Assembly: GCA_035559675.1 (NCBI GenBank)
Contig: DATMAZ010000224.1
Location: 670 to 64,669 of the forward strand
Source of the DNA: Candidatus Limnocylindria bacterium
GTDB lineage: Bacteria > Desulfobacterota > Binatia > DP-6
Length of the DNA: 64,000 nucleotides
Direction: 5' to 3'
Part shown: one piece after another, positions 1 through 64,000 of the stretch
How the letters are laid out: each line of letters starts with the position of its first letter
Numbering within the stretch: the stretch's first letter is position 1
The notes under the pieces: model-generated
Database searches by the model: none
Told to the model about the DNA's origin: nothing
What the model saw: the letters and a program-made list of their open reading frames with translations, nothing else
Made by a program: the position numbers and the translations under genes

Positions 1-242
1 ACACGTCCTGCGTCAGCTCCTCGGCGCGGGCCTCGTGGGCGACGAAGCGGCGCACGAACTGTAGCACGCGGGGTGCATAGCGCTCGAAAAGCAGCGGGAA
101 CGCCTCCAGGTCGCCCGCCTGCACGCGCAGCATGAGGACCACGTCGGGGTCGCTGGCGGCCCCGCCTTCCGCCCGGGCGGATGCCGCAGTGGACGCGCCA
201 GCCAGCGGCGCGGGCGGCTTCTCGGAGCGCGGGCGGGTCACG
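1..242 (-). CDS. ECF-type sigma-70 family RNA polymerase sigma factor; partial, 3' part lies beyond the window start
   Basis: Minus-strand translation of 1-135 gives ...DPDVVLMLRVQAGDLEAFPLLFERYAPRVLQFVRRFVAHEARAEELTQDV, a typical sigma-70 region 2 N-terminus. The start is uncertain (GTG at 242 or ATG at 132). The gene is truncated by the window edge. Confidence 0.5.
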
Positions 243-388
243 ACCGGCCCGATCCTACGCCAATCGTCACGGGCTGCCCAGCTGATGGCCGCCTGCATCA
301 TGCTACGGGAGAAACACACGCCGCACCGGCTAGTTGCGTCGCGCGGAGGTTGCTGGCGAGGGTCCCTCGAAGGTGCTAACCAGCCCAC

Positions 389-1980
389 GTGGGGAACGGT
401 CCACCCCCCGCCCTGATCACCGATCTCGAACGCATCCGGGCCTATGCCGAGGGCATGCACCTCGTCGACCGGGACGGCTCGGATCCGGCGCTCCGCGCGG
501 CGCTCGCCGACTTCATGCGCCAGCACGGTCCGGCCGTGATAGCCGCCTGGATCCCCGAGGTGGGGCACACGCTCGGCATTCCCCCCGTGGAGTGGCCCCG
601 TATCGAGGCCGATCAGCGGGCCGCGCTCGAGCGCTGGGCGGACCACATCGCCGACCCGACGGACATCGCCACCTTCGAGTACCTGCGGCAGCACACCCGG
701 CGCGGATTCATCGCACAGTTCCCCGCCTCCCGCTTTCTCACGGCGCAGATGCGGCTGGTGCGCCTGCTCCGCGACGCGCTCCACGCCCGGGTGGGCGGGG
801 ACGAGGGCGAGCGGCTCGCCCGGCTGCTCGCGCAGGAGTTCGAGGTGCGGATCCTGCACATCACGGACTTCTTCGTGGAGGGGCGCGAGGAGCTGCTGCT
901 CGAGCAGGAGACCACCTATCGCCGCTGGCTCGACCTCGCGCCGGCGTGCATCGTGCGGGCCGACCTGGCCGACGGCCGCGTCTCGGACATCAACACGGTG
1001 GGCGAGCGCCTGCTCGGCCTCGATCGCCGCGTGCTCGTCGGCCGCTACCTGCACGAGCTGCACCCCCCCGCGGAGCGGCCGGCGGTCGAAGCCCTGCTCG
1101 CCCGCACCCGCGACGGACAGCACGGCACCTGGGACGGGCTGCATCTCTTGCGGCGTACCGGCGCGCCGCTGCCGGTGTTCCTGTCCGCCGGGCCGATCGA
1201 CTACGCCAATCAGCATCTGGCGCAGATCGTCTACGTGGACCTCTCGGAGCGCATGCGCCTCGAGCACCAGCTCGTGCAGTCCGAGAAGATGGCCGCCATC
1301 GGCCAGCTCGCGGCCGGCATCGCACACGAGCTGCGCAACCCGCTCGCCATCGTCATGAACGCGCTGTTCGACCTGCGCCAGCAGCTCGGCACGCCCGCGG
1401 CCGGCATCGCCGAAGACCTGCACATCGCCGAGGAGGAGATCGAGCGGGCGCAGGCGATCATCCGCGACCTCCTGGAGTTCTCCCGCACCTCCGGCGCCGA
1501 GATCGAGCGCATCGACGTGAACGATCTCGTGCGGCGCACGGTCCAGCTGCTCCAGAAGTACTTGCAGAACAACGGCGTGCAGGTGGTAACCCAGCTCGGG
1601 GACATCCCGGCCTGCGCCGCCAACGCGAACGCCATGCGCCAGCTGCTCCTCAACCTGCTCACCAACGCCGTGCAGGCGATGCCGAGCGGCGGCGTGCTAC
1701 GGCTCCGCACCGCGCGGGTCGGCCACGATCGCATGCGGCTCGAGGTGGAGGACACCGGGGTCGGCATCACGCCCGAGAACCTCACGCGCATCTTCGACCC
1801 GTTCTACACCACGAAGGCGCCCGGCCAGGGCACCGGCCTCGGGCTGTCGGTCGTCCACTCGGTGGTGCGCCGCCACGGCGGCGACATCACGGTCGACAGC
1901 ACCCCGGGCGTGGGCACCGTCTTCCGGATCGAGCTGCCCTGCCCCTGCCATCAGGACACGCTGCCCCCCGCCACGTTCGC

Positions 1981-1984
<4 letters not shown>
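389..1984 (+). CDS. PAS-domain sensor histidine kinase (HisKA + HATPase_c)
   Basis: H-box AIGQLAAGIAHELRNPL; ATPase N, G1 and G2 motifs (NLLTNAVQAM, DTGVGI, GTGLGLS). The stop overlaps the start of the downstream regulator (ATGA). Confidence 0.8.
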
Positions 1985-3339
<1,355 letters not shown>

Positions 3340-4049
3340 GCGCACCGCGCTTCCACCAGGTCGATCTCGACCCGCACGCCCTCCTCGTCCACCGGCACGG
3401 CCCGGCGGCGCCAGACGAGGCCCGCCCGCTCGAGCGCCGGGTAGAAGTCGCGCGTGTCGATGCGGTGGCCGTCGGTGAGCAGGATGCGCCCCTGCGGTCC
3501 GGCGAGCGCGGCGAGCGCGGCGGCGAGCGCCGAGAATCCGGCGCGGTCGTAGACCACCTCCGCGGCGAGCACGAGGTCGAACGTCGGTCCGAACGGCGGC
3601 CGGGTGAAGTCGGCGCGCACGGGCCACGCGGCGGCGAGCCCATTGGCGCGAAGGCTCTCGCCGACGAAGGCCAGGGCCGCCGCATCCCGATCGAGCAATA
3701 CGACACGCGCGCCCCGCGCTGCCGCCACCAGACCCGGGAGGCCGAGCCCGCAGCCGATCTCGACGACGCGCCCGGCCGCTGCCGGCACCGCCTCGGCCAG
3801 CACGCGGGCGCCGCTCCACAGATGCGCCCAGTACGGCGGCTCCGCGGGATCGTCGCCGGCCAGGAGCGCGGCACGATCGACGTGCGCCTCGAGGTCGTCC
3901 ACCTGCCAGAGCGCGATCGTGCAGTCACCGACTTCCACCGGCGCGCAATGCGCGTCGTACCGGCCGATCTTCTTGCGCTCCGCTGTTGTCACCCGCATGC
4001 ACCGGTGCTATGCACGCGGCCTCACTCGTTGACCAGCGTGGAGGTGGCC

Positions 4050-4313
4050 ATGGAAGAAATGGTTCGGCAGACCGATCAGATCATCAACTTCACGCGCGAG
4101 ATCAACCGGCGCATGTCGGAATCCGGCGTAGCGGGGGTCGAGGGGCTGGTGGGCTTGTACGATCAGCTGCGGACGGCGCTCGCCAAGGTGAGCGTGCAGG
4201 AGCTCGAGTGGGCGCAGGGCGAGGTGGCCCGCGTCCTCGACAGCCTCAAGCGGCTCTCCGAGGAGTTGACGCACCTCGCAGCGCTCAAGGCGGCGCTCGA
4301 GCACGGACACTGA
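4050..4313 (+). CDS. Hypothetical small protein (88 aa, coiled-coil-like)
   Basis: ATG preceded by a GGAGG RBS at 4038-4042; high GC3 bias; no recognisable domain. Confidence 0.4.
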   Translation: MEEMVRQTDQIINFTREINRRMSESGVAGVEGLVGLYDQLRTALAKVSVQELEWAQGEVARVLDSLKRLSEELTHLAALKAALEHGH

Positions 4314-4336
4314 TCTCGGGCGAGCCGCAGCACGGC

Positions 4337-4789
4337 ATGGGCGGGCTTCGGCGAGCGATGACCAGCATGCTGCTGGTGGCGGCGCTCGCCGGATGCGCCG
4401 GCAGCGGCGATGCCGACGACGACGGCGGCAACGGCGGCGGCATGTGCACACCGCCCGACGTGCCCACGATCTCGTATGCCGCCAACATCCAGCCGATCTA
4501 CGATCGCGCGTGCGCGCTGGCGGGCTGTCACCTCGGAGCCCTGCCGGCATTCGGGCTCAACCTGGCGGCGGGCAGGTCCTACGACGCCACGGTGAACGTG
4601 CCCTCCCTCGAGCGACCGAAGCTCCTGCTCGTCGAACCCGGCAATCCCGACGACAGCTACCTGGTGCGCAAGATCGAAGGCGGCCCCGACATCGCCGGCG
4701 ACATGATGCCGTCCAACATGCCGCCGCTGTCGCCGGACGAGATGGACGCCATCCGGCAATGGATCACCGAATGCGCCCTCGACAACTGA
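4337..4789 (+). CDS. Lipoprotein with PSCyt1-like (planctomycete cytochrome-c-like) domain; non-canonical C-x4-CH motif
   Basis: Signal peptide plus lipobox MLLVAALAGC. IQPIYDRACALAGCH...MPPLSPDEMDAIRQWI resembles a PSCyt1 domain but lacks a strict CXXCH. Confidence 0.55.
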   Translation: MGGLRRAMTSMLLVAALAGCAGSGDADDDGGNGGGMCTPPDVPTISYAANIQPIYDRACALAGCHLGALPAFGLNLAAGRSYDATVNVPSLERPKLLLVEPGNPDDSYLVRKIEGGPDIAGDMMPSNMPPLSPDEMDAIRQWITECALDN

Positions 4790-5907
4790 TCGCGGCCGCG
4801 GTGGCGTGCGTCGTGGCGCTCGGCGTCGCCGCGACCGCGTCGGCCGAGCCCTACCTCACGGTGCGCACGGGGGCCAAGTGCAGCGACTGCCACAGCAACC
4901 TGACCGGCGGCGGCAAGCGCACGCCCTTTCCGTACATTCACGCCCACGACGTGCTCCGCGACCTCCAGATCCTGCCGCTGCCGGCCCGGGTGAAGGCGTA
5001 CGACGGCCAGCTCTTCTCGCACGGCTCCTTGGGCGGCGATTTCCGCGTGCGCAACGAGACGCAGTGGAGCGACAATCCCGACGCGCAGGGACGCGTGCGG
5101 GAGAACCGGGCGTTTCGCGGCCACGTCGACTTCAACGACACCGACGTGCAGGAGTTCCTGCTCTACGGCCAGCTCGACCTCTGGCCCGAGGTGCTGAGCG
5201 TGTACGCCGACGCCGACTTCACCAGCGGCGCCACGACCCGCGAGGTGTTCGGGCTGCTCCGGGGCGTGCTGCCGCTCGACGGCTACGTGAAGGCCGGGCG
5301 CTTCTTCACGCCCTTCGGGCTCGCGCTCCACGACGACGAGGCGTTCGTGCGGGCCAACGGCGGCACGACGTTCCAGAACTCCGACGAGGGCCTCGAGCTC
5401 GGCATCATGCCCGGCCCGTTCTTCCTGGCGGCCGCGGTGACCAACGGCGTGCAGGGCGACACGGACGTGCAGACGGCCGTCAACGGGTACGCCGTGTTCG
5501 ACGACGTGCCGGTCGTGCGCTCGGTGCTGGCCGGCGCCTCCTACCTCCGGCAGGCGAGCGACCGCTACGCCGCCGCGTGGTACGCGGGCACGAACCTCTG
5601 GCGCTTCACCATGCTCGGCGAATTCGTGCTGATCGACGACCGCAGCGACACGCCGGCCGCCGACGACCAGTACGCCTCCTACGCCGAGGTCGACTTCCTC
5701 GCCTTCGACTGGCTGAACATCCGCGGCCTCTTCGAGTTCTTGAAGGTGGCCGGCGATCGCGATCGCACGCGCTACGCCATCGGCGTCGAGCCGTTCATCG
5801 ACGTCTTCTTGCAGCCGCGCATCCAGTACCGGATCAACAACGCGCCCGGCTCCCAGCCCGATCTCAACACGACGGAGCTCGTCTTCGAGCTCCACCTCTG
5901 GTTCTGA
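4771..5907 (+). CDS. Secreted protein with single CXXCH heme-binding motif; predicted outer-membrane beta-barrel (C-terminal F)
   Basis: Signal peptide AAAVACVVALGVAATASA. CSDCH motif 15 aa after the predicted cleavage site. Alternating hydrophobic pattern and terminal ...LHLWF. Overlaps the upstream lipoprotein gene by 19 nt. Confidence 0.55.
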   Translation: MRPRQLIAAAVACVVALGVAATASAEPYLTVRTGAKCSDCHSNLTGGGKRTPFPYIHAHDVLRDLQILPLPARVKAYDGQLFSHGSLGGDFRVRNETQWSDNPDAQGRVRENRAFRGHVDFNDTDVQEFLLYGQLDLWPEVLSVYADADFTSGATTREVFGLLRGVLPLDGYVKAGRFFTPFGLALHDDEAFVRANGGTTFQNSDEGLELGIMPGPFFLAAAVTNGVQGDTDVQTAVNGYAVFDDVPVVRSVLAGASYLRQASDRYAAAWYAGTNLWRFTMLGEFVLIDDRSDTPAADDQYASYAEVDFLAFDWLNIRGLFEFLKVAGDRDRTRYAIGVEPFIDVFLQPRIQYRINNAPGSQPDLNTTELVFELHLWF

Positions 5908-5922
5908 GGCGCGCCACGCCCG

Positions 5923-6273
5923 TCACTTCACGGCTTCGACCACCACGCCCGTGAGCCCGCCCTGGGTCACCTTCGTGCCCTCGACGGTGATGGTGTCGGC
6001 CGCTTTGCCGATCGCCGTCGCGTAGGCCTTTGGGTTGGCGTGGTCCTCGAGCAGGAGTACGACCGAGCCGTCGTCGGTGAGCAGGCCCATCGGCAACCCT
6101 TTCTTGGCGCACGTCTCGGCACACTTGCGATGTGTCGCGCCGCGGCTGGTGGCGGGGTGGTGGAGGTAGCAGGAGAGGTCGACCACCTCGCCGCTCACGG
6201 TGTCGGCCCGCGCGGGCGTGCCGCCCAGGGCGGCGAGGGCGAGCAGCGAGAGCCCAATGCGAAGGCTGTTCAT
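5923..6273 (-). CDS. Secreted hypothetical protein (116 aa)
   Basis: N-terminal signal peptide LSLLALAALGGTPARA; four Cys; GC3 bias. Confidence 0.45.
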   Translation of the reverse strand: MNSLRIGLSLLALAALGGTPARADTVSGEVVDLSCYLHHPATSRGATHRKCAETCAKKGLPMGLLTDDGSVVLLLEDHANPKAYATAIGKAADTITVEGTKVTQGGLTGVVVEAVK

Positions 6274-6282
6274 GCGTTCGGG

Positions 6283-6747
6283 CTATCTCCGCCCGCCCGG
6301 GCTGTCAACGTCGGCCGGGACGTAGTCCGGCGCGTCGAGCGGCGGGGCGAAGGTGGCGAGCGCCACCGCCGTGGTGCCCGGCGCGGACGCGAAGTAGTGC
6401 AGCGCGCCGCGCGGAATCACGACGACGTCGCCGGGTTGCATCGGCACCCTCGTCGCGCCGAGGGTGAGCACGCCCTCGCCGCGGAGCATTTGCACCACCA
6501 CGTCGTGCTCGACGTGCCGGTGAGGCCGCTCGCTGCCGCGCACCTGCACCACGTGCACGCTCGCCCCGCTCGTGCGCTCGACCAGATCGGCTCGGATCTC
6601 CGCGCCGTCGGCCAGACGATGCGCCTCCAGGAACGGGTCGAGGCCGTGCCGCAGCGCGCCAACGACCAGCCGGGGCGGCCCCACCGCGGGCCGCTGGCAT
6701 CCGAGCGCCGCCACCACCACCGCCGCAATCATCCAGGCAGATCGCAT
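6283..6747 (-). CDS. Cupin domain protein (putative lipoprotein)
   Basis: Cupin motifs G(X)5HXH (VRGSERPHRHVEH) and PRGALHYF; signal peptide MIAAVVVAALGC. Confidence 0.6.
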   Translation of the reverse strand: MRSAWMIAAVVVAALGCQRPAVGPPRLVVGALRHGLDPFLEAHRLADGAEIRADLVERTSGASVHVVQVRGSERPHRHVEHDVVVQMLRGEGVLTLGATRVPMQPGDVVVIPRGALHYFASAPGTTAVALATFAPPLDAPDYVPADVDSPGGRR

Positions 6748-7105
6748 GCTCCACGTCTCATGCCCGGGCGGCGTTCGCCGATCAACCGGCGTTCGGCGCC
6801 GCAGCGCCGATTTTTCTTGACGGCGGGCGCGTCGTTGAGCAACAGTCCGGCTCGAAGGGGATTGGCACTCATGACAAGCTTCCTCGGCGATCGCATCCTG
6901 CTGTCCACCCTGCTGTATTTCGTCGCGGTGCTGATCGCGTTCGGTCCCGAGATCCGACATTCGCTCGCGCGGATCCGGGCGACCGAGCAACCCGGACGCT
7001 CTGACGGCAGCGAGCCGAGCCCCACACGCTGACGGCGCACGCCGTCGCCGGCGAGCCCCCCGCTTTCGCTTGGCGGCGCCGCTGCTACCATGACGCGGCG
7101 CCGCC

Positions 7106-9403
7106 ATGACCCGCCCCCTGCCGCCCTTCGTCCTGTCGCTGCTGCTCGCCGCCTCGGGCTGCCGGACCGGCGCGGCGCCGCTCGCCCCGCCGCTCGACAC
7201 CCAGCGCGTCCATGCGCTGCTGCTGAACGGCGGCGGCCGCCCCGCCAGCAACTACGCGTCACACCTCCGGCACCTCGAAGCCATGCAGGACGTGCTCGCC
7301 GCGGCCGACGTTCCGCCGACCCACGTCACGGTGCTGAACGCCGACGGCACCGATCCCGGGCTGGATCTCGCGACGCGCGAGCCCGAGACGGCCGAGTATT
7401 TCTGGCTGCTCGCCGGAACGCCGCTCGAGTCGGCGCTCCACCCGCCGATCACCTACGTCGACTCCATGCTCCCCGGAGCGACGCTGCGCGCCGCCACGCG
7501 GGAGGAGCTCGGCGCGTGGGCCGACGCGGGCGCCACCCGCTTCCGGGCCGGCGACACCGTCCTCCTGTTCGTCACCGATCACGGGACGCGCAATCCCGCC
7601 GACCCGACGGACAACCGCATCACGCTCTGGGGCGACAAGCAGGCGGTGTCGGTGCGCGAGCTGCGCGCGCTGCTCGATCGGTTCGACCCCGGCGTGCGCG
7701 TCGTCACGGTGATGTCGCAGTGCTACTCGGGATCGTTCGCGCACCTCGGGCTCGGCGAGCATGCCGCCGGCCCCCGGGAGGTGTGCGGGTACTTCTCGAC
7801 CACGGCCGACCGCCTGGCCTACGGCTGCTACCCCGAGAACCGCAATCGCGACAACGTCGGCCATGCCTTCCACTTCCTCACCGCCCTCGGGCAAAGCGGC
7901 GACTTCGAGCAGGCGCACCGCACCACGGTGATCGACGACGGCACCCCGGACGTGCCGCTGCGCACCTCGGACGTGTTCCTGGAGGACGTGATGCGGCGCG
8001 CGGCGGCTGCGGCCGGCAAGGACCCCATCGCCTTCGCCGACGAGTGGCTCGCACGCGCCTTCAAGGACCGCAAGCGATGGGAGCGCGAGCTCCGCCTGCT
8101 CGACGCGGTCGGCGAGCGCTACGGCATGTTCAGCCCACGGCGGCTGAGCGAGGTGGAGGAGCGCCTTGCCGTCGTGCCGCCGCTTGCCGAGGAGCTCAAG
8201 ACCCACCGCGACAACTGGAAGCGCTCGCAGAGCAGCGCGGCCCAGGTCAACTGGGAACGCTTCGCTTCGGCCGAGCCGAGCTGGAAGCCGCGGCTGGCGC
8301 CCCAGGTGCTGCAGGCCGCGACGCCCGAGGCGCGCCGCGACGTCACCGACGAGCTGCTCGACGCGCTGCGACGCTTCACGCAGGAGCGCGCCGCGACGTT
8401 CGAGCGCCTGCAGTCGCTCCACACGCGCGCCGAGAAGGCTAGCGAGCTCACCTACCGGATGGAGACGCGCGGCGGCGTGTTGCTGCGCATGCAGCTCGTG
8501 CTCTTCCGGGTCGCCGGCATCCAGTACGTCACCACGCAGGGCACGCCGGAGCAGCGTGCCCACCTGGAGCGCCTGCTCCGCTGCGAAGCGGTGCGGTTGC
8601 CGGTCACGCCCGTCGCCGATCCGCCGGAGCTGGCACGCGATGCGTTCCCGAGCTTCGAGGACGACGTCGCTGCCTCGGCCCGCGTGGTCCCGGGCTGGAT
8701 GGGAGTCCAGTTCCGTCCGGCGAGCGAAAAGGTCCGGCGGGCGCTGGGTGTCGGCGTGGGCGCGGCGATGGTGCAGGCGGTCTATCCGGACTCGCCGGCC
8801 AAGGAAGCGGGCCTCGAGGTCGGCGACGTGATCCTCGGACCGGCGGGCGACCGCTTCACCGAGCCGCAACAGCTGCGGGAATGGGTGATGACGTCCCCGC
8901 TCGACCGTCCGATTCCCCTCGACGTCGTCCGCAACGGCACTCCGATGCGGGTTGCGCTCACGCCGCGCGCCTACCCGCGCAAGTGGCCCGAGCTGCCGGG
9001 GCCGCCCAAGCCAGGCACCCCCGCCCCCAAGCTGGGCCTCACGCCGTACCGCGGCACGCCCCCCACCGTGCTCGCCAACTCGCGCACGCTGCTCTTCTTC
9101 TGGGCGACGTGGTGCGGCATCTGCAAGGCCGCGCTCCCGGATCTCGAGAAGGCCCGGCGGGACCTGGGCCTCACGGTGGTGGCGATCACCGACGAGGACC
9201 CCGAGCAGCTCGATGCGTTCTTCGCCAGCTACCGCGGGCCGTTTCCCCCGGTGGTCGCCATCGATGAGACCCGTCGTAGCTTCCTCGATTACGGGGTGAG
9301 CGGCACGCCGACCTTCGTGCTGATCGACGCCGACGGGCGGGTCATCCGCCACAAGACCGGGTACGCGAGAGCCAAGGGCCTGGAGGTCCTGGCCGGGTCC
9401 TGA
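7106..9403 (+). CDS. Multidomain lipoprotein: peptidase C13 (legumain-like caspase fold) + PDZ + thioredoxin-like (TlpA/ResA-type CxxC)
   Basis: Lipobox LLLAASGC. His/Cys dyad motifs FVTDHGT and VMSQCYSGSF. PDZ segment VQAVYPDSPAKEAGLEVGDVILG. C-terminal FFWATWCGICK thioredoxin motif. Confidence 0.7.
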   Translation: MTRPLPPFVLSLLLAASGCRTGAAPLAPPLDTQRVHALLLNGGGRPASNYASHLRHLEAMQDVLAAADVPPTHVTVLNADGTDPGLDLATREPETAEYFWLLAGTPLESALHPPITYVDSMLPGATLRAATREELGAWADAGATRFRAGDTVLLFVTDHGTRNPADPTDNRITLWGDKQAVSVRELRALLDRFDPGVRVVTVMSQCYSGSFAHLGLGEHAAGPREVCGYFSTTADRLAYGCYPENRNRDNVGHAFHFLTALGQSGDFEQAHRTTVIDDGTPDVPLRTSDVFLEDVMRRAAAAAGKDPIAFADEWLARAFKDRKRWERELRLLDAVGERYGMFSPRRLSEVEERLAVVPPLAEELKTHRDNWKRSQSSAAQVNWERFASAEPSWKPRLAPQVLQAATPEARRDVTDELLDALRRFTQERAATFERLQSLHTRAEKASELTYRMETRGGVLLRMQLVLFRVAGIQYVTTQGTPEQRAHLERLLRCEAVRLPVTPVADPPELARDAFPSFEDDVAASARVVPGWMGVQFRPASEKVRRALGVGVGAAMVQAVYPDSPAKEAGLEVGDVILGPAGDRFTEPQQLREWVMTSPLDRPIPLDVVRNGTPMRVALTPRAYPRKWPELPGPPKPGTPAPKLGLTPYRGTPPTVLANSRTLLFFWATWCGICKAALPDLEKARRDLGLTVVAITDEDPEQLDAFFASYRGPFPPVVAIDETRRSFLDYGVSGTPTFVLIDADGRVIRHKTGYARAKGLEVLAGS

Positions 9404-9494
9404 CGGCGCGCCGCGGCGAGCAAATGGCAAGAGGCCGCGATCCGGGGTATAGACCGCCGGAGGGGACGAGCCGTCCCCGATGAAGGAGCCGTCG

Positions 9495-11369
9495 ATGTCC
9501 AGCGCGCCACACCCCACCGCGGCAGCGAAGCAGCCCACGGGCACGCCCCGTCTGGCCCCGACGCCGGTCCACCCGCTCGCGGGCAAGATCATGTCGGGCG
9601 CCGACGCGGTGGTGCAGGTACTGGCAGACGAGGGCGTCGACGTCGTCTTCGGCTACAGCGGCGGGGCGATCCTTCCGACTTACGACGCCATCTTCCGGTA
9701 CAACGAGAACCGTCCCCCGAAGGAGCAGATCCGGCTGGTCGTGCCCGCCACCGAACAAGGCGCCGGCTTCATGGCGGCCGGCTACGCGCGTTCGTCCGGG
9801 CGGGTGGGCGTCTTCCTCGTCACCTCGGGTCCCGGCGCCACCAACTCGGTGACGCCCATCCGCGACTGTCAGGCCGACTCCGTCCCGGTCGTGCTCATCT
9901 GCGGACAGGTGCCGCGCGCGGCGATGGGCACTGACGCCTTCCAGGAGGCGCCGGTCTTCAACATCATGGCCGCCTGCGCCAAGCACGTCTTCCTGCTGAC
10001 CGACGCCACCAAGGTCGAGGAGACCATGCGCACCGCCTTCGACATCGCCCGCAGCGGCCGCCCGGGCCCGGTCGTGGTCGACCTGCCAAAAGACGTGCAG
10101 CTCGTCGAGCAGCCGTTCCGGGGCTCGGGGCTGCTGCCGAGCCACGGCTATCGCCGGCGCATCCAGGCGCTCGCCGACCGCCGCATCAGCCCGGAGGACG
10201 CCAAGGCCTTCTTCCGCCTGCTCGAGCAGAGCGAACGGCCCCTCATCTACGCGGGCGGGGGCACGATCAACGCCGGCGCCGCGCCGGAGCTGCGGGCGTT
10301 CGCCAAGCGCTTCGGCATTCCGGTGGTCACCACGCTCATGGGCATCGGCGCGATCGACACCACCAGCGAGCTGTCCATGCACATGCTGGGGATGCACGGC
10401 GCGGCGTACGCCAACTACGCGGTCGAGGATTGCGACTTCCTGTTTGCCGTGGGCGCGCGCTTCGACGACCGCGTCGCCGGCAAGGTGAAGGAGTTCGCCC
10501 CGGGCGCGCGCATCGCCCACCTCGACATCGACGCGTCCGAGATCGGCAAGGTGAAGGCCGTCGACTGGGCCCACGTGGCCGACGCCAAGCGCGGGCTGGC
10601 GCAGCTGCTCGAGGCCGGCGCCGGGTTCAAGAAGAACTTCCAGCCCTGGCGGGCCGCCCTGCAGCAGCTCAAGGTGCGGCACGCCTACGCGTACAACCGC
10701 GAATCGCCGCGCATCCAGGCCGAGTACGTCCTCGAGACGCTCAACAAGATCACCCGCGGCGACGCGATCGTCACGACGGGCGTGGGCCAGCATCAGATGT
10801 GGGCGGCGCAGTACCTCGACTTCCATTCGCCGCGCACGTTCCTCACCTCCGGCAGCATGGGCACGATGGGGTTCGGGCTGCCCGCGGCGATCGGCGCGCA
10901 GCTCGCCAACCCCGACAAGCTGGTGATCGACGTCGACGGCGACGGCAGCATCCGCATGAACTACGGCGAGCTCGAGATGCTCACCACCTACGACATTCCC
11001 GTGAAGGTGCTGCTGCTGAACAACCAGGGCGACGGGATGGTCCGCCAGTGGCAGGACCTCTTCTACACGAGCCGCTACTCGGGCACCGACAAGACGCTGC
11101 ACACCAAGGACTTCATCAAGGCGGTGGAAGCCGACGGCTTCAAGTTCGCCCGCCGCGTGGTCGACAAGGCCGACGTTCCGCGCGCGCTCGAGGAGTTCGT
11201 GCGCTTCCCCGGCCCCGCCTTCCTGGAGGTCATGGTGGACCAGACGGCGCACGTCTACCCGATGGTCGGGCCCGGCATGGGCTACAAGGACATGATCACC
11301 GGCAAGTGGATTCCGGCGCGTGACAAGCCGCGCGGCTCCGGCGGCGCCGATCCGACCGGAATGTTCTGA
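9495..11369 (+). CDS. Thiamine-pyrophosphate enzyme of the acetolactate synthase large-subunit family
   Basis: VVFGYSGGAILPTYDAIF N-terminal TPP-pyrimidine domain and GDG...NNQ TPP-binding motif. ATG 9495 has an AAGGAG RBS 6 nt upstream. No ilvN or ilvC is adjacent. Confidence 0.75.
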   Translation: MSSAPHPTAAAKQPTGTPRLAPTPVHPLAGKIMSGADAVVQVLADEGVDVVFGYSGGAILPTYDAIFRYNENRPPKEQIRLVVPATEQGAGFMAAGYARSSGRVGVFLVTSGPGATNSVTPIRDCQADSVPVVLICGQVPRAAMGTDAFQEAPVFNIMAACAKHVFLLTDATKVEETMRTAFDIARSGRPGPVVVDLPKDVQLVEQPFRGSGLLPSHGYRRRIQALADRRISPEDAKAFFRLLEQSERPLIYAGGGTINAGAAPELRAFAKRFGIPVVTTLMGIGAIDTTSELSMHMLGMHGAAYANYAVEDCDFLFAVGARFDDRVAGKVKEFAPGARIAHLDIDASEIGKVKAVDWAHVADAKRGLAQLLEAGAGFKKNFQPWRAALQQLKVRHAYAYNRESPRIQAEYVLETLNKITRGDAIVTTGVGQHQMWAAQYLDFHSPRTFLTSGSMGTMGFGLPAAIGAQLANPDKLVIDVDGDGSIRMNYGELEMLTTYDIPVKVLLLNNQGDGMVRQWQDLFYTSRYSGTDKTLHTKDFIKAVEADGFKFARRVVDKADVPRALEEFVRFPGPAFLEVMVDQTAHVYPMVGPGMGYKDMITGKWIPARDKPRGSGGADPTGMF

Positions 11370-11422
11370 CGTCCGGGAGCTACGCGCGCACACGCCGTCT
11401 CTTCCTGGCGCTGCTCGGCGCG

Positions 11423-12811
11423 GTGTATGCGATCGCCTTCGCGTCGCTCGGTGTCCAGGTGGACGGCCTCGTCGGCGAGGCGGGCATCCTGCCGGCGGGC
11501 GAGTTCCTGCGGCGCGTGGCCGACCGGCTCGGGCCCGACGCGTACGCGCGCCTGCCGACGATCTGCTGGCTCGTCGGTGCCGACGCCAGGACCCTACAGC
11601 TCCTCTGCGCCGCCGGCGTGGCGTGCGGGCTGGCGCTCCTGGCCGGCGTCCTCCCGGGGCCGGCAGCGCTGGCCGCCTGGGCCCTCTACCTCTCGCTCGT
11701 CGGCGTCGGGCAGGTGTTCCTCGCCTTCCAGTGGGACGCGCTGCTGCTCGAGAGCGGGCTCCTGGCGCTGCTCATCGCTCCCTGGCGGCTGCGGCCGCCG
11801 GCGTGGAACCCGAGCGCCGTCGGGCTGCTGCCGCTCTGGTGCCTGGTCGCCAAGCTGCACCTGCTGTCCGGCTGGGTGAAGCTCGCGAGCGGCGATCCTA
11901 CGTGGTGGAATCTCACCGCGCTCCACTACCACTACTGGACCACCTGTCTCCCGGTGTGGGTCGGCTGGTACGCCGCCAAGCTTCCGGACCTCGTGCAGCG
12001 CGCGAGCGTGCTCGTCATGTTCGCCATCGAGCTCGGCGCGCCGTTCGCCATCCTGGGCCCCCGGCGTCTCCGCCATGCCGCCGCGGCCGCGATGATCGCT
12101 CTGCAGCTCGCGATCGCCGTCACCGGGAACTACGGGTTCTTCAATCTGCTCACCATCGCCCTCTGCGCGACGCTCTTCGACGACGCGGCGCTGGCGCGCG
12201 TCCTGCCTTTCGTGCGGGCGCCGGTTGCCCGGCGGCCGTCGGCCCCGCGTCGCCTGCTGGCAGCCGCCGCCGCGGCAGCGGCGTGCGGGCTCGTGCTCCT
12301 CCCGCTCGCGGCACGCGTCGTCCTTCCGGAGGCGCTGGCGCGCCCGGCGCTGCACGCGCTCGAGGCGCTGGCGCCGCTGCATAGCGTGAACGCCTACGGC
12401 CTGTTCGCCAACATGACGACGGTGCGACCCGAGATCGTGGTCGAGGGCTCGGACGACGGCGTGCACTGGCGTCCGTACGAGTTCCGCTGGAAGCCGGGCG
12501 ACCCGCACCGCCGGCCGGGGTTCGTCCAGCCGCACATGCCGCGGCTCGACTGGCAGATGTGGTTCGCCGCCCTGCAGGGCTACCAGCGGACGTACTGGTT
12601 CGGCCCGTTCCTCGACCGCCTTCTCGACGGCAGCCCCGCGGTCACCCGTCTGCTCGGCGAGCAACCGTTCCCCGGCAGTAGGCCGCGCTACGTGCGCGCC
12701 GTCCTCTATCGCTACGAGTTCGCCTCGCCCGCCGAGCGGCGCGCCGGCCTCTGGTGGCGGCGCGAGCCCATCGGCATGTACACGCCGGTGAGACGGCGCG
12801 CCGACCCCTAG
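11423..12811 (+). CDS. Lipase maturation factor (LMF1)-family integral membrane protein
   Basis: Multiple TM helices; conserved HYHYWT and MPRLDWQMWFAAL-type motifs of the LMF family. GTG start, the first start codon after the upstream stop. Confidence 0.6.
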   Translation: MYAIAFASLGVQVDGLVGEAGILPAGEFLRRVADRLGPDAYARLPTICWLVGADARTLQLLCAAGVACGLALLAGVLPGPAALAAWALYLSLVGVGQVFLAFQWDALLLESGLLALLIAPWRLRPPAWNPSAVGLLPLWCLVAKLHLLSGWVKLASGDPTWWNLTALHYHYWTTCLPVWVGWYAAKLPDLVQRASVLVMFAIELGAPFAILGPRRLRHAAAAAMIALQLAIAVTGNYGFFNLLTIALCATLFDDAALARVLPFVRAPVARRPSAPRRLLAAAAAAAACGLVLLPLAARVVLPEALARPALHALEALAPLHSVNAYGLFANMTTVRPEIVVEGSDDGVHWRPYEFRWKPGDPHRRPGFVQPHMPRLDWQMWFAALQGYQRTYWFGPFLDRLLDGSPAVTRLLGEQPFPGSRPRYVRAVLYRYEFASPAERRAGLWWRREPIGMYTPVRRRADP

Positions 12812-12814
12812 GCC

Positions 12815-14959
12815 TCAGTGCACCGCGCCTGCGCCCGTGGCGGCCGTTTCCACGACCGCCGCCAGGTGGACGGGGTCGAACGGCTTCGTCACGTGGGCCT
12901 GGAAGCCGGCGGCCAGCAGCCGCCGGCGCGCGTCGGCGCCCCCGAAGGCGGTGAGCGCGATCGCCGGGATGTCGCCGCCGCTTACCGGGCGCGCGCGCAG
13001 CGCCCGCAAGAGCGCGATGCCGTCCTTGCCCGGCATCGCGATGTCGCTCACCACCACGTCCGGCCGCCAGCGCTCCGCGATGGCGAGCGCTTCGGACGTG
13101 CCGAGCGCCGTGCGCACGTTGGCGCCGCGGGCGGCGAGCAGCGCCGCCACCACCGAATTCGAGTCGGCGTCGTCGTCGACCACGAGCACCCGCACGCCGC
13201 GCAACGACGCGCGCGGTCCGCCGACCGTCTGCCGGCTGATCGCGGCCTCGTCGCCGGCGCGCGCCTGCTCGGGCGTCTCCTCGACGAGCCGCGGCAGCTC
13301 GACGGTGAACGTGGCGCCGTGCCCCTCGCCCGCGCTCTCCGCCCGAATGGAGCCGCCATGGCACTCCGTGAGCGCGCGGGCGATCGCGAGCCCGAGCCCG
13401 AGCCCGCCGTGGCGTCGCCCCGACGACTGGTCGGCCTGCCGGAACGGCTCGAACACGTGAGGGACGAACGCCGGCGCGATGCCCTCGCCGGTGTCGCTGA
13501 CCGAGAGCCGCACCTGCCCGCCCGCCGGCGCGAGCACGACGTCCACCCGTCCGCCCCGGGGCGTGAACTTGATGGCATTGGCCGTGAGGTTCCAGACCAC
13601 CTGCTGCAGGCGCTCGGCGTCGCCGCGTACCAGCACCGGCTCGGCCGGCAGCACGCTGCCGAGCACGACGCCCTTCGCGTCGGCGGTCGGCCGCGTGACG
13701 TCGAGCGCCGCCCGTACCACCAAGCCCAGATCGACCGTGCGAAACTCCACCCGCCATTCCCGCGCGACGATGCGGGAGAGGTCGAGCAGGTCGTCGATCA
13801 GGCGAGCCTGCGCGCGCGCGTTGCGCTGGATGCTGCCGAGCGCGCGGGTGGTCTCCTCACCGCCGAGGACGCCGCCGAGCAGCAGATCGGTCCAGGCGAT
13901 GATCGGGGTGAGCGGCGTGCGCAGCTCGTGCGACACGGTGGCGAGAAAGGCGTCCTTCGCCCGGCTGGCCTCCTCGGCCTCCCGGCGCGCCGCCTCCGTG
14001 CGGGCGAGCGACTCCTCGCGAGCGAGCTCGGCCGCACGCCGTTCCGTGACGTCGTGCATGAGCACCAACGCGTGGTCGAGCCGCCCGCCGGCGCCCGGCA
14101 GCCCGCGCACCGCGACGGTCGCGTAGAGCGGCGTGCCGTCGCCCCGCGTACAGGCGACGTCGAGGCGCGTCGGAGCGCCACCGAGCGCCTGCGCGAGCAT
14201 GCCGCGGCCGACGGTGCGCTCTTCGGCCACCACCACCTCCCACCACGGCCGGCCGATCCAGTGAGCGGCCTCGCCGCCGAACATCCGGCAGAACTCCTCG
14301 TTCACCTCGCGGCAGCGGCCGTCCGGCTCGACGATCGCCATCCCCACCAGCGAGAGGTCGAAGTAGGTCTGCAAGCGCGCTTCCCGCTCCGAGAGCTCGG
14401 TGGTGAGCTCGAAGTCCTTGCGCATCAACCGGGCAAACAGCGTCGCGCCGAAGGCCGACAGCGCCACCACCGCGAGCAGGTAGGCCCCACCCGCGGCCCA
14501 CGCCAGGGCGTCCTCGCCCCCGCTCCCGAGCTGCAGCGGATATGCGGCCAGCACGCCGATCGAGGCGAGCGCTTGATTGCGGCGTCCCCACGGCAGCAGC
14601 ACGGCGCTCGAGGCCAGCAGCGCGGTGAGCACCCACACGCAGAGCGCCACCGGCGCGCCGACCATCGCGTGGTAGACGTTGATCGCCACGCCGACCACGT
14701 TGACGAAGGCGACCAGCGCGGGGATGGTCCAGCTCGGACGCCGGCGCAGCACGGCGGCGGTGACGGCGGTGAGCAGCGCAAAGCCGGTTGCGAACACCGC
14801 CATGAGCGGGCGCCGCTCGGGGAAGCGCAGGAACTCGAAGACCGTGCTGATGCCGACGCAGATGAGAAACACCGTGAACGCCAGCCGCACCCGGGCGCGC
14901 ACGTTGTGCACGATGGCGGGCTGCCACGGGTCCCGACGGGAAGCGGCGGGAGGCATCAC
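12815..14959 (-). CDS. Hybrid sensor histidine kinase (membrane N-terminus, PAS, HisKA, HATPase_c, C-terminal receiver)
   Basis: H-box TVSHELRTPL; N, G1 and G2 boxes; C-terminal REC with VVDDD and SDIAMPGKDG. Confidence 0.8.
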   Translation of the reverse strand: MMPPAASRRDPWQPAIVHNVRARVRLAFTVFLICVGISTVFEFLRFPERRPLMAVFATGFALLTAVTAAVLRRRPSWTIPALVAFVNVVGVAINVYHAMVGAPVALCVWVLTALLASSAVLLPWGRRNQALASIGVLAAYPLQLGSGGEDALAWAAGGAYLLAVVALSAFGATLFARLMRKDFELTTELSEREARLQTYFDLSLVGMAIVEPDGRCREVNEEFCRMFGGEAAHWIGRPWWEVVVAEERTVGRGMLAQALGGAPTRLDVACTRGDGTPLYATVAVRGLPGAGGRLDHALVLMHDVTERRAAELAREESLARTEAARREAEEASRAKDAFLATVSHELRTPLTPIIAWTDLLLGGVLGGEETTRALGSIQRNARAQARLIDDLLDLSRIVAREWRVEFRTVDLGLVVRAALDVTRPTADAKGVVLGSVLPAEPVLVRGDAERLQQVVWNLTANAIKFTPRGGRVDVVLAPAGGQVRLSVSDTGEGIAPAFVPHVFEPFRQADQSSGRRHGGLGLGLAIARALTECHGGSIRAESAGEGHGATFTVELPRLVEETPEQARAGDEAAISRQTVGGPRASLRGVRVLVVDDDADSNSVVAALLAARGANVRTALGTSEALAIAERWRPDVVVSDIAMPGKDGIALLRALRARPVSGGDIPAIALTAFGGADARRRLLAAGFQAHVTKPFDPVHLAAVVETAATGAGAVH

Positions 14960-15028
14960 CCCGGCGCTACCACCGGGGGACGCCCGCTGTCCAGGTGGCG
15001 TTTCTTGGGCGGCGCACCATCTAAGGTG

Positions 15029-16954
15029 TCATCCGATGAGGTGCCGCGCGGTCTGGAAGGTGACGAAGCTCGCGACCCAGGCGAGCCCGAGCATGTAGCC
15101 GAACGCGAGCGCCGGCCAGCGCCAGCTGCCGGTCTCGCGCGCCATCACGACGATGGTCGACGTGCACTGCAGCGCGAACACGAAGAAGACCAGCAGCGAC
15201 AGCGCCACCGGCAGGTCGAAGACCCGCCGTCCGGTGCGCGGGTCGACGTCGGCGCGAATGGCCGCCGGCAGCCCGGCGAAGTCGTCGCTGTCGCCGACGG
15301 CGTAGATCTGCGCCAGCGTCGAGACGATCACCTCGCGCGCCGCGAGACTCCCCACGAGACCGACGCCGATCTTCCAGTCGAAGCCGAGCGGCGCGATGGC
15401 CGGCTCGATGGCCCGGCCGATGCGCGCCGCCACGCTCGCCTGCAGATCGGCCTGCGCCTGCTCCGCGGGCGAGCGCCTCGGATCGTGCGGCGCCCCCGGC
15501 ACGTTCAGCAGCACCCACAGGACCACGGACACGGCCAGAATGATGGTGCCCGCGCGCTTGAGGAACGCCGCCGCGCTGCCCCACACCTGGCGCGCGAGCA
15601 GCCGCGCCGTCGGCCAGCGGTAGGGAGGCAGCTCCATGTAGAACACCGACACCTTGCCGCGCAGCAGCGTCGCGTTCAGCAAGGCGGCCGACACGAGCGC
15701 CGTCGCCGCGCCGAGGAGGTAGAGGCCGAGCAGGGTGAGCCCCTGCAGCCCGATCGGTCCGACGACGCGCGTGGCAGGCACGAAGGTCGCGATCAGCAGC
15801 GTATAGACCGGCAGCCGCGCCGAGCACGTCATGAAGGGCGCCACGAGGATGGTCGCGAGGCGCTCGCGGGGGGACGCGATCGTGCGCGCCGCCATGATGC
15901 CCGGCACGGCGCAGGCGTAGCACGACAGCAGGGGAACGAAGCTCCGTCCCTGCAGACCCACCCACCCCATCACGCGGTCCACCACGAAGGCCGCACGCGC
16001 CATGTAGCCCACGTCGTTCAGCAGGTGGAGGGCCGTGAACAGGATCACGATCTGCGGCAGGAAGATCAGCACCGAGCCGACGCCGGCGAGCACACCGTCG
16101 GCCCAGAGATTCGTCGCCCAGCCCGGGGGGAGCACGGCGTGGGAGAGCCGACCGAGCTCGCCGATCGCGTCGTCGATCGCGTCCATGGCCGGCACGGCCC
16201 AGCTGAAGATGCTCTGGAACAGCAGCACCATGACGGCCGCGAACACCACCACGCCCACCACCGGATGCAGCAGCACCCGATCGATGCGGTCCGTGCGGCG
16301 ATCGCGCCGCAGCGTGCCGGCGCCGATCTCGCGGCACGTCTCGTCGACCCAAGCGAAGCGCTCCACCGGCGACAGCGCCGGGCGAGCCGGGCGGCGCGGC
16401 CAGCTTTCCGGGTACTCGAGCAGCGTGCGCAGCTGATCCAGTCCGACGCCCCGGTGCCCTACCACGCCCACCACGTGAATGCCGAGGCGCCGCGCCAGCG
16501 CCGGCAGGTCGAGCTGGCCGCCCCGCGCCTTCACCTCGTCGATCATGGTGAGGACCAGCAGCGCCGGGAGGCCGCGCTCGAGCGCCTGGTGGACCAGCCC
16601 CAAGCCGCGCCGCAGCGTGGTGGCGTCGGCCACGATGAGCAGCGCGTCGGGAACGGGCTCGCCCGGGATTTCGCCCGCGAGCACCCGCTGCACGATCTGC
16701 TCGTCGGGCGTCTCGCCGTCGAGCGCGTAGGTCCCGGGCAGATCGAGGATCGAGACCGGGCGGCGCGCGCCGCGCAGCGGGCCCCAGCGGCGCTCGACGG
16801 TGACGCCCGGGTAGTTGCCAACCCGGGCGGCCGATCCCGTGAGCGCGTTGAAGAGCGTCGTCTTGCCGGCGTTCGGCGAGCCGACGAGCGCGATGCGGAC
16901 GGCCGTCGCGCCCTCGTCCTCCACCATCGCGGCGCTGCCGGCCTGCGCGTTCAT
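15029..16954 (-). CDS. feoB: Ferrous iron transport protein B
   Basis: N-terminal G-domain GSPNAGKTTLFNALTG followed by a polytopic membrane domain. Confidence 0.9.
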   Translation of the reverse strand: MNAQAGSAAMVEDEGATAVRIALVGSPNAGKTTLFNALTGSAARVGNYPGVTVERRWGPLRGARRPVSILDLPGTYALDGETPDEQIVQRVLAGEIPGEPVPDALLIVADATTLRRGLGLVHQALERGLPALLVLTMIDEVKARGGQLDLPALARRLGIHVVGVVGHRGVGLDQLRTLLEYPESWPRRPARPALSPVERFAWVDETCREIGAGTLRRDRRTDRIDRVLLHPVVGVVVFAAVMVLLFQSIFSWAVPAMDAIDDAIGELGRLSHAVLPPGWATNLWADGVLAGVGSVLIFLPQIVILFTALHLLNDVGYMARAAFVVDRVMGWVGLQGRSFVPLLSCYACAVPGIMAARTIASPRERLATILVAPFMTCSARLPVYTLLIATFVPATRVVGPIGLQGLTLLGLYLLGAATALVSAALLNATLLRGKVSVFYMELPPYRWPTARLLARQVWGSAAAFLKRAGTIILAVSVVLWVLLNVPGAPHDPRRSPAEQAQADLQASVAARIGRAIEPAIAPLGFDWKIGVGLVGSLAAREVIVSTLAQIYAVGDSDDFAGLPAAIRADVDPRTGRRVFDLPVALSLLVFFVFALQCTSTIVVMARETGSWRWPALAFGYMLGLAWVASFVTFQTARHLIG

Positions 16955-17229
16955 GCGGCCCGCTCGTCCTCGGGTCGCACCCGCAGCCCGCGCAGCTGGC
17001 CGCGCCGCAGACAGAGCCGGTAGCCGCGGATCTCGATCTCCACCGGGTCGCCGAGCGGCGCGCGGCGCACCACCTCGAGCGGCGTGTCGGGCACGAAGCC
17101 CAGATCGAGCAAGCGCGGGGGAATGCGCTGGCCGTCCGCCGGCGCCACCAAGCGCGCGCGCCGCCCGGGCGGAAGCTCGCTCAACGGGATGATGGGGGCC
17201 ATCGGACCGGGGCCGCCGGCCATGTCCAA
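16951..17229 (-). CDS. feoA: Ferrous iron transport protein A
   Basis: Small SH3-like FeoA (LSELPPGRRARLV...GDPVEIEIRG) overlapping the feoB start by 4 nt. The true start may be the internal Met (MAPIIPL). Confidence 0.75.
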   Translation of the reverse strand: MDMAGGPGPMAPIIPLSELPPGRRARLVAPADGQRIPPRLLDLGFVPDTPLEVVRRAPLGDPVEIEIRGYRLCLRRGQLRGLRVRPEDERAA

Positions 17230-17355
17230 TCCGATATTGAAAGTCGTTCTCAGTTACAAGTGCCCATCCGGGGGCCGCCCCCTACTCCGGCAGCCGGGCG
17301 CCCGCCGCACGCGCCTGCGCCACCACGGGCAGGGAGCACGACGCTGCCATCGCCA

Positions 17356-18780
17356 TCAATCGAACGTCATCGGCCGCACGTTGGCCGGCACGTGCAACGG
17401 CGCGGCGGTCGCCCGGCGCACGTCGTCGATCTCGATCCCCGGCGCCACCTCGCGGAGCACGAAGCCGTCGGCGCCGACGTCGATCAGCGCGAAGTCCGTC
17501 ACCACGGTGCGCACGCAGCGCGCCGCCGTGAGCGGATACGTGCACCGCTCGACCAGCTTCGGCGCTCCGTCGCGCGTGAGGTGGAACATCACGACCACGA
17601 CGCGGGCTGCCCCGGCCGCGAGGTCCATGGCGCCGCCGATGCCGCCCACCCCGCTCGCCGGCACGTTCCAGTTGGCGAGGTCGCCACGGGCCGACACCTG
17701 AAAGCCGCCGAGCACCACGGTCGTCACCCGGCCGCTGCGCGCCATGCCGAAGGCGCTCGCGCTGTCGAAGTAGCTGGCACCCGGGTACTGGCGGACGAGC
17801 TGCCCGCTCGCGTTGTAGGCGTCGATGTCCTCCTCGCCGGGCGCGGCGAGCGGCCCGAAGCCGAGCATGCCGTTCTCGGAGTGGAGCACCACGCCGTCGG
17901 CGGGCTCGAGCGCGCTCGACACGAGCGTCGGGAGCCCGAGCCCCAGGTTGACGTACTCGCCGGGCGCCAGCAGCCGGGCCACGCGACGGACCATCAGATC
18001 GGGCGGGATGCCGCGCGGGCCGCTCGCCCGCTCGCGGACCTCCAGGTCCCACTGCCGTCCCCAGCGACGGGAGAGCTCGCGCACCGTCGCCGCATCGAGC
18101 GGGTGCTCGGTGCGCACCACGCGGTCGACGTACACGCCCGGCGTGACGACCGCTTCCGGATCGAGGTCACCCATCGCCACCACGTCGTCCACCTCCGCGA
18201 TCGTCGTACGGGCCGCCGTGGCCATCACGGGATTGAAGTTGCGCGCGCCCCGCCGGTAGACGAGGTTGCCGGCGCGGTCGGCTCGCGAGGCGCGCACGAG
18301 CGCCACGTCGCCGCGCAGCGCCGTCTCCAGCACGTAGCGGCGGCCGTCGAACTCGCGCACCTCGGCGTCGCGGCGCACCTCGGTGTCCGCGCCCGTCGGC
18401 GTATAGAACGCGGCGAGCCCGGCTCCGCCCGCGCGGAGCCGTTCGACCAGCGTGCCCTGCGGGACCAGCTCGAGCTCGATGCGCCCCGCGCGGATGCCGG
18501 CCTCCATCGGTGTCCGCTGCTTCGGATAAACGGCGTAGCTGGCGACGAGCTTTCGCACCAGCCCCGCCTCGGCGAGGATCTGCGGCGACGTCGGCCCCAC
18601 GCCCGGCGTGTTGGCGACGATGGTGAGATCGCGCGCGCCGTGGTCGCGCAGCGCGGTGAGGAGCGACGTCGGCCAGCCTTGAACCACGCCGAAGCCGCCG
18701 ATCAGCACGGTGGCGCCGTCCCGCACGTCCGCCACCGCGGCCCGGGCGCTGGCGAGCACCTTCTCCATGTCGCGCCTCAT
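17356..18780 (-). CDS. 3-oxoacid CoA-transferase, fused subunits A+B
   Basis: A-subunit N-terminus (VLIGGFG...) and B-subunit (ENGMLGFGP, SGVGGIGGAMD) in one polypeptide. Confidence 0.75.
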   Translation of the reverse strand: MRRDMEKVLASARAAVADVRDGATVLIGGFGVVQGWPTSLLTALRDHGARDLTIVANTPGVGPTSPQILAEAGLVRKLVASYAVYPKQRTPMEAGIRAGRIELELVPQGTLVERLRAGGAGLAAFYTPTGADTEVRRDAEVREFDGRRYVLETALRGDVALVRASRADRAGNLVYRRGARNFNPVMATAARTTIAEVDDVVAMGDLDPEAVVTPGVYVDRVVRTEHPLDAATVRELSRRWGRQWDLEVRERASGPRGIPPDLMVRRVARLLAPGEYVNLGLGLPTLVSSALEPADGVVLHSENGMLGFGPLAAPGEEDIDAYNASGQLVRQYPGASYFDSASAFGMARSGRVTTVVLGGFQVSARGDLANWNVPASGVGGIGGAMDLAAGAARVVVVMFHLTRDGAPKLVERCTYPLTAARCVRTVVTDFALIDVGADGFVLREVAPGIEIDDVRRATAAPLHVPANVRPMTFD

Positions 18781-18835
18781 AGGCGCCCCGGGCGGGGATC
18801 GACAAGAGGCGGCGGCGTTTCCTAGAGTCGCGGCC

Positions 18836-20134
18836 GTGGCGGCGGCGCTTCCTCTGGTCGGCGACGACGGCTTCGTGCCGAAGGAACGCTACACGGAGCG
18901 TGCGTTCCTCGACGCCGAGCTCGAGCGGCTCTGGCCGCGGGTCTGGCAGATCGCCTGCCGCGAAGAGGAGATCGCCGAGGTCGGCGCCTGGATCGAGTAC
19001 ACGATCGGCGACGACTCCATCCTCGTCGTGCGCAACGCCCCCGGCGAGGTGTCGGCCTTCCACAACGCCTGCCCGCACCGCGGCACGCGGATCGCCTCGG
19101 GCGCCGGCCGCGCCACCGACGGCCGCCTCACCTGCCCCTTCCACGGCTGGTGCTACGGGCTCGACGGCACGCTCGTCGACGTCCCCGACCGCCACGAGTT
19201 CACGAATCTGCCCGCCGGGCTCCGCCTGCCGCCGGTCCGCACCGCCTCGTGGGGCGGGTTCGTTTTCATCACACTGGCCGCCGACGTCGAGCCGCTGCTC
19301 GAGTTCCTCGACCCGCTGCCCACGCTGCTGGCGCCCTATCGCCTCGACGAGCTGCGGCTCCGTTCGTACCTCACCACCATTCTGCCGGCCAACTGGAAGG
19401 CGGTGGTCGATGCCTTCAACGAGGCCTACCACGTGCAGCGCGCCCACGCGCAGATCCTGCCGTGGACCGACGACACCAGCATCGCCTACGAGCAGTTTCG
19501 CACCCACGCGCACTACGGCCGCCTGCCGAACGCGCGCCGCCGGCTGCGGCCGAGCCCGCGGCTCGGCCCCGCCGCGTCCGACGTCGACGAGGGCGCGATC
19601 CTGAGCGCGCTGGTGGCCGGGCTCGGCGGCGCCTTCTTGAAGGAGGAGCGCGCGATCGTCGCCGAGCTGCGCGCCGCCGCCCATCCCCCGGGGACCGACC
19701 TCCTGGCGCTGTTCCAGCGCCGCCGCATGGAGCTGCTGGCCTCGCGCGGATTCGACGTCTCGGGGTTCGAGCCCGACCAGATGACGAGCGCCGACGACGT
19801 GTACTGGTTCCCGAACGTCGTCGGCCCGATCTATCCCGGCAGCGCGCTTCTCTTCCGCGTGCGCCCGAACGGACGCGATCCGCACAGCGCGATCCACGAC
19901 ACCTGGGTGCTGGAGTGGCCGGCGCCGGGCAGCACCCGCCCGCTCGAGCGGCGCTTCTTCGCCAATTGGCGCGAGCGGGACTGGGGCGAGATCACCACGC
20001 AGGACTACGAGAATCTGGAGCGGGTACAGGCCGGCATGCGCTCACGGGCGTTTGCGGGGCTACGGCTCAACCCGCGCCAGGAGAGCAACCTCCTCCACAT
20101 GCACCGCGTGATCGATCGCTACCTCACCGCCTGA
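18836..20134 (+). CDS. Rieske [2Fe-2S] non-heme iron oxygenase alpha subunit
   Basis: Rieske motif CPHRG...CPFHGW. The GTG start at 18836 is chosen to avoid overlap with the divergent CoA-transferase. An upstream in-frame GTG at 18710 is the alternative start. Confidence 0.65.
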   Translation: MAAALPLVGDDGFVPKERYTERAFLDAELERLWPRVWQIACREEEIAEVGAWIEYTIGDDSILVVRNAPGEVSAFHNACPHRGTRIASGAGRATDGRLTCPFHGWCYGLDGTLVDVPDRHEFTNLPAGLRLPPVRTASWGGFVFITLAADVEPLLEFLDPLPTLLAPYRLDELRLRSYLTTILPANWKAVVDAFNEAYHVQRAHAQILPWTDDTSIAYEQFRTHAHYGRLPNARRRLRPSPRLGPAASDVDEGAILSALVAGLGGAFLKEERAIVAELRAAAHPPGTDLLALFQRRRMELLASRGFDVSGFEPDQMTSADDVYWFPNVVGPIYPGSALLFRVRPNGRDPHSAIHDTWVLEWPAPGSTRPLERRFFANWRERDWGEITTQDYENLERVQAGMRSRAFAGLRLNPRQESNLLHMHRVIDRYLTA

Positions 20135-20486
20135 GATACACGCCGATCCGGCGGATGAGCTCGGCGGACGAGACGTCGAACACGACCGCCTCCTCGGTGC
20201 GCCGCCGCCCGCCGGCTGCGTCGACCGTCTCGCTGAGCTCGACCACCACCACGTCGCCCGCGACCAGGCAGCGCGTCACCGACAGCTCGTAGCCCGCGAG
20301 CGTGCGGAACACGGCACGCAGGTAGTCCACGTACGGCGTGCGACCCTGATAGACGTCACCGTACGGGCCCGTCCGCTCGACGTCCGGCTCCAGCGTGGCG
20401 GCGAGCGCCGCCCAGTCCTGCACCGCGAGCGCCGCCAGATAGCGCTCGACGACGCTCAGGACGCCCGGCACGGCCCCCGCCTGCAC
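20124..20486 (-). CDS. NTF2/SnoaL-like fold protein
   Basis: About 120-aa C-terminal part of the ORF resembles SnoaL-like polyketide cyclase and NTF2 proteins. GTG start inferred. Downstream of the SDR gene on the same strand. Confidence 0.4.
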   Translation of the reverse strand: MQAGAVPGVLSVVERYLAALAVQDWAALAATLEPDVERTGPYGDVYQGRTPYVDYLRAVFRTLAGYELSVTRCLVAGDVVVVELSETVDAAGGRRRTEEAVVFDVSSAELIRRIGVYLRR

Positions 20487-20539
20487 ACGGCCGGCGACTC
20501 TACCAGGAAGGCCGCCTCGGCGGCCATGGGGGCCGCCGC

Positions 20540-21457
20540 CTACTTTGAGTCGCCCCAGCGGTGGATGCGGCGGCCGCGGTGAAAGCCGTGAAACGGCACG
20601 GAGCGGTCGTGGAGGTCGAGCGGCCACGCGAGCGGCAGCGGGGCGTTGCGATCGCGCAGCGCGGAGAGCGGTGAGACGAGCCGCGCGTTCGGTGCCGCGC
20701 CGTCGACCCGCAGCACCGTGCCGCTGATGAACGCCGCCGCCGGCGAGAGGAGAAAGCAGATGGCCGCCGACACCTCCGACTCAGTGCCGAGCCGCGCCGC
20801 CGGAATGCCCGCGTGCGCGCTCGCGAGGTGCGGCTGCATCCAATCGGGATAGGTGTCGAAGCCCGACGAGGCGATGGATCCGGGCGCCACCGCGTTCACG
20901 CGCACGCCGCTCGCCGCCCACTCCACCGCCGCCGTCTCCGTGAAGCTCACCATGCCGGCGCGCGCCGCGCCCGAGTGGCCCATCCCGACCATGCTCCCCC
21001 ACATGTCGGCCACCACGTTGACGATGGCGCCGCCGTGCTCCGCCATCCACTGCGTGTAGCATTCGCGCGCGCAGAGAAAGCCGCCCGTGAGATTGTTCGC
21101 CACCACCGCGTCCCACCCCTTCTTGCTGATCTGCGCCAGCGGGGCGGCGAACTGGCCGCCGGCATTGTTTACCAGGCCGTCGACCCGACCCGTGGCGTCC
21201 AGCGTGGAGCGTACGATGCCCCGCACGGTCTCCTCGTCGCGATGATCGCCGGGGAAGACGAACGCGCGGCCGCCATCGGCCTCGATCTCCTCGCGAACGG
21301 CCTCGAGGCGTTCGGCCCGCCGGCCGACCAGCACGACCGTCGCGCCGAGGTGCGACAGCTCGTGCGCGGTGCACCGGCCGATCCCGCTGCCTCCGCCCGT
21401 CACGATGTGCGTCTGGCCGGCAAAGAGTCCCGCTCGAAAGATCGATTCGTACGGCAT
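20540..21457 (-). CDS. SDR-family oxidoreductase
   Basis: TGGGSGIGR cofactor motif, NNAG, catalytic region; ATG at 21457. Confidence 0.75.
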   Translation of the reverse strand: MPYESIFRAGLFAGQTHIVTGGGSGIGRCTAHELSHLGATVVLVGRRAERLEAVREEIEADGGRAFVFPGDHRDEETVRGIVRSTLDATGRVDGLVNNAGGQFAAPLAQISKKGWDAVVANNLTGGFLCARECYTQWMAEHGGAIVNVVADMWGSMVGMGHSGAARAGMVSFTETAAVEWAASGVRVNAVAPGSIASSGFDTYPDWMQPHLASAHAGIPAARLGTESEVSAAICFLLSPAAAFISGTVLRVDGAAPNARLVSPLSALRDRNAPLPLAWPLDLHDRSVPFHGFHRGRRIHRWGDSK

Positions 21458-21529
21458 GGCGCCCGACCCTACCCCGACGGCGGGATAAAAAGTATTCCCG
21501 CCGCCGAAGCGCCTCCATAAGGGGATGGC

Positions 21530-21811
21530 ATGGCACCCGCCTCCCATGCCGCCGGCCCGTCGCCGCGCGTGACGCTGCTCGTCGTGCTGATCACGCTCGC
21601 CGCAGGCTGCGCCCGCCGCAGTCCTCCACCACCGGCGCCGGCGCCTACTGCCGCCCCGCCGCGGCTGCTCGAGTTCGAGGCCACCGCCTACTCGACGACC
21701 GGAACGACCGCCTCGGCACGCGGATCCGCGTGCGGGATGCGGGCTCCTACTCCGGAGGAGGCCGAGAACTTCGGCCGCCGCGTCCGCGTGGAGATTCTCG
21801 GCGAAAACTGA
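21530..21811 (+). CDS. Small putative lipoprotein with truncated 3D-domain-like segment
   Basis: Lipobox ITLAAGC; ATAYSTTGTTASARGS resembles the start of a 3D/RlpA-like domain, but the ORF ends early. Confidence 0.3.
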   Translation: MAPASHAAGPSPRVTLLVVLITLAAGCARRSPPPPAPAPTAAPPRLLEFEATAYSTTGTTASARGSACGMRAPTPEEAENFGRRVRVEILGEN

Positions 21812-21829
21812 CGCAGCCGTGAGCCGCCG

Positions 21830-23353
21830 CTACGCCGCGTCGGGCTGCGCCGTGGCGAGCCGCCGCTCGATCGGCCGCACCAGCAGCGCCAGCCCCACGC
21901 CCGCCGCGAGCGCGATCAGCGTCACGGCGCCGAAGAGGCTCGGCAGCGAGAGCGCCTCGTAGAGCCCGGCCACACGCCCGCCGAGGTAGTTGCCGACGGC
22001 CGCCGCCAGGAACCAGGCGCCCATCATGAGGCCCGCCACCCGCGCCGGAGCGAGCCGGCTCATCGCGCTGAGCCCCACCGGAGAGAGGCAGAGTTCGCCG
22101 ATCGTGTGGAGCAGGTAGGCCGCCAGCAACCAGAACGGACTCACCTTGCCGTCGGCCGCCAGGTGGGCGGCGACCGCCATCACGCCGAATCCCGCAGCCG
22201 CAAACACCAGTCCGGCGGCGAACTTCGCCGGACTCGACGGATCGCGCCGCCCGAGGTGCGCCCAGAGCCAGGCGAACGCCGGAGCGAGCAGGATGATGAA
22301 CACCGGATTGGCCGACTGAAACCAGCTCGCCGGAAAGGCGCGCCCGAACAGCCGCGTCTCGGTGCTGCGCTCCGCGAAGAGATTCAGCGTGGAGCCCGCC
22401 TGCTCGAAGACCGACCAGAAGATCGCCGCCGCAAGGAAGAGCACGAGGATGGTCATGAGCCGGGCGCGCTCCTCTCGCGTCCAGCCACGCGCGCCGAGCA
22501 GCCCGGCGAAAAACGCCACGGTGACGATGAGCAGGACCACCCCGAATGCATTGCCGAGCCCCTCCGGCGTCGCCGGGACCACACCTGAGCGCACGAGCGC
22601 CGCGAGCACGGCGCCGCCGAGGCCGATGCCGGCGAGCGCCGCAACGAGCTGGCGGCGGCTCCGCACGCGCTCTGCGGCGGCGTCGGGCACGACCGGCCGG
22701 AGCCCGGCGTCGCCGAGAAGCCGCCACCCCCCGAGATACTGGACGAGACCGAAGAACATGCCGACGGCGGCGGCGCCGAAACCCCAGTGCCACGCCGCCT
22801 CGCGCCGCCAGCCGAACGACTCCAGCAGCGCGCCGAAGCCCTCGCCCTGCGCGAGCCAGCCGCAGACGAGCGGCGCGAGGAACGCCCCCAGGTTGATGCC
22901 CATGTAGAAGAGCGAGAACCCGGCGTCACGCCGGGCGTCGTCGGGCGCGTAGAGCGCCCCGACCATGGCGCTCACGTTCGGCTTGAGCAGCCCCGTGCCC
23001 GCCACGATGCAGCCGAGCCCGACATAGAAGCTCGCGAGCGACGGCACGGCGAGGCAGACGTGCCCGAGCATGATCACCCCGCCGCCGTACAGCACCGCCC
23101 GGCGCTGGCCGAGAAAGCGGTCGGCGAGCCAGCCGCCCGGCAGCGCGGCCAGATAGACCAGCGCCGTGTAGGTACCGTAGATCACGCCCGCGCGCGCCGC
23201 ATCGAAGCCGAGCCCGCCGGCGGCGACCGGCGCGGTCATGAACAGGATCAGGACGGCGCGCATCCCGTAGTAGCTGAAGCGTTCCCAGAACTCGGTGAAG
23301 AAGAGCGTGGCGAGGCCACGAGGATGGCCGAAGAACGTGCGGGCGGTATCCAC
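21830..23353 (-). CDS. POT/PTR2-family proton-dependent oligopeptide transporter (MFS)
   Basis: PTR2 signature FTEFWERFSYYGMRA; 12+ TM helices. Confidence 0.85.
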   Translation of the reverse strand: MDTARTFFGHPRGLATLFFTEFWERFSYYGMRAVLILFMTAPVAAGGLGFDAARAGVIYGTYTALVYLAALPGGWLADRFLGQRRAVLYGGGVIMLGHVCLAVPSLASFYVGLGCIVAGTGLLKPNVSAMVGALYAPDDARRDAGFSLFYMGINLGAFLAPLVCGWLAQGEGFGALLESFGWRREAAWHWGFGAAAVGMFFGLVQYLGGWRLLGDAGLRPVVPDAAAERVRSRRQLVAALAGIGLGGAVLAALVRSGVVPATPEGLGNAFGVVLLIVTVAFFAGLLGARGWTREERARLMTILVLFLAAAIFWSVFEQAGSTLNLFAERSTETRLFGRAFPASWFQSANPVFIILLAPAFAWLWAHLGRRDPSSPAKFAAGLVFAAAGFGVMAVAAHLAADGKVSPFWLLAAYLLHTIGELCLSPVGLSAMSRLAPARVAGLMMGAWFLAAAVGNYLGGRVAGLYEALSLPSLFGAVTLIALAAGVGLALLVRPIERRLATAQPDAA

Positions 23354-23392
23354 TCGGCGGTCGTCAGCTCCGATGTTAGGGCGCCGAGCCGG

Positions 23393-24676
23393 TCACGGGA
23401 ACACGCCGCGCCGGCGCTTCGCCTCCTTCACCCGCGCCACGCCGCGAATGAGCGCCGCGGTGCGGAGATCGATCCGCTCCGCCTCCGCCACGTCCCACAC
23501 GGCGTGGAACGCCCGCTGCATGAGCTCGATCAGCCGCCGGTTCACCTCCTCCTCGCTCCAGAAGAACTTCTGCGCGTCCTGCACCCACTCGAAGTAGGAC
23601 ACGGTGACGCCGCCCGCGTTGGCGAGGATGTCCGGGATCACCAGCACGTCGCGCTCGCGCAGGATGGCGTCGGCGTCCAAGGTCGTCGGACCGTTCGCTC
23701 CCTCGGCGAGGATCCGGCAGCACAGCGCCGCAGCGTTGGCCGCCGTGATCTGCCCGGACACGGACGCGGGGATCAGCACGTCGCAGGGCAGCGTCAGCAG
23801 CTCCGCATTCGTAACCGCCGCCGCCTCCGGAAAACCGGTGAGGAAGCGGTTCTCGGCGACCCAGCGGTCGACCGCGCCGAGATCGAGTCCGCGCTCCGCG
23901 TAGATGCCGCCGCGCACGTCGGAAACCGCCACGACGCGCCCGCCGGCGGCGGCCGCGCAGTGCGCGGCGGCCCGGCCGACCTGCCCGTAGCCTTGGACCG
24001 CGACCCGCGCGCCCTCGAACGCCCGGCCGAGCTTGCGGTAGGCCTCGAGCACGCAGGCGACGACGCCGCGCCCCGTCGCCTCGCGCCGTCCGAGGCTGCC
24101 GCCGAGCTCGATCGGCTTTCCCGTGACCACGCCCGGCACGGTGTAGCCCCGCTGCTGCGAGTACGTGTCCATGATCCACGCCATCACCTGCTCGTCGGTG
24201 CCGAGGTCGGGGGCGGGGATGTCCCGCTCGGGGCCGATCACGTCGATGATCTCCGAGGTGTACCGCCGCGTGATCCGCTGCAGCTCGGGCGGCGTCAGCG
24301 TGTCGGGGTCGATGCGCACGCCGCCCTTGGCGCCGCCGAAGGGTAGCCCCATGATGGCGCACTTCCACGTCATCCACATGGCGAGCGCGGTCACCTCGCC
24401 CAGGTCCACGTCGAGGGCGTAGCGGATGCCGCCCTTGGTGGGCCCCATGGTGAGCAGGTGCTGCACGCGGTAGCCGAACACGGTCTCCACCGTCTCGTAG
24501 TCGTCGCGGCGAAAGGGGAACGACACCACGTACGCGCGCTGCGGCGTGCGCAGCCGCTGCCACAGATTGTCGTCGAGGCCCATGCGCTCGGCGGTGCGGT
24601 CGAGCTGCGTCACCGCCAGCCGGTACATCGGGGTATCCCACTCGAGCCTGCCGTTCACCGGCCGTCCCCCAGCCAT
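23393..24676 (-). CDS. Glu/Leu/Phe/Val-family (glutamate) dehydrogenase
   Basis: Catalytic-Lys region GGAKGG; NAD(P) Rossmann VAVQGYGQVG. The start at 24676 is a best guess. Confidence 0.8.
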   Translation of the reverse strand: MAGGRPVNGRLEWDTPMYRLAVTQLDRTAERMGLDDNLWQRLRTPQRAYVVSFPFRRDDYETVETVFGYRVQHLLTMGPTKGGIRYALDVDLGEVTALAMWMTWKCAIMGLPFGGAKGGVRIDPDTLTPPELQRITRRYTSEIIDVIGPERDIPAPDLGTDEQVMAWIMDTYSQQRGYTVPGVVTGKPIELGGSLGRREATGRGVVACVLEAYRKLGRAFEGARVAVQGYGQVGRAAAHCAAAAGGRVVAVSDVRGGIYAERGLDLGAVDRWVAENRFLTGFPEAAAVTNAELLTLPCDVLIPASVSGQITAANAAALCCRILAEGANGPTTLDADAILRERDVLVIPDILANAGGVTVSYFEWVQDAQKFFWSEEEVNRRLIELMQRAFHAVWDVAEAERIDLRTAALIRGVARVKEAKRRRGVFP

Positions 24677-25437
24677 TCCGACTCGAGGACCAGATCTGGC
24701 ACGAGCGACTGGTACTCGACGTGCGTCGGGTGCTCCGTCGTCCGCCACGTTCGGCCCTCCGCCTCGCGCATGTACGCGCGGTACGCGGGCGCGCCGGGGA
24801 AGCGCACGTTGTCGGCCACCACGATCGCGCCGGGGCGGAGCCAGCGCTGCGCGAGGATGCGCTCGAGGTCGGGGACGTAGGCGGCCTTGTCGTGGTCGAT
24901 GAACACGAAGTCGACCGCGTGCGGCCCGAACCCGTGCTCGCGCTGCAGCCGCTCGATGGTCGCACCGCCGTCGCCGAGCGTGCCGACCACTGCCGTCACG
25001 CGGTCGGCGATCCCGGCATGCTCCCAGATGCGCCGCGCGATCGCGGCGTTGGCGGCGGCGAGCTCCACGCTGACGAGCCGAGCGCTCGGCGGCATCACGC
25101 GCGCCATCCGGAGCGCGCTGTATCCGCAGTACGCCCCCAGCTCCAGCAGCAGCCGCGGCGCGCACCGCCGCACCGCCGCGTCGAGGATGAGGCCCTTCTC
25201 ATCGCCGACGTTCATCATGATGCTGCGGGTCGTGCAGAACTCGTCGATGCACCGGACGGCGTCGTCCGGATCGTCCCGCCGCGCGTTCGCCGTCACGTAC
25301 GCGGCCAGCGCCTCCTCGCGCCCGTCGCCCACCTGCCACGTGGTGAGCAGCGTCCGCGCCCCGAGCAGCATGCGCACCGTCGACCAACGCAGGAACGGGA
25401 AGCGCCGGCCGCCGATCTCGGAGAGGCGTCGCATCAC
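24655..25437 (-). CDS. Class I SAM-dependent O-methyltransferase (catechol/caffeoyl-CoA OMT-like)
   Basis: LLELGAYCGYSAL SAM-binding motif; overall OMT family_3 architecture. Confidence 0.7.
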   Translation of the reverse strand: MMRRLSEIGGRRFPFLRWSTVRMLLGARTLLTTWQVGDGREEALAAYVTANARRDDPDDAVRCIDEFCTTRSIMMNVGDEKGLILDAAVRRCAPRLLLELGAYCGYSALRMARVMPPSARLVSVELAAANAAIARRIWEHAGIADRVTAVVGTLGDGGATIERLQREHGFGPHAVDFVFIDHDKAAYVPDLERILAQRWLRPGAIVVADNVRFPGAPAYRAYMREAEGRTWRTTEHPTHVEYQSLVPDLVLESEWLGDGR

Positions 25438-25856
25438 CGGGCATCCTCCGCGACCGCGTGTGCGCGCACCGGTTGCACGAACCCCTTGAGCGCCAGCTCG
25501 TCCAGGTCGACGAAGCGGGCTTCGTCACAGAGCTCGGCGACCGACGCCGACACCAGCGTCTGGCCCGGGGCGGCGTGCATGCACAGCCGTGAGGCGAGCT
25601 GCACGGTGGAGCCGAAGAAGTCGTCGTTGCGCTCGATCGGCACGCCGGCGGCGAGGCCGATGCAATGCACCAGCTCGGCCGCCTCGGCGCTCGGCGCCGT
25701 ACACAGGCAGAAGACCTTCCCGCGCGACTCGTTCAGCCAGTACTTGACGTAGTTGACGCCGTACTGGTCCTGCACCGCCACGTCCTGTGCGTGCGCCCTG
25801 GCGATGTCCTCCGCCGTCGCGCCCGCCACGTCGTGGATGTCGATGAACACCGGCAT
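25434..25856 (-). CDS. DUF4242-like domain protein with C-terminal adenylate/guanylate-cyclase-tail-like segment
   Basis: N-terminus MPVFIDIHDV...YGVNYVKYWLNESRGKVFCL matches DUF4242. C-terminus ...FVDLDELALKGFVQPVRAHAV resembles the last strands of class III cyclase domains. Confidence 0.5.
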   Translation of the reverse strand: MPVFIDIHDVAGATAEDIARAHAQDVAVQDQYGVNYVKYWLNESRGKVFCLCTAPSAEAAELVHCIGLAAGVPIERNDDFFGSTVQLASRLCMHAAPGQTLVSASVAELCDEARFVDLDELALKGFVQPVRAHAVAEDAR

Positions 25857-25952
25857 GCGCCGGCACCATAGCGTGCGCGCGCCCTACCCGTCCACGCGGG
25901 ACGGCCCGTGGGCTGCGTCGCACGACGGGCGCAATCGTGGCAGAGAGGCGCC

Positions 25953-26450
25953 ATGCCGCTCGCCCGAGCCCGCTTCCACCCCGCACCCGCGCGTCGAGCG
26001 GCATGGTGGCGGGCGCTGCTCGTCATCGCACTGCTCGTCGGCGCCGCATCCACGGCGCGCGCCGGCGATCCGCTCGAGCAGCAGGTGCTCTCGCTCGTCA
26101 ATCGCCACCGCGCCACGCGCGGGCTCCCGGCGTTGCGCGCCGACGCCCGCATCGCGCGCGAAGCGCGGCGCCATAGCGCCGCCATGGCGAGCGGGACCGT
26201 GCCGTTCGGGCATGCGGGCTTCGCGGAGCGCGGCGCCGCGCTCCGCCGTGTGATGCCGTGCCGCTCGAGCGCCGAGAACGTCGCCTCCAGTCTCGGCTAC
26301 GACGATCCGGCCGGCGAGATGGTCCGCGGCTGGCTCGCGAGCAGCGGACATCGCAAGAACATCGAGGGGCCGTACGAGACGACGGGCGTGGGCGTGGCGC
26401 GCAGCGCCCGAGGACAGATCTACGTCACCCAGATCTTCGTCGCAGACTGA
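25953..26450 (+). CDS. CAP/SCP/PR-1-like secreted protein
   Basis: CAP motifs (HRATRGLPAL, GHAGFAERG, GHRKNI, YETTGVGV); signal peptide. Confidence 0.7.
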   Translation: MPLARARFHPAPARRAAWWRALLVIALLVGAASTARAGDPLEQQVLSLVNRHRATRGLPALRADARIAREARRHSAAMASGTVPFGHAGFAERGAALRRVMPCRSSAENVASSLGYDDPAGEMVRGWLASSGHRKNIEGPYETTGVGVARSARGQIYVTQIFVAD

Positions 26451-26953
26451 CTACTGCGCGGTCACCCGGACCTTGAACGTTCCCCCGTACGTGGCGGGCG
26501 CCTCCGCCCCGGTTCCGGGCACCGGATCCAGGGTCCCGCTGAACGTGCCGCGCGCCCACGTTCCGTCGAACGACTCGAACGTCACCTGCACACCGCTCAC
26601 CGCGAACCAGCTCTTGATGGCGAAGGTGCCGCCGACGCGCTGCTCGGTCAGCGTGCCGTTACAGTAGTTCGGGTCCGCCACCAGGGGAACGTCTCGTTCG
26701 GCAGATCGTAGGCGCAGCCGAATCCGATCGTGCGCAGGATCTTGCCTGGGCGCACGGGCTTGGTCGCGACGATGATGGTGCCGACGCCGCTCGTCGACGC
26801 CACCACGTACCGACCCTTGTACTTGTACCCCTTCCCGTCGAGCGTGACGGCCACCTTCGGCTTTTTGGCCGCCGCGGACTCGGCCGCCCCCGCCACCAGC
26901 AACATGCCCAGTGCTACCGCCAGGAGACACCGGACACTGCGCGCGTTTGTCAT
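26451..26953 (-). pseudogene. Frameshifted gene for a secreted protein (two ORF pieces joined at a G/C homopolymer near 26690-26696)
   Basis: ORF 26648-27058 (signal peptide MTNARSVRCLLAVALGMLLVAGAA...) and ORF 26451-26930 encode contiguous halves offset by 1 nt at ttcccctggtgg. Restoring one C gives ...NETFPLVADPNYCNGT... Confidence 0.5.
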
Positions 26954-27100
26954 GGGGCCCCCTACACTAGGCACCTGCCGGGTACAAACGTCCGCACCGG
27001 CGGACCCCCAGCCGACCACCGGGGCCCGCAGGATCCGTTGCAAGCGCCATATGATCAACGGTTGTCACGCGCGGACAAGCGAGGCACGCTTTCGGTGCGC

Positions 27101-28765
27101 ATGACCCCGGCCGCCTGCATCCTCTTCGCGGTGCTGCTCGTGGCGCCGCCGGCCGGCGCCACGGTGGTCGTCCCGTGGTCGGAAACCCAGATGCTGGCGC
27201 TCGCCGACGACGTCGCGACGGGCGTCGTGGAGGACGTCGAGAGCGTGATCGACGGCGAGCGCGTCGAGACGCGCGCCAGGGTGCGCGTCGCCGCCGTGCT
27301 GAAGGGACGGCACGGCATGGCGCGCATGACGCTTCGGCAGCCCGGCGGCATCGTCGGCGACCTCCACGTCGGCGTGTTCGGCACGACGCCGCTCGCCGAA
27401 GGCGATACGGTGCTGATCTTCGGCCGGCGCGACCGTAGCGGCGGGCACCGGCCGCTCGCCACCGGTCTCGGCGTCTACCGTACGACGCTCGACCCGGTTC
27501 GCGCGGCGGCCGCGTTGCGCCAGGTCGTGGCCGACCCGGTCGTGCGCACCGGCGCCTTCACGTTCCTCGGTGCTCCGCCCGCCTCCCGCTGGTTCGAGTT
27601 CGAGCGTGGCCTCGACGTCGCGATCCGAACCGCCAACGGAGACCCGAACCTCGGCCGCACTCGGAGCGACGATCTGGTGCGGCGTGCCTTCGCAGCCTGG
27701 AACAACGTGTCCGAGGCGGCGGTACGCCTCCGGCTCGGGCTCGACGCACCCGAGGGTCCATCGGTCGCCGGCGGCGTCTGCAACGGACAGAGCGTGATCC
27801 AGTTCAACGACCCCGCCGACGAGCTGCTCGACCTCACCGGCTGCTCCGGCGTGCTCGCCGTGGGCGGCTTCTGCACGTCAGCCACGGCCACGGGTCCGGG
27901 CGGCGCAACGTACCGCGTGATCACCGAGGGCGACGTGGTCCTCAACCGGCGCATCCTCGACTGTTTCTCGGAAACCGACGTCGCCGAGGTGCTCACCCAC
28001 GAGATGGGCCACGTGCTGGGCCTCGGCCATTCGTCCGAGGACCGCAGCGAGCCCAACGCCGCGCTGCGCACCGCCACGATGTACTTCCTCGCGCATCTCG
28101 ACGGCCGCGGGGCCGCCGTGCGCGCGGACGACATCGCCGGCCTCCGCGTCCTCTATGCCGACAACGACGACGACAACGATCGCATCCCGAACGACCTCGA
28201 CCTCTGCCCGGGCACACCGCCTCGCGCCGCCGTCGACCAGACGGGGTGTGCCTGCGTGGATCCGGGCCACGTTCCCTGCGCGGGCGCCGACGTCTGCCAC
28301 GCCGCCACCTGCGACCGTGCCACCGCGCAATGCGTGGTGACGCCGATCGACTGCACGGACGGCGAACCCTGCCTCACGGGAACGTGCTCGCTCGCCACCG
28401 GCTGCAGCACGGCACCCGTCATGGGCTTCGACGCCGTGGACTGTGCGCTGAAGCGCGACTTCACGGCGGACGCCTGCGCAACCGAACGCGTCCCTCGGAG
28501 ACTCCGGCGCCACCTGCTGCGCGCCCGGACGTTCGTCAGCCGCGCCTCGCGGGTCGACGGCGAGGCCCGCGAGCGGCTCCTCGAGCGGGCCGAGGTGCGG
28601 CTCACCCGCGCGCTCCGCCGAATCGACCGGGCGGCGGACCTGCGCCGCCGCCGGCCGCTCGCGGCCGACTGCGCCGAGCAGCTGCGCCTGCTGATCGGGG
28701 ATGCCCGCATGCGGGTCGACAGCCGCGGGACGGCGAGCTTGTTCGACCCGACGCCCGCGCCGTAG
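27101..28765 (+). CDS. Secreted zinc metalloprotease (metzincin/matrixin-like HEXXHXXGXXH) with C-terminal Cys-rich and Arg-rich helical module
   Basis: HEMGHVLGLGH zinc-binding motif; signal peptide; Cys-rich region CPGTPP...; C-terminal basic helical segment. Confidence 0.75.
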   Translation: MTPAACILFAVLLVAPPAGATVVVPWSETQMLALADDVATGVVEDVESVIDGERVETRARVRVAAVLKGRHGMARMTLRQPGGIVGDLHVGVFGTTPLAEGDTVLIFGRRDRSGGHRPLATGLGVYRTTLDPVRAAAALRQVVADPVVRTGAFTFLGAPPASRWFEFERGLDVAIRTANGDPNLGRTRSDDLVRRAFAAWNNVSEAAVRLRLGLDAPEGPSVAGGVCNGQSVIQFNDPADELLDLTGCSGVLAVGGFCTSATATGPGGATYRVITEGDVVLNRRILDCFSETDVAEVLTHEMGHVLGLGHSSEDRSEPNAALRTATMYFLAHLDGRGAAVRADDIAGLRVLYADNDDDNDRIPNDLDLCPGTPPRAAVDQTGCACVDPGHVPCAGADVCHAATCDRATAQCVVTPIDCTDGEPCLTGTCSLATGCSTAPVMGFDAVDCALKRDFTADACATERVPRRLRRHLLRARTFVSRASRVDGEARERLLERAEVRLTRALRRIDRAADLRRRRPLAADCAEQLRLLIGDARMRVDSRGTASLFDPTPAP

Positions 28766-28788
28766 TCGACGGGCGCTCGGTTGTGCCT

Positions 28789-28805
28789 GTCCGGTCGCAC
28801 CGGAC
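28789..28805 (+). terminator. GC-rich hairpin (7-bp stem, 3-nt loop) 24 nt after metalloprotease stop
   Basis: gtccggt-cgc-accggac; no U-tract, so intrinsic-terminator status is uncertain. Confidence 0.25.
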
Positions 28806-28965
28806 GGCATGACCGGTAGCGCCGTTTACGGGGTTCTTGCGCGGCGTCCGCCGGGCGCCGTGCAAGTCCGCGACTTCCGGCCCAGTCTTTCATGCCGGGA
28901 TTCCGGCACGTCACTTGCTGTGCGCAGGGCCGGGGCTTGCGACGTTGTTGAGGAGGGTCGTGACG

Positions 28966-29298
28966 ATGCCAGAGCAGGAGATGAACCGTGTGCAGCGCCG
29001 CCTGTGGCGGGCCTTCATGGAGACGGGGGTCGACACCTCCAAGGCGGGCGCGGTCGAGCGTCTCCATCGTCTCGTGCAGAACGAAGTCGCCACCATGTCG
29101 CCGGCGTTGCGCCACGTGATGCGGGTCGTGCTCTTCCAGCCCGGCGAGGTCGACTATCGGCAGCTCGCCCGTGAGATCGAACGCCATGAGGGCATGCACC
29201 TGAGCATGGCGTCGCTCCGCAAGCGTGTCTGGCACGCGGCGAGCCGGATCGAGCGCGCCATCCGGCACGGCATCGAGCCGGCCTGTTTTCTTCCTTGA
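28966..29298 (+). CDS. Small sigma-70 region-4-like (HTH) protein
   Basis: GGAGG RBS then ATG; ...DYRQLAREIERHEGMHLSMASLRKRVWHAASRIERAIR resembles ECF sigma region 4.2; no region 2. Confidence 0.5.
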   Translation: MPEQEMNRVQRRLWRAFMETGVDTSKAGAVERLHRLVQNEVATMSPALRHVMRVVLFQPGEVDYRQLAREIERHEGMHLSMASLRKRVWHAASRIERAIRHGIEPACFLP

Positions 29299-29329
29299 CC
29301 GCCGCCTCGCTACGGTCGTACGGTGGCTC

Positions 29330-31390
29330 ATGCGTCGCGCCGCGTGGCTGGCCGCGATCGTGGCGCTCGGCATGGCCCCGTCACCGAGCCTGGCCGGGTG
29401 CACCACCAGCGCGGAGGCGCGCGCCGTGCTCGCCGCGGCCAAGCGCGCCGCTAAGTGCAACTACCGCAAGCTGAAGAGCGGCCCCGCCGTCGAATGTCCG
29501 CTCGTGTCGCCGCCGGCGTGCGCCGGCACGCTCGTCGAGGACGCCGTGCGCCTCGCGTACGGCCCCAACGATCCACCCGCGAGCGCGGTCGACCCCACGG
29601 CCGCTCGCGACCAGCTGCGCTGCCAGCGCCAGCTCGGTCGGGCCACGGCCGTCTTCATCGGACGCAAGCTCCGGTATCTCGTCAAAGGCCTCTCGGCGGC
29701 CGAGGCAGAAGCGAAAGCGCGCAAGCAGCTCGACCGGCTGCCCGACCGCTGTCTCGTCACGGTCGTCGAGAGCAACGGTGTCGTGCTGCCGGCAGTCGGC
29801 GCGCAGGTGGCGGCCGCCGTGGGCGGTCCCGGCGACAGCGTCGATCCCGTCGCGCTGACGGACGCGCTCGTGCTGCTGCTGGAGACCTGGGTCGATCGCG
29901 TGGCACCCGTGCCGGTGCCGCCGAGGCCCAACATCGTCCTCATCCTCACCGACGATCAGCGCGCCGACACGGGCGGCGCCGACGTCATGCCGCTGCTCCA
30001 CGCCGAGCTGGTCGCCTCGGGCGTGCGCTTCCCGAACGGGTTCGCGCCGAATCCCGTCTGCTGTCCGAGCCGCGCGAGCATCCTGTCGGGCCAGTACTCG
30101 CACACCAACGGCGTGCTCCAGAACCGGGTCGGCGATCCGCTCGATCCGACGGGGAGCGCCTTCGCCTTCGCCGATGACTCGACGCTGGCCACCTGGCTGC
30201 AGGACGCCGGCTACCGCACGGGCCTCTTCGGCAAGTACCTGAACGGCTATCGCGAACTCACGGACGAGTACGCCGCCACCCATGGCGGCGTGCACTACGT
30301 GCCGCCCGGCTGGGACCGCTGGTACGCCATCTATCGTGGCGGCGGCGGCCAGTACGGGGTGCGGTTCATCGACGAGACGGGCGTCGAGATCGATTCCGAT
30401 CCCGGCACGTGCATCAACCCGGGCCCGGGTGAGCAGTGCGCGGCGGTCCAGGCGCCCAACTGCCCGCACTCGACCGATCATCTGCGCGACAAGGCGCTCG
30501 CCTTCATCGACGAGGCCGTGGGTCTCGGCCAGCCGTTCTTCCTCTACTTCTCGACGCAGTCGCCGCACGGCCCCGCCTGTCCGGCGATTCGCCACCGCGG
30601 GCTTTTCGCCGGCATCGCGCCCCACCGCCCCCCGAACTACAACGAGGGCGAGCCGGGCTGGGACGACGACGCCGACAAGCCCGGCTGGGTGCAGCAGCAG
30701 GGCCCCATCGACGCGGCGTTCCTGGACGACTTCCGCATCCGCCAGCTCGAATCCTTGCAGAGCGTCGACGAAGCCATCCAGGCCATCATGCAGCGGCTGC
30801 GCGAGACGGGGCAGGACCGCGACACGATCGTCGTCTTCTATGGCGACAACGGCTTCCTCTGGGGCGAGCACCGGCGCGATGCCAAGTCGTGCCCCTACGA
30901 GGAGTGCCTGAAGGTGCCCTTCGTCGTGCGCTACCCGCGGCTGGCACCGCTGCCGCGCATCGAGCCCGGGTTCGTCGCCAACATCGATCTCGCACCCACC
31001 TTCGCCGCGCTTGCGGGGCTCGATCCCGCGCTGCTCACGCCGCCCGTCGACGGCGCCGACATGACCCGGCTCCTCGACGGCACCGCGCCCGCCTGGCGCA
31101 CCGACATCCTGGGCGAGCACTGGGGTACAGCGCCGCAGCCGGGTGACACGACGCCGCCCATCCCGACCTTCGCGCTGGTGCGCGGGCCGCAATGGAAGTA
31201 CGTCGAGTACTGCACCGGGGAGACGGAGCTGTACGACCTCACGACCGACCCCTACGAGCTGGAAAACGTGGCCTCGGCGAATCCGGCCGTGACGAGCATG
31301 CTGGCCGTGCGGCTGCGCGAGCTCGATCCGCCCTGGCCGGCGACCCTGCCCTTTCCGTGCGGCGTGACCGACGACGATCCGGACGAATGA
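29330..31390 (+). CDS. Sulfatase (formylglycine-dependent) with N-terminal lipoprotein/Cys-Arg-rich module
   Basis: Sulfatase signature CCPSRASILSGQY and GKYLNG; lipobox SLAGC. The ~200-aa N-terminal extension resembles the C-termini of the 27101 and 42933 proteins. Confidence 0.8.
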   Translation: MRRAAWLAAIVALGMAPSPSLAGCTTSAEARAVLAAAKRAAKCNYRKLKSGPAVECPLVSPPACAGTLVEDAVRLAYGPNDPPASAVDPTAARDQLRCQRQLGRATAVFIGRKLRYLVKGLSAAEAEAKARKQLDRLPDRCLVTVVESNGVVLPAVGAQVAAAVGGPGDSVDPVALTDALVLLLETWVDRVAPVPVPPRPNIVLILTDDQRADTGGADVMPLLHAELVASGVRFPNGFAPNPVCCPSRASILSGQYSHTNGVLQNRVGDPLDPTGSAFAFADDSTLATWLQDAGYRTGLFGKYLNGYRELTDEYAATHGGVHYVPPGWDRWYAIYRGGGGQYGVRFIDETGVEIDSDPGTCINPGPGEQCAAVQAPNCPHSTDHLRDKALAFIDEAVGLGQPFFLYFSTQSPHGPACPAIRHRGLFAGIAPHRPPNYNEGEPGWDDDADKPGWVQQQGPIDAAFLDDFRIRQLESLQSVDEAIQAIMQRLRETGQDRDTIVVFYGDNGFLWGEHRRDAKSCPYEECLKVPFVVRYPRLAPLPRIEPGFVANIDLAPTFAALAGLDPALLTPPVDGADMTRLLDGTAPAWRTDILGEHWGTAPQPGDTTPPIPTFALVRGPQWKYVEYCTGETELYDLTTDPYELENVASANPAVTSMLAVRLRELDPPWPATLPFPCGVTDDDPDE

Positions 31391-31439
31391 TCGCTGCTCA
31401 GTGGCGTCCGGCACCGAGCAGCCGCGCGTCAGCGGATGC

Positions 31440-40897: not shown

Positions 40898-41273
40898 CGG
40901 CGCCCCGTCGTCAAGTTCGTGCCCTCGTTCGCGTAGTCGTTCTTCTTCTCGAACGCGCGGGTCCTCTTGCGGAGAGGCTCATTCGGGTCCTCTTTCGCAC
41001 AGACCCCGGACGGGGTGGTACGCGGCTCACCAGGTAGAACGCGACTCTTCTCGTGTGTCCCTCTTCTCGGTGCCGGAGGGGCCGGCGTTGGGAGCCCTCC
41101 TGCGCGCGAAAGGCAGTGTCCGCATACCCGGGTGGGGGTGCGCCGCCGTGTCCGCATTTTGTCCGTGTCGCGCTCCGAACTACCCCGACCACGCCCTGTC
41201 CGCGCGCGCCGCCGAGCTGCGCCGTGCCTCGCGTTCTCGGGCCTCGTCGGTGCAGCTCGCGCGCCGGAAAAGA

Positions 41274-41312
41274 TTCGAAGCCTGACGCTCTATCCAGCTG
41301 AGCTACGGGCGC
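41274..41312 (+). repeat. Direct repeat copy 2 (partial tRNA-Arg, nt 1-39 only)
   Basis: Identical to 38143-38181. Sequence diverges exactly after the anticodon loop. A degenerate T-arm-like stretch lies at 41171-41190. Confidence 0.8.
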
Positions 41313-41397
41313 AGGGACCGAGGCGCTTCTAACTCGGGCGCCGAGCGGAGTCGAGCGCGGGCGGGCATGGTGCCAGGCACCAGCGCTTGCAGCCGGC

Positions 41398-42888
41398 TCA
41401 CGCCGTGACAACGCGGTTGGAGAAACGCCGTACGGATCGCGTCACCCTGAGCGCGCCCTGGACGGCGGCGGCGTGCAGCTCGGCGAAGGCGTCGCTCACC
41501 GCCTCCGACAGCTCCTCCAGGTCCGGGACGAGATCCCAGTCGGCGTTGAGCCCGAAGCACAGCGAGTCGTGGTAGCTGAGAATCGCCACGCCCACGCCCT
41601 GCTGCTCGAACAGCGGCACGAGAGGAAACGCGCCCACCATGCGGGCGCCCAACAGGTAGAGCGGCACGTCCGGGCCCGGCACGTTGGTGACGATCAGGTT
41701 GTAGGGAGCGAGGAAGGTCACGAGCTTCAAGGCGAGCGACAACAGCGTGCCCGGCATCGCGAACTCGGCCGCCCAGCCGAGCAGCTCGGCCGCCCGCTCC
41801 TGCCGCGTCTCCTTCAGCCAGCGGGTGGTCCGCCGCACGGCCGCGTAGCGCTTGCGCACGTTGGGCTCGCCGACGGGCAGCGTCGCGAGCCATCCGGAGG
41901 CCCGGTTGCTGAGACGGCCGCGCTCGTCCTCGCGCCGCACGCTGACGGGCACGACGACGCGGAACTCGCCGCGGCGGGGGTCGCGGCCCCGATTCTCCAG
42001 GAACCGCCGCATGCCGCCGGCGATGGTGGCGAGCACGACGTCGTTGATCGTGCCTCCGAAGCGCTCGCGCACCGCCTGCACGTCGGCCAGGCGCAGCCGG
42101 TGCCAGTCGAAGCGCCGGTGCGGCCCGATGCGGCGATTGAGGGGCGTCGGCGCCGGCGGCCTGAGTCCACTCGCCACGAAGTCGAGCACGCTGGTCACGC
42201 CGGCAGCGGCCTGCCGCACGAGCTCGGTGGCGCTGCGCACCTGGGCCAGCAGCTGAGCCGCGGCGCCGAGCGGCTCGGTCACCTGCCGCACGAGCTCGTC
42301 CCGCAGCAGCCGCCAGCCCTCGGGCGCCGGCTGCGGCGTCCAGGGGCGTGGCGCATCGACGTGCGTCTCGGGCGTGAGCCGCAGCAGCGCGCCGAAAAAC
42401 TCGAACGCCGAGATGCCGTCCGCCATGGCGTGGTGGCACTTCACCACTACCGCGAAGCGGTCGTCCGCCAGGCCTTCGACCACCCAGAGCTCCCAGAGCG
42501 GCTTGCCGCGATCGAGCTGCTGCGAGACGATGCGCGACACCACGGCCCGCAGCTCGTCGTCCCCTCCCGGCCGCGGCAGCGCGGTGTGCCGCACGTGGTA
42601 ATCGATGTTGAACTGCGCGTCGTCGACCCAGACCGGTTGCCCGGTGAGCGGGACGAACGCGAGCCGTTGCCGGTAGCGCGGCGCGAGGTGCAAGCAAGCC
42701 GCGACGTGCGCCCGAATGCGCTCGATCGCGATCCCGCCGTCGGGCTTGGCGAGCGGCCCCGCTTCGAAGATCGCGACGCCGCCGAGATGCATGTGCGTGT
42801 GACGGTCTTCGAACAGCAGGAACGAGCGATCCTGCGCGGATAACCGCTCGTACCCGATCCCGTCCGTCACACCACCACCCCGGCGCAT
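41398..42888 (-). CDS. Wax ester synthase/diacylglycerol acyltransferase (WS/DGAT)
   Basis: N-terminal ERLSAQDRSFL...MHLGGVAIFE and the active-site HHAMADG motif. Confidence 0.8.
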   Translation of the reverse strand: MRRGGGVTDGIGYERLSAQDRSFLLFEDRHTHMHLGGVAIFEAGPLAKPDGGIAIERIRAHVAACLHLAPRYRQRLAFVPLTGQPVWVDDAQFNIDYHVRHTALPRPGGDDELRAVVSRIVSQQLDRGKPLWELWVVEGLADDRFAVVVKCHHAMADGISAFEFFGALLRLTPETHVDAPRPWTPQPAPEGWRLLRDELVRQVTEPLGAAAQLLAQVRSATELVRQAAAGVTSVLDFVASGLRPPAPTPLNRRIGPHRRFDWHRLRLADVQAVRERFGGTINDVVLATIAGGMRRFLENRGRDPRRGEFRVVVPVSVRREDERGRLSNRASGWLATLPVGEPNVRKRYAAVRRTTRWLKETRQERAAELLGWAAEFAMPGTLLSLALKLVTFLAPYNLIVTNVPGPDVPLYLLGARMVGAFPLVPLFEQQGVGVAILSYHDSLCFGLNADWDLVPDLEELSEAVSDAFAELHAAAVQGALRVTRSVRRFSNRVVTA

Positions 42889-42932
42889 TTATGACGAACG
42901 GCGGTCGGAAGGTAAAGACGCCTGGGGCGAAA

Positions 42933-45467
42933 TCAGACGCCGAGATCGCCGCGCAGCGTCTCGATACGGCTCAGCGCGTCACCGGAGCCCTCCGACAGCG
43001 CCGCGCCGAGCTCCAGATCGGTGATCTGCTTGGGCTGCAGGCGCACGACCTTCTTCCCGAACCGCACCACGGCGCGGCGCGCCGTGCGAAGGGCCTTGCC
43101 GACCTTCTTCGGCCGTCCGGCGTCGAGCGCCGCTTCGGCGGCGTCGATCTTGCGGCCGGCCTTGTCGAGGAGCTTGACGAGCGTCGCCCGTCCCTTCGGC
43201 GTCACCGAATCGGAGGCGAGCATCGCGCCAAGGCCGGCGAGCCGGCAGCGCACGCTATCGAAGCCCAGCACGGGCGCGAACTGGCAGCCGCTCGCCGGCT
43301 CGCAGCTGCCGATTTCGCACGGGTCGTCCGCCGTGCACTCGAGCGGATCGGGCGTGCACACGCCGTCGACGCAGTCGGTGCCGGCACAGCGGCCGAGGGG
43401 ATCGCAGTCGAACACGTCGCCGCACGGAATGCAGGCCTCGGGCGAGTCCGTGGAGCACACGGGCGCAAAGCGGCACTCCAGGCAGTTGGACCCCGGGGCA
43501 CCGTTGAGCGCGCCGAGATCGCACTCCTCGCCGCAATCGACGATCTCGTTGCCGCAGGCCTCGACCTCGCACACGGCCGAGCAGCCGTCGCAGGCCGTGG
43601 TGTTGAAGTCGTCGCACTCCTCCGCGCACTCGGTGACGCCGTTGCCGCAGCCTTCCACCTGGCAGAAGTGCGAGCAACCGTCGCAGTCCTCGCTGTTGCC
43701 GTCGTCGCAGCCCTCGCCGGGATCCTCTACGCCGTTGCCGCAGGTGGGGAGGGCCATCAGCAGGCACATGTCGTCGCACGTCTCGCTCGGTCCGCCGTCG
43801 TCGCACTGCTCGCTGCACTCGACCCGCCCGTTGCCGCAGCCCTCCTCCCGGCACTGTGCCGAGCAGGCCCCGGCGTCGCAGTCGATCGGCGCACCCGTGT
43901 CGCACTCCTCCCCGCATTCGACTATCCCGTCGCCGCAGACGTCGTCGCGACGCGAGCAGTCGGCTGCGCAGCCGTCGCAGGCCGTGGTGTTGCCGTCGTC
44001 GCACGCCTCGGCCACGCCGTGCTCATCGCACCCGAGCCGCCCGTCGCCGCAGCGCTCCGTTTGACAGGTTGGCGAGCAACCGTCGCACGACTCCGTGTTG
44101 CCATCGTCGCAGGTCTCGCCCGTCTCGGTAATCCCGTTGCCACAGCTCGTCGCCGGGAGCCCACCGCACGGGACCAGATCCGGCTCCACCAGGATGTCTG
44201 GCGTGGGCTGCAGCACAGCACCGGCGAGATCGGGCGGATTGGCGGCATCGCGGTGCTGGAGGAGAATGAAGAGCCCTGCCCGCACGGTGCCGTGGACGGC
44301 AAGGTCCTCGCTCCGCAGCCCGACACCCCCACCGCTGCCGGAGGCGTCGATCACGACCCCGGCCGGCACGGTCACCGCGCACCAGCCGATCGCGTTCACG
44401 TCGCCGCCGGCACAGGTGAGGCAGGTGCCCCGCACGTCGATCGGCCCCACCGTGACGCTGCGCTCGCCGAAGAGATCGATACTGCCGCCGACGCCCAGCT
44501 GGTCGCGGCCGAGCGAGGTGATCTTGGCCGTCTGCACGAGGTCGATGCCGGCGGCGGCGTCGAAGTCGCCGCCGTCCCCGTCCGGGATCGCACCCGAGAG
44601 GTCGATGGGCGCATTCAGCCGGATGTTCCCCCCGAGCGCGTCGATGGTGATGTCGCCGCCGCTCCCGCCGGCGTCCGTACCACTCGTCCCCTGGACGCTG
44701 ATCGGGATGTTCACCTCGACGTCGCCGGTCGTGGCGCTGATGTCGACCGCGCCACCGTCACCCTCGACTCCCACGGCCTTGGCGTCGAGCCGGGCGCCAC
44801 TCAGCCCAAGCGTGGTCATGGAGCCGCCGGCCCCGATCGAGATCGTGCCGCCGGCGATCCCGGCCGTGACGTCGACCACGCCGCTCACCCGCACGTCGCC
44901 GCCCAGCGCGACGAGCTCGATATCACCGCCGATGCCGTTGGCGCCAGCCCTCGCATCGACCTCGCCGGAGATCAGCACGTCGCCTTCCGCCATAAGGCCG
45001 ATCGACCCGCTGCCGGCGTCGGCCCCCGAGCCTTGCGCGGTGACGATGCCCTGCACCTCGATGTCGGCGGCCGAGTCCACGGTGATGACGCCCGGGAAGG
45101 TGAAGTCACCCACGTCGATACGCGCCCGGGCCGTCCCCGCGCGCAGCACGGCGACATTGCCGCTCGTCGTCACCACCATGATGCTCCCGCCGCGCGCGAG
45201 CAACGCGCTGCCCGGGTTGAGTGTCACGCTGCCGGCAACGATCGTCATGCTGCCGCTTCCCGCGTCGAGCCGCGTGCCGGAGCCCGCCGCCAGCACGAGC
45301 GCTCGCCCGCCGAGGTCGATCACCGAGCCGTTGGTGACCGCGACCGTGTTGCCCTGCGGCACGACGCACGGGTCGGCCGTTGGCGCGCACAGGTCGTCGG
45401 CGGTCGTGGCCCACGCCGGCGAGCACGTCAGCAGTGCGAGGAGAAACCACCCGCAGCGCGCTCTCAC
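42933..45467 (-). CDS. Large secreted surface protein: parallel beta-helix-like G/D-rich repeats + about 12 Myxococcus cysteine-rich repeats + C-terminal Arg/Lys-rich module
   Basis: Signal peptide from GTG 45467 (MRARCGWFLLALLTCSPAWA); repeated CGNGxxExGEECDDGNTxxxDGCSxxC units; C-terminal basic helical tail. Confidence 0.7.
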   Translation of the reverse strand: MRARCGWFLLALLTCSPAWATTADDLCAPTADPCVVPQGNTVAVTNGSVIDLGGRALVLAAGSGTRLDAGSGSMTIVAGSVTLNPGSALLARGGSIMVVTTSGNVAVLRAGTARARIDVGDFTFPGVITVDSAADIEVQGIVTAQGSGADAGSGSIGLMAEGDVLISGEVDARAGANGIGGDIELVALGGDVRVSGVVDVTAGIAGGTISIGAGGSMTTLGLSGARLDAKAVGVEGDGGAVDISATTGDVEVNIPISVQGTSGTDAGGSGGDITIDALGGNIRLNAPIDLSGAIPDGDGGDFDAAAGIDLVQTAKITSLGRDQLGVGGSIDLFGERSVTVGPIDVRGTCLTCAGGDVNAIGWCAVTVPAGVVIDASGSGGGVGLRSEDLAVHGTVRAGLFILLQHRDAANPPDLAGAVLQPTPDILVEPDLVPCGGLPATSCGNGITETGETCDDGNTESCDGCSPTCQTERCGDGRLGCDEHGVAEACDDGNTTACDGCAADCSRRDDVCGDGIVECGEECDTGAPIDCDAGACSAQCREEGCGNGRVECSEQCDDGGPSETCDDMCLLMALPTCGNGVEDPGEGCDDGNSEDCDGCSHFCQVEGCGNGVTECAEECDDFNTTACDGCSAVCEVEACGNEIVDCGEECDLGALNGAPGSNCLECRFAPVCSTDSPEACIPCGDVFDCDPLGRCAGTDCVDGVCTPDPLECTADDPCEIGSCEPASGCQFAPVLGFDSVRCRLAGLGAMLASDSVTPKGRATLVKLLDKAGRKIDAAEAALDAGRPKKVGKALRTARRAVVRFGKKVVRLQPKQITDLELGAALSEGSGDALSRIETLRGDLGV
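43300..44200 (-). repeat. Tandem coding repeats (Myxococcus cysteine-rich repeat units) inside the 42933-45467 gene
   Basis: Recurrent DNA units (...gcactcctc...gccgttgccgcag...) encoding CGNG...CDDGN...C. Confidence 0.6.
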
Positions 45468-45619
45468 GTACGGGTCGCTACGCGTGGGGACAGAGCCTGT
45501 CAAGCGAGCTGCGCATGGCAGCTGCGCGGTTCGATGCGGCGTCGTGGGCCAACTGCGATGACTGTTCGGTCGGTGGTCGGGCTTGACGTGCACCCGGGCG
45601 AGGCGGCTACTCAGGGGCC

Positions 45620-46165
45620 ATGGCTACGCTCCAGATTCTGTCGCCCGTGTCGCTCGGTCCCAGTGAAGCCCGCGCGCTCGTGCCCCCGCTGCCGTCGCTC
45701 GCGGGCCGCCGGCTCGGGATTCGCGTCGACCGAGCCTGGCGATCGTTTCACTGGGTCGCGGACGAGGTCGCTCAGCACGCCCGCAAGCGGCTCGGCGCGG
45801 CCGACGTTGTGCTCTTCGACCCCGACATCCGCCTTGGCGCGCCCGAAACCGAGACCGACAAGATCCGCGTGTTCGCCTCCGACGTCGACGCGGCGCTGGT
45901 CGGCCTCGGCACTTGAGGGTCGTGCACGTCGTGGAGTGTCCACGACACGCTGGTCTGTGAGGCGACGGGGATTCCCGCGGTGGTCGTGGTGACCGAGGTG
46001 TTCGTCAACCTGGCGCGCACCGCCGCGCGGGCCCACGGGCTTCCCGATCTGCGGCTGGTGGCGCTGCCGCATCCGCTGGAGTCCCGGACGGAGGCCGATG
46101 TCCGCGCCATCGCCCGCGCCCGGATGCGCGACCTCCTCGGCCCGCTGGCCCGCGACGTGGGCTGA
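45620..46165 (+). CDS. UGSC-family selenoprotein candidate (in-frame TGA at 45914-45916 read as selenocysteine)
   Basis: A single reading frame from ATG 45620 to TGA 46163-46165 is interrupted only by TGA 45914-45916. Flanking residues read ...[23 protein letters not shown]... (the UGSC motif). Both halves show coding GC3 bias. A SECIS-like hairpin lies 12 nt downstream. Confidence 0.65.
45917..45950 (+). promoter_or_regulatory. Putative bacterial SECIS element
   Basis: Perfect hairpin gucgugga-GUG-uccacgac at 45928-45946 (8-bp stem, GU-containing apical loop), beginning 12 nt after the UGA. Confidence 0.55.
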
Positions 46166-46213
46166 GGACCCGACCCAGGATTCGCGACCGGCCTTGTGCT
46201 ACACGAGCCGGCG

Positions 46214-47308
46214 ATGGCACGCGGCACGCTGCTCTCCGAGCTTGCCACCGTCGCGGACGATCCCGACGCGCTGCTCGACTACGTGGAGGCGCAGGGGTGG
46301 GGCGACGGGCTGCCCGTCGTGCCGCCGACGGAAGCACGCGTGCAGACGATGCTCGACGCCACACCCCTTCCTCCGAGCCACGTGGTGGGCGTGGTGGAGC
46401 CGCGACGCGGCGAGGCGACGGTCGAGAAGATCGCGGTGAACGCCGTGCTCGCCGGCTGCCGGCCGGCCTATCTGCCGGCCGTTATCGCCGCGGTCGAAGC
46501 GGTGTGCGATCCGCGCTTCAATCTCTACGCGGTCAACACGACCACCTGCTGCGCCACACCCGCGCTCGTGCTGAACGGGCCGGCGCGCCACGCGCTCGGC
46601 GTGGAGTGCGGCTACTCGTGCCTCGGGCACAACGGACGCGCGAACGCGACCATCGGGCGCGCGCTCCGCCTGGTGATGCGCAACGTGGGCGGCGCGCTGC
46701 CGGGGGTGGTCTCCAAGTCGACCTTCGGGCAGCCGGGCCGCGTGAGCCTCTGCTTCGGCGAATGGGAGGAGCGCAGCCCGTGGGAGCCGCTGCACGTCCG
46801 CCGCGGGTTCGCGCCCACCGACAGCGTGATGACCGTCACCTGTGCCACCGGCACGCAGGACATCGCCGACATCTGGGCCGAGAGCGGCGAAGAGCTCGTG
46901 CTGCTGCTCGCGCGCTCGATCGACTGGATCGGCAACAACAAGGTGCTGGTGCCGCAGGACAAAGGCGACATGCTGCTCGTCCTCTGCCCCGACTTCGCCC
47001 ACAAGATCGCGCGCGACGGCCTCACGGTGCCCGACGTGCAGCGGATGCTCCTCGAGCACACGCGCACGCCCATCGAACGCTGGCCGCGCGGATACTGGCC
47101 CAAGCTCGAGGCCCGCGGCTACGTCGAGAACGGCACCGTGCCGCTCGCCGCTTCCCCGGAACAGTTCCTGCTTGCGGTGGCGGGCGGCGAAGGCGGCCAC
47201 CACGCCGTGTACTTCTGCACCTTCGGGCTTACCTGGACGGTGTCGCGTCGCTTCGATCTCGCCGCGGCTACCGAGGGCGAGGTGTGCGAGTTGCCCTCGC
47301 GCGCCTAG
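46214..47308 (+). CDS. Conserved hypothetical protein (Cys-containing; TTTCCATPA motif)
   Basis: Long ORF with coding GC3 bias immediately downstream of the selenoprotein; no confident family assignment. An alternative GTG start lies at 46196. Confidence 0.5.
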
Positions 47309-47358
47309 CCGCGGCGAAACCTTGCGCCCCGCCCCGCCCGCCACTACGCTGCGCGCCC

Positions 47359-49322
<1,964 letters not shown>

Positions 49323-49326
<4 letters not shown>

Positions 49327-50768
49327 GAAGGCCCGCGGTGGGGGTGGTCCTGACCAACACGCTGTCGGGGAGGAAGGAGCCGCTCGAGCCCCTCGAGCCC
49401 GGCCACGTACGGCTCTACTGGTGCGGGGTCACGGTCTACGCGCCCTGCCACGTAGGGCACGCGCGAGCACTGATCGCCGCCGACGTGCTCTACCGTTGGC
49501 TGCGCGCCCGCGGGCTCCGCGTCACCTTCGTGCGCAACTTCACCGACATCGACGACAAGATCATCCGCCGCGCTCACGAAGAGGGCATCGACCCCGCGGC
49601 GCTCGCCGAACGCGAGATCGCGGGCTTCCAGCGCGACGTCGCCGTGCTCGGCTGTCTCGCGCCCACCCACGAGCCGCGGGCCACCCGGCACATCGAGGAC
49701 ATGGTGGCGATGATCGGGCGGCTCGTGGACCGCGGCTTCGCCTATCCGGTCCCCGGCGGGAGCGTCTACTTCCGTGTCCGTCGCTTCCCCGACTATGGAA
49801 AGCTCTCGCACCGCCGCCTCGAGGACATGGAGGCCGGCGAGGAGATCGACCCCGGCAAAGAGGACCGCCACGACTTCGCGCTCTGGAAGGGCGCCAAGCC
49901 GGGCGAGCCCGCGTGGCCGAGCCCCTGGGGGCCGGGCCGGCCGGGCTGGCACATCGAGTGCTCCGCCATGGCGGCCCGCTTTCTCGGCCAGCCGATCGAC
50001 ATCCACGGCGGCGGCAGCGACCTCGTCTTCCCACACCACGAGAACGAGCTCGCGCAGTCCGAGGCCGACGGCGGCACGCCCTTCGCCCGGCTCTGGGTGC
50101 ACAACGGCATGATCACGTTCGGCGCCGAGAAGATGTCGAAGTCGCTCGGCAACGTGCGCGCCATCGCCGACGTGACCGCCGAGGTACCCGGCGAAGCGCT
50201 TCGCATGCTGTTCCTGCAGACCCACTACCGCGCTCCGCTCGACTTCTCCGGCAGCCGGCTCGACGAAGGACGCCGCGCGCTGGTGCGCGTCTGCGAGGCG
50301 CTGGCGCGCGCCGACGCGGGCGGCCTCACCCCGGCGCCCCACCCGCTCGACGGCGTGCTCGCCGCGCCGTCCTCGGAATTCGAGCGCCGCTTCTGCGAGG
50401 CGATGGACGACGACCTCAACGCCGCCAAGGCGCTCGGCCTGGTGTTCGACCGCATCACCGATTTGAACCGCGCCCTCGACGCCGGCGACCGCGCCACCGC
50501 GGCCGTGCTGCGCGACGAGATCGATCGCGCGAGCGTGTCGTTGGGGCTCCTCTCGGACGCACCGGCGGCGCTGCTCGAGCGCATGAACGTCCAGGCGCGC
50601 GAGCGCGCCGGGCTCTCGCCGGAGGAGATCGAAACCGCGATCGCCGCTCGACATGCGGCCCGCAAGCGGCGCGATTTCAAGGAAGCCGACGCCATCCGGG
50701 AGCGGCTCCGCACTCACGGCATCGTGCTGGAGGACGGCCCGGGCGGCACCACCTGGCGGGCCGAATAG
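49323..50768 (+). CDS. cysS: Cysteine--tRNA ligase
   Basis: HIGH-type motif CHVGHAR and KMSKS motif; Zn-binding Cys. The GTG at 49323 overlaps the acs stop. Internal GTG starts at 49338 or 49344 are also possible. Confidence 0.85.
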
Positions 50769-50896
50769 CAGGTGCTCCACCCTTGACCGCAGCGACCAGC
50801 CGCTGTTAGCGTCCCGCCTCGTGCGCCGAGCCACCCTGGTGGTGATGCTCCTCGCCGGACGCGCCACCCAAGGCGAGCCTGGCGGTCCTCCCCGAG

Positions 50897-52432
50897 GTGT
50901 CGGCCGACGCGAACGTCCACGGCGCCGCCATCCTTTCCTACGAGAAGGAGGTGGACCTCATCTCGGAGACGCTCGCCCCGATCGTCATCGGCCCGCTGGT
51001 GGTCGTGCCGGTCGCCGACGTGACGGCCAAGCTCGAGGGCGGCGCATCGGGCCGGTTCTCGAGCGGGATCAACGGCCGCGCCGTTTTCGAGACGTCGGTC
51101 ACCGTCTCCACCAACCAGAGCCAGCCGCAGTTCGAGGATCTCGCGCTCCGCGAGATCGGCTTCAGCCCGAACGACACGCGCGTCACGTTGCACGCCGACG
51201 CCAAGATCGGCGTCGGCTCGCGGCTGAACCTGCTGCTGTTCGGCGTGACGGGTCCGTACGCGACCGCCCGCGCCTGCGCGCGCATCGCCGCGAACGTCCT
51301 CGCCTCGCCCTGCTGGACGCTCTACAGCGGCATCGACGCCGAGCTAGGCGTCCGCGTGACGACCCCGGCGATCCCGGTGCTCGGGCAGCTCGTGCTGGTC
51401 GACGTCCGCACGCCCGCGCTCTCCGCGCTCGACCTGGAGGTCGCCAGCGGCGACTGCAAAGCCCCGCCGGACGAGTCCACGCTGCCCCCCGGCAGCGGCC
51501 CCGATGCCATCCGCTTCGCCAATCCGACGTACACACCGTGGTCGCGGACGTTCGCGTCACCCATCGACGACATTTTCGCCGGGAGGTTCTCGGGGGGCTA
51601 CGTCGACCTCCAGCGGACGCTCGACGGCCATTACGTGCCTTCGGGCAGGGCGTCCAATGCCGTCGTCAAGCTGGACGAGAACGGGGCGCTCGTCTGGGCG
51701 CGCGAGCTGCGGACCGACACGGACTACGTGCTCCCGCGGCGTGTCCCGTCCTCCGACGACGCCGAGCTGCTGGTGGTGTCGCGGATTCCGACCGCTCCCA
51801 TCCTGCTCACGCGGCTCGCACAGGATGGCAGCGTGACGGATGCGCGCGCCTACGACGTCGCGGGGAGCTCGTGCGGGGTCAATCCGGTGGGGCTCGTGTC
51901 CGACGGCGCCGGCGGTGCCTGGGTCGCGGGGTCGTGCGACGGTGGGGAGGCGCAGGCGTTTCTGCTGCACGCCGGCAGGGACGGGACCAGCCTCTGGACC
52001 CTGCACTCGGAGTTCCTCCGCATCGACCTGGTCGAGCGCATCGGAAGCGACGCGTTCGTCGCCGGCCGCGAGCGCCGCGCTGGTCGGATTCGGCGGTGCG
52101 GGCCACGTGCAATGGGCGACGCCGGGTGCCCGCCAGCGCTCTGGTCCGGTCGCCGTGCGCTTGAGCGACGACGGCGGCGTCGTGGCAACCGCGCTGCTCG
52201 AGCACCCCCCCTCGGCGCGCTCTGGGCTTTCAAACCCTTCGCCAGAGATGGGTTCCTCGACTTCCTTGCCGGCACGGCCAGCGCGGATCCGCTCGGGATT
52301 GCCAGTCTCGACTGCTCGATGACCGCGAGCGATGCCAACGTCGAGGTGGTCCCGGTGTCCGTCGCCGTGAAGAGCGTCGCACTGACCTCCACGCCCCGCA
52401 CCCTCGACGTCGCCGCACAGACCGCGACCTGA
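50897..52432 (+). CDS. Hypothetical protein; possible compensating frameshifts around 52070-52220
   Basis: GTG start, the first start after the stop at 50843. A central Arg-rich stretch in this frame is paralleled by a more protein-like overlapping frame (ORF 51840-52322). Confidence 0.35.
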   Translation: MSADANVHGAAILSYEKEVDLISETLAPIVIGPLVVVPVADVTAKLEGGASGRFSSGINGRAVFETSVTVSTNQSQPQFEDLALREIGFSPNDTRVTLHADAKIGVGSRLNLLLFGVTGPYATARACARIAANVLASPCWTLYSGIDAELGVRVTTPAIPVLGQLVLVDVRTPALSALDLEVASGDCKAPPDESTLPPGSGPDAIRFANPTYTPWSRTFASPIDDIFAGRFSGGYVDLQRTLDGHYVPSGRASNAVVKLDENGALVWARELRTDTDYVLPRRVPSSDDAELLVVSRIPTAPILLTRLAQDGSVTDARAYDVAGSSCGVNPVGLVSDGAGGAWVAGSCDGGEAQAFLLHAGRDGTSLWTLHSEFLRIDLVERIGSDAFVAGRERRAGRIRRCGPRAMGDAGCPPALWSGRRALERRRRRRGNRAARAPPLGALWAFKPFARDGFLDFLAGTASADPLGIASLDCSMTASDANVEVVPVSVAVKSVALTSTPRTLDVAAQTAT

Positions 52433-52827
52433 GCCCTAGCTCACGGCCGGGACCATCCAAGCTCCGAGCGGACTCCGCCGCTCAGCCGCGACCGCAGAGG
52501 CCCCGCGCGGCGTCGCAGGTGCCGTCGCAGACGGTTCCGTCCTGCGCCCCGGTACACACGTTGCGGACCGACCACAGGCCAGCCGTGGTCGTGACGAGCG
52601 CCGCGCCCGTTGTAGCAGCCGAACTGAAGCTCGCAGCAGAGCGAGTTTGGCTCCGGGAAGGTCCCGATGCCACACGTCGCGGTCGCCTTGAGACTCAGCC
52701 GCCGATCGCTCGCGATGGTCGCCCGCGATACGCCGACGGCGGCTGCCGTCGCCTGCGTATCGCGCTACCGGGCGCGCGTGGCGTCGTTCCGCAGCTACCC
52801 CGCCACACCGTCGCAGGAGGCACACCG

Positions 52828-53403
52828 TCAGACGTCGAGCGCCTCGAACCGCCCCTGCACGTCGAGCCGCGCCGGCACGCGCGCCCGCGAGACCCGCACC
52901 TCGATCCGCCGCTCCGCGAGCCATGCGAAGCGATCGCGCACCTTGTGCATCGCGGCGTCGTCGCAATGCACGGGCAGCGTGAGCTGCAGCTGCGCCCCCG
53001 GGCCGGCGCGCAGCGTGTCCTCGCCGATCGACTCGATCGTGTAGGGCGTGAGCATTTCCGTGCGCTCAAGCGGCGCCCGGGAGGAGCCGGCTGCCGGCAC
53101 GATGCGGGCGCGCACCGACATCGCTTCGAGCGGACGACCAGGGCGCGGCGCGCGCCGGCGGCGCTGTAGCACGCGGTCGATCGTCGCCGCGGCGAGCTCG
53201 CCGTACGTCCGCACCTGCGCGAGAAGCCGGTCCGGGAGCGTGACGTCCCACGCTTCCTCGATGGCGACGGCCAGCTCGACCAGGTCGAGCGAGTCGACCG
53301 CCAGGTCGTCGCGTAGCGACACGTTGCGCTCGAGCTCGTGCTCGCCAATGCCGAGCCGCTCGGCCACCAGCGCCCGCAGCCGCCGCTCCACCTGCTCACC
53401 CAT
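52828..53403 (-). CDS. Acyl-carrier-protein domain fused to a C-terminal domain of unknown function
   Basis: N-terminal about 75 aa is ACP-like with the phosphopantetheine Ser in LAVDSLDLVELAVAIEE. About 115 further residues have no assigned domain. Confidence 0.55.
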   Translation of the reverse strand: MGEQVERRLRALVAERLGIGEHELERNVSLRDDLAVDSLDLVELAVAIEEAWDVTLPDRLLAQVRTYGELAAATIDRVLQRRRRAPRPGRPLEAMSVRARIVPAAGSSRAPLERTEMLTPYTIESIGEDTLRAGPGAQLQLTLPVHCDDAAMHKVRDRFAWLAERRIEVRVSRARVPARLDVQGRFEALDV

Positions 53404-53755
53404 CGCTCGTCTCCGGCCCCGTGCCGAGGCGCAGCCCGCACACCCGCAGCCGCACCGCCCGGTCCACCTTGCTGTCCACCGGCTCGCCGGCCCACTGCTC
53501 GGTGCCGCGCAGGCGCTCGCGCAGCGCGCGCTGCGAGACCCGCGGCCGTCGCAACCGCTCGTCGACCGGGGCGACGGCACCGTCGAGCCGGATCAACTGC
53601 GTACCCGGGCGCCACGGCCCGCCGAGCGGTGCCAGCGTGAGGATCTGGATCATCTCACCGCCCTGAATCGCCACCCGATCCACCGCGTCGACCCGGCACA
53701 CCACGCGCCGAGGCAGGTCTACCGGGAAGACGTAATCGCCGACGTCGTACAGCAT
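53396..53755 (-). CDS. Hypothetical protein
   Basis: ORF overlapping the downstream ACP-fusion start; GC3 bias; start uncertain. Confidence 0.35.
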   Translation of the reverse strand: MLYDVGDYVFPVDLPRRVVCRVDAVDRVAIQGGEMIQILTLAPLGGPWRPGTQLIRLDGAVAPVDERLRRPRVSQRALRERLRGTEQWAGEPVDSKVDRAVRLRVCGLRLGTGPETSDG

Positions 53756-54041
53756 CGCGGTCTCGTGCCCACCTTGCACGGGCCGTGCCGCCCGGTCGGG
53801 GGCCCATGCGGCGTGCTCGGGCAGGTGGCCGTGTCACGGGGCCACCACATCGCCGGCCGCGCGCTCGACGAAACGCCACGCCGAATCGCTACGATTCGCG
53901 GGACGATCCGCCGAGCGTCATGCGTGTGCCCGCACCGCCACGTTCACGACTCCCGGCCCGCGGGGAGGCGAACCGCCCCCGCCCGCGCCGCGGCGGCGCG
54001 CCGGCGTCGCTCCACGTTCACGCTTGTCCGGCCGGTGACGC

Positions 54042-54800
54042 TCAGCCGGCCATGGTGAGGCCGCCGGAGACGCTCAGCACCTGCCCGGTCACGTACTCCG
54101 CTCCGTCAGATGCGAAGTACGCGACCGCCGCCGCCACGTCCTCCGGCTGGCCGAAGCGTCCGAGGGGAATCGCCCGCCGCACCGCGTCCATGATCTTGGC
54201 GCCGCGAGCCGAGCCGCGCACCTGGTCGAGCAACGCGGTCTCGGTCGGTCCCGGGCAGATCGCATTCACGGTGATGCCCTGGCGCGCCACCTCGCGCGCC
54301 AGCGACTTGGTGAAGCCGATGAGCCCGGCCTTGCAGGCGGCATAGACCGTCTCGCCCATGCTGCCCACGCGCCCGGCGTCGGAGGACACGTTGACGATGC
54401 GGCCGCCGCGGCGCGCCGTCATGCCGTCGAGCACGGCACGCGTGACGCTGAACGCCCCGCGGAGGTTGATGGCGATGAGCCGGTCCCAGAGCGCCGGCTC
54501 GTTCTCCATGAAGGGCTCGAGGCGGTCCCAGCCGGCGTTGTTCACCAGCACCCACAGGGGTGGCAGCCGGGCCTCCACCTCCAGCACCGCCGTCGCCACC
54601 CCCGCCTGATCGGTCACGTCGAGCGGGAACGCGGCGGCCTCGCCCCCGGCGGCCCGGATGGCCGCCGCCGTACGTTCGGCCTCGGCGCCGTCGCGGTCGG
54701 TGACCGCTACCGCCAGGCCCGAGTCGGCGAGCGCCCGCGCCACGGCGGCGCCGATGCCGCGCGCGGCCCCGGTGACCAGCGCCGAGCGGGCCGCCGCCAT
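54042..54800 (-). CDS. SDR-family 3-oxoacyl/3-hydroxyacyl reductase (FabG-like)
   Basis: TGAARGIG, NNAG, catalytic Y-x3-K (YAACK). Confidence 0.8.
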   Translation of the reverse strand: MAAARSALVTGAARGIGAAVARALADSGLAVAVTDRDGAEAERTAAAIRAAGGEAAAFPLDVTDQAGVATAVLEVEARLPPLWVLVNNAGWDRLEPFMENEPALWDRLIAINLRGAFSVTRAVLDGMTARRGGRIVNVSSDAGRVGSMGETVYAACKAGLIGFTKSLAREVARQGITVNAICPGPTETALLDQVRGSARGAKIMDAVRRAIPLGRFGQPEDVAAAVAYFASDGAEYVTGQVLSVSGGLTMAG

Positions 54801-54802
54801 GC

Positions 54803-55234
54803 TCAGCGACGTCCCGGCAGCGCCGCGGTGAACGTGCCGGTGACGGCCGTCTCGCCGGTCTGGCGGGTGGCCACGAGCTCGCCGTCGATGCGCCGCTCGC
54901 CGTCGGCCTCGTACTTCCTCGTCACCCGGCCGGTGCACGTGATGCGGTCGCCCGGCCAGACGCGCGTCGCGAAGCGGACCTTGTAGCGCCGGAGGTTCTC
55001 CACGCCGACGGCGTCGGTGAGGCACTTGGCGAGCAACCCGGCGGTCAGCATGCCGTGCCCGAACACCGTGGGGTTTCCCGCCGCCTTGGCGAACTCCTCG
55101 TCGTGATGGATCGGGTTGAAGTCCCCCGAGGCGCCCGCGTAGCGCACGAGATCGGTACGCGTGAGCTTCTCTACCACGAACGGCGGCAGCTCGGTGCCCT
55201 CCTGCACGTCGTCGAAGGCCCAGGCCATGGTCAC
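54803..55234 (-). CDS. MaoC-like (R)-specific enoyl-CoA hydratase hotdog domain
   Basis: MaoC dehydratase signature ...GDFNPIHHDEEFAKAAG... Confidence 0.75.
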   Translation of the reverse strand: MTMAWAFDDVQEGTELPPFVVEKLTRTDLVRYAGASGDFNPIHHDEEFAKAAGNPTVFGHGMLTAGLLAKCLTDAVGVENLRRYKVRFATRVWPGDRITCTGRVTRKYEADGERRIDGELVATRQTGETAVTGTFTAALPGRR

Positions 55235-55677
55235 TCCTTCACCGCGTCGGCGGTCTCGATGAGGGTGTTCCGCATGTAGGCCACCACCTCGCCGCGCTGG
55301 TTCCTGAACTCCGTCTCGCCCAGCACGAAGGTCATCGTGCCGCCGCGCTTGCCCTGCTTCTCGAACACGTCCTTCGTGCGGGAGCGAAAGGTGAGGACGT
55401 CACCGGCGCGAATGGGCCGCAGGTATTCGAACTCCTGCTCGCCGTGCAGCAGCCGGCGGTAATCGAGCTTCATGCCCTGGCGCGTCTCGCCCAGGCTTCC
55501 CACCCAATGCGCGATGGTCATGAGGAAGGTGGGCGGCGCGGGCGGCGCGTCGCCGGTCGTGAAGACCGGGTTGTCGTCCTTCACGGCGCGCGCGAACTCC
55601 ATGATTTTGCCGCGCTCCACGCAGAGCCGCCCTTCTGGCCCCCATTGTCCGATGACGCTGCGGTCGATCTCCGCCAT
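55231..55677 (-). CDS. MaoC N-terminal-like hotdog domain protein (partner subunit)
   Basis: Hotdog fold without the catalytic HxxxD motif; 4-nt overlap with the downstream MaoC gene; ChsH1/ChsH2-like pair arrangement. Confidence 0.6.
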   Translation of the reverse strand: MAEIDRSVIGQWGPEGRLCVERGKIMEFARAVKDDNPVFTTGDAPPAPPTFLMTIAHWVGSLGETRQGMKLDYRRLLHGEQEFEYLRPIRAGDVLTFRSRTKDVFEKQGKRGGTMTFVLGETEFRNQRGEVVAYMRNTLIETADAVKE

Positions 55678-55688
55678 GCGGCTCGCCC

Positions 55689-56825
55689 TCAGAGGTTGAT
55701 CAGCTGCGCCACCAGCTCGCGGTTCCAGGTGGCGTCGCCGAAGGTGACTTCCGAACTCTTCGCCCGCTTGAAGTACAGATGCATGTCGTGCTCCCAGGTG
55801 AAGCCGATGCCGCCGTGGATCTGGATGCCCTCGCCGGCGGTGTGGCGGTACGCGTCCGAGCAGTACGCCTTCGCCATGGCGGCCGCGAGCGGCGCCTCGG
55901 CGACGTCGTTCGCCACCGCCCAGCCGGCGTAGTACGTGATCGACTTCGAGCTCTCCACCTCGACCAGCATGTTGGCGCACTTGTGCTGGATCGCCTGGAA
56001 GCTGCCGATGGGCCGGCCGAACTGTTCGCGCACCTTGGCGTACTCGACCGACATGTCGAGGACGCGTTGCGCGCCCCCGCACATCTCGGCGCAGAGCGCC
56101 ACCTTGGCGCGATCGACGACGCGCTCGAGGAGCCGCCAGCCATCACCCACGGCGCCCAGCACGCGCTCGGCGCCCACCGCCACGTTGTCGAGCCGCACCT
56201 CGGCCAGCTTGCGCGTCTGGTCCATGGTCTTGAGCAGGGTGGTCGTGACGCCGGGCGCGGTGCGGTCCACGAGGAAGAGCCCGATGCCGTCGCGGCCGGT
56301 CGAGCCGGGCTCGCGGCCCGCCACGACCAGCAGGTCGGCCGTGTGGCCGTCCGGCACGAAGAGCTTCGTTCCGGAGAGGCGATAGCCCGCGCCGTCGCGC
56401 TTCGATTCGAGCGCGATGCCGTCGGCGTCCCAGCGCCCGGACGGCTCGAGCTGCGCCACGGTGGCGATCCGTTTGCCCGCCGCGATCGCCGGGAGCCATT
56501 CCTGCTTCTGCGCGTCGCTGCCGCCTTCGAGGAGCGCCACGGCGCCGAGCGCCACCGTGGAGAAGAACGGCCCAGGTGTGACGAGCCGGCCCATCTCCTC
56601 GAGCACCACCACCAGGTCGACGAACGTGAGCCCGCTGCCGCCGTACTGCTCCGGGAGGATGAGCCCCATCCATCCGAGCTCGGCCATCTGCCGCCAGACG
56701 GCATCCGTGAAGCCGCGGTCGTCGTCCATCATCTTCCGGACGTAGGGAATGTCGCATTCCTTCGTGAGGAAATCGCGCGCGGCGCTGCGGAGCATCTCCT
56801 GCTCTTCGCTGAAGCCAAAATCCAT
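55689..56825 (-). CDS. Acyl-CoA dehydrogenase
   Basis: ACAD N, middle and C-terminal domains; the catalytic Glu is in YAGWAVANDVAEAPL... (the G367 site discussed in the hunt); FAD-binding. Confidence 0.8.
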   Translation of the reverse strand: MDFGFSEEQEMLRSAARDFLTKECDIPYVRKMMDDDRGFTDAVWRQMAELGWMGLILPEQYGGSGLTFVDLVVVLEEMGRLVTPGPFFSTVALGAVALLEGGSDAQKQEWLPAIAAGKRIATVAQLEPSGRWDADGIALESKRDGAGYRLSGTKLFVPDGHTADLLVVAGREPGSTGRDGIGLFLVDRTAPGVTTTLLKTMDQTRKLAEVRLDNVAVGAERVLGAVGDGWRLLERVVDRAKVALCAEMCGGAQRVLDMSVEYAKVREQFGRPIGSFQAIQHKCANMLVEVESSKSITYYAGWAVANDVAEAPLAAAMAKAYCSDAYRHTAGEGIQIHGGIGFTWEHDMHLYFKRAKSSEVTFGDATWNRELVAQLINL

Positions 56826-56874
56826 GGTCTCGGTCGAGTACCAGAATTCCTTCAGGGGTGCCAAGAACGACCCG

Positions 56875-57477
56875 TCACCCCGCTCCAACCGCGCGTCCAC
56901 CACGTGCGCCCGTCGCCGCGACGGGGCCGTCGCCCGAGGGCTCGGACGACGAGCGCCGCACCTCGTCGAGGATGAGCGACGCGTAGTACTCGAGGTTGCG
57001 CCCGATCAGGACGGGATCGGGCGCGTCGCCGACGCGTGCATAGACGGCCGTGCCGCTGGCGTTGCTGGCACCGACGACCAGCGCAAGCTCGCGCCCGTGG
57101 GCGTCGCTCACGTAGACGCGCAGCGCCCCGTCGTCGAAGCCGAACGCACGCTCGTCGGCGTCGCCGGCAGGCACGCGCTCGATCTCCTCCAGGGCCGTCA
57201 GCGCCTCGACGAACGCCTGCACCAGGCCCGCGGGCACCTGGCCCCCGGGCGGCTGCTCCACGGTCCACTGCTCGCCGTAGCGCCGCAGCGCCACGGCCGC
57301 ACCATCGCGCTCCATGCGGACGCCCACGACCTCGTTGGTGGGCAGCTCGGCCAGCAGCCGGCGCCGTTCGGGTCGCTCGGCCGGCGGGACGGTCGGGCGG
57401 CGGCGATCGACGAGCCAGTACTGGGCGGCGAGCCCGCTCGCCACCAGCCAGAGCACGATCACCTGCCGCCAGCGCAT
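56875..57477 (-). CDS. DUF4340-like membrane-anchored protein (accessory to the GldG-type ABC system)
   Basis: N-terminal TM anchor; position immediately downstream of gldG-like; family assignment tentative. Confidence 0.4.
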   Translation of the reverse strand: MRWRQVIVLWLVASGLAAQYWLVDRRRPTVPPAERPERRRLLAELPTNEVVGVRMERDGAAVALRRYGEQWTVEQPPGGQVPAGLVQAFVEALTALEEIERVPAGDADERAFGFDDGALRVYVSDAHGRELALVVGASNASGTAVYARVGDAPDPVLIGRNLEYYASLILDEVRRSSSEPSGDGPVAATGARGGRAVGAG

Positions 57478-57478
57478 T

Positions 57479-58861
57479 TCAGCCCCACCGCCGCCGCGCC
57501 GCGAGCACCAGCCCGACGACCAGGAAGACGGCTGGCTGCAGAATGACCGTCTGCCAAAAGATCCGGTCGCCCTGCTCGTCGGTGACGTAGAACTGGTTCA
57601 CGCCGGGGATGGCGCGTTCCGGCCGGTGCGTCATCGCCGCCTCGTCCTCGCTCACCCAGGCAATCGCGTTCAGCACCAGGTCCTTGTTCCCGAGGTAGTC
57701 GAGGAAGAAGTTGTTCGCAAAGTCCGAGTCGCCGAGCACCACGAGCCGCCCCCGTCGCTCAAGCATGCCGGGCTCGCGGAGACCCGGAAACGTCACCGCC
57801 ACGCCCACCGGAACCGGCCCGCGTTGATCGCGACCCTCGACGAACGTGGCGCTTCCCTGGCGGAGCGCGCTCGTGTCGGGCGTGCTCCAGCTCTCCCGGC
57901 TGGTGAACAGGAAGGGCTCCGCCACGATCGTCCCGGCCTCCTCCGGCGTGCCCGTTCGCACCGGCCGGACCCGCGAGAACAGCGGGTCGGCGGTTAGCGG
58001 CGCCACGATCGGATGGCTGCGCTCGCCGGTGACGAGCCGCATGGTCAACCACTCGCCGCCGTGGAGACGGCCGCTCGGATCGACCACGATCTCCTCGTCG
58101 AGCGCCACCTGGTAGCGCGAGAGCGAGCGCGCCAGCTCCGGCGCCTTCAGCGGATCCAGCATGATCAAGGCGCGGCCCGGCTGTTGCAGGTAGCCGTTCA
58201 GCACCGCCAGCTCCTCGGGGAGAAAGTCCTGCTTGGGGCCGGCAATCACCACGGCATCCGTATCGTCCGGAATCCCCGCCGTGCCGAGCGTCGTCGGACG
58301 CACGACGTACTGCTCCTCGCCGAGCACGCGGCGCAACCGCGCGAACCCCGTCTGCCGCTCGGTGCTCTCGATGTCGCCCTCCCCGTGACCGACCACCCAC
58401 GCCAGCCGCCGCGGCGTCGGCCGCGTGACCGCCAGCAGCCCGGCCAGCAACGAGTCCTCCGTGGGATTCGACACGAGGCGGCGCCGCCCGCCCGCCTCGA
58501 GCACCACGCCCACGCCGTAGACCTCGTACTCGCGTGCCAGCGCCGGCGCACGATTGAGGTCGAGCATCTCGACCTCGATGCGCGGCGTCACCGCCGTCAC
58601 CTGGGTCAGGAGATCGCGGATGGGCACGTTGCGCGGGTCCATCGAGCGAAGGAACGCCAGGGCTCGCACGTCGACGTCGAGATCGCGCAGCACCTCGCGG
58701 GCACGCGGCGAGAGCGTGTAGCGCCGTTCGGGCGTGAGGTCGGCCCGCCAGCCGCGCGCGTCCAGCACCAACTGGCCGAAGATGAAGATCCCGACCAGCG
58801 CGGGAAGCGCCGCGGCGAGCCGCACCCACTGCGCGCCGGCGGTCAGCGGCGGCCGCGCCAC
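57479..58861 (-). CDS. GldG-like ABC-type transport auxiliary component
   Basis: N- and C-terminal TM anchors around a large periplasmic domain typical of the GldG family. GTG start overlaps the permease stop. Confidence 0.65.
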   Translation of the reverse strand: MARPPLTAGAQWVRLAAALPALVGIFIFGQLVLDARGWRADLTPERRYTLSPRAREVLRDLDVDVRALAFLRSMDPRNVPIRDLLTQVTAVTPRIEVEMLDLNRAPALAREYEVYGVGVVLEAGGRRRLVSNPTEDSLLAGLLAVTRPTPRRLAWVVGHGEGDIESTERQTGFARLRRVLGEEQYVVRPTTLGTAGIPDDTDAVVIAGPKQDFLPEELAVLNGYLQQPGRALIMLDPLKAPELARSLSRYQVALDEEIVVDPSGRLHGGEWLTMRLVTGERSHPIVAPLTADPLFSRVRPVRTGTPEEAGTIVAEPFLFTSRESWSTPDTSALRQGSATFVEGRDQRGPVPVGVAVTFPGLREPGMLERRGRLVVLGDSDFANNFFLDYLGNKDLVLNAIAWVSEDEAAMTHRPERAIPGVNQFYVTDEQGDRIFWQTVILQPAVFLVVGLVLAARRRWG

Positions 58862-59589
58862 TGTCGCGCCTCCAGCACGCGCAGCGTGCCCCACCAGAAG
58901 CCCGCGGTGAGCGCGAGGAAGTAGAACACGTCGCGCACCTCGATGACCCCCACCGAGAACGACTGAAAGTGATCGAACAGGGACAGCGCTCGCAGGATGG
59001 TCACCGTGTCGGCGCCGACCGCCGCCTCGTTCCACGACAGGAGCCAGAGAAGAAAGAGCGGCATCACCGTGAGGAAGCCGGCGAGCACCTGGCTCGAGGT
59101 GAGCGACGACACGAAGAGCCCGTAGGCGATGCAGGTCGAGGAGAGGAGCAGCAGCCCGAGATACCCGGCGGCGATCGGGGGCAGCGCGAAGGGCTGCACC
59201 GCGTAGATGAGCGCGGGATACGTCGTCGTGGCGGCGAGCAACGCGCCCACCGCCACGAGGCAGGCCACGAACTTGGCGGCCACCACCGCCTGGTCGCTCA
59301 GCGGGTAGGTGAGCAGCAGCTCGAGCGTCCCGAGCCGGCGCTCCTCGGCGAGAAGCCCCATCGTGAGCAGCGGAATCGACAGGATGAGCACGAGGCGCAC
59401 GTCGAAGAAGACCAGCTGCCACAGGTTCTCCATGATGTTCATGCCGAACCCGAAGGTGAGGAAGTAGACGAGGTCGGAGTGCAGGTAGAAGCCCGTGTAG
59501 GCGAGGAACGCCGCCGCCACGAGGTACCAGAGCGGTCCCCCGAAGTAGACACGCAGCTCCTTGCGCAGTAGCGCGACGAACGGCGTCAT
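58843..59589 (-). CDS. ABC-2 type transporter permease (GldF-like)
   Basis: Six TM helices; ABC-2 family pattern. Confidence 0.75.
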   Translation of the reverse strand: MTPFVALLRKELRVYFGGPLWYLVAAAFLAYTGFYLHSDLVYFLTFGFGMNIMENLWQLVFFDVRLVLILSIPLLTMGLLAEERRLGTLELLLTYPLSDQAVVAAKFVACLVAVGALLAATTTYPALIYAVQPFALPPIAAGYLGLLLLSSTCIAYGLFVSSLTSSQVLAGFLTVMPLFLLWLLSWNEAAVGADTVTILRALSLFDHFQSFSVGVIEVRDVFYFLALTAGFWWGTLRVLEARQWRGRR

Positions 59590-59590
59590 C

Positions 59591-60544
59591 CTAGCCCACC
59601 AACCGCACGAACAGGTCCTCCAGCGTCGGCTCCTCCGCGCGGATTTCGAGCAGGGTCCAGCCGCGTGCCACCACCAGGCTCGCGAGCCGGGCCTGCACGT
59701 CGCGGGCGTCGCTCGTGCGCACCACCCAGGTGCGCCCCGCCCCCGCCGCCTCGGGTCTCGACTCGACGGCGCTCACGCCGGCAAGCTCGGCGAGCGCGGC
59801 CCGCACGTCTTCTGGCGGTCCGTCGATGCGGACGACCACGCTGTTCGTCCACCCGAGGCGGCGGGCGAGCCCCTCCGGGGTGTCGTCGGCCACCAGCCGG
59901 CCCTCCTTCAGCACGATCACCCGCCGGCAGAGCTGGCTCGCCTCGGCGAGCAGATGGGTCGACAGCAGCACGGTGCAGCGGGCGAGCGACTTGAGCAGCG
60001 CTCGCATCTCGACCGTCTGCATGGGATCGAGCCCGACGGTCGGCTCGTCGAGCACCAGCACGTCGGGGTCGCCGAGCAGCGCCTGCGCGAGCCCCACGCG
60101 CTGGCGGTAGCCCTTCGACAGCGTCCCGGCAAATCGGCTCGCCATGGGGCCGAGCCCGCAGGCCTCGATCACGTGCTCGACGGCCGCGCGCGCGGCCGTG
60201 CCGCTGAGGCCCTTCGCGCCGGCGACGAAGCGCAGGTAGCGGCGGACGGTGAGCTCCGGGTAGAGCATCACCTGCTCGGGGAGGTAGCCGATGCGCGAGC
60301 GCTCGCGCACCGGGTGCATGGTCACGTCCCGGCCGTCGAGCAACACGCGGCCGCTGGTCGGCGAGAAGAAGCCGATGAGGCAGCGCATGAGCGTGCTCTT
60401 CCCGGACCCGTTGGGTCCGAGCAGCGCCGCCACCTCGCCGCGGCCCACCCCGAACGACACGTCCGAGACGGCCCGCGTCGCGCCGTAGAACTTCGTGAGC
60501 TGTTCGACCGCGATCAGCGGCGCGTCAGTGCCCGGACTGCCCAC
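59591..60544 (-). CDS. ABC transporter ATP-binding protein (GldA-like)
   Basis: Walker A GPNGSGKST, signature LSKGYRQRV, Walker B VLVLDEP. Confidence 0.85.
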   Translation of the reverse strand: MGSPGTDAPLIAVEQLTKFYGATRAVSDVSFGVGRGEVAALLGPNGSGKSTLMRCLIGFFSPTSGRVLLDGRDVTMHPVRERSRIGYLPEQVMLYPELTVRRYLRFVAGAKGLSGTAARAAVEHVIEACGLGPMASRFAGTLSKGYRQRVGLAQALLGDPDVLVLDEPTVGLDPMQTVEMRALLKSLARCTVLLSTHLLAEASQLCRRVIVLKEGRLVADDTPEGLARRLGWTNSVVVRIDGPPEDVRAALAELAGVSAVESRPEAAGAGRTWVVRTSDARDVQARLASLVVARGWTLLEIRAEEPTLEDLFVRLVG

Positions 60545-60647
60545 CCTGCTCTCTTCGCCGCCGCCGCCGCGCGTGGATGACCTCGTCCACCGCGATCAAG
60601 AGGAAGCTGAAGCCGAGGCAGATGCCGACCGATTCCCAGAGTCCCAT
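60525..60647 (-). CDS. Possible 40-aa small membrane peptide
   Basis: ATG 60647 with a GAGGAG RBS 6 nt upstream; one hydrophobic helix then an Arg-rich tail; overlaps the ATPase start by 20 nt. Confidence 0.3.
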   Translation of the reverse strand: MGLWESVGICLGFSFLLIAVDEVIHARRRRRREQGGQSGH

Positions 60648-60657
60648 GACGTGCTCC

Positions 60658-63330
60658 TCAGCTCGCCGCCTGCGCGGTTTGGATGTGCTGGCGGCGGTGG
60701 CCGCGGGCTGCTTCGCGCATGATGAACTTTGGCCGCACGAGCGCGATCAGCACCGGCATCAGCGTTTCCGCCGCGACGAAGCTCACCATCATCCACACCG
60801 CGAGAAAGCCGCCCATTACCGCGTTGAAGCGAATATTCGAGAGCATCCAGAGCGCGGTGCTGAACACCATGCAGACCGCGGTGAAACTCACCGCCTTCCC
60901 GGACGTGCAGAGCGCCTCACGAATCGCCTGATCGAGATCGCCCGAAATGCGGATCTCCTCGATAACGCGGCTCACGATGTAGAGGCCGTAGTCGATACCG
61001 AAGCCGACGCCGACGGTGACGAGCGGCAGCGTGTTGATATTGATGCCGATCCCGAGGGTGGCCATGAGGCCGTTCACCAGGATGTTGGAGATGAAGAGCG
61101 GCGCCAGCAGCAGGAACCCGGCGATCGCCGAGCGGTAGGTGAAGAACACGATAACGAACATCGTGCCGAAGCCGAGCGCGTTCATCATGAGGTCGTTGCG
61201 CACCAACTCCTCGTTAGCCGCGGCCAGCACCCCGATGAGCCCGCCGGCCAGCTTGAACTCCGCCTTTTCCATCGGGTTCTCGGCAATGAACTCTTTGGCG
61301 CGAGCGATGATGCGCGCCACGTTGTCGCCCTGGTGGTTACGGCAGAAGAAGGTAACATGCGCGGTCTGGTAGTCCGGCGTCACGTACTTCGACGTCTCGG
61401 TCGGCGGCGAGTTCGCGAAGAACACGAAGAACGTCTGGCCGACGTCACGGGCCGTGTTCGGCACCACGCCCCATTTCGGCTCGAACTCGTGGAACACCTG
61501 GTTCACCGTGCGCAGGATGTCGGTGAGCGAGAAGCTGTAGCCGACGTCCGGGTCGCGCTCGAGGAAGCGCTGGAACTTCTCCATCGTGCGCAGCGCTTGC
61601 GGGTCCTTCATGGCGTCGCGGTCGTACCCCTCGGCCACCACGATGAGCGGCTCCACGCCGCCGAACTTCTCCTGGATGTGGGCGTGCGAGACGTTGTAGG
61701 GCGAATCCTCCCAGACCAGCGGCGAGGCCGAGGTCGGGTCGCCGACGATCAGCCCCCGCATCTGCAAGAGGCCGATCACCGTGACGACGCCCCAAAACGT
61801 CAGCGTCGCGGCCTTGCCGACCCGCGAAAGGTTCCAGTCGGTCACGCGGTTGATGAGCGCCCGGTACCAGCCCTTTTCACGCGCCTGCACGACCTCGGGA
61901 TCGGGCGCGCGCAGATAGTAGTAGACGATGGGGTTCAGCAGCATCTCCGCGACGGTGATCGCGAGAATCCACCACGAGGCCACGATCGCCAGCTTCCGCA
62001 GCATGACGATCGGCACCAGCATGACGACCAGCACGCCGAAGGCGTCGGTCAGAATGCCCGAGAGCGTCGGGATAAAGAGCTCCGCGAAGGCCGCCACGAT
62101 GGCCGATTTTTGGTCCCATTTGTGGCGTTCGAACTCTTCGTAGTAGCGGTCGTGCATCTGGATCGCGTGGCTCACCGCGCGCGCCGTGATGAGGAACGGC
62201 ATCACCAGGATCAACGGGTCGAGCGCGAACCCGATGAGGTGCACGAAGCCGAGGCCCCAGAAGGCGGCGATCACGCCGGTGAGCGTCGGCCGCAGCGAGC
62301 CGCGCCAGTCGTGGAAGTACATCCAGCGGAGGATCCACTCGAGGCAGTAGGTCAACGTGAAGATCAGGAAGACGTCGTTGGCGTAACTGTACACCCAGCC
62401 ATAGAGCCGCGGCTCACCGGCGACGTAAATGCGCATGTCGGGCGCGCGCTTGGTGAGCTCAACCGGCTGCTCCGCGCCGGCCCGCTTTACCGTGAGCGTG
62501 ACCCTGTCGCCCGGCTCGTGAGCCGCCATCACCAGCGCGAGCGCCGTCCGGTCGGCCACCGGTCGGCCGTCCACGGCCGTGATGATGTCGCCCGCCTTCA
62601 GCCCGGCCTCGGCGGCGGCCGTGTCGGGATAGACCACCTCGATCTCGGCCGGCTGGATCTCGTCCTTCTTGAGGACGTTGCGCCCCTTCACGAGGGCGCC
62701 GATCCAGCCGCCCTCGAACGGCGCGATCACGTTCTCGTTGATTTCGGTGAACGTCCGGCGGTGGTCGAGGCGGCCCTCAATGAAGTTGGCGCGGATCAGC
62801 GCGGCGCGATCGTCGAGCGAGACGAGGATGCCGTAGATGCTTTCGGTGTTGTGAACGATGCGGCGGATCGCCGCCGCGTCCTTGGGGGTCTTGGGCAGCC
62901 CCACCATGACCGGCTCGGCCCGGAGAAAACCGCCCGAGAGCGCCTTCAGGTAGCGCGTGGTGCGGTGGCCGATCGAATCGATCTGGTTGTGGTTCACGCC
63001 ATAGACCTGATCCACGGCCTCCGTCATCCGGTAGATCCGGGCCAGCGTCTCGACCGTGAAGATGTTCCCCTGCTCGACCTCCACCATGATCTGCACGTTG
63101 TTCGCACCGCCGAACGTCGGCGCGTACTTGTTGTGCACCGCGACGAAGGGGTGGCTCTGAGGCAGCAGGTCGCCGAAGCTCGTCTCGAGCTTCAGCTGGA
63201 AGCTCCAGTAGGCGAACATCGCCGTCACCAGCAGCACGAGGATCGACACCGGGTGGCGGTACTGGATCAGCTTTTCGCCGAGCCAATAGAGGGCTTGCTT
63301 GTCCTGGGCGCTCGTCTCACCGGCACTCAT
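60658..63330 (-). CDS. RND-superfamily (MMPL/HpnN-like) exporter with a PDZ domain embedded in the first periplasmic loop
   Basis: 12 TM helices in 1+5/1+5 topology with two large periplasmic loops. PDZ-like segment VVYPDTAAAEAGLKAGDIITAVDGRPV...DRVTLTVKRAG at about 62440-62650. GC about 60%. Confidence 0.75.
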   Translation of the reverse strand: MSAGETSAQDKQALYWLGEKLIQYRHPVSILVLLVTAMFAYWSFQLKLETSFGDLLPQSHPFVAVHNKYAPTFGGANNVQIMVEVEQGNIFTVETLARIYRMTEAVDQVYGVNHNQIDSIGHRTTRYLKALSGGFLRAEPVMVGLPKTPKDAAAIRRIVHNTESIYGILVSLDDRAALIRANFIEGRLDHRRTFTEINENVIAPFEGGWIGALVKGRNVLKKDEIQPAEIEVVYPDTAAAEAGLKAGDIITAVDGRPVADRTALALVMAAHEPGDRVTLTVKRAGAEQPVELTKRAPDMRIYVAGEPRLYGWVYSYANDVFLIFTLTYCLEWILRWMYFHDWRGSLRPTLTGVIAAFWGLGFVHLIGFALDPLILVMPFLITARAVSHAIQMHDRYYEEFERHKWDQKSAIVAAFAELFIPTLSGILTDAFGVLVVMLVPIVMLRKLAIVASWWILAITVAEMLLNPIVYYYLRAPDPEVVQAREKGWYRALINRVTDWNLSRVGKAATLTFWGVVTVIGLLQMRGLIVGDPTSASPLVWEDSPYNVSHAHIQEKFGGVEPLIVVAEGYDRDAMKDPQALRTMEKFQRFLERDPDVGYSFSLTDILRTVNQVFHEFEPKWGVVPNTARDVGQTFFVFFANSPPTETSKYVTPDYQTAHVTFFCRNHQGDNVARIIARAKEFIAENPMEKAEFKLAGGLIGVLAAANEELVRNDLMMNALGFGTMFVIVFFTYRSAIAGFLLLAPLFISNILVNGLMATLGIGININTLPLVTVGVGFGIDYGLYIVSRVIEEIRISGDLDQAIREALCTSGKAVSFTAVCMVFSTALWMLSNIRFNAVMGGFLAVWMMVSFVAAETLMPVLIALVRPKFIMREAARGHRRQHIQTAQAAS

Positions 63331-63348
63331 GGGAGTCTCCTGAGCCTT

Positions 63349-64000
63349 TCACCCTTGCGAAGGCAGCCACGTCTTGCCGCCGTCGGTCGTCCGGAAGATG
63401 AGGCCGAAGCCTCCGACCATCCAGCCGTGTTGCTGATCGGAGAAATCGAGCGCACGCAGCCAGGTGAGCACGTCCTGACCGATGTTCGCCCGCTTCCAGC
63501 TCGCAGCGCCCGCTTCCTTCCGGAAGATCTCGCCTGCGGCGCCGACCGCCCATCCCGAGCCGTCCGGAAACTCTTCCAGGTCGAAGAGAGGGTCTTGCAT
63601 CTTGATCTCGCCGACGTCGAGCGGATCGTAGCTCCAGTCCACGCCGCCGTTGGTGGTGCGCGCGATGTGCCCCTCGATGCCGGCCGCGAGCACCTGCTGC
63701 GGATCCTTGACGAACAGCCCGAACAGGCTCGGCAGGTCGAGCGGGTCGAAGTACCCCGACTTCTCGAGCAAGCTCCGATTCTGCTCGGTCCAGGTGGCGC
63801 CGCCGTCCTCGGTGTAGAAAATCTTGCCGAACTCGCCGACCACCCAGCCGCGGTTCGGATCGACGAAGCGGACGTCGTAGAGCACGGGATCGGCCGCGGC
63901 AAGCTCCTCCTCGGCCGTGCCGTCCCCGGGCGCTTTCACCTTCTGGTAGGTCCAGGTGGCGCCGCCGTCGCGGGTCGAAACCAGGGTCGAGCGGTCGCCC
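63349..64000 (-). CDS. Ycf48/BNR-repeat beta-propeller protein; partial, 5' end lies beyond the window
   Basis: Repeated TxDGGxTW motifs (TEDGGATW, TTNGGVDW, TTDGGKTW). Confidence 0.65.
   Translation of the reverse strand, partial: GDRSTLVSTRDGGATWTYQKVKAPGDGTAEEELAAADPVLYDVRFVDPNRGWVVGEFGKIFYTEDGGATWTEQNRSLLEKSGYFDPLDLPSLFGLFVKDPQQVLAAGIEGHIARTTNGGVDWSYDPLDVGEIKMQDPLFDLEEFPDGSGWAVGAAGEIFRKEAGAASWKRANIGQDVLTWLRALDFSDQQHGWMVGGFGLIFRTTDGGKTWLPSQG

Follow-up and report, generated by a model that had tools for sequence, protein, structure and literature searches.

The window, that is, the whole 64-kb stretch of DNA analysed here, carries on its forward strand an ORF of 98 aa (45620–45916) that starts with ATG and ends at a TGA codon (45914–45916). 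The same frame continues past this codon to a final TGA stop at 46163–46165, and the read-through product has 181 aa. The in-frame stop upstream is the TGA at 45584–45586, and no other start codon lies between it and the ATG at 45620. A second gene, coding for a protein of an uncharacterised family, follows closely downstream. The features of the locus are as follows.

45620–46165, + strand: candidate gene for a UGSC-family selenoprotein, 181 codons with Sec counted, followed by the stop (from sequence, translation and Pfam PF24696)
45914–45916, + strand: in-frame UGA, putative Sec at residue 99, which opens the U-G-S-C (UxxC) redox motif; full-length homologues have Cys at this position
45917–45927, + strand: spacer of 11 nt from the UGA to the SECIS stem, comprising the codons for Gly-Ser-Cys and the first two bases of Thr
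45923–45925, + strand: TGC codon for Cys102, putative resolving cysteine of the UxxC motif; an invariant column in protein alignments
45928–45946, + strand: candidate bacterial SECIS core hairpin, with 5′ arm 45928–45935 GUCGUGGA, loop 45936–45938 GUG and 3′ arm 45939–45946 UCCACGAC
46214–47308, + strand: partner gene, 364 aa, uncharacterised family, with an alternative GTG start at 46196; adjoins the UGSC gene downstream

The first-pass annotation had read the two ORFs flanking the TGA as one gene of 181 aa with a uniform GC3 bias. Its sequence facts (the ORFs, the position of the TGA and that of the hairpin) all hold. GC3 is 0.83 upstream of the TGA and 0.90 downstream, both values being typical of real genes (window GC 70.8%). 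The unity of the gene is upheld by a Pfam UGSC match that spans the TGA and by Cys-containing homologues that are uninterrupted. The same architecture, a TGA with an open frame after it, is found in two related loci (L001 and L002). Since TGA is the stop codon of 24 of the 36 Pfam-supported genes in the window, the genetic code is not generally reassigned.

When Cys is substituted for the stop, the protein matches Pfam PF24696 (UGSC) with 128.9 bits against a cut-off of 25 (E 2.9e-37), its residues 6–173 aligning with profile positions 2–167 of 172, straight across the TGA. The aligned site reads U/C-G-S-C, and the residues G-T-U-G-S-C-T were rightly recognised at first reading as the motif of this family. 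The NCBIfam equivalog NF041046, "UGSC family (seleno)protein," gives 90 bits (E 1.4e-25), below its curated cut-off of 125, and this match is confined to the C-terminal half (residues 76–170, profile positions 46–140 of 147). By these profile comparisons, the window protein is a member of the broad Pfam UGSC family that falls outside the NCBI equivalog. It is assigned to a divergent UGSC sub-group, which has the motif GLGT-U and an N-terminal half unlike that of NF041046. Because this half lies outside the model, the NCBI pipeline would leave the protein unnamed.

Our gene resembles the described family in its full-length Pfam match, in its U-G-S-C motif, in the existence of Sec and Cys forms, and in its adjacency or fusion to a conserved domain (Pfam PF24696; NCBIfam NF041046; "Unknown_1" in PMC2398784). 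Zhang & Gladyshev 2008 (PMC2398784) presents UGSC-containing proteins as a major metagenomic selenoprotein family and reports a UGSC/Unknown_1 fusion. Known since the Sargasso Sea and GOS surveys, the family is listed as uncharacterised in current reviews. A literature search on Binatia and selenoproteins found nothing. The gene is thus of a kind already known, and a UGSC selenoprotein at this locus will not surprise specialists.

About 10 close homologues in the protein database (59–87% identity) share one C-terminus, ...VGLGT, the exact point where gene callers took the TGA for a stop. On the contigs of two of these cut-off proteins, the same TGA is followed by 81–84 conserved codons that are annotated as a second small UGSC ORF. 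Close homologues at L001, L002 and L003 likewise keep the TGA, with 81–84 conserved codons after it. The comparison proposed in the first-pass annotation, whether Cys-containing homologues place Cys opposite the TGA, came out positive: Cys occupies this position in the full-length homologues P0015, P0016, P0018 and P0020 and in 80 genome loci. One full-length relative bears the NCBI name "UGSC family (seleno)protein." The aligned codon is TGC or TGT in these 80 loci and TGA in at least 125 loci, and the columns G-S-C-T-S are invariant in protein alignments.

The two forms were collected separately. Sec forms came from a metagenome scan for [GA][TD]-TGA-GSCTSW, which returned at least 120 contigs, all with genuine UGSC genes containing the in-frame TGA. 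The pattern left third codon positions free, and the 3′ arm and the loop of the hairpin lay outside it. TGA-GSCTSW was found in at least 125 loci, all of which have UGSC-like flanks and a conserved downstream frame. Cys forms came from a genome scan with protein alignment; its pattern demanded Cys or Arg at the U position, and for this reason it returned Cys forms only. The resulting 80 Cys loci, which served as the control set, belong to Acidimicrobiia and other Actinomycetota, Myxococcota, Binatia, haloarchaea, Methanobacterium, Embleya, Yinghuangia and others. The Sec forms are diverse, with a median protein identity among themselves of 34%, and in a neighbor-joining tree Sec and Cys forms are interleaved, with at least 13 switches between U and C. 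Thus, any contrast between the hairpins of Sec and Cys forms does not reflect one inherited clade.

The hairpin consists of 8 Watson–Crick pairs closed by a 3-nt loop and lies inside the codons for T-S-W-S-V-H-D. Both the stem and the GUG loop are present where the first-pass annotation had placed them, and 11 nt separate the UGA from the stem, which we take to be the spacing of the minimal E. coli SECIS element. The bacterial SECIS (bSECIS) model, with constraints published in PMC13188914 and PMC4605307, was implemented as in PMC13188914: a stem of 4–16 bp, a loop of 3–9 nt with G and then G or U in its first positions, a distance of 16–37 nt from the UGA to the loop, and a folding energy of −7.5 kcal/mol or lower. 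Run on the window, as had been suggested at first reading, it finds all four constraints satisfied, with −11.1 kcal/mol, 19 nt from the UGA to the loop, a stem of 8 and the loop GUG. Counted from the UGA, the loop G is nt 20, which agrees with the position described for SelB-bound SECIS hairpins (PMC4605307). No matching SECIS model came out of Rfam in a gathering scan of the window or a permissive scan of 45800–46050; bacterial SECIS elements are poorly covered there.

It is useful to compare this hairpin with the E. coli fdhF-type SECIS and the consensus bSECIS (PMC13188914; PMC4605307). All are coding-region hairpins immediately 3′ of the UGA, with an 8-bp stem and a small loop that begins with G-U and carries its G as the 20th nt. 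The UGSC hairpin differs in that its loop is very short (3 nt, or 5 nt with the closing A-U pair open, as RNAalifold predicts), it has no bulged U, and its sequence is unrelated to fdhF. It is also almost invariant, because it overlaps the most conserved peptide of the family.

This overlap raises an alternative that concedes the read-through, by selenocysteine or otherwise, but takes the hairpin for a by-product of the palindromic S-W-S-V-H-D codons rather than a functional SECIS. Indeed, the S-W and H-D codons are mutually complementary, so the stem is in part a by-product of the peptide. Among 20,000 synonymous recodings that follow the codon usage of the window, 5.4% pass the bSECIS model and 3.5% form the 8-bp stem in register, and the fold of a 61-nt segment of the window is not significantly more stable than dinucleotide shuffles (z = −0.15). 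At the level of the single sequence, the case for the hairpin beyond chance is therefore marginal. Across homologues it is far beyond chance. All 8 pairs are kept in register in 99 of the 113 distinct Sec forms among the matches listed, against 10 of 76 Cys forms, a remainder that counts for the by-product view. The bSECIS model is passed by 108 of these 113 listed Sec forms, with five failing it as implemented here, and by 4 of the 76 Cys forms.

Within the identical peptide GSCTSWS[VIL]HD, the loop Ser codon is AGU in all 94 Sec forms (among the matches listed) and AGC in all 26 Cys forms (Fisher p = 6.6e-27), a perfect separation even though AGU is rare in the genes of the window (AGT in 12 of 403 Ser codons). 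This fits the idea, put forward in the first-pass annotation, that SelB would recognise the loop G/U. Third-position entropy among the listed Sec forms is close to 0 inside the hairpin and 1.3–1.8 bits on either side, and the wobble positions of the spacer vary freely (1.35–1.45 bits). The Cys forms have no such trough at the hairpin codons, so the freezing of wobble positions is confined to the TGA forms. The clean Sec-specific RNA signature, with AGU versus AGC in the loop, is new here.

Classical covariation, the absence of which could be counted in favor of a by-product, is missing because the stem hardly varies: RNAalifold returns the inner 6 bp of the hairpin as consensus, with a covariation term of −0.08 and one pair showing a double change in a near-invariant stem. 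Sec variants with other peptides (SWLVVDQ in L086, SWC, SWG) speak against a by-product as well, as they, too, have a hairpin whose loop carries G[G/U] early, at 18–24 nt. On balance, we find it very improbable that the hairpin merely mirrors its peptide. Judged from the aligned genes, we regard the Sec/Cys comparison as decisive for a SECIS role of the UGSC hairpin.

Three Sec-type UGSC genes (L086 1206–1265, L107 6830–6889 and L200 593–652) encode a different peptide after the Trp (SWLVVDQ, SWLVRN). They are without the standard hairpin and have a shifted, different one instead, such as CUGGUC-GUU-GACCAG in L086, which suggests that structure is conserved rather than sequence.

A second alternative holds that the TGA is a true stop and that the locus comprises two small genes, 45620–45916 (98 aa) and 45980–46165 (61 aa, GTG start), as gene callers annotate it. 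Public gene calls do split the homologues in this way, and no Sec machinery (selA, selB, selD or tRNA-Sec) was seen within the 64-kb window, a length that says little about the whole genome. ARAGORN returned no tRNA-Sec in the 204 retrieved loci with their flanks. However, two separate genes would leave untranslated the best-conserved stretch of the family, which lies between the TGA and the GTG start. Moreover, the Pfam domain covers both halves, the Cys homologues are single uninterrupted ORFs, and the downstream frame is conserved in the TGA loci, at least 125 in number. We thus judge the two-gene arrangement very improbable. Least probable of all is a sequencing or assembly error, or a recent pseudogene of a Cys-type UGSC gene: the TGA is one base from TGC or TGT and the sole other exact copy (L084, from Logan SRR7882662) may share its source sample, but more than 100 independent metagenomic contigs share this TGA, the downstream codons are under purifying selection alongside the Sec-specific RNA signature, and the window protein has only 37% identity to its nearest Cys form, versus up to 69% to Sec forms.

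With these alternatives weighed, we hold with high confidence, in agreement with the first-pass annotation, that 45620–46165 is a single gene coding for a UGSC-family selenoprotein, in which the UGA would be recoded by way of the downstream SECIS. In public gene calls this gene is split into two "hypothetical proteins," as are about 100 of its relatives. Protein databases therefore lack U-G-S-C-T-S-W, the stretch that is most conserved in the family.

Other places in the window where same-frame ORFs are separated by a single stop were considered as recoding sites and rejected as ordinary adjacent genes. All are boundaries between same-frame ORFs of high GC3: FeoB and a histidine kinase (TGA at 15029–15031), a BNR-like protein and an RND transporter (TGA at 63349–63351), and a POT transporter and an SDR (TAG at 21830).

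The UGSC gene rarely stands alone. Where enough flank was available among the matches listed, a homologue of the 364-aa partner adjoins it on either the downstream or the upstream side in 128 of 129 loci (54 of 55 with Sec forms and 74 of 74 with Cys forms). The two are fused in frame in 28 of 97 Sec forms among the matches listed and in 4 of 80 Cys forms, 32 cases in total. The partner itself has no Pfam, NCBIfam or PDB sequence match, and its family is very large: one search gave 7,905 matches, and at 50% identity there are 5,153 clusters. Its closest named homologues are from Candidatus Binatia MAGs (80–83% identity). The structure model of the partner is confident and without a solved structural relative, and residues Cys82, Cys180, Arg149 and Glu183 are invariant or nearly so. 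This near-obligate pairing of UGSC with a huge family, unmodelled in the profile collections and lacking a solved structural relative, is new here. The partner is probably the "Unknown_1" domain of Zhang & Gladyshev 2008 (PMC2398784). In the window, no terminator-like site separates the UGSC gene, the partner gene, and the acetyl-CoA synthetase and cysS genes downstream.

Some UGSC homologues carry an extra domain of ∼100 aa (P0237, 303 aa; P0218 and P0222, 292 aa; P0231 and P0247, 281 aa). One of the extra-domain homologues is labelled "Fe-S cluster biogenesis protein NfuA" by JGI. This may point towards a connection with Fe-S or thiol chemistry.

The fold of the UGSC protein can be approached through the Cys homologue P0016, which is 43% identical to the window protein. 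Its AF2 model (pLDDT 92) shows five beta-alpha units in a flavodoxin/Rossmann-like sandwich. The Cys equivalent to U (Cys106) sits just before the helix 107–122, with the second Cys in the first turn of that helix. Foldseek against the PDB with this model returned only generic flavodoxin-like proteins, at TM 0.4–0.5, and a PDB sequence search with the UGSC protein gave nothing meaningful. By contrast, the 2008 paper (PMC2398784) gives UGSC a "likely Trx-like fold." A Trx fold has a mixed sheet in the order beta-alpha-beta-alpha-beta-beta-alpha; we rejected it, given the five beta-alpha units of the model and the absence of any Trx match in the PDB. The predicted fold is flavodoxin-like rather than Trx-like as in the literature, and this corrected assignment, made from the model, is new here. 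What UGSC does have in common with the thioredoxin-fold UxxC/CxxC oxidoreductases is a redox-type U/CxxC motif at a helix N-terminus, and a selenenylsulfide or disulfide cycle is probable. It differs from them in its predicted topology of five parallel beta-alpha units.

A more distant likeness is to selenoprotein B of the glycine/sarcosine/betaine and D-proline reductases (GrdB/PrdB, PF07355). The UxxC motif is common to both; GrdB and PrdB are described as carrying it in PMC9312934 and PMC2398784. NCBIfam TIGR01917 matches UGSC weakly (E 3e-4, 19.8 bits against a cut-off of 602). The alignment pairs UGSC residues 84–155 with positions 332–397 of the GrdB profile, presumably the region that holds the GrdB Sec. 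The window protein has no match to PF07355 at E values up to 0.1. UGSC is also much shorter (∼180 aa versus ∼430 aa), and it has no GrdA, GrdE or PrdA-like genes nearby, its partner being an unrelated uncharacterised protein. Homology of UGSC to GrdB/PrdB is a lead that these alignments offer, not an established relationship.

These observations suggest how the locus may work. The UGA at 45914–45916 would not be taken as a stop, as the hairpin 11 nt downstream would act as a bacterial SECIS; if E. coli is a guide, it would bind SelB-GTP-Sec-tRNA(Sec) as the ribosome approached. Sec would then be inserted, and translation would run for 82 more codons. The product is predicted to be a five-strand flavodoxin/Rossmann-like alpha/beta domain of ∼180 aa. 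In the model, helix 3 carries U-G-S-C at its N-terminus, an arrangement typical of redox-active (seleno)thiol pairs, and the protein most likely cycles between the selenol/thiol and the selenenylsulfide. It is probably the redox subunit of a two-component enzyme and would be in physical contact with the product of 46214–47308, in which Cys82 and Cys180 are near-invariant.

More broadly, we tentatively propose, as a possibility that we favor less than its converse, that UGSC and the 364-aa partner are the two components, sometimes fused, of a self-contained seleno/thiol enzyme of an undescribed kind that is very widespread and present in Bacteria and Archaea. Its small subunit would be flavodoxin-like, perhaps with a distant relationship to the Sec region of GrdB/PrdB, and its large subunit would have a fold without solved relative and two near-invariant cysteines. 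If the link to GrdB/PrdB is real, the pair could serve aerobic organisms of soil and freshwater by reductively cleaving a bond in a small organic substrate.

The findings may be relevant in two further respects. First, a synonymous difference in the loop, AGU versus AGC, tells Sec forms from Cys forms and so provides a one-base test of SelB–SECIS recognition. Second, few metagenomic selenoprotein families are more abundant than UGSC, and the partner pairing and the corrected fold narrow what to test.

Enrichment among 237 flanking ORFs revealed no dominant neighbour family and pointed to no pathway. Next to the UGSC-partner module, Amidohydro_2 (PF04909) turns up most often (6 of 98 in Sec loci and 8 of 139 in Cys loci). 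It is followed, in the flanks of L004–L204, by MFS, NMT1 and TctC transporters, FGGY kinases, MarR/IclR regulators and SDRs. Any link to catabolic clusters is weak and non-specific.

In the window, the UGSC gene is divergent from a large cysteine-rich repeat protein on the minus strand (42933–45467; CxxC...CDDGN repeats, DUF4215). The Logan contig L084 (SRR7882662) is 100% identical to window positions 41284–45941, and the cysteine-rich neighbour is present there too. Farther upstream, between 35000 and 41400, GC falls to 0.60–0.65 across a 707-aa ORF without Pfam match (35980–38103, minus strand). This ORF abuts a tRNA-Arg(TCG) gene (38107–38181) and a SocA/Panacea antitoxin-like ORF (38477–39001), and from 39.0 to 41.4 kb there is neither a clear coding frame nor a Pfam match. 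The segment 35000–41400 may be an integrated element beside a tRNA gene. Finally, a fusion protein of Peptidase_C13, PDZ and Redoxin/AhpC-TSA domains is encoded at 7094–9403 (+ strand), 36 kb from the UGSC module in the window; at L002, a PDZ/Redoxin homologue (7687–8147) lies ∼5 kb downstream of that module.

Follow-up and report, generated by a model that had tools for sequence, protein, structure and literature searches.

Clusters of Ycf48-like, RND and DUF1329 genes recur beside terpene, aromatic, steroid and fatty-ester pathways. AmeABCD lies within the monoterpene catabolic island of Castellaniella defragrans and is composed of a DUF1302 outer-membrane protein, a LolA-like DUF1329 protein, a Ycf48-like protein (COG4447) and an HAE3 RND transporter; its deletion reduces monoterpene tolerance (PMC6394551). 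In the benzene degrader ORM2a (Desulfobacterota), a highly expressed 'nanopod' cluster encodes a porin-like protein together with DUF1329, Ycf48-related and MMPL proteins (PMC13101534). Cofitness also links DUF1302, DUF1329, BNR and RND genes, which show phenotypes with Tween 20 and with fatty esters (10.1101/072470; 10.1101/2020.07.04.188060).

The window analysed here is a stretch of 64,000 nucleotides whose source record is assigned to Limnocylindria. From position 52828 to its end, GC3 frame analysis identified an uninterrupted series of 13 genes on the minus strand (Table 1), spaced by -20 to +49 nt throughout with a single exception of 286 nt. Coding frames and spacing thus agree with the tightly packed, co-directional locus described in the initial annotation, and the spacing suggests that the genes may be co-transcribed. 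The Pfam assignments made at that stage were all reproduced by HMM search above the gathering threshold, both on the transporter side (PSII_BNR, MMPL with PDZ, ABC_tran, ABC2_membrane_2, ABC_transp_aux and DUF4340) and on the enzyme side (three ACAD domains, FAS1_DH_region, MaoC_dehydratas, adh_short and PP-binding). The long intergenic gap, given before as 260 nt on the basis of a longer ORF, measures 286 nt if hyp119 starts at its probable ATG, position 53755. The GC content of about 60% attributed to the RND and Ycf48-like genes was likewise revised, to 64.6% and 67.0% respectively (63-66% in 1-kb windows). Their GC3 values of 0.92 and 0.88 equal those of the neighbouring genes, and the dip sits in codon positions 1 and 2 (0.62 and 0.40). 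The amino-acid composition of a membrane protein, and not a foreign origin, therefore accounts for the lower GC of the RND gene.

Table 1. Features of the minus-strand locus, in the direction of transcription. Spacing is the distance in nt to the next gene downstream; negative values are overlaps.
Feature	Position	Strand	Basis	Spacing
Ycf48-like (COG4447-type) beta-propeller	63349..64000	-	Pfam PSII_BNR, 73.6 bits	18
RND transporter, MMPL/HAE3-like, 890 aa	60658..63330	-	Pfam MMPL, 88 bits (cut-off 20.5)	10
40-aa single-pass membrane peptide (MGLWESVGICLGFSFLLIAVDEVIHARRRRRREQGGQSGH)	60525..60647	-	conserved gene	-20
ABC transporter ATPase, GldA/DrrA-like	59591..60544	-	Pfam ABC_tran, 118 bits	1
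ABC-2 type permease, GldF-like	58843..59589	-	Pfam ABC2_membrane_2	-19
GldG-like auxiliary protein	57479..58861	-	Pfam ABC_transp_aux, 81 bits	1
DUF4340 protein, N-terminal anchor, periplasmic	56875..57477	-	Pfam DUF4340, 34 bits	49
Deletion junction DUF4340/ACAD	56826..56874	-	site of DUF1329, CoA-transferase and KASIII-like-DUF35 genes in relatives	
Acyl-CoA dehydrogenase-fold protein (ACAD), 378 aa, atypical	55689..56825	-	three ACAD Pfam domains	11
HotN, non-catalytic hotdog subunit, HadA-like, 148 aa	55231..55677	-	Pfam FAS1_DH_region, 97 bits	2
Catalytic MaoC-type (R)-hydratase subunit, HadB-like	54803..55228	-	Pfam MaoC_dehydratas, 80 bits	2
Short-chain dehydrogenase (SDR; 3-hydroxyacyl-thioester dehydrogenase / 3-oxoacyl reductase type)	54042..54800	-	Pfam adh_short_C2, 224 bits	286
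Intergenic region, 286 nt	53756..54041	-	sigma-54-type promoter-like element and repeat pair	
hyp119, 119-aa protein	53396..53755	-	GC3 0.90, first gene of two-gene module	-8
ACP fusion, DSLD serine motif, C-terminal alpha/beta domain of ~100 aa	52828..53403	-	Pfam PP-binding	

The segment 54042-64000 is best explained, with about an even chance that the explanation is right, as a reduced and vertically inherited operon of Binatia type that moves a hydrophobic acyl compound and processes it with enzymes of the beta-oxidation type. It comprises the MMPL/HAE3-like RND pump with its periplasmic PDZ domain, Ycf48-like partner and 40-aa membrane peptide, the GldA/F/G-like ABC-2 transporter with GldG and DUF4340 as periplasmic accessories, and the ACAD-fold protein, the HadB-like/HadA-like (R)-hydratase and the SDR. 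By analogy with the systems above, the substrate may be bulky, lipophilic and carboxylic (terpenoid-, alicyclic- or lipid-like), and the operon may serve to tolerate, traffic and/or catabolise it.

Conservation of the gene neighbourhood, which had been named beforehand as the observation on which the proposal would stand or fall, was found for the operon core. The order (small lipoprotein)-Ycf48-like-RND/PDZ-40-aa peptide-ABC-ABC2-GldG-DUF4340, followed by ACAD-hotdogN-MaoC-SDR, occurs in about 12 divergent metagenome-assembled genomes. The nearest relatives carry the label "Candidatus Binatia" or "delta proteobacterium", which does not bear out the link to Myxococcota made earlier. The clade-A loci with the full order are L002/L076, L003, L006, L010, L012, L014, L015, L041/L077, L043, L078 and L080. 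Their flanks vary, with Tad pilus genes or thiolase/YhhN upstream and CysS or MlaD downstream. Relative to L003 the identity is 79% for RND, 78% for ACAD and 70% for CysS, and relative to L019, of clade B, it is 62%, 50% and 51%; the conservation of RND, ACAD and hydratase is equal to or above that of CysS. In relatives, a sigma-54 activator and an HTH_3 regulator are encoded divergently upstream of the operon.

The Ycf48-like gene is found directly 5' of the RND gene in more than 40 related loci. It is truncated by the end of the window, which holds the C-terminal 216 of ~361 codons (the length in relatives), and its product scores 80 bits with the NCBIfam Ycf48 model, under the cut-off. The RND protein has more than 100 homologues of 70-92% identity. 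Its PDZ domain (Pfam PDZ_2/PDZ_6/PDZ; aa ~206-293, nt ~62452-62715) lies in the first periplasmic loop and falls between TM1 and TM2 in the AF2 secondary structure. The top NCBIfam model is HAE3 TIGR00921 (122 bits versus a cut-off of 351.9) and the top PDB matches are MmpL5/4/3 and HpnN. HpnN and BstA share with it the HAE3/MMPL-like superfamily, 12 TM helices and two periplasmic loops. Membership of the HpnN family, as assigned in the initial annotation, finds no support in the models (TIGR03480, 53.3 versus 751.85; NF052374, 29.6 versus 1100), and the same applies to a sterol-type RND (BstA NF045600, 32.1 versus 1400; no match to the sterol-sensing Pfam family). HpnN moreover works without Ycf48-like or DUF1329 partners.

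The RND and Ycf48-like pair looks like the AmeC/AmeD-type pair of 'Ame/nanopod' clusters, the RND protein having been compared with the HAE3 family model, whose cut-off it does not reach. Shared with AmeABCD are the position of the Ycf48-like gene immediately 5' of an HAE3/MMPL-like RND gene, the presence of DUF1329 in the same operon (in relatives) and the setting among CoA-dependent enzymes that act on a hydrophobic compound. The window RND differs from AmeD by the PDZ insertion and its length of 890 aa (787 aa in AmeD), and the locus adds the GldA/F/G-like ABC system, DUF4340 and the conserved 40-aa peptide. Gene order is also different, the host belongs to Binatia instead of Betaproteobacteria, and DUF1329 is lost in the window. 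Neither the genes listed for L076, L077 and L078 (+/-10 kb) nor the scanned window ORFs include DUF1302 (PF06980). The ORM2a nanopod shares the DUF1329, Ycf48-related and MMPL-family RND genes and is likewise found in a Desulfobacterota-related lineage that is linked to hydrophobic substrates. It differs from the Binatia operon by also encoding a universal stress protein and a porin-like protein, and it lacks the ABC/GldG/DUF4340 set and an adjacent ACAD-hydratase-SDR cassette. The cofitness groups of Shewanella, Pseudomonas and Kangiella share the BNR (Ycf48-like) and RND pair and the association with DUF1329, the Pseudomonas set being co-localised with fatty-acid catabolic genes. They differ in that they are proteobacterial, consist of four genes that can be divided between two loci, include a DUF1302 barrel and have neither PDZ nor ABC-2.

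The candidate 40-aa peptide proved to be a genuine conserved gene. It is annotated as a gene in L001, L076, L077 and L078, and clades A, C, D and E all keep the motif GLW(E/S)S..IV..FS..VI..DE 3' of the RND gene. It is probably a small accessory subunit that would bind the RND protein, by analogy with AcrZ: both are single-pass peptides of ~40-50 aa conserved with an RND pump, a likeness that does not extend to a claim of sequence similarity. The window peptide is encoded directly after the RND gene, whereas AcrZ is not encoded next to acrB.

The following genes have the order ATPase, ABC-2 permease and GldG-type protein found for Flavobacterium GldA/GldF/GldG, whose models are also their best or sole NCBIfam matches. 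Identity with the gliding transporter was rejected because all three proteins are under the equivalog cut-offs (264.2 versus 402.6 bits for GldA, the top match of the ATPase; 124.8 versus 288.5 for GldF, the sole match of the permease; 50 versus 389.85 for GldG). The Binatia system also has no gliding apparatus, is followed by DUF4340 and is coupled to an RND transporter. The GldG-like protein, whose start at 58861 matches the gene call in L078, has membrane anchors at its N- and C-termini and a large periplasmic domain; its sub-threshold Pfam matches are DUF7088 (27.0 bits, cut-off 27.8) and IFT52_GIFT (19.9, cut-off 27.2). The DUF4340 gene is always 3' of GldG in related loci. Its product has 45 homologues and a C-terminal tail unlike that of its relatives.

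The enzyme cassette starts with an ACAD-fold protein whose top NCBIfam matches, both to small subunits of two-subunit ACADs, are sub-threshold (pimD_small, 264.6 versus 652.7; IpdE2, 209 versus 450). Alignments to 1ukw and 4l1f place a Phe at the catalytic Glu of the C-terminal YEG motif, in contrast to canonical homotetrameric acyl-CoA dehydrogenases, and show altered FAD-contact motifs; the alternative Glu position of the IVD/LCAD type is presumably occupied by Ala. The motif T(F/Y)GD is kept in 10 orthologues. Adjacent genes for a large/alpha and a small/beta subunit, as in two-subunit alpha2beta2 enzymes (PimCD, IpdE1E2, ChsE), are not found either: the operon of the window, L076, L077, L078 and L080 has a single ACAD gene. 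Without the catalytic Glu, with altered FAD motifs and without a partner gene, the beta-oxidation chemistry may therefore be non-canonical. HadAB/HadBC and ChsH1-ChsH2 share with the locus the side-by-side placement of a catalytic and a non-catalytic hotdog gene. The hydratase-2 motif YAGASGDFNPIHHD with its catalytic Asp and His is intact in the MaoC subunit and missing from HotN, where the sequence DDNPVF implies absence of the catalytic His. The likeness to ChsH1/ChsH2 proposed earlier gives way to one with HadB-type enzymes: the MaoC subunit matches 4v12, 5i7n and HadB, MSMEG-type dehydratases included, with E values of 1e-17 to 1e-19, against only 1.4e-5 for ChsH1/ChsH2. HotN was not recognised as ChsH2-like either, as its PDB search returned Rv0504c, HadC and HadA but no ChsH2 and FAS1_DH_region is its only domain, without DUF35. 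Judged by sequence, HotN and MaoC are a heteromeric (R)-specific hydratase nearer to HadAB than to ChsH1/ChsH2. The best NCBIfam matches nevertheless stay under the cut-offs (HadA, 47.5 versus 180 for HotN; HadB, 76.4 versus 203 for MaoC), and the context is of CoA type, not FAS-II. The SDR has BadH as top NCBIfam match (317 bits versus 431) and passes the FabG subfamily model PRK12826.1-2. Its gene closes the conserved operon and is followed by a convergent gene in L076 and L077.

Between DUF4340 and ACAD, fuller relatives carry DUF1329 (LolA-like) in one or two copies, together with genes for a family-III CoA-transferase and for a thiolase protein of the KASIII-like-DUF35 kind; an SCP-x thiolase is present in some of them and absent from others. 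DUF1329 is found 3' of DUF4340 in all 14 clade-A loci that extend far enough, followed by the CoA-transferase and KASIII-like-DUF35 genes. Such a DUF35 domain and thiolase-like protein in the same operon recall ChsH2-Ltp2. A tblastn search for DUF1329, CoA-transferase and KASIII-like-DUF35 gave no match anywhere in the window. Alignment with L078 shows that a 134-aa remnant ORF, which is the KASIII-like-DUF35 gene with an internal deletion, and its downstream spacer were cleanly deleted in the window. L080, L078 and the window form a decay series, in a lineage from which DUF1329 is gone. Read in this order, the alignments indicate that the window is the most reduced form of the operon and that the extra genes were shed stepwise. 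The genes of the fuller relatives together make a complete round of activation, dehydrogenation, hydration, oxidation and cleavage. Lacking CoA-transferase, thiolase-like protein and DUF1329, the pathway of the window is therefore either incomplete or completed in trans.

It is possible, though on balance unlikely, that the cargo is an endogenous envelope lipid tailored and exported by an operon of diderm bacteria, the general form of the idea in the initial annotation. The RND and ABC-2 systems would push the lipid outward, and the Ycf48-like, GldG and DUF4340 proteins, with the LolA-like DUF1329 of the relatives, would escort it through the periplasm. RND and ABC-2 systems are typically exporters, and characterised HAE3/MMPL relatives, among them the PDB matches listed above, export lipids. 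The RND protein is conserved above CysS, in a fixed chromosomal place next to acs-cysS. Exporter-type systems in such a stable and highly conserved locus fit a housekeeping envelope function as well as they fit catabolism. For the DUF1302/DUF1329/BNR/RND genes, Price et al. also suggested 'export of a cell wall component'. Against this stand the catabolic type of the relatives' enzymes (family-III CoA-transferase, thiolase-like/DUF35 and ACAD), the loss of the LolA-like, CoA-transferase and thiolase genes in the window lineage while the remaining operon was kept, and the several paralogous RND/Ycf48 loci in these genomes. No hopanoid, sterol (squalene/hopene genes included) or polyketide synthesis gene was found in the operon or among the ~35 other window ORFs scanned, and the HpnN and BstA models are far under threshold. 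Handling of a bulky hydrophobic acyl compound is thus a reasonable part of the earlier proposal, whereas a sterol or hopanoid cargo conflicts with the gene scan and the model scores.

We consider it improbable that two or three units of unrelated function (RND/Ycf48, ABC/GldG/DUF4340 and the enzyme cassette) make up the operon and are neighbours by shared descent only. Clades C and D do hold the Ycf48-RND pair in the absence of the enzymes, and only in some cases with the ABC set. The middle segment varies, the enzyme genes of relatives are preceded by intergenic gaps of 50-170 nt, and all relatives come from one phylum-level lineage, so that synteny could be partly inherited. Gene order is, however, retained though flanking genes change. 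In clade B (L019, L022, L024 and L037; RND ~60% identical) ACAD and SDR come directly after DUF4340 although CysS is only 51% identical, and in the window the enzyme genes remain joined to the transporter genes after the deletion. Because they are kept together despite differing flanks in clade A, with ACAD-SDR still next to DUF4340 in clade B, the transporter genes and ACAD-hydratase-SDR form a conserved unit; the joint locus first proposed holds to this extent and not for hyp119 and the ACP fusion.

A speculative reading to which we give little probability is that of a two-motor, envelope-spanning conveyor. The Ycf48-like, RND/40-aa, ABC-2, GldG, DUF4340 and ancestral DUF1329 proteins would be driven by both proton-motive force and ATP, with a lineage-specific lipid or hydrophobic polymer fragment as cargo, and the Glu-less ACAD and HadAB-like hydratase would be a non-canonical tailoring or hand-over module at the cytoplasmic face. 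If true, diderm bacteria would possess a kind of lipid-trafficking machine that has not been described in them so far. Under the favoured reading, the operon for a hydrophobic acyl compound is a conserved, vertically inherited case in Binatota, a widespread uncultured phylum. Physically linked in it are both kinds of transporter, the PDZ insertion, the small peptide associated with the RND and a defined set of enzymes, and its natural gene-loss series reveals which parts are dispensable. It also offers targets for complex structure prediction, heterologous expression and metatranscriptome mining.

The last two genes, included in the locus at first, form a self-contained module. Hyp119 has no match in Pfam; it is 81% identical in L078 and 74% in L080, and is homologous to a 95-aa gene ahead of the ACP fusion in L082. 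The ACP fusion has the PP-binding fold and the conserved Ser in a DSL motif of acyl carrier proteins. The pair adjoins the operon in the window, L078 and L080. The operons of L076 and L077 lack it, in the L015 genome it is ~240 kb away from the operon, and in L082 its context is unrelated. In the window it is preceded by a putative sigma-54-type promoter, GGCACGgcccGTGCA at 53775-53789, with GG and GC elements 10 nt apart (TGGCACG-N4-TTGCW) and conserved position; the -24/-12 elements are invariant and the spacer variable across the window, L078 and L080. L082 has a similar sigma-54-like element 5' of its homologous pair. As far as these elements indicate, the hyp119-ACP pair (52828-53755) is thus a separate sigma-54-type unit outside the operon. 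It is very improbable that 52828-64000, ACP fusion included, is an ACP-dependent biosynthetic line in which HadAB-like dehydratase, FabG-like reductase and acyl-ACP dehydrogenase build a lipid for the MMPL-type pump: HadA/HadB and FabG are the closest or passing curated models of hotdog pair and SDR, the ACP gene is adjacent in three genomes and MmpL5 is reported to bind the ACP AcpM (PMC11633376; PDB 9rfu), but the pair has its own conserved promoter-like element after the 286-nt gap and the variable placement described, the locus is without ketosynthase, acyltransferase and phosphopantetheinyl transferase, and relatives have a CoA-transferase. The same intergenic region carries two copies of the repeat GTGAACGTGG (53938-53947 and 54012-54021), for which 0.13 occurrences are expected by chance in the whole window.

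Because the region has a GC content of 70-75%, reading frames were chosen by the GC content of third codon positions (GC3). All coding frames from 52828 to the window end lie on the minus strand, in agreement with the co-directional locus described in the initial annotation, and the Pfam domains named there were all recovered above threshold. Neighbouring genes are spaced by −20 to +49 nt across the locus, with the exception of one gap of 286 nt. In consensus scans the whole locus was devoid of sigma-70-like promoters and the 286-nt gap of terminator-like sites, and Rfam gave no matches in 52000-64000. The GC content of the RND transporter and Ycf48-like genes had been noted as low; it is indeed reduced (64.6% and 67.0%, compared to 69-75% for most neighbours) but not to the ~60% then given. 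Foreign origin was ruled out as the cause: their GC3 (0.92 and 0.88, respectively) is the same as that of the neighbours, and the low GC is thus no sign of foreign DNA. The dip stems from the first two codon positions, as the encoded protein is hydrophobic, and recurs in the orthologues.

Coordinates of the locus genes, of the genes convergent on it and of other genes found in the window
Feature	Coordinates	Strand	Remark
Ycf48-like	63349 to beyond 64000	-	cut by window end
RND	60658-63330	-	
40-aa ORF	60525-60647	-	
ABC ATPase	59591-60544	-	
ABC-2 permease	58843-59589	-	
GldG-like	57479-58861	-	
DUF4340	56875-57477	-	
ACAD (acyl-CoA dehydrogenase-fold protein)	55689-56825	-	
HotN (hotdog N-type subunit, non-catalytic)	55231-55677	-	
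MaoC	54803-55228	-	
SDR	54042-54800	-	then 286-nt gap
hyp119 (119-aa hypothetical protein)	53396-53755	-	
ACP fusion	52828-53403	-	
Protein of ~510-528 aa, unassigned	50846/50897-52432	+	start uncertain; convergent on locus
CysS	49323-50768	+	downstream, convergent on locus
Acetyl-CoA synthetase	47389-49311	+	downstream, convergent on locus
WS/DGAT wax-ester synthase	41398-42888	-	
SDR	20540-21547	-	
Rieske ring-hydroxylating oxygenase alpha subunit	18710-20134	+	
Class-I CoA-transferase	17356-18780	-	
765-aa protein	7106-9403	+	second PDZ protein in window

The initial interpretation is partly supported: less its hyp119-ACP fusion pair, the locus is a genuine, conserved operon of transporter and enzyme genes, probably dedicated to a hydrophobic acyl compound. 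The unit proposed initially is conserved, while its sterol or hopanoid substrate, Myxococcota affiliation, HpnN-family transporter, ChsH1/ChsH2 enzyme and inclusion of the ACP pair were not borne out. Homologous loci (L handles) were compared by retrieving the 10-kb flanks of 74 RND homologues in both directions and placing the window proteins by tblastn, with gene calls and Pfam matches for five loci; they fall into clades A to E. Clade A (L002/L076, L003, L005-L010, L012, L014, L015, L038, L041/L077, L043) has an RND protein with a PDZ domain, 70-80% identical to that of the window. Its loci start with divergent genes for a sigma-54 activator and an HTH_3 regulator, then a signal-peptide protein of ~150-170 aa, followed by the Ycf48-like, RND-PDZ, small peptide, ABC, ABC-2, GldG and DUF4340 genes. 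One or two DUF1329 genes come next, then a family-III CoA-transferase and/or a KASIII-like-DUF35 fusion, with or without an SCP-x thiolase, and the series ends with ACAD, HotN, MaoC and SDR before a convergent gene. The enzyme genes are found in all clade-A loci of sufficient extent, with zero counter-examples. The flanks differ both upstream (Tad pilus genes in L077 versus thiolase, DUF35 and YhhN in L076) and downstream (MlaD in L077 versus CysS in L076). Conserved synteny in relatives, on which the initial annotation had staked its reading, was therefore found for clade A and, in case of ACAD-SDR, also for clade B.

Clade B (L019, L022, L024, L037) has RND proteins about 60% identical to that of the window, with CysS at only 51%. 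The ACAD (47-50% identical) and SDR (53-57%) genes directly follow DUF4340, and hotdog genes and DUF1329 are absent. The attachment of ACAD and SDR to the transporter core is thus shared by clades A and B, whose divergence matches that of their housekeeping genes. In clades C and D the lipoprotein-Ycf48-RND arrangement persists, accompanied by the ABC set in some loci, and no enzyme genes are present. Clade E has an RND of ~780 aa and neither PDZ nor Ycf48. The transporter core is thus widely conserved. Conservation of RND, ACAD and hydratase equals or exceeds that of CysS (79% for RND, 78% for ACAD and 70% for CysS relative to L003; 92%, 91% and 89% relative to L078).

Several features are particular to individual relatives. 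The DUF1329 genes form a tandem pair after DUF4340 in one clade-A subgroup composed of L005 (~10570-11470 and from 11601), L008, L010 and L038. An SCP-x-type thiolase follows KASIII-like-DUF35 in L005 and L008, yielding a trio similar to PhlABC or thiolase-HMGCS-DUF35. The ACAD genes of L014 (~20592-21740) and L043 (~20776-21919) have local frame shifts and align with garbled stretches; assembly indel errors in the “MFD” long-read-derived genomes are a more probable cause than pseudogenes. A few kb upstream of Ycf48-RND, clade B encodes an AtuC-like carboxyltransferase, AtuA (acyclic terpene utilisation) and an enoyl-CoA hydratase (L019 1217-5435; likewise L022, L024 and L037), which hints at terpenoid substrates or isoprenoid-acid metabolism. 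None of these genes occurs in the window or in clade A. The AMP-binding gene of clade B was discarded as an AtuH-like activating enzyme: it has an ACAS_N domain, is of the acetyl-CoA-synthetase type, is 70% identical to the window gene at 47389-49311 and travels with cysS. In L078, the closest relative, a near-perfect sigma-54 promoter consensus (TGGCACGTCAGTTGCT, 6255-6290, minus strand) is found upstream of the divergent HTH_3/sigma-54-activator genes adjoining the operon, a position that suggests their autoregulation. The counterpart of this region falls beyond the window end: judging from the relatives, the 4.7 kb of the 68.7-kb source contig that flank the window would probably contain the Ycf48 N-terminus, the lipoprotein gene and the divergent regulators.

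Of the loci compared, the window is the furthest reduced in a stepwise series of gene decay. In L080 (ACAD 87% identical), DUF1329 and the CoA-transferase are gone and an intact 461-aa KASIII-like-DUF35 gene (759-2144) is kept. Only a 134-aa ORF (14589-14993) is left there in L078; residues 1-97 and 94-134 of its product correspond to opposite ends of the KASIII-like-DUF35 protein, so that it represents an in-frame internal deletion. In the window nothing is found at this position (56826-56874), the gene being cleanly removed: the 49-nt DUF4340-ACAD spacer can be aligned to the sequence immediately preceding the L078 remnant, after which the alignment resumes at the start codon of ACAD. None of the lost genes was identified elsewhere within the 64 kb.

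The hyp119 and ACP fusion genes, which had been counted as part of the locus, are adjacent to it in the window but constitute a separate unit, with a promoter-like element of its own and independent occurrence elsewhere. In L076 and L077 the SDR gene is followed by a convergent gene and the pair is missing there, while L078 and L080 carry it at the corresponding position; these closest relatives overturn the notion that it is not conserved at all. In the genome of L015 (clade A) an ACP-fusion homologue lies ~240 kb from the operon, and L082 has a homologue of the pair, a small-protein gene plus an ACP fusion, in an unrelated gene context. A sigma-54-type promoter-like element, GGCACGgcccGTGCA (53775-53789, minus strand), is found in the 286-nt gap upstream of hyp119. 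Its −24 and −12 bases are invariant and its spacer variable across the window, L078 and L080, the signature expected of a putative sigma-54 promoter, and a comparable element precedes the homologous pair in L082. Upstream of it, GTGAACGTGG occurs in two exact copies spaced by 74 nt (53938-53947 and 54012-54021, both minus strand; 0.13 copies are expected in the whole window); one copy is also present upstream of the L082 pair. The C-terminal domain of the ACP fusion is well predicted (pLDDT about 88-93) as a beta-beta-alpha-beta-alpha-beta fold with conserved residues R114, T119-P120-Y121, G134, L139 and F159, and it gave no family match. About 90 homologues of the fusion were found, mostly on short metagenome contigs.

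The RND protein passes the Pfam MMPL model. Its best NCBIfam model is HAE3 (122 bits for a cut-off of 352); membership of the HpnN family, as first proposed, fails (53 versus 752), and so does the BstA model (32 versus 1400). The best solved relatives, MmpL5/4/3 and HpnN, match over the second transmembrane bundle only. An AlphaFold model from a 16-sequence alignment (mean pLDDT 55, pTM 0.45) was used for secondary-structure order only; in this poor model TM1 and TM2 enclose the PDZ domain (aa ~206-293), which places it in the periplasm. No other part of the protein is as weakly conserved (50-60% identity in clade A), and the PDZ segment had no tblastn match in clades C, D and E. The shorter RND of clade E clearly lacks the insert, while those of clades C and D, similar in length to the window protein, may carry a diverged one. 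The 40-aa ORF codes a conserved single-pass peptide (motif GLW(E/S)S..IV..FS..VI..DE) found after the RND gene even in clade E, which suggests, by analogy with AcrZ, a small RND subunit. The ABC set is most similar to GldA, GldF and GldG, far below the equivalog cut-offs.

The hydratase-2 motif is present in the MaoC subunit, and HotN has no catalytic His. They had been likened to ChsH1/ChsH2, but among curated and solved proteins the nearest to them are HadA/HadB and double-hotdog dehydratases of mycobacteria. The best match of the SDR is BadH, below threshold, and the protein scores above the cut-off of a FabG subfamily model. The ACAD is unusual. Its best models are PimD and IpdE2, small subunits of two-subunit ACADs. 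It has Phe in place of the catalytic Glu of the YEG motif, and its FAD-contact Ser/Thr and WIS motifs read L, RWD and FVP. Both alterations are conserved across orthologues, and no second ACAD gene is found in the operon.

The Ycf48-like protein, the HAE3-type RND and the DUF1329 protein of the relatives resemble AmeC, AmeD and AmeB, respectively, of the Castellaniella defragrans AmeABCD system (DUF1302, DUF1329, COG4447, HAE3 RND). AmeABCD lies in a monoterpene catabolic island and its deletion lowers monoterpene tolerance and dye efflux (PMC6394551). The four genes of the DUF1302/DUF1329/BNR/RND set show cofitness in Shewanella, Kangiella and Pseudomonas, and P. putida requires them for fitness on Tween 20 and fatty esters (10.1101/072470; 10.1101/2020.07.04.188060). 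A DUF1329/Ycf48/MMPL “nanopod” cluster is highly expressed in a benzene-degrading member of the Desulfobacterota (PMC13101534). The present operon differs from these clusters by the lack of a DUF1302 barrel among the ORFs scanned, by the PDZ insertion and small peptide, by the addition of a GldA/F/G-like ABC system with DUF4340, and by being joined to a defined enzyme set. In fuller relatives this set comprises a family-III CoA-transferase, ACAD, hydratase, SDR and thiolase-like/DUF35 proteins, a composition like that of beta-oxidation modules for bulky acids, such as the Bbs module of benzylsuccinate degradation or the steroid side-chain enzymes. No hopanoid, sterol or polyketide gene was identified among about 35 other window ORFs scanned. 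The locus most likely serves to traffic, tolerate or catabolise a lipophilic substrate in an Ame-like manner, a role to which we give about an even chance. Export of an endogenous envelope lipid, although less likely, is a serious rival because of the strong conservation of the locus and its fixed chromosomal position. The locus is a well-defined test case for a mechanistically unsolved kind of system.

More than 100 RND homologues share 70-92% identity with the window protein. These and the 74 loci (species-representative genomes) are labelled almost exclusively Candidatus Binatia, “uncultured delta proteobacterium”, Deltaproteobacteria or Thermodesulfobacteriota, with a few Myxococcales or Polyangiaceae labels. 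Nothing in the data underpins the argument from Myxococcota and sterols. The window acs and cysS genes are 70-89% identical to the copies adjoining the same operon in Binatia-type metagenome-assembled genomes, and the organism is thus most likely a member of Binatota. The RND protein is identical to that of an NCBI record whose source genome is labelled Candidatus Limnocylindria (Chloroflexota), while the operon and acs-cysS are 70-92% identical to Binatia or “delta proteobacterium” genomes; the contig is probably mis-binned or mislabelled.

Elsewhere in the window, the CoA-transferase, Rieske oxygenase and SDR genes (17356-21547) may form a small catabolic cluster. An unusual architecture is seen in the 765-aa protein, where a peptidase C13-like region and a PDZ domain are combined with a thioredoxin/redoxin domain at the C-terminus.

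Follow-up and report, generated by a model that had tools for sequence, protein, structure and literature searches.

The window, a 64,000-nucleotide stretch of DNA, encodes an RND transporter that carries a PDZ domain of the HtrA protease type within its first periplasmic loop. The source of this pump is an uncultured soil bacterium, and its PDZ-in-RND architecture is almost certainly genuine. The fusion is conserved in a whole clade, and nothing relevant on a PDZ domain within an RND, MMPL, HAE3 or MmpL transporter was found in the searched literature. The features discussed below are collected in Table 1.

The Pfam MMPL model (PF03176) matches amino acids (aa) 552-867 of the 890-aa protein with an E value of 5.5e-25 and 88.4 bits, against a curated cut-off of 20.5. 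The best NCBIfam match is the HAE3 model TIGR00921 (E 2.1e-35), whose curated cut-off of 351.9 bits is missed at 122 bits; by this model the pump is HAE3-like and no HAE3 member. Hydropathy and the full-length AlphaFold (AF2) model (pLDDT 79.4, pTM 0.74) give 12 transmembrane (TM) helices arranged as 1+5 / 1+5, with big periplasmic loops between TM1 and TM2 and between TM7 and TM8, both modelled as alpha/beta domains. Foldseek searches with this model retrieved MmpL5, MmpL4, MmpL3, NPC1-like proteins and HpnN. The open reading frame is a 12-TM MMPL/HAE3-type RND transporter. Among 56 homologues, the mean identity to the window protein is 73% in the N-terminal porter subdomain and 77% in the C-terminal one. 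Invariant columns in the same homologues comprise R384, S387 and H388 in the TM4 region, where D371 is nearly invariant, and G-x-D780-x-G-x-Y784 and S787/R788 in the TM10 region; these charged and polar residues are candidates for proton coupling and may correspond to the relay residues of MmpL3 or SecDF.

Table 1. Features of the PDZ-bearing transporter gene and of its neighbours, in window coordinates and in the direction of transcription (aa, residues of the 890-aa transporter except in the first row).
Position	Strand	Feature	Basis
63349..64000	-	Ycf48-like BNR beta-propeller gene, directly upstream of the pump, C-terminal 216 aa visible	Pfam PSII_BNR, E 2.2e-20
60658..63330	-	RND transporter gene (MMPL/HAE3-type, AmeD-like), 890 aa, with inserted PDZ	ORF list, Pfam, AF2, Foldseek
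63184..63255	-	TM1, about aa 26-49	Hydropathy; AF2 helix 25-43
62716..63183	-	N-terminal periplasmic porter subdomain ahead of the insertion, aa 50-205, last helix 190-205	AF2
62443..62715	-	Inserted HtrA-type PDZ domain, aa 206-296	Pfam, AF2, Foldseek
62695..62709	-	G208-W-I-G-A212, predicted carboxylate-binding loop of the PDZ	Conservation; profile alignment
62416..62436	-	Final beta-strand of the first porter subdomain, aa 299-305, leading straight into TM2	AF2
61906..62415	-	TM2-TM6 bundle, aa 306-475	AF2 helices
61240..61737	-	C-terminal periplasmic porter subdomain, aa 532-697, without insertion in the window protein	AF2
61261..61278	-	Loop-2 counterpart of the PDZ insertion point, about aa 685-690, empty in the window protein	Alignments
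60727..61239	-	TM8-TM12 bundle, aa 698-868	AF2 helices; Pfam MMPL 552-867
59591..60544	-	ABC transporter ATPase	Pfam ABC_tran, E 4.4e-34
58843..59589	-	ABC-2 type permease	Pfam ABC2_membrane_2
57479..58846	-	GldG-like ABC auxiliary protein, start approximate	Pfam ABC_transp_aux, E 1.1e-22
56875..57477	-	DUF4340 protein, which closes the ABC module	Pfam DUF4340, E 4e-8
55689..56903	-	Acyl-CoA dehydrogenase after the ABC module	Pfam Acyl-CoA_dh domains

Residues 206-296 are a PDZ domain, by matches that stand far above chance. Three Pfam models score above their cut-offs, namely PDZ_2 (E 7.6e-14, 52.2 bits, cut-off 27), PDZ_6 (E 2.8e-12, 46.6 bits, cut-off 27) and PDZ (E 1.2e-10, 42 bits, cut-off 23.2), and a profile built from 34 homologues matches DegP and DegQ chains in the PDB at E values of 1e-27 to 1e-25. 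Modelled alone, the domain reaches a pLDDT of 91.8 and a pTM of 0.82, and Foldseek pairs this model with the PDZ1 domains of DegQ, DegP, DegS, MucD and HtrA (E 5e-8 and weaker, TM 0.68-0.76, 29-34% identity); its best 50 PDB matches are nearly all HtrA-family PDZ1 domains, with TM scores of 0.6-0.76. The PDZ domains of RseP and DegS are also matched. The AF2 strands lie at residues 212-214, 228-233, 249-253, 276-283 and 286-293, and the helices at 238-241 and 261-269. In the profile comparison the putative carboxylate-binding loop, GWiGa, is aligned to GWLGV, its counterpart in a DegP-like protease. Across 56 homologues G208, D248 and R283 are invariant, and conservation is 90% or more at W209, G211, A212, A239, L244, G255 and R261. 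The PDZ is the fastest-changing periplasmic segment, with a mean identity of 38% against the values for the porter subdomains given above.

The preliminary description had recognized an RND/MMPL protein with a PDZ fold in its first periplasmic loop, and both the fold and the location are upheld: the former by Pfam, the PDB profile match and the predicted structure, and the latter by the topology (TM1 at about 26-49, TM2 from 306) and the fold matches. Its coordinates, 62440-62650, were right to within a few bases but left out the N-terminal quarter of the domain, with the first strand and the carboxylate-binding loop; the peptide it quoted corresponds to residues 229-292 (62455-62646, minus strand). 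The strand of the gene, the second PDZ site found in relatives and the gene neighbourhood also escaped it.

The PDZ is a clean insertion into the N-terminal porter subdomain, in the TM1-TM2 loop. It stands between the last helix (190-205) and the last strand (299-305) of the subdomain, just ahead of TM2, and in the alignments relatives without the domain have a 17-residue turn at precisely this site, which agrees with the placement in the porter loop proposed earlier. The final strand, where the motif AGEPRLYGW is invariant, is followed by a helix at 306-316 that begins TM2. Since this strand runs into TM2, the hairpin and the PDZ that it carries should lie at the membrane-distal tip of the periplasmic domain, and from the same topology we infer that the PDZ groove is accessible. 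That the architecture is an artefact, a mis-assembly or false fusion of an RND gene with part of a PDZ gene, can be dismissed with near certainty, as the reading frame is single and uninterrupted, an identical protein (NCBI HWP67490.1) is also encoded on an independent 3.4-kb Logan contig, the in-frame insertion occurs at the same residue in 181/181 clusters among the matches listed, from many studies, and the full-length model is confident across both junctions.

The same 181/181 homologue clusters, among the matches listed, combine MMPL and PDZ down to about 50% identity and come from many assemblies. In the wider family the fusion is rare. Among about 125 full-length representatives of the nearest relatives, clustered at 50% identity, a PDZ-sized insert (more than 100 residues) in loop 1 was confined to P0123, the representative of a second clade that has this architecture; the earlier statement that the arrangement is not standard is borne out. 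Relatives show four architectures: they lack a PDZ, have one in loop 1, have a divergent one at the matching site of loop 2, or have both. Most members have a single PDZ, in either loop, and one clade fills both sites. The loop-2 site falls between the helix at 668-684 and the strand at 690-694; in relatives it holds the divergent PDZ and, in more distant ones, other inserts, for instance an FG-GAP propeller in P0242. Porter tips, then, collect interaction domains. A profile of the loop-2 insert matches PDB PDZ domains at E 3.1e-9, the closest being the PDZ tandem of an Aquifex RseP homologue, and hhalign relates it to the loop-1 PDZ with a probability of 94.5%. The two are clearly homologous, although only 18% identical, and a recent duplication of the PDZ was rejected on that account. 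The distribution of the PDZ architectures is patchy in a neighbour-joining tree, which is rough and supports only this patchiness, not counts of gains and losses. Because the PDZ-less L013 group is nearer to the window protein (70-72% identity) than other PDZ-bearing clades are (58-63%), the PDZ seems to have been lost in paralogues that no longer lie beside the partner genes.

Regarding these genes, the BNR gene is cut by the end of the window, about 650 bp upstream of the pump, and further context was read from related loci. Its full-length relatives have about 360 aa and a lipobox-like ...G-C, as a lipoprotein. The conserved module of PDZ-bearing loci consists of a small NTF2-like protein, the Ycf48-like BNR lipoprotein, the RND pump and then a GldG-type ABC system. 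The BNR gene is immediately upstream of the pump in 26/29 assessable PDZ-bearing loci, and in most PDZ-bearing loci the NTF2-like gene also precedes the pump and the ABC/GldG/DUF4340 module follows it, whereas BNR, NTF2-like and ABC/GldG/DUF4340 neighbours occur in 0/20 PDZ-less loci of the same clade; the loci share phylogeny and the counts are non-independent. The second loop-1 PDZ clade, at 58% identity, has the same module, and the two-PDZ subclade (L010, L011, L032) is without BNR, NTF2-like and ABC-module neighbours. At locus L057 the ABC/GldG gene order is the same, the acyl-CoA dehydrogenase occupies the same position and an Mla lipid-transport system lies near the pump. The genes surrounding the pump belong to lipid and acyl-CoA metabolism, and the visible flanks showed no genes for lipopeptide synthesis. 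Searches by tblastn with the DUF1329 (LolA-like) protein of Aromatoleum EbN1 gave matches confined to nine loci, all of the window's own subclade, in which the gene follows DUF4340 (L001, L002, L004-L007, L009, L028 and L031); no match was obtained at L057 or anywhere in the 64-kb window, whose end is some 650 bp upstream of the pump. The outer-membrane gene DUF1302 was found neither in the window nor in 55+ Binatia-type loci (tblastn with the EbN1 DUF1302, E 1e-4), and may lie elsewhere in the genome.

The nearest described system is AmeABCD of Castellaniella defragrans, which has such an RND pump (PMC6394551), with the related Ycf48/MMPL/DUF1302/DUF1329 clusters, all PDZ-less. Wider clusters of Ycf48(BNR), RND(COG1033), DUF1302 and DUF1329 are known (PMC6394551; bioRxiv 10.1101/072470; 10.1101/2020.07.04.188060; PMC13101534), and DUF1302, DUF1329, BNR and RND genes show cofitness (bioRxiv 10.1101/072470). 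The data for this Ycf48/DUF1329/DUF1302 lineage are genetic only, from AmeABCD, cofitness screens and the proteomics of hydrocarbon degraders. Homology to the AmeD lineage was measured on the MMPL protein of Aromatoleum EbN1 (plasmid 2, YCF48-MMPL-DUF1302-DUF1329) rather than on AmeD itself, and amounts to 31% identity over 858 columns (E 3e-143), with a single gap that falls exactly on the PDZ. In both types the pump is a 12-TM RND protein of the HAE3/MMPL kind whose two periplasmic loops span about 150-170 aa each, a Ycf48-like BNR (COG4447) gene stands directly upstream, the genomic setting is one of lipid or hydrocarbon catabolism and, in several close relatives of the window pump, the module includes DUF1329. 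Unlike the window pump, AmeD-type pumps have about 790 aa and no PDZ; their clusters have DUF1302, and Binatia-type loci have instead, after the pump, the GldG-type ABC module of ATPase, ABC-2 permease, ABC_transp_aux and DUF4340 proteins.

MmpL3, MmpL4, MmpL5 and HpnN are lipid or siderophore exporters of solved structure; the first three (HAE2) and HpnN (HAE3) share the fold of the window pump, with Foldseek E values between 2e-23 and 1e-17 and a TM score of about 0.7 on the target, and resemble it in sequence in the TM8-12 region. MmpL4 and MmpL5 show that a periplasmic subdomain can accommodate additional domains, and the titles of structure entries mention a coiled-coil domain. However, the identity to these four is only 12-15%, none has a PDZ, and their accessory proteins MmpS and AcpM are unrelated to the neighbours of the window pump. 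With the PDZ1 domains of DegP, DegQ, DegS and MucD/AlgW the inserted domain shares the G-[WY]-Phi-G-Phi loop, the A-x-x-A-G-L-x-x-G-D segment and a periplasmic location. In HtrA proteases the PDZ is a C-terminal module, whereas here it is an internal insertion in a transporter with no protease domain, and in the window-type subfamily the segment joining its first two strands is shortened. The nearest precedent for the layout is the PDZ tandem of RseP, which also places periplasmic PDZ domains between TM segments of a polytopic inner-membrane protein, but the RseP host is a metalloprotease with a few TM helices and its two PDZ domains follow each other in one loop, whereas in the RND relatives they occupy two different loops at pseudo-symmetric positions.

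Our preferred reading, held tentatively and a little short of even confidence, is that the PDZ serves the pump as a docking module that binds a periplasmic partner; its conjectural part comprises peptide binding, the nature of the ligand and tethering. The pump is a transporter of the MMPL/HAE3 kind, probably driven by the proton-motive force, and, because its lineage works with a Ycf48-like BNR propeller protein (as AmeD does), its cargo is most likely a lipid or some other hydrophobic compound that it removes from the inner membrane. In a clade of Binatia and relatives, a PDZ of the HtrA protease type was inserted into the last helix-strand hairpin of the N-terminal subdomain. This PDZ, which keeps the GWxGA loop, may seize a periplasmic protein of the same operon by its C-terminal tail or by an exposed strand, and such docking would tether the exit side of the pump to acceptor machinery. 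The partner could be the small secreted protein of the NTF2/DUF4878 type, which has a conserved [KE][WY]FP tail, or the Ycf48-like lipoprotein; other candidates are the GldG-like and DUF4340 products of the neighbouring ABC genes and, in some relatives, the LolA-like DUF1329 protein.

Several observations favour the docking reading. The PDZ is kept in all 181 clusters among the matches listed with the residues of the binding loop invariant or nearly so, its presence tracks the gene module (26/29 against 0/20 loci), the module recurs in the second loop-1 clade, other interaction domains gather at the porter tips, and the lineage works with periplasmic partners (PMC6394551; bioRxiv 10.1101/072470; EbN1 cluster). 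The suggestion of the preliminary description that the PDZ mediates partner or substrate recognition gains indirect support, because the peptide-binding loop is conserved and the presence of the PDZ goes with that of a set of neighbouring genes. On the other hand, a classic hydrophobic x-Phi-x-Phi C-terminus was not found among the BNR, NTF2-like, DUF4340, GldG-like, ABC-2 permease and DUF1329 neighbours, and the sole ligand lead, the motif of the NTF2-like protein, precedes a variable tail. A PDZ with 38% mean identity would also fit a loosely constrained accessory, the two-PDZ subclade does without the module, the link to the module is phylogenetically non-independent, and AmeD-type pumps adjoin a BNR protein without having a PDZ, so the PDZ is not generally needed for that partnership. 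A further-reaching version, which we consider unlikely, is an undescribed Binatia-type class of RND lipid/hydrophobe pumps in which PDZ adaptors of the HtrA/RseP type on one or both tips couple the pump to the GldG-type ABC system through the tail of a dedicated partner, in place of the outer-membrane route by DUF1302/DUF1329 that AmeABCD systems use; the most plausible partners would be the Ycf48-like lipoprotein and the NTF2-like protein, the latter by its [WY]FP tail.

It is likewise unlikely that the PDZ acts as a gate or regulatory lid, placed over the periplasmic cleft and controlling access or activity. In RseP the PDZ tandem is a size filter, and in DegS the PDZ is an inhibitory sensor released by peptide binding; a lid of either sort could be imagined here, with two PDZ domains forming a complete cap. 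The likeness of the loop-2 insert to the RseP-type tandem and of the loop-1 PDZ to RseP and DegS is consistent with it, as are the equivalence of the insertion sites on both porter subdomains flanking the cleft and the clade that fills both. Most members, however, have a single PDZ on either side, and a purely internal gate leaves the link to the partner genes unexplained.

We think it quite unlikely that the PDZ binds the exiting cargo itself, be this a lipid that it holds directly or a molecule ending in a peptide or acyl-peptide, such as a lipoprotein, a lipopeptide or a hydrophobic peptide. PDZ1 domains of the HtrA type bind hydrophobic C-termini of unfolded envelope proteins in DegP and DegS, and the fold match to them argues for such a role, together with the LolA-like DUF1329 gene of relatives, the Mla system at L057 and the lipid and acyl-CoA metabolism genes around the pump. 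Against it, the porter is highly conserved in PDZ-less paralogues and AmeD-type pumps (31-72% identity), which suggests similar small hydrophobic substrates, and the visible flanks lack lipopeptide synthesis genes.

An oligomerisation role, with the PDZ joining pump protomers and stabilising dimers or trimers like those of HpnN or MmpL4/5, is improbable. The cages of DegP and DegQ are built by PDZ1-PDZ2 contacts and their PDZ1 domains are the closest structural matches, and among the nearest RND structures are an MmpL5 trimer of C3 symmetry and MmpS4-MmpL4 hexamers; but close PDZ-less paralogues presumably assemble anyway, and the neighbouring-gene link is again left unexplained. Finally, there is little likelihood that the PDZ is a tolerated decoration of a permissive surface loop, with little present function and kept mainly by inertia. 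Its low conservation relative to the rest of the periplasmic part, its clean loss in several subclades and the many unrelated inserts accepted at the loop-2 site would fit, but the domain is intact and confidently folding across clades to about 50% identity, with its binding loop invariant or nearly so, and its presence follows a specific gene module.

Little is understood of the way in which HAE3/MMPL-type pumps pass hydrophobic cargo on to the other parts of the envelope. The PDZ-RND result overturns nothing, and the uncultured hosts limit direct testing, but a PDZ at the porter tip is a concrete handle, small and predicted to fold alone, and the ligand of the isolated domain would identify a physical partner of this pump lineage. 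The class with PDZ adaptors, if real, would be a new envelope-spanning RND assembly without a classical membrane-fusion adaptor. The series of none, loop 1, loop 2 or both, plus the FG-GAP insert, marks the hairpins before TM2 and TM8 as an evolvable interaction surface, a view of use in interpreting other MMPL/HAE3 proteins and, possibly, in engineering.

The window encodes a transporter of the RND type (MMPL/HAE3) that carries a PDZ domain. The protein matches the MMPL family of Pfam (E 5.5e-25), and its top NCBIfam match is the HAE3 model TIGR00921 (E 2.1e-35, under its cut-off), followed by lower matches to MMPL, HpnN and MmpL3 models and, at residues ~220-293, to DegP/HtrA-family models. 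By hydropathy and in an AlphaFold model the protein has the usual RND arrangement, with the PDZ within the first periplasmic loop, as the preliminary description had proposed. The full-length model, built from 56 homologues, has a mean pLDDT of 79.4 (77-91 in the PDZ stretch) and a pTM of 0.74, and its Foldseek matches are MmpL5, MmpL4, MmpL3, NPC1-like proteins and HpnN (E 2e-23 to 1e-17). In this model the PDZ is preceded by a strand (176-183) and a helix (190-205) and followed by a strand (299-305) and TM2; by topology, the PDZ-bearing hairpin should lie at the end of the N-terminal porter subdomain farthest from the membrane.

Three Pfam PDZ models match the insert above their curated cut-offs (PDZ_2, E 7.6e-14; PDZ_6, 2.8e-12; PDZ, 1.2e-10). 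A model of the PDZ only (residues 198-302, 34 homologues) reaches a pLDDT of 91.8, and its best 50 PDB matches are almost all PDZ1 domains of the HtrA family (DegQ, DegP, DegS, MucD; TM 0.6-0.76, at most 34% identity). The sequence profile matches DegP-like and DegQ chains (E 1e-27 to 1e-25), and profile alignment pairs the conserved G-W-x-G-A, residues 208-212, with GWLGV, the loop that binds carboxylate in the protease PDZ. These results show a real, conserved, well-folding HtrA-type domain with an intact predicted binding loop, and not an ordinary porter element; the domain scan and the fold model thus bear out the PDZ first read from the sequence. The position then assigned, 62440-62650, was right for the quoted peptide (residues 229-292, window 62455-62646), but the strand and the N-terminal extent had to be corrected (Table).

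Table. Features of the window and of related loci (L-numbers), in window coordinates unless a locus is named.
Feature	Residues	Position	Strand	Basis or remark
Pump ORF		60658..63330	-	2,673 nt, 890 aa; ORF call
TM1	~26-49			hydropathy, AlphaFold model
Periplasmic loop 1 (TM1-TM2)	after TM1, up to ~305			hydropathy, AlphaFold model
Inserted PDZ	206-296	62443-62715	-	Pfam, models
TM2-6	after loop 1, TM2 from 306			hydropathy, AlphaFold model
TM7	504-531			hydropathy, AlphaFold model
Periplasmic loop 2 (TM7-TM8)	532-697			hydropathy, AlphaFold model
TM8-12	after loop 2			hydropathy, AlphaFold model
Loop-2 hairpin before TM8, equivalent site		61261-61278	-	insertion hot spot in distant relatives
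Multi-domain protein with PDZ		7094-9403	+	770 aa
Lipase maturation factor homologue		11324-12811	+	Pfam
Catabolic genes		17356-20134, 54042-56903
Spurious ORFs, examples		57759-58829	-
		59561-60580	+
		61877-62338	-
NTF2/DUF4878-like gene		~8100-8800		L001, L002, L004, L006, L012, L015, L028, L033, L036, L038, L040, L049
NTF2/DUF4878-like gene		7915-8469		L057
Lipid kinase gene		6683-7690		L010; equivalent position in L032
Mla-type system		17562-20176	-	L057, L058
Both PDZs (loop-2 PDZ predicted)				L010, L011, L012, L015, L032
Predicted loop-2 PDZ only				L033-L045, L049

MMPL and PDZ occur together in all of the 120 top homologues found for the window protein (identity 70-100%) and in all of the 120 top homologues of P0123, a 50%-identical relative; together they form 181 distinct 90% clusters, named 'MMPL family transporter' or 'PDZ domain-containing protein' in NCBI. 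When 1.84 billion cluster representatives were searched exhaustively, 21,364 relatives emerged. Among the best 150, approximately 125 are full length; nearly all of these have 770-800 aa, and their loop-1 site spans 17 residues, the corresponding site in loop 2 16-20. The fusion is therefore kept among close homologues and rare in the wider family. A PDZ in an RND, MMPL or HAE3 transporter is mentioned nowhere in the searched literature. The transporter is of a known kind, but its domain architecture, although catalogued by automatic annotation, is undescribed, and the earlier judgement that it is not standard is borne out. A scan of species-representative genomes identified 55 loci, almost all in Binatia, 'Deltaproteobacteria' or Myxococcales MAGs. 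The pump ORF is frameshifted in several long-read contigs of 'MFD' MAGs (L031, L043, L046, L047, L050, L054, L055); tblastn matches run on across these frameshifts, and assembly errors are more likely than pseudogenes.

Four architectures were distinguished: no insert (~790 aa), a loop-1 PDZ (~890 aa, including the window protein), a loop-2 insert of ~100 aa after the position of window residue 688 (~889 aa), and both inserts (~987 aa). On sequence comparison the loop-2 insert is also a PDZ, although a divergent one, since it has sub-threshold matches to Pfam PDZ_2 (E 1e-3 to 1e-4), aligns with the loop-1 PDZ profile in hhalign (94.5% probability, 18% identity) and matches, as a profile, the PDZ tandem of an Aquifex RseP homologue (E 3.1e-9). 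Its features are a conserved DLGI loop, a PF-x-x-GD motif and an internal extension of 15-30 residues with two invariant Trp. In the model the two sites are pseudo-symmetric: each separates the last helix of a porter subdomain from its last strand, just before TM2 or TM8. This wider pattern, of PDZs at either or both porter tips, was not visible to the preliminary description. The loop-2 site accepts inserts of 41-393 aa in distant relatives (P0135, P0139, P0158, P0174, P0179, P0182, P0185, P0193, P0212, P0242); that of P0242 is an FG-GAP beta-propeller, and most of the others matched no Pfam family.

In the window a gene for a Ycf48-like BNR propeller, truncated at the window end, precedes the pump, which is followed by genes for an ABC ATPase, an ABC-2 permease, a GldG-like ABC_transp_aux protein, DUF4340, an acyl-CoA dehydrogenase and a short-chain dehydrogenase. 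Additional upstream genes in related loci encode a small secreted protein of the NTF2/DUF4878-like type and a sigma-54 response regulator, and the window's own subclade also has one or two DUF1329 (LolA-like) genes after DUF4340. A second loop-1 PDZ clade, 58% identical, keeps the same order (small protein, BNR, pump, ABC, ABC-2, GldG-like, DUF4340, acyl-CoA dehydrogenase). In this clade (L057, L058) an Mla-type lipid transport system (MlaD, ABC ATPase, MlaE) lies directly after the module, on the opposite strand. The BNR gene is upstream in 26 of the 29 assessable PDZ-bearing loci, and BNR, NTF2-like and ABC-module genes were found in none of the 20 PDZ-less loci of the same clade, where pumps stand alone among unrelated genes. 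PDZ and module are strongly linked, although the association is not phylogenetically independent. Because the PDZ-less group L013-L030 is closer to the window protein (70-72% identity, versus 58-63% for other PDZ-bearing clades) and is devoid of the module, the simplest history is a loss of the PDZ in paralogues no longer beside the partner genes, on a neighbour-joining tree that is only rough. In the one PDZ-bearing subclade without BNR and ABC neighbours (L010, L032), the pump is directly followed by a gene for a lipid kinase that resembles diacylglycerol kinase.

The nearest annotated relative in a cultured organism is a 791-aa MMPL protein on plasmid 2 of Aromatoleum aromaticum EbN1, 31% identical over the full length with a single long gap exactly across the PDZ. 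Its cluster (YCF48-related, MMPL, DUF1302, DUF1329 and NTF2-family genes, amid beta-oxidation-like genes) is the set described for AmeABCD of Castellaniella defragrans, which confers monoterpene tolerance and includes the 787-aa HAE3 pump AmeD (PMC6394551), for cofit DUF1302/DUF1329/BNR/RND genes of Shewanella and Pseudomonas (bioRxiv 10.1101/072470; 10.1101/2020.07.04.188060), and for a highly expressed cluster of an anaerobic benzene degrader (PMC13101534). Three features set the Binatia-type module apart: the PDZ in the pump, the GldG-type ABC genes, and the lack of a detectable DUF1302 gene in the flanks retrieved (up to 10 kb on either side). Genes for the catabolism of alkanes and other hydrocarbons are reported to be abundant in Binatota genomes (PMC8262859), which fits this context. 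Genes for hydrophobic-compound catabolism are plentiful in the window (CoA transferase, Rieske ring-hydroxylating oxygenase alpha subunit, acyl-CoA dehydrogenase, short-chain dehydrogenase), consistent with a lipid or hydrocarbon role for the pump. The window also encodes a bacterial protein homologous to the lipase maturation factor of eukaryotes (LMF1, E 2e-46; LMF1_C, E 7e-47).

We infer the function of the PDZ. PDZ presence tracks a set of candidate periplasmic partner genes, and our tentative preference is a docking module that would catch the tail or a strand of a co-encoded periplasmic partner, which could link the exit side of the pump to the next component. Among the candidate ligands the small NTF2-like protein stands out most, as a lead and not a result: its gene, just upstream of the BNR gene, occurs in PDZ-bearing loci only, and a conserved [KE][WY]FP motif stands near the protein's end, before a variable tail of 1-30 residues. 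Less probably, the PDZ would act as a gate or sensor above the periplasmic cleft, by analogy with RseP or DegS, whose PDZs are among the matches of the two inserts. Binding of peptide-bearing or lipid cargo is somewhat less likely again, and contacts between protomers seem improbable. A tolerated decoration we consider quite unlikely. Among 56 aligned homologues no periplasmic part varies more than the PDZ (mean identity to the window protein 38%, versus 73-77% in the two porter subdomains), yet G208, D248 and R283 are invariant and W209, G211, A212, A239, L244, G255 and R261 at least 90% conserved. An assembly artefact is excluded, with the insertion recurring across so many clusters.

The NCBI record identical to the window protein, HWP67490.1, is labelled 'Candidatus Limnocylindria bacterium' (Chloroflexota); since its close relatives (75-92% identity) are all from Binatia or 'Deltaproteobacteria' MAGs, the label or binning looks doubtful. 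Many long overlapping ORFs in other frames, on both strands of window 57759-63902, were rejected as by-products of the 71% G+C; they are devoid of the codon-position G+C pattern of real genes. A tblastn search with the pump PDZ found one other PDZ-like sequence in the window, in a protein that combines a peptidase C13 (legumain/caspase-like) region with a PDZ and, at the C-terminus, a thioredoxin/redoxin domain; the two PDZs are 41% identical over 71 aa.
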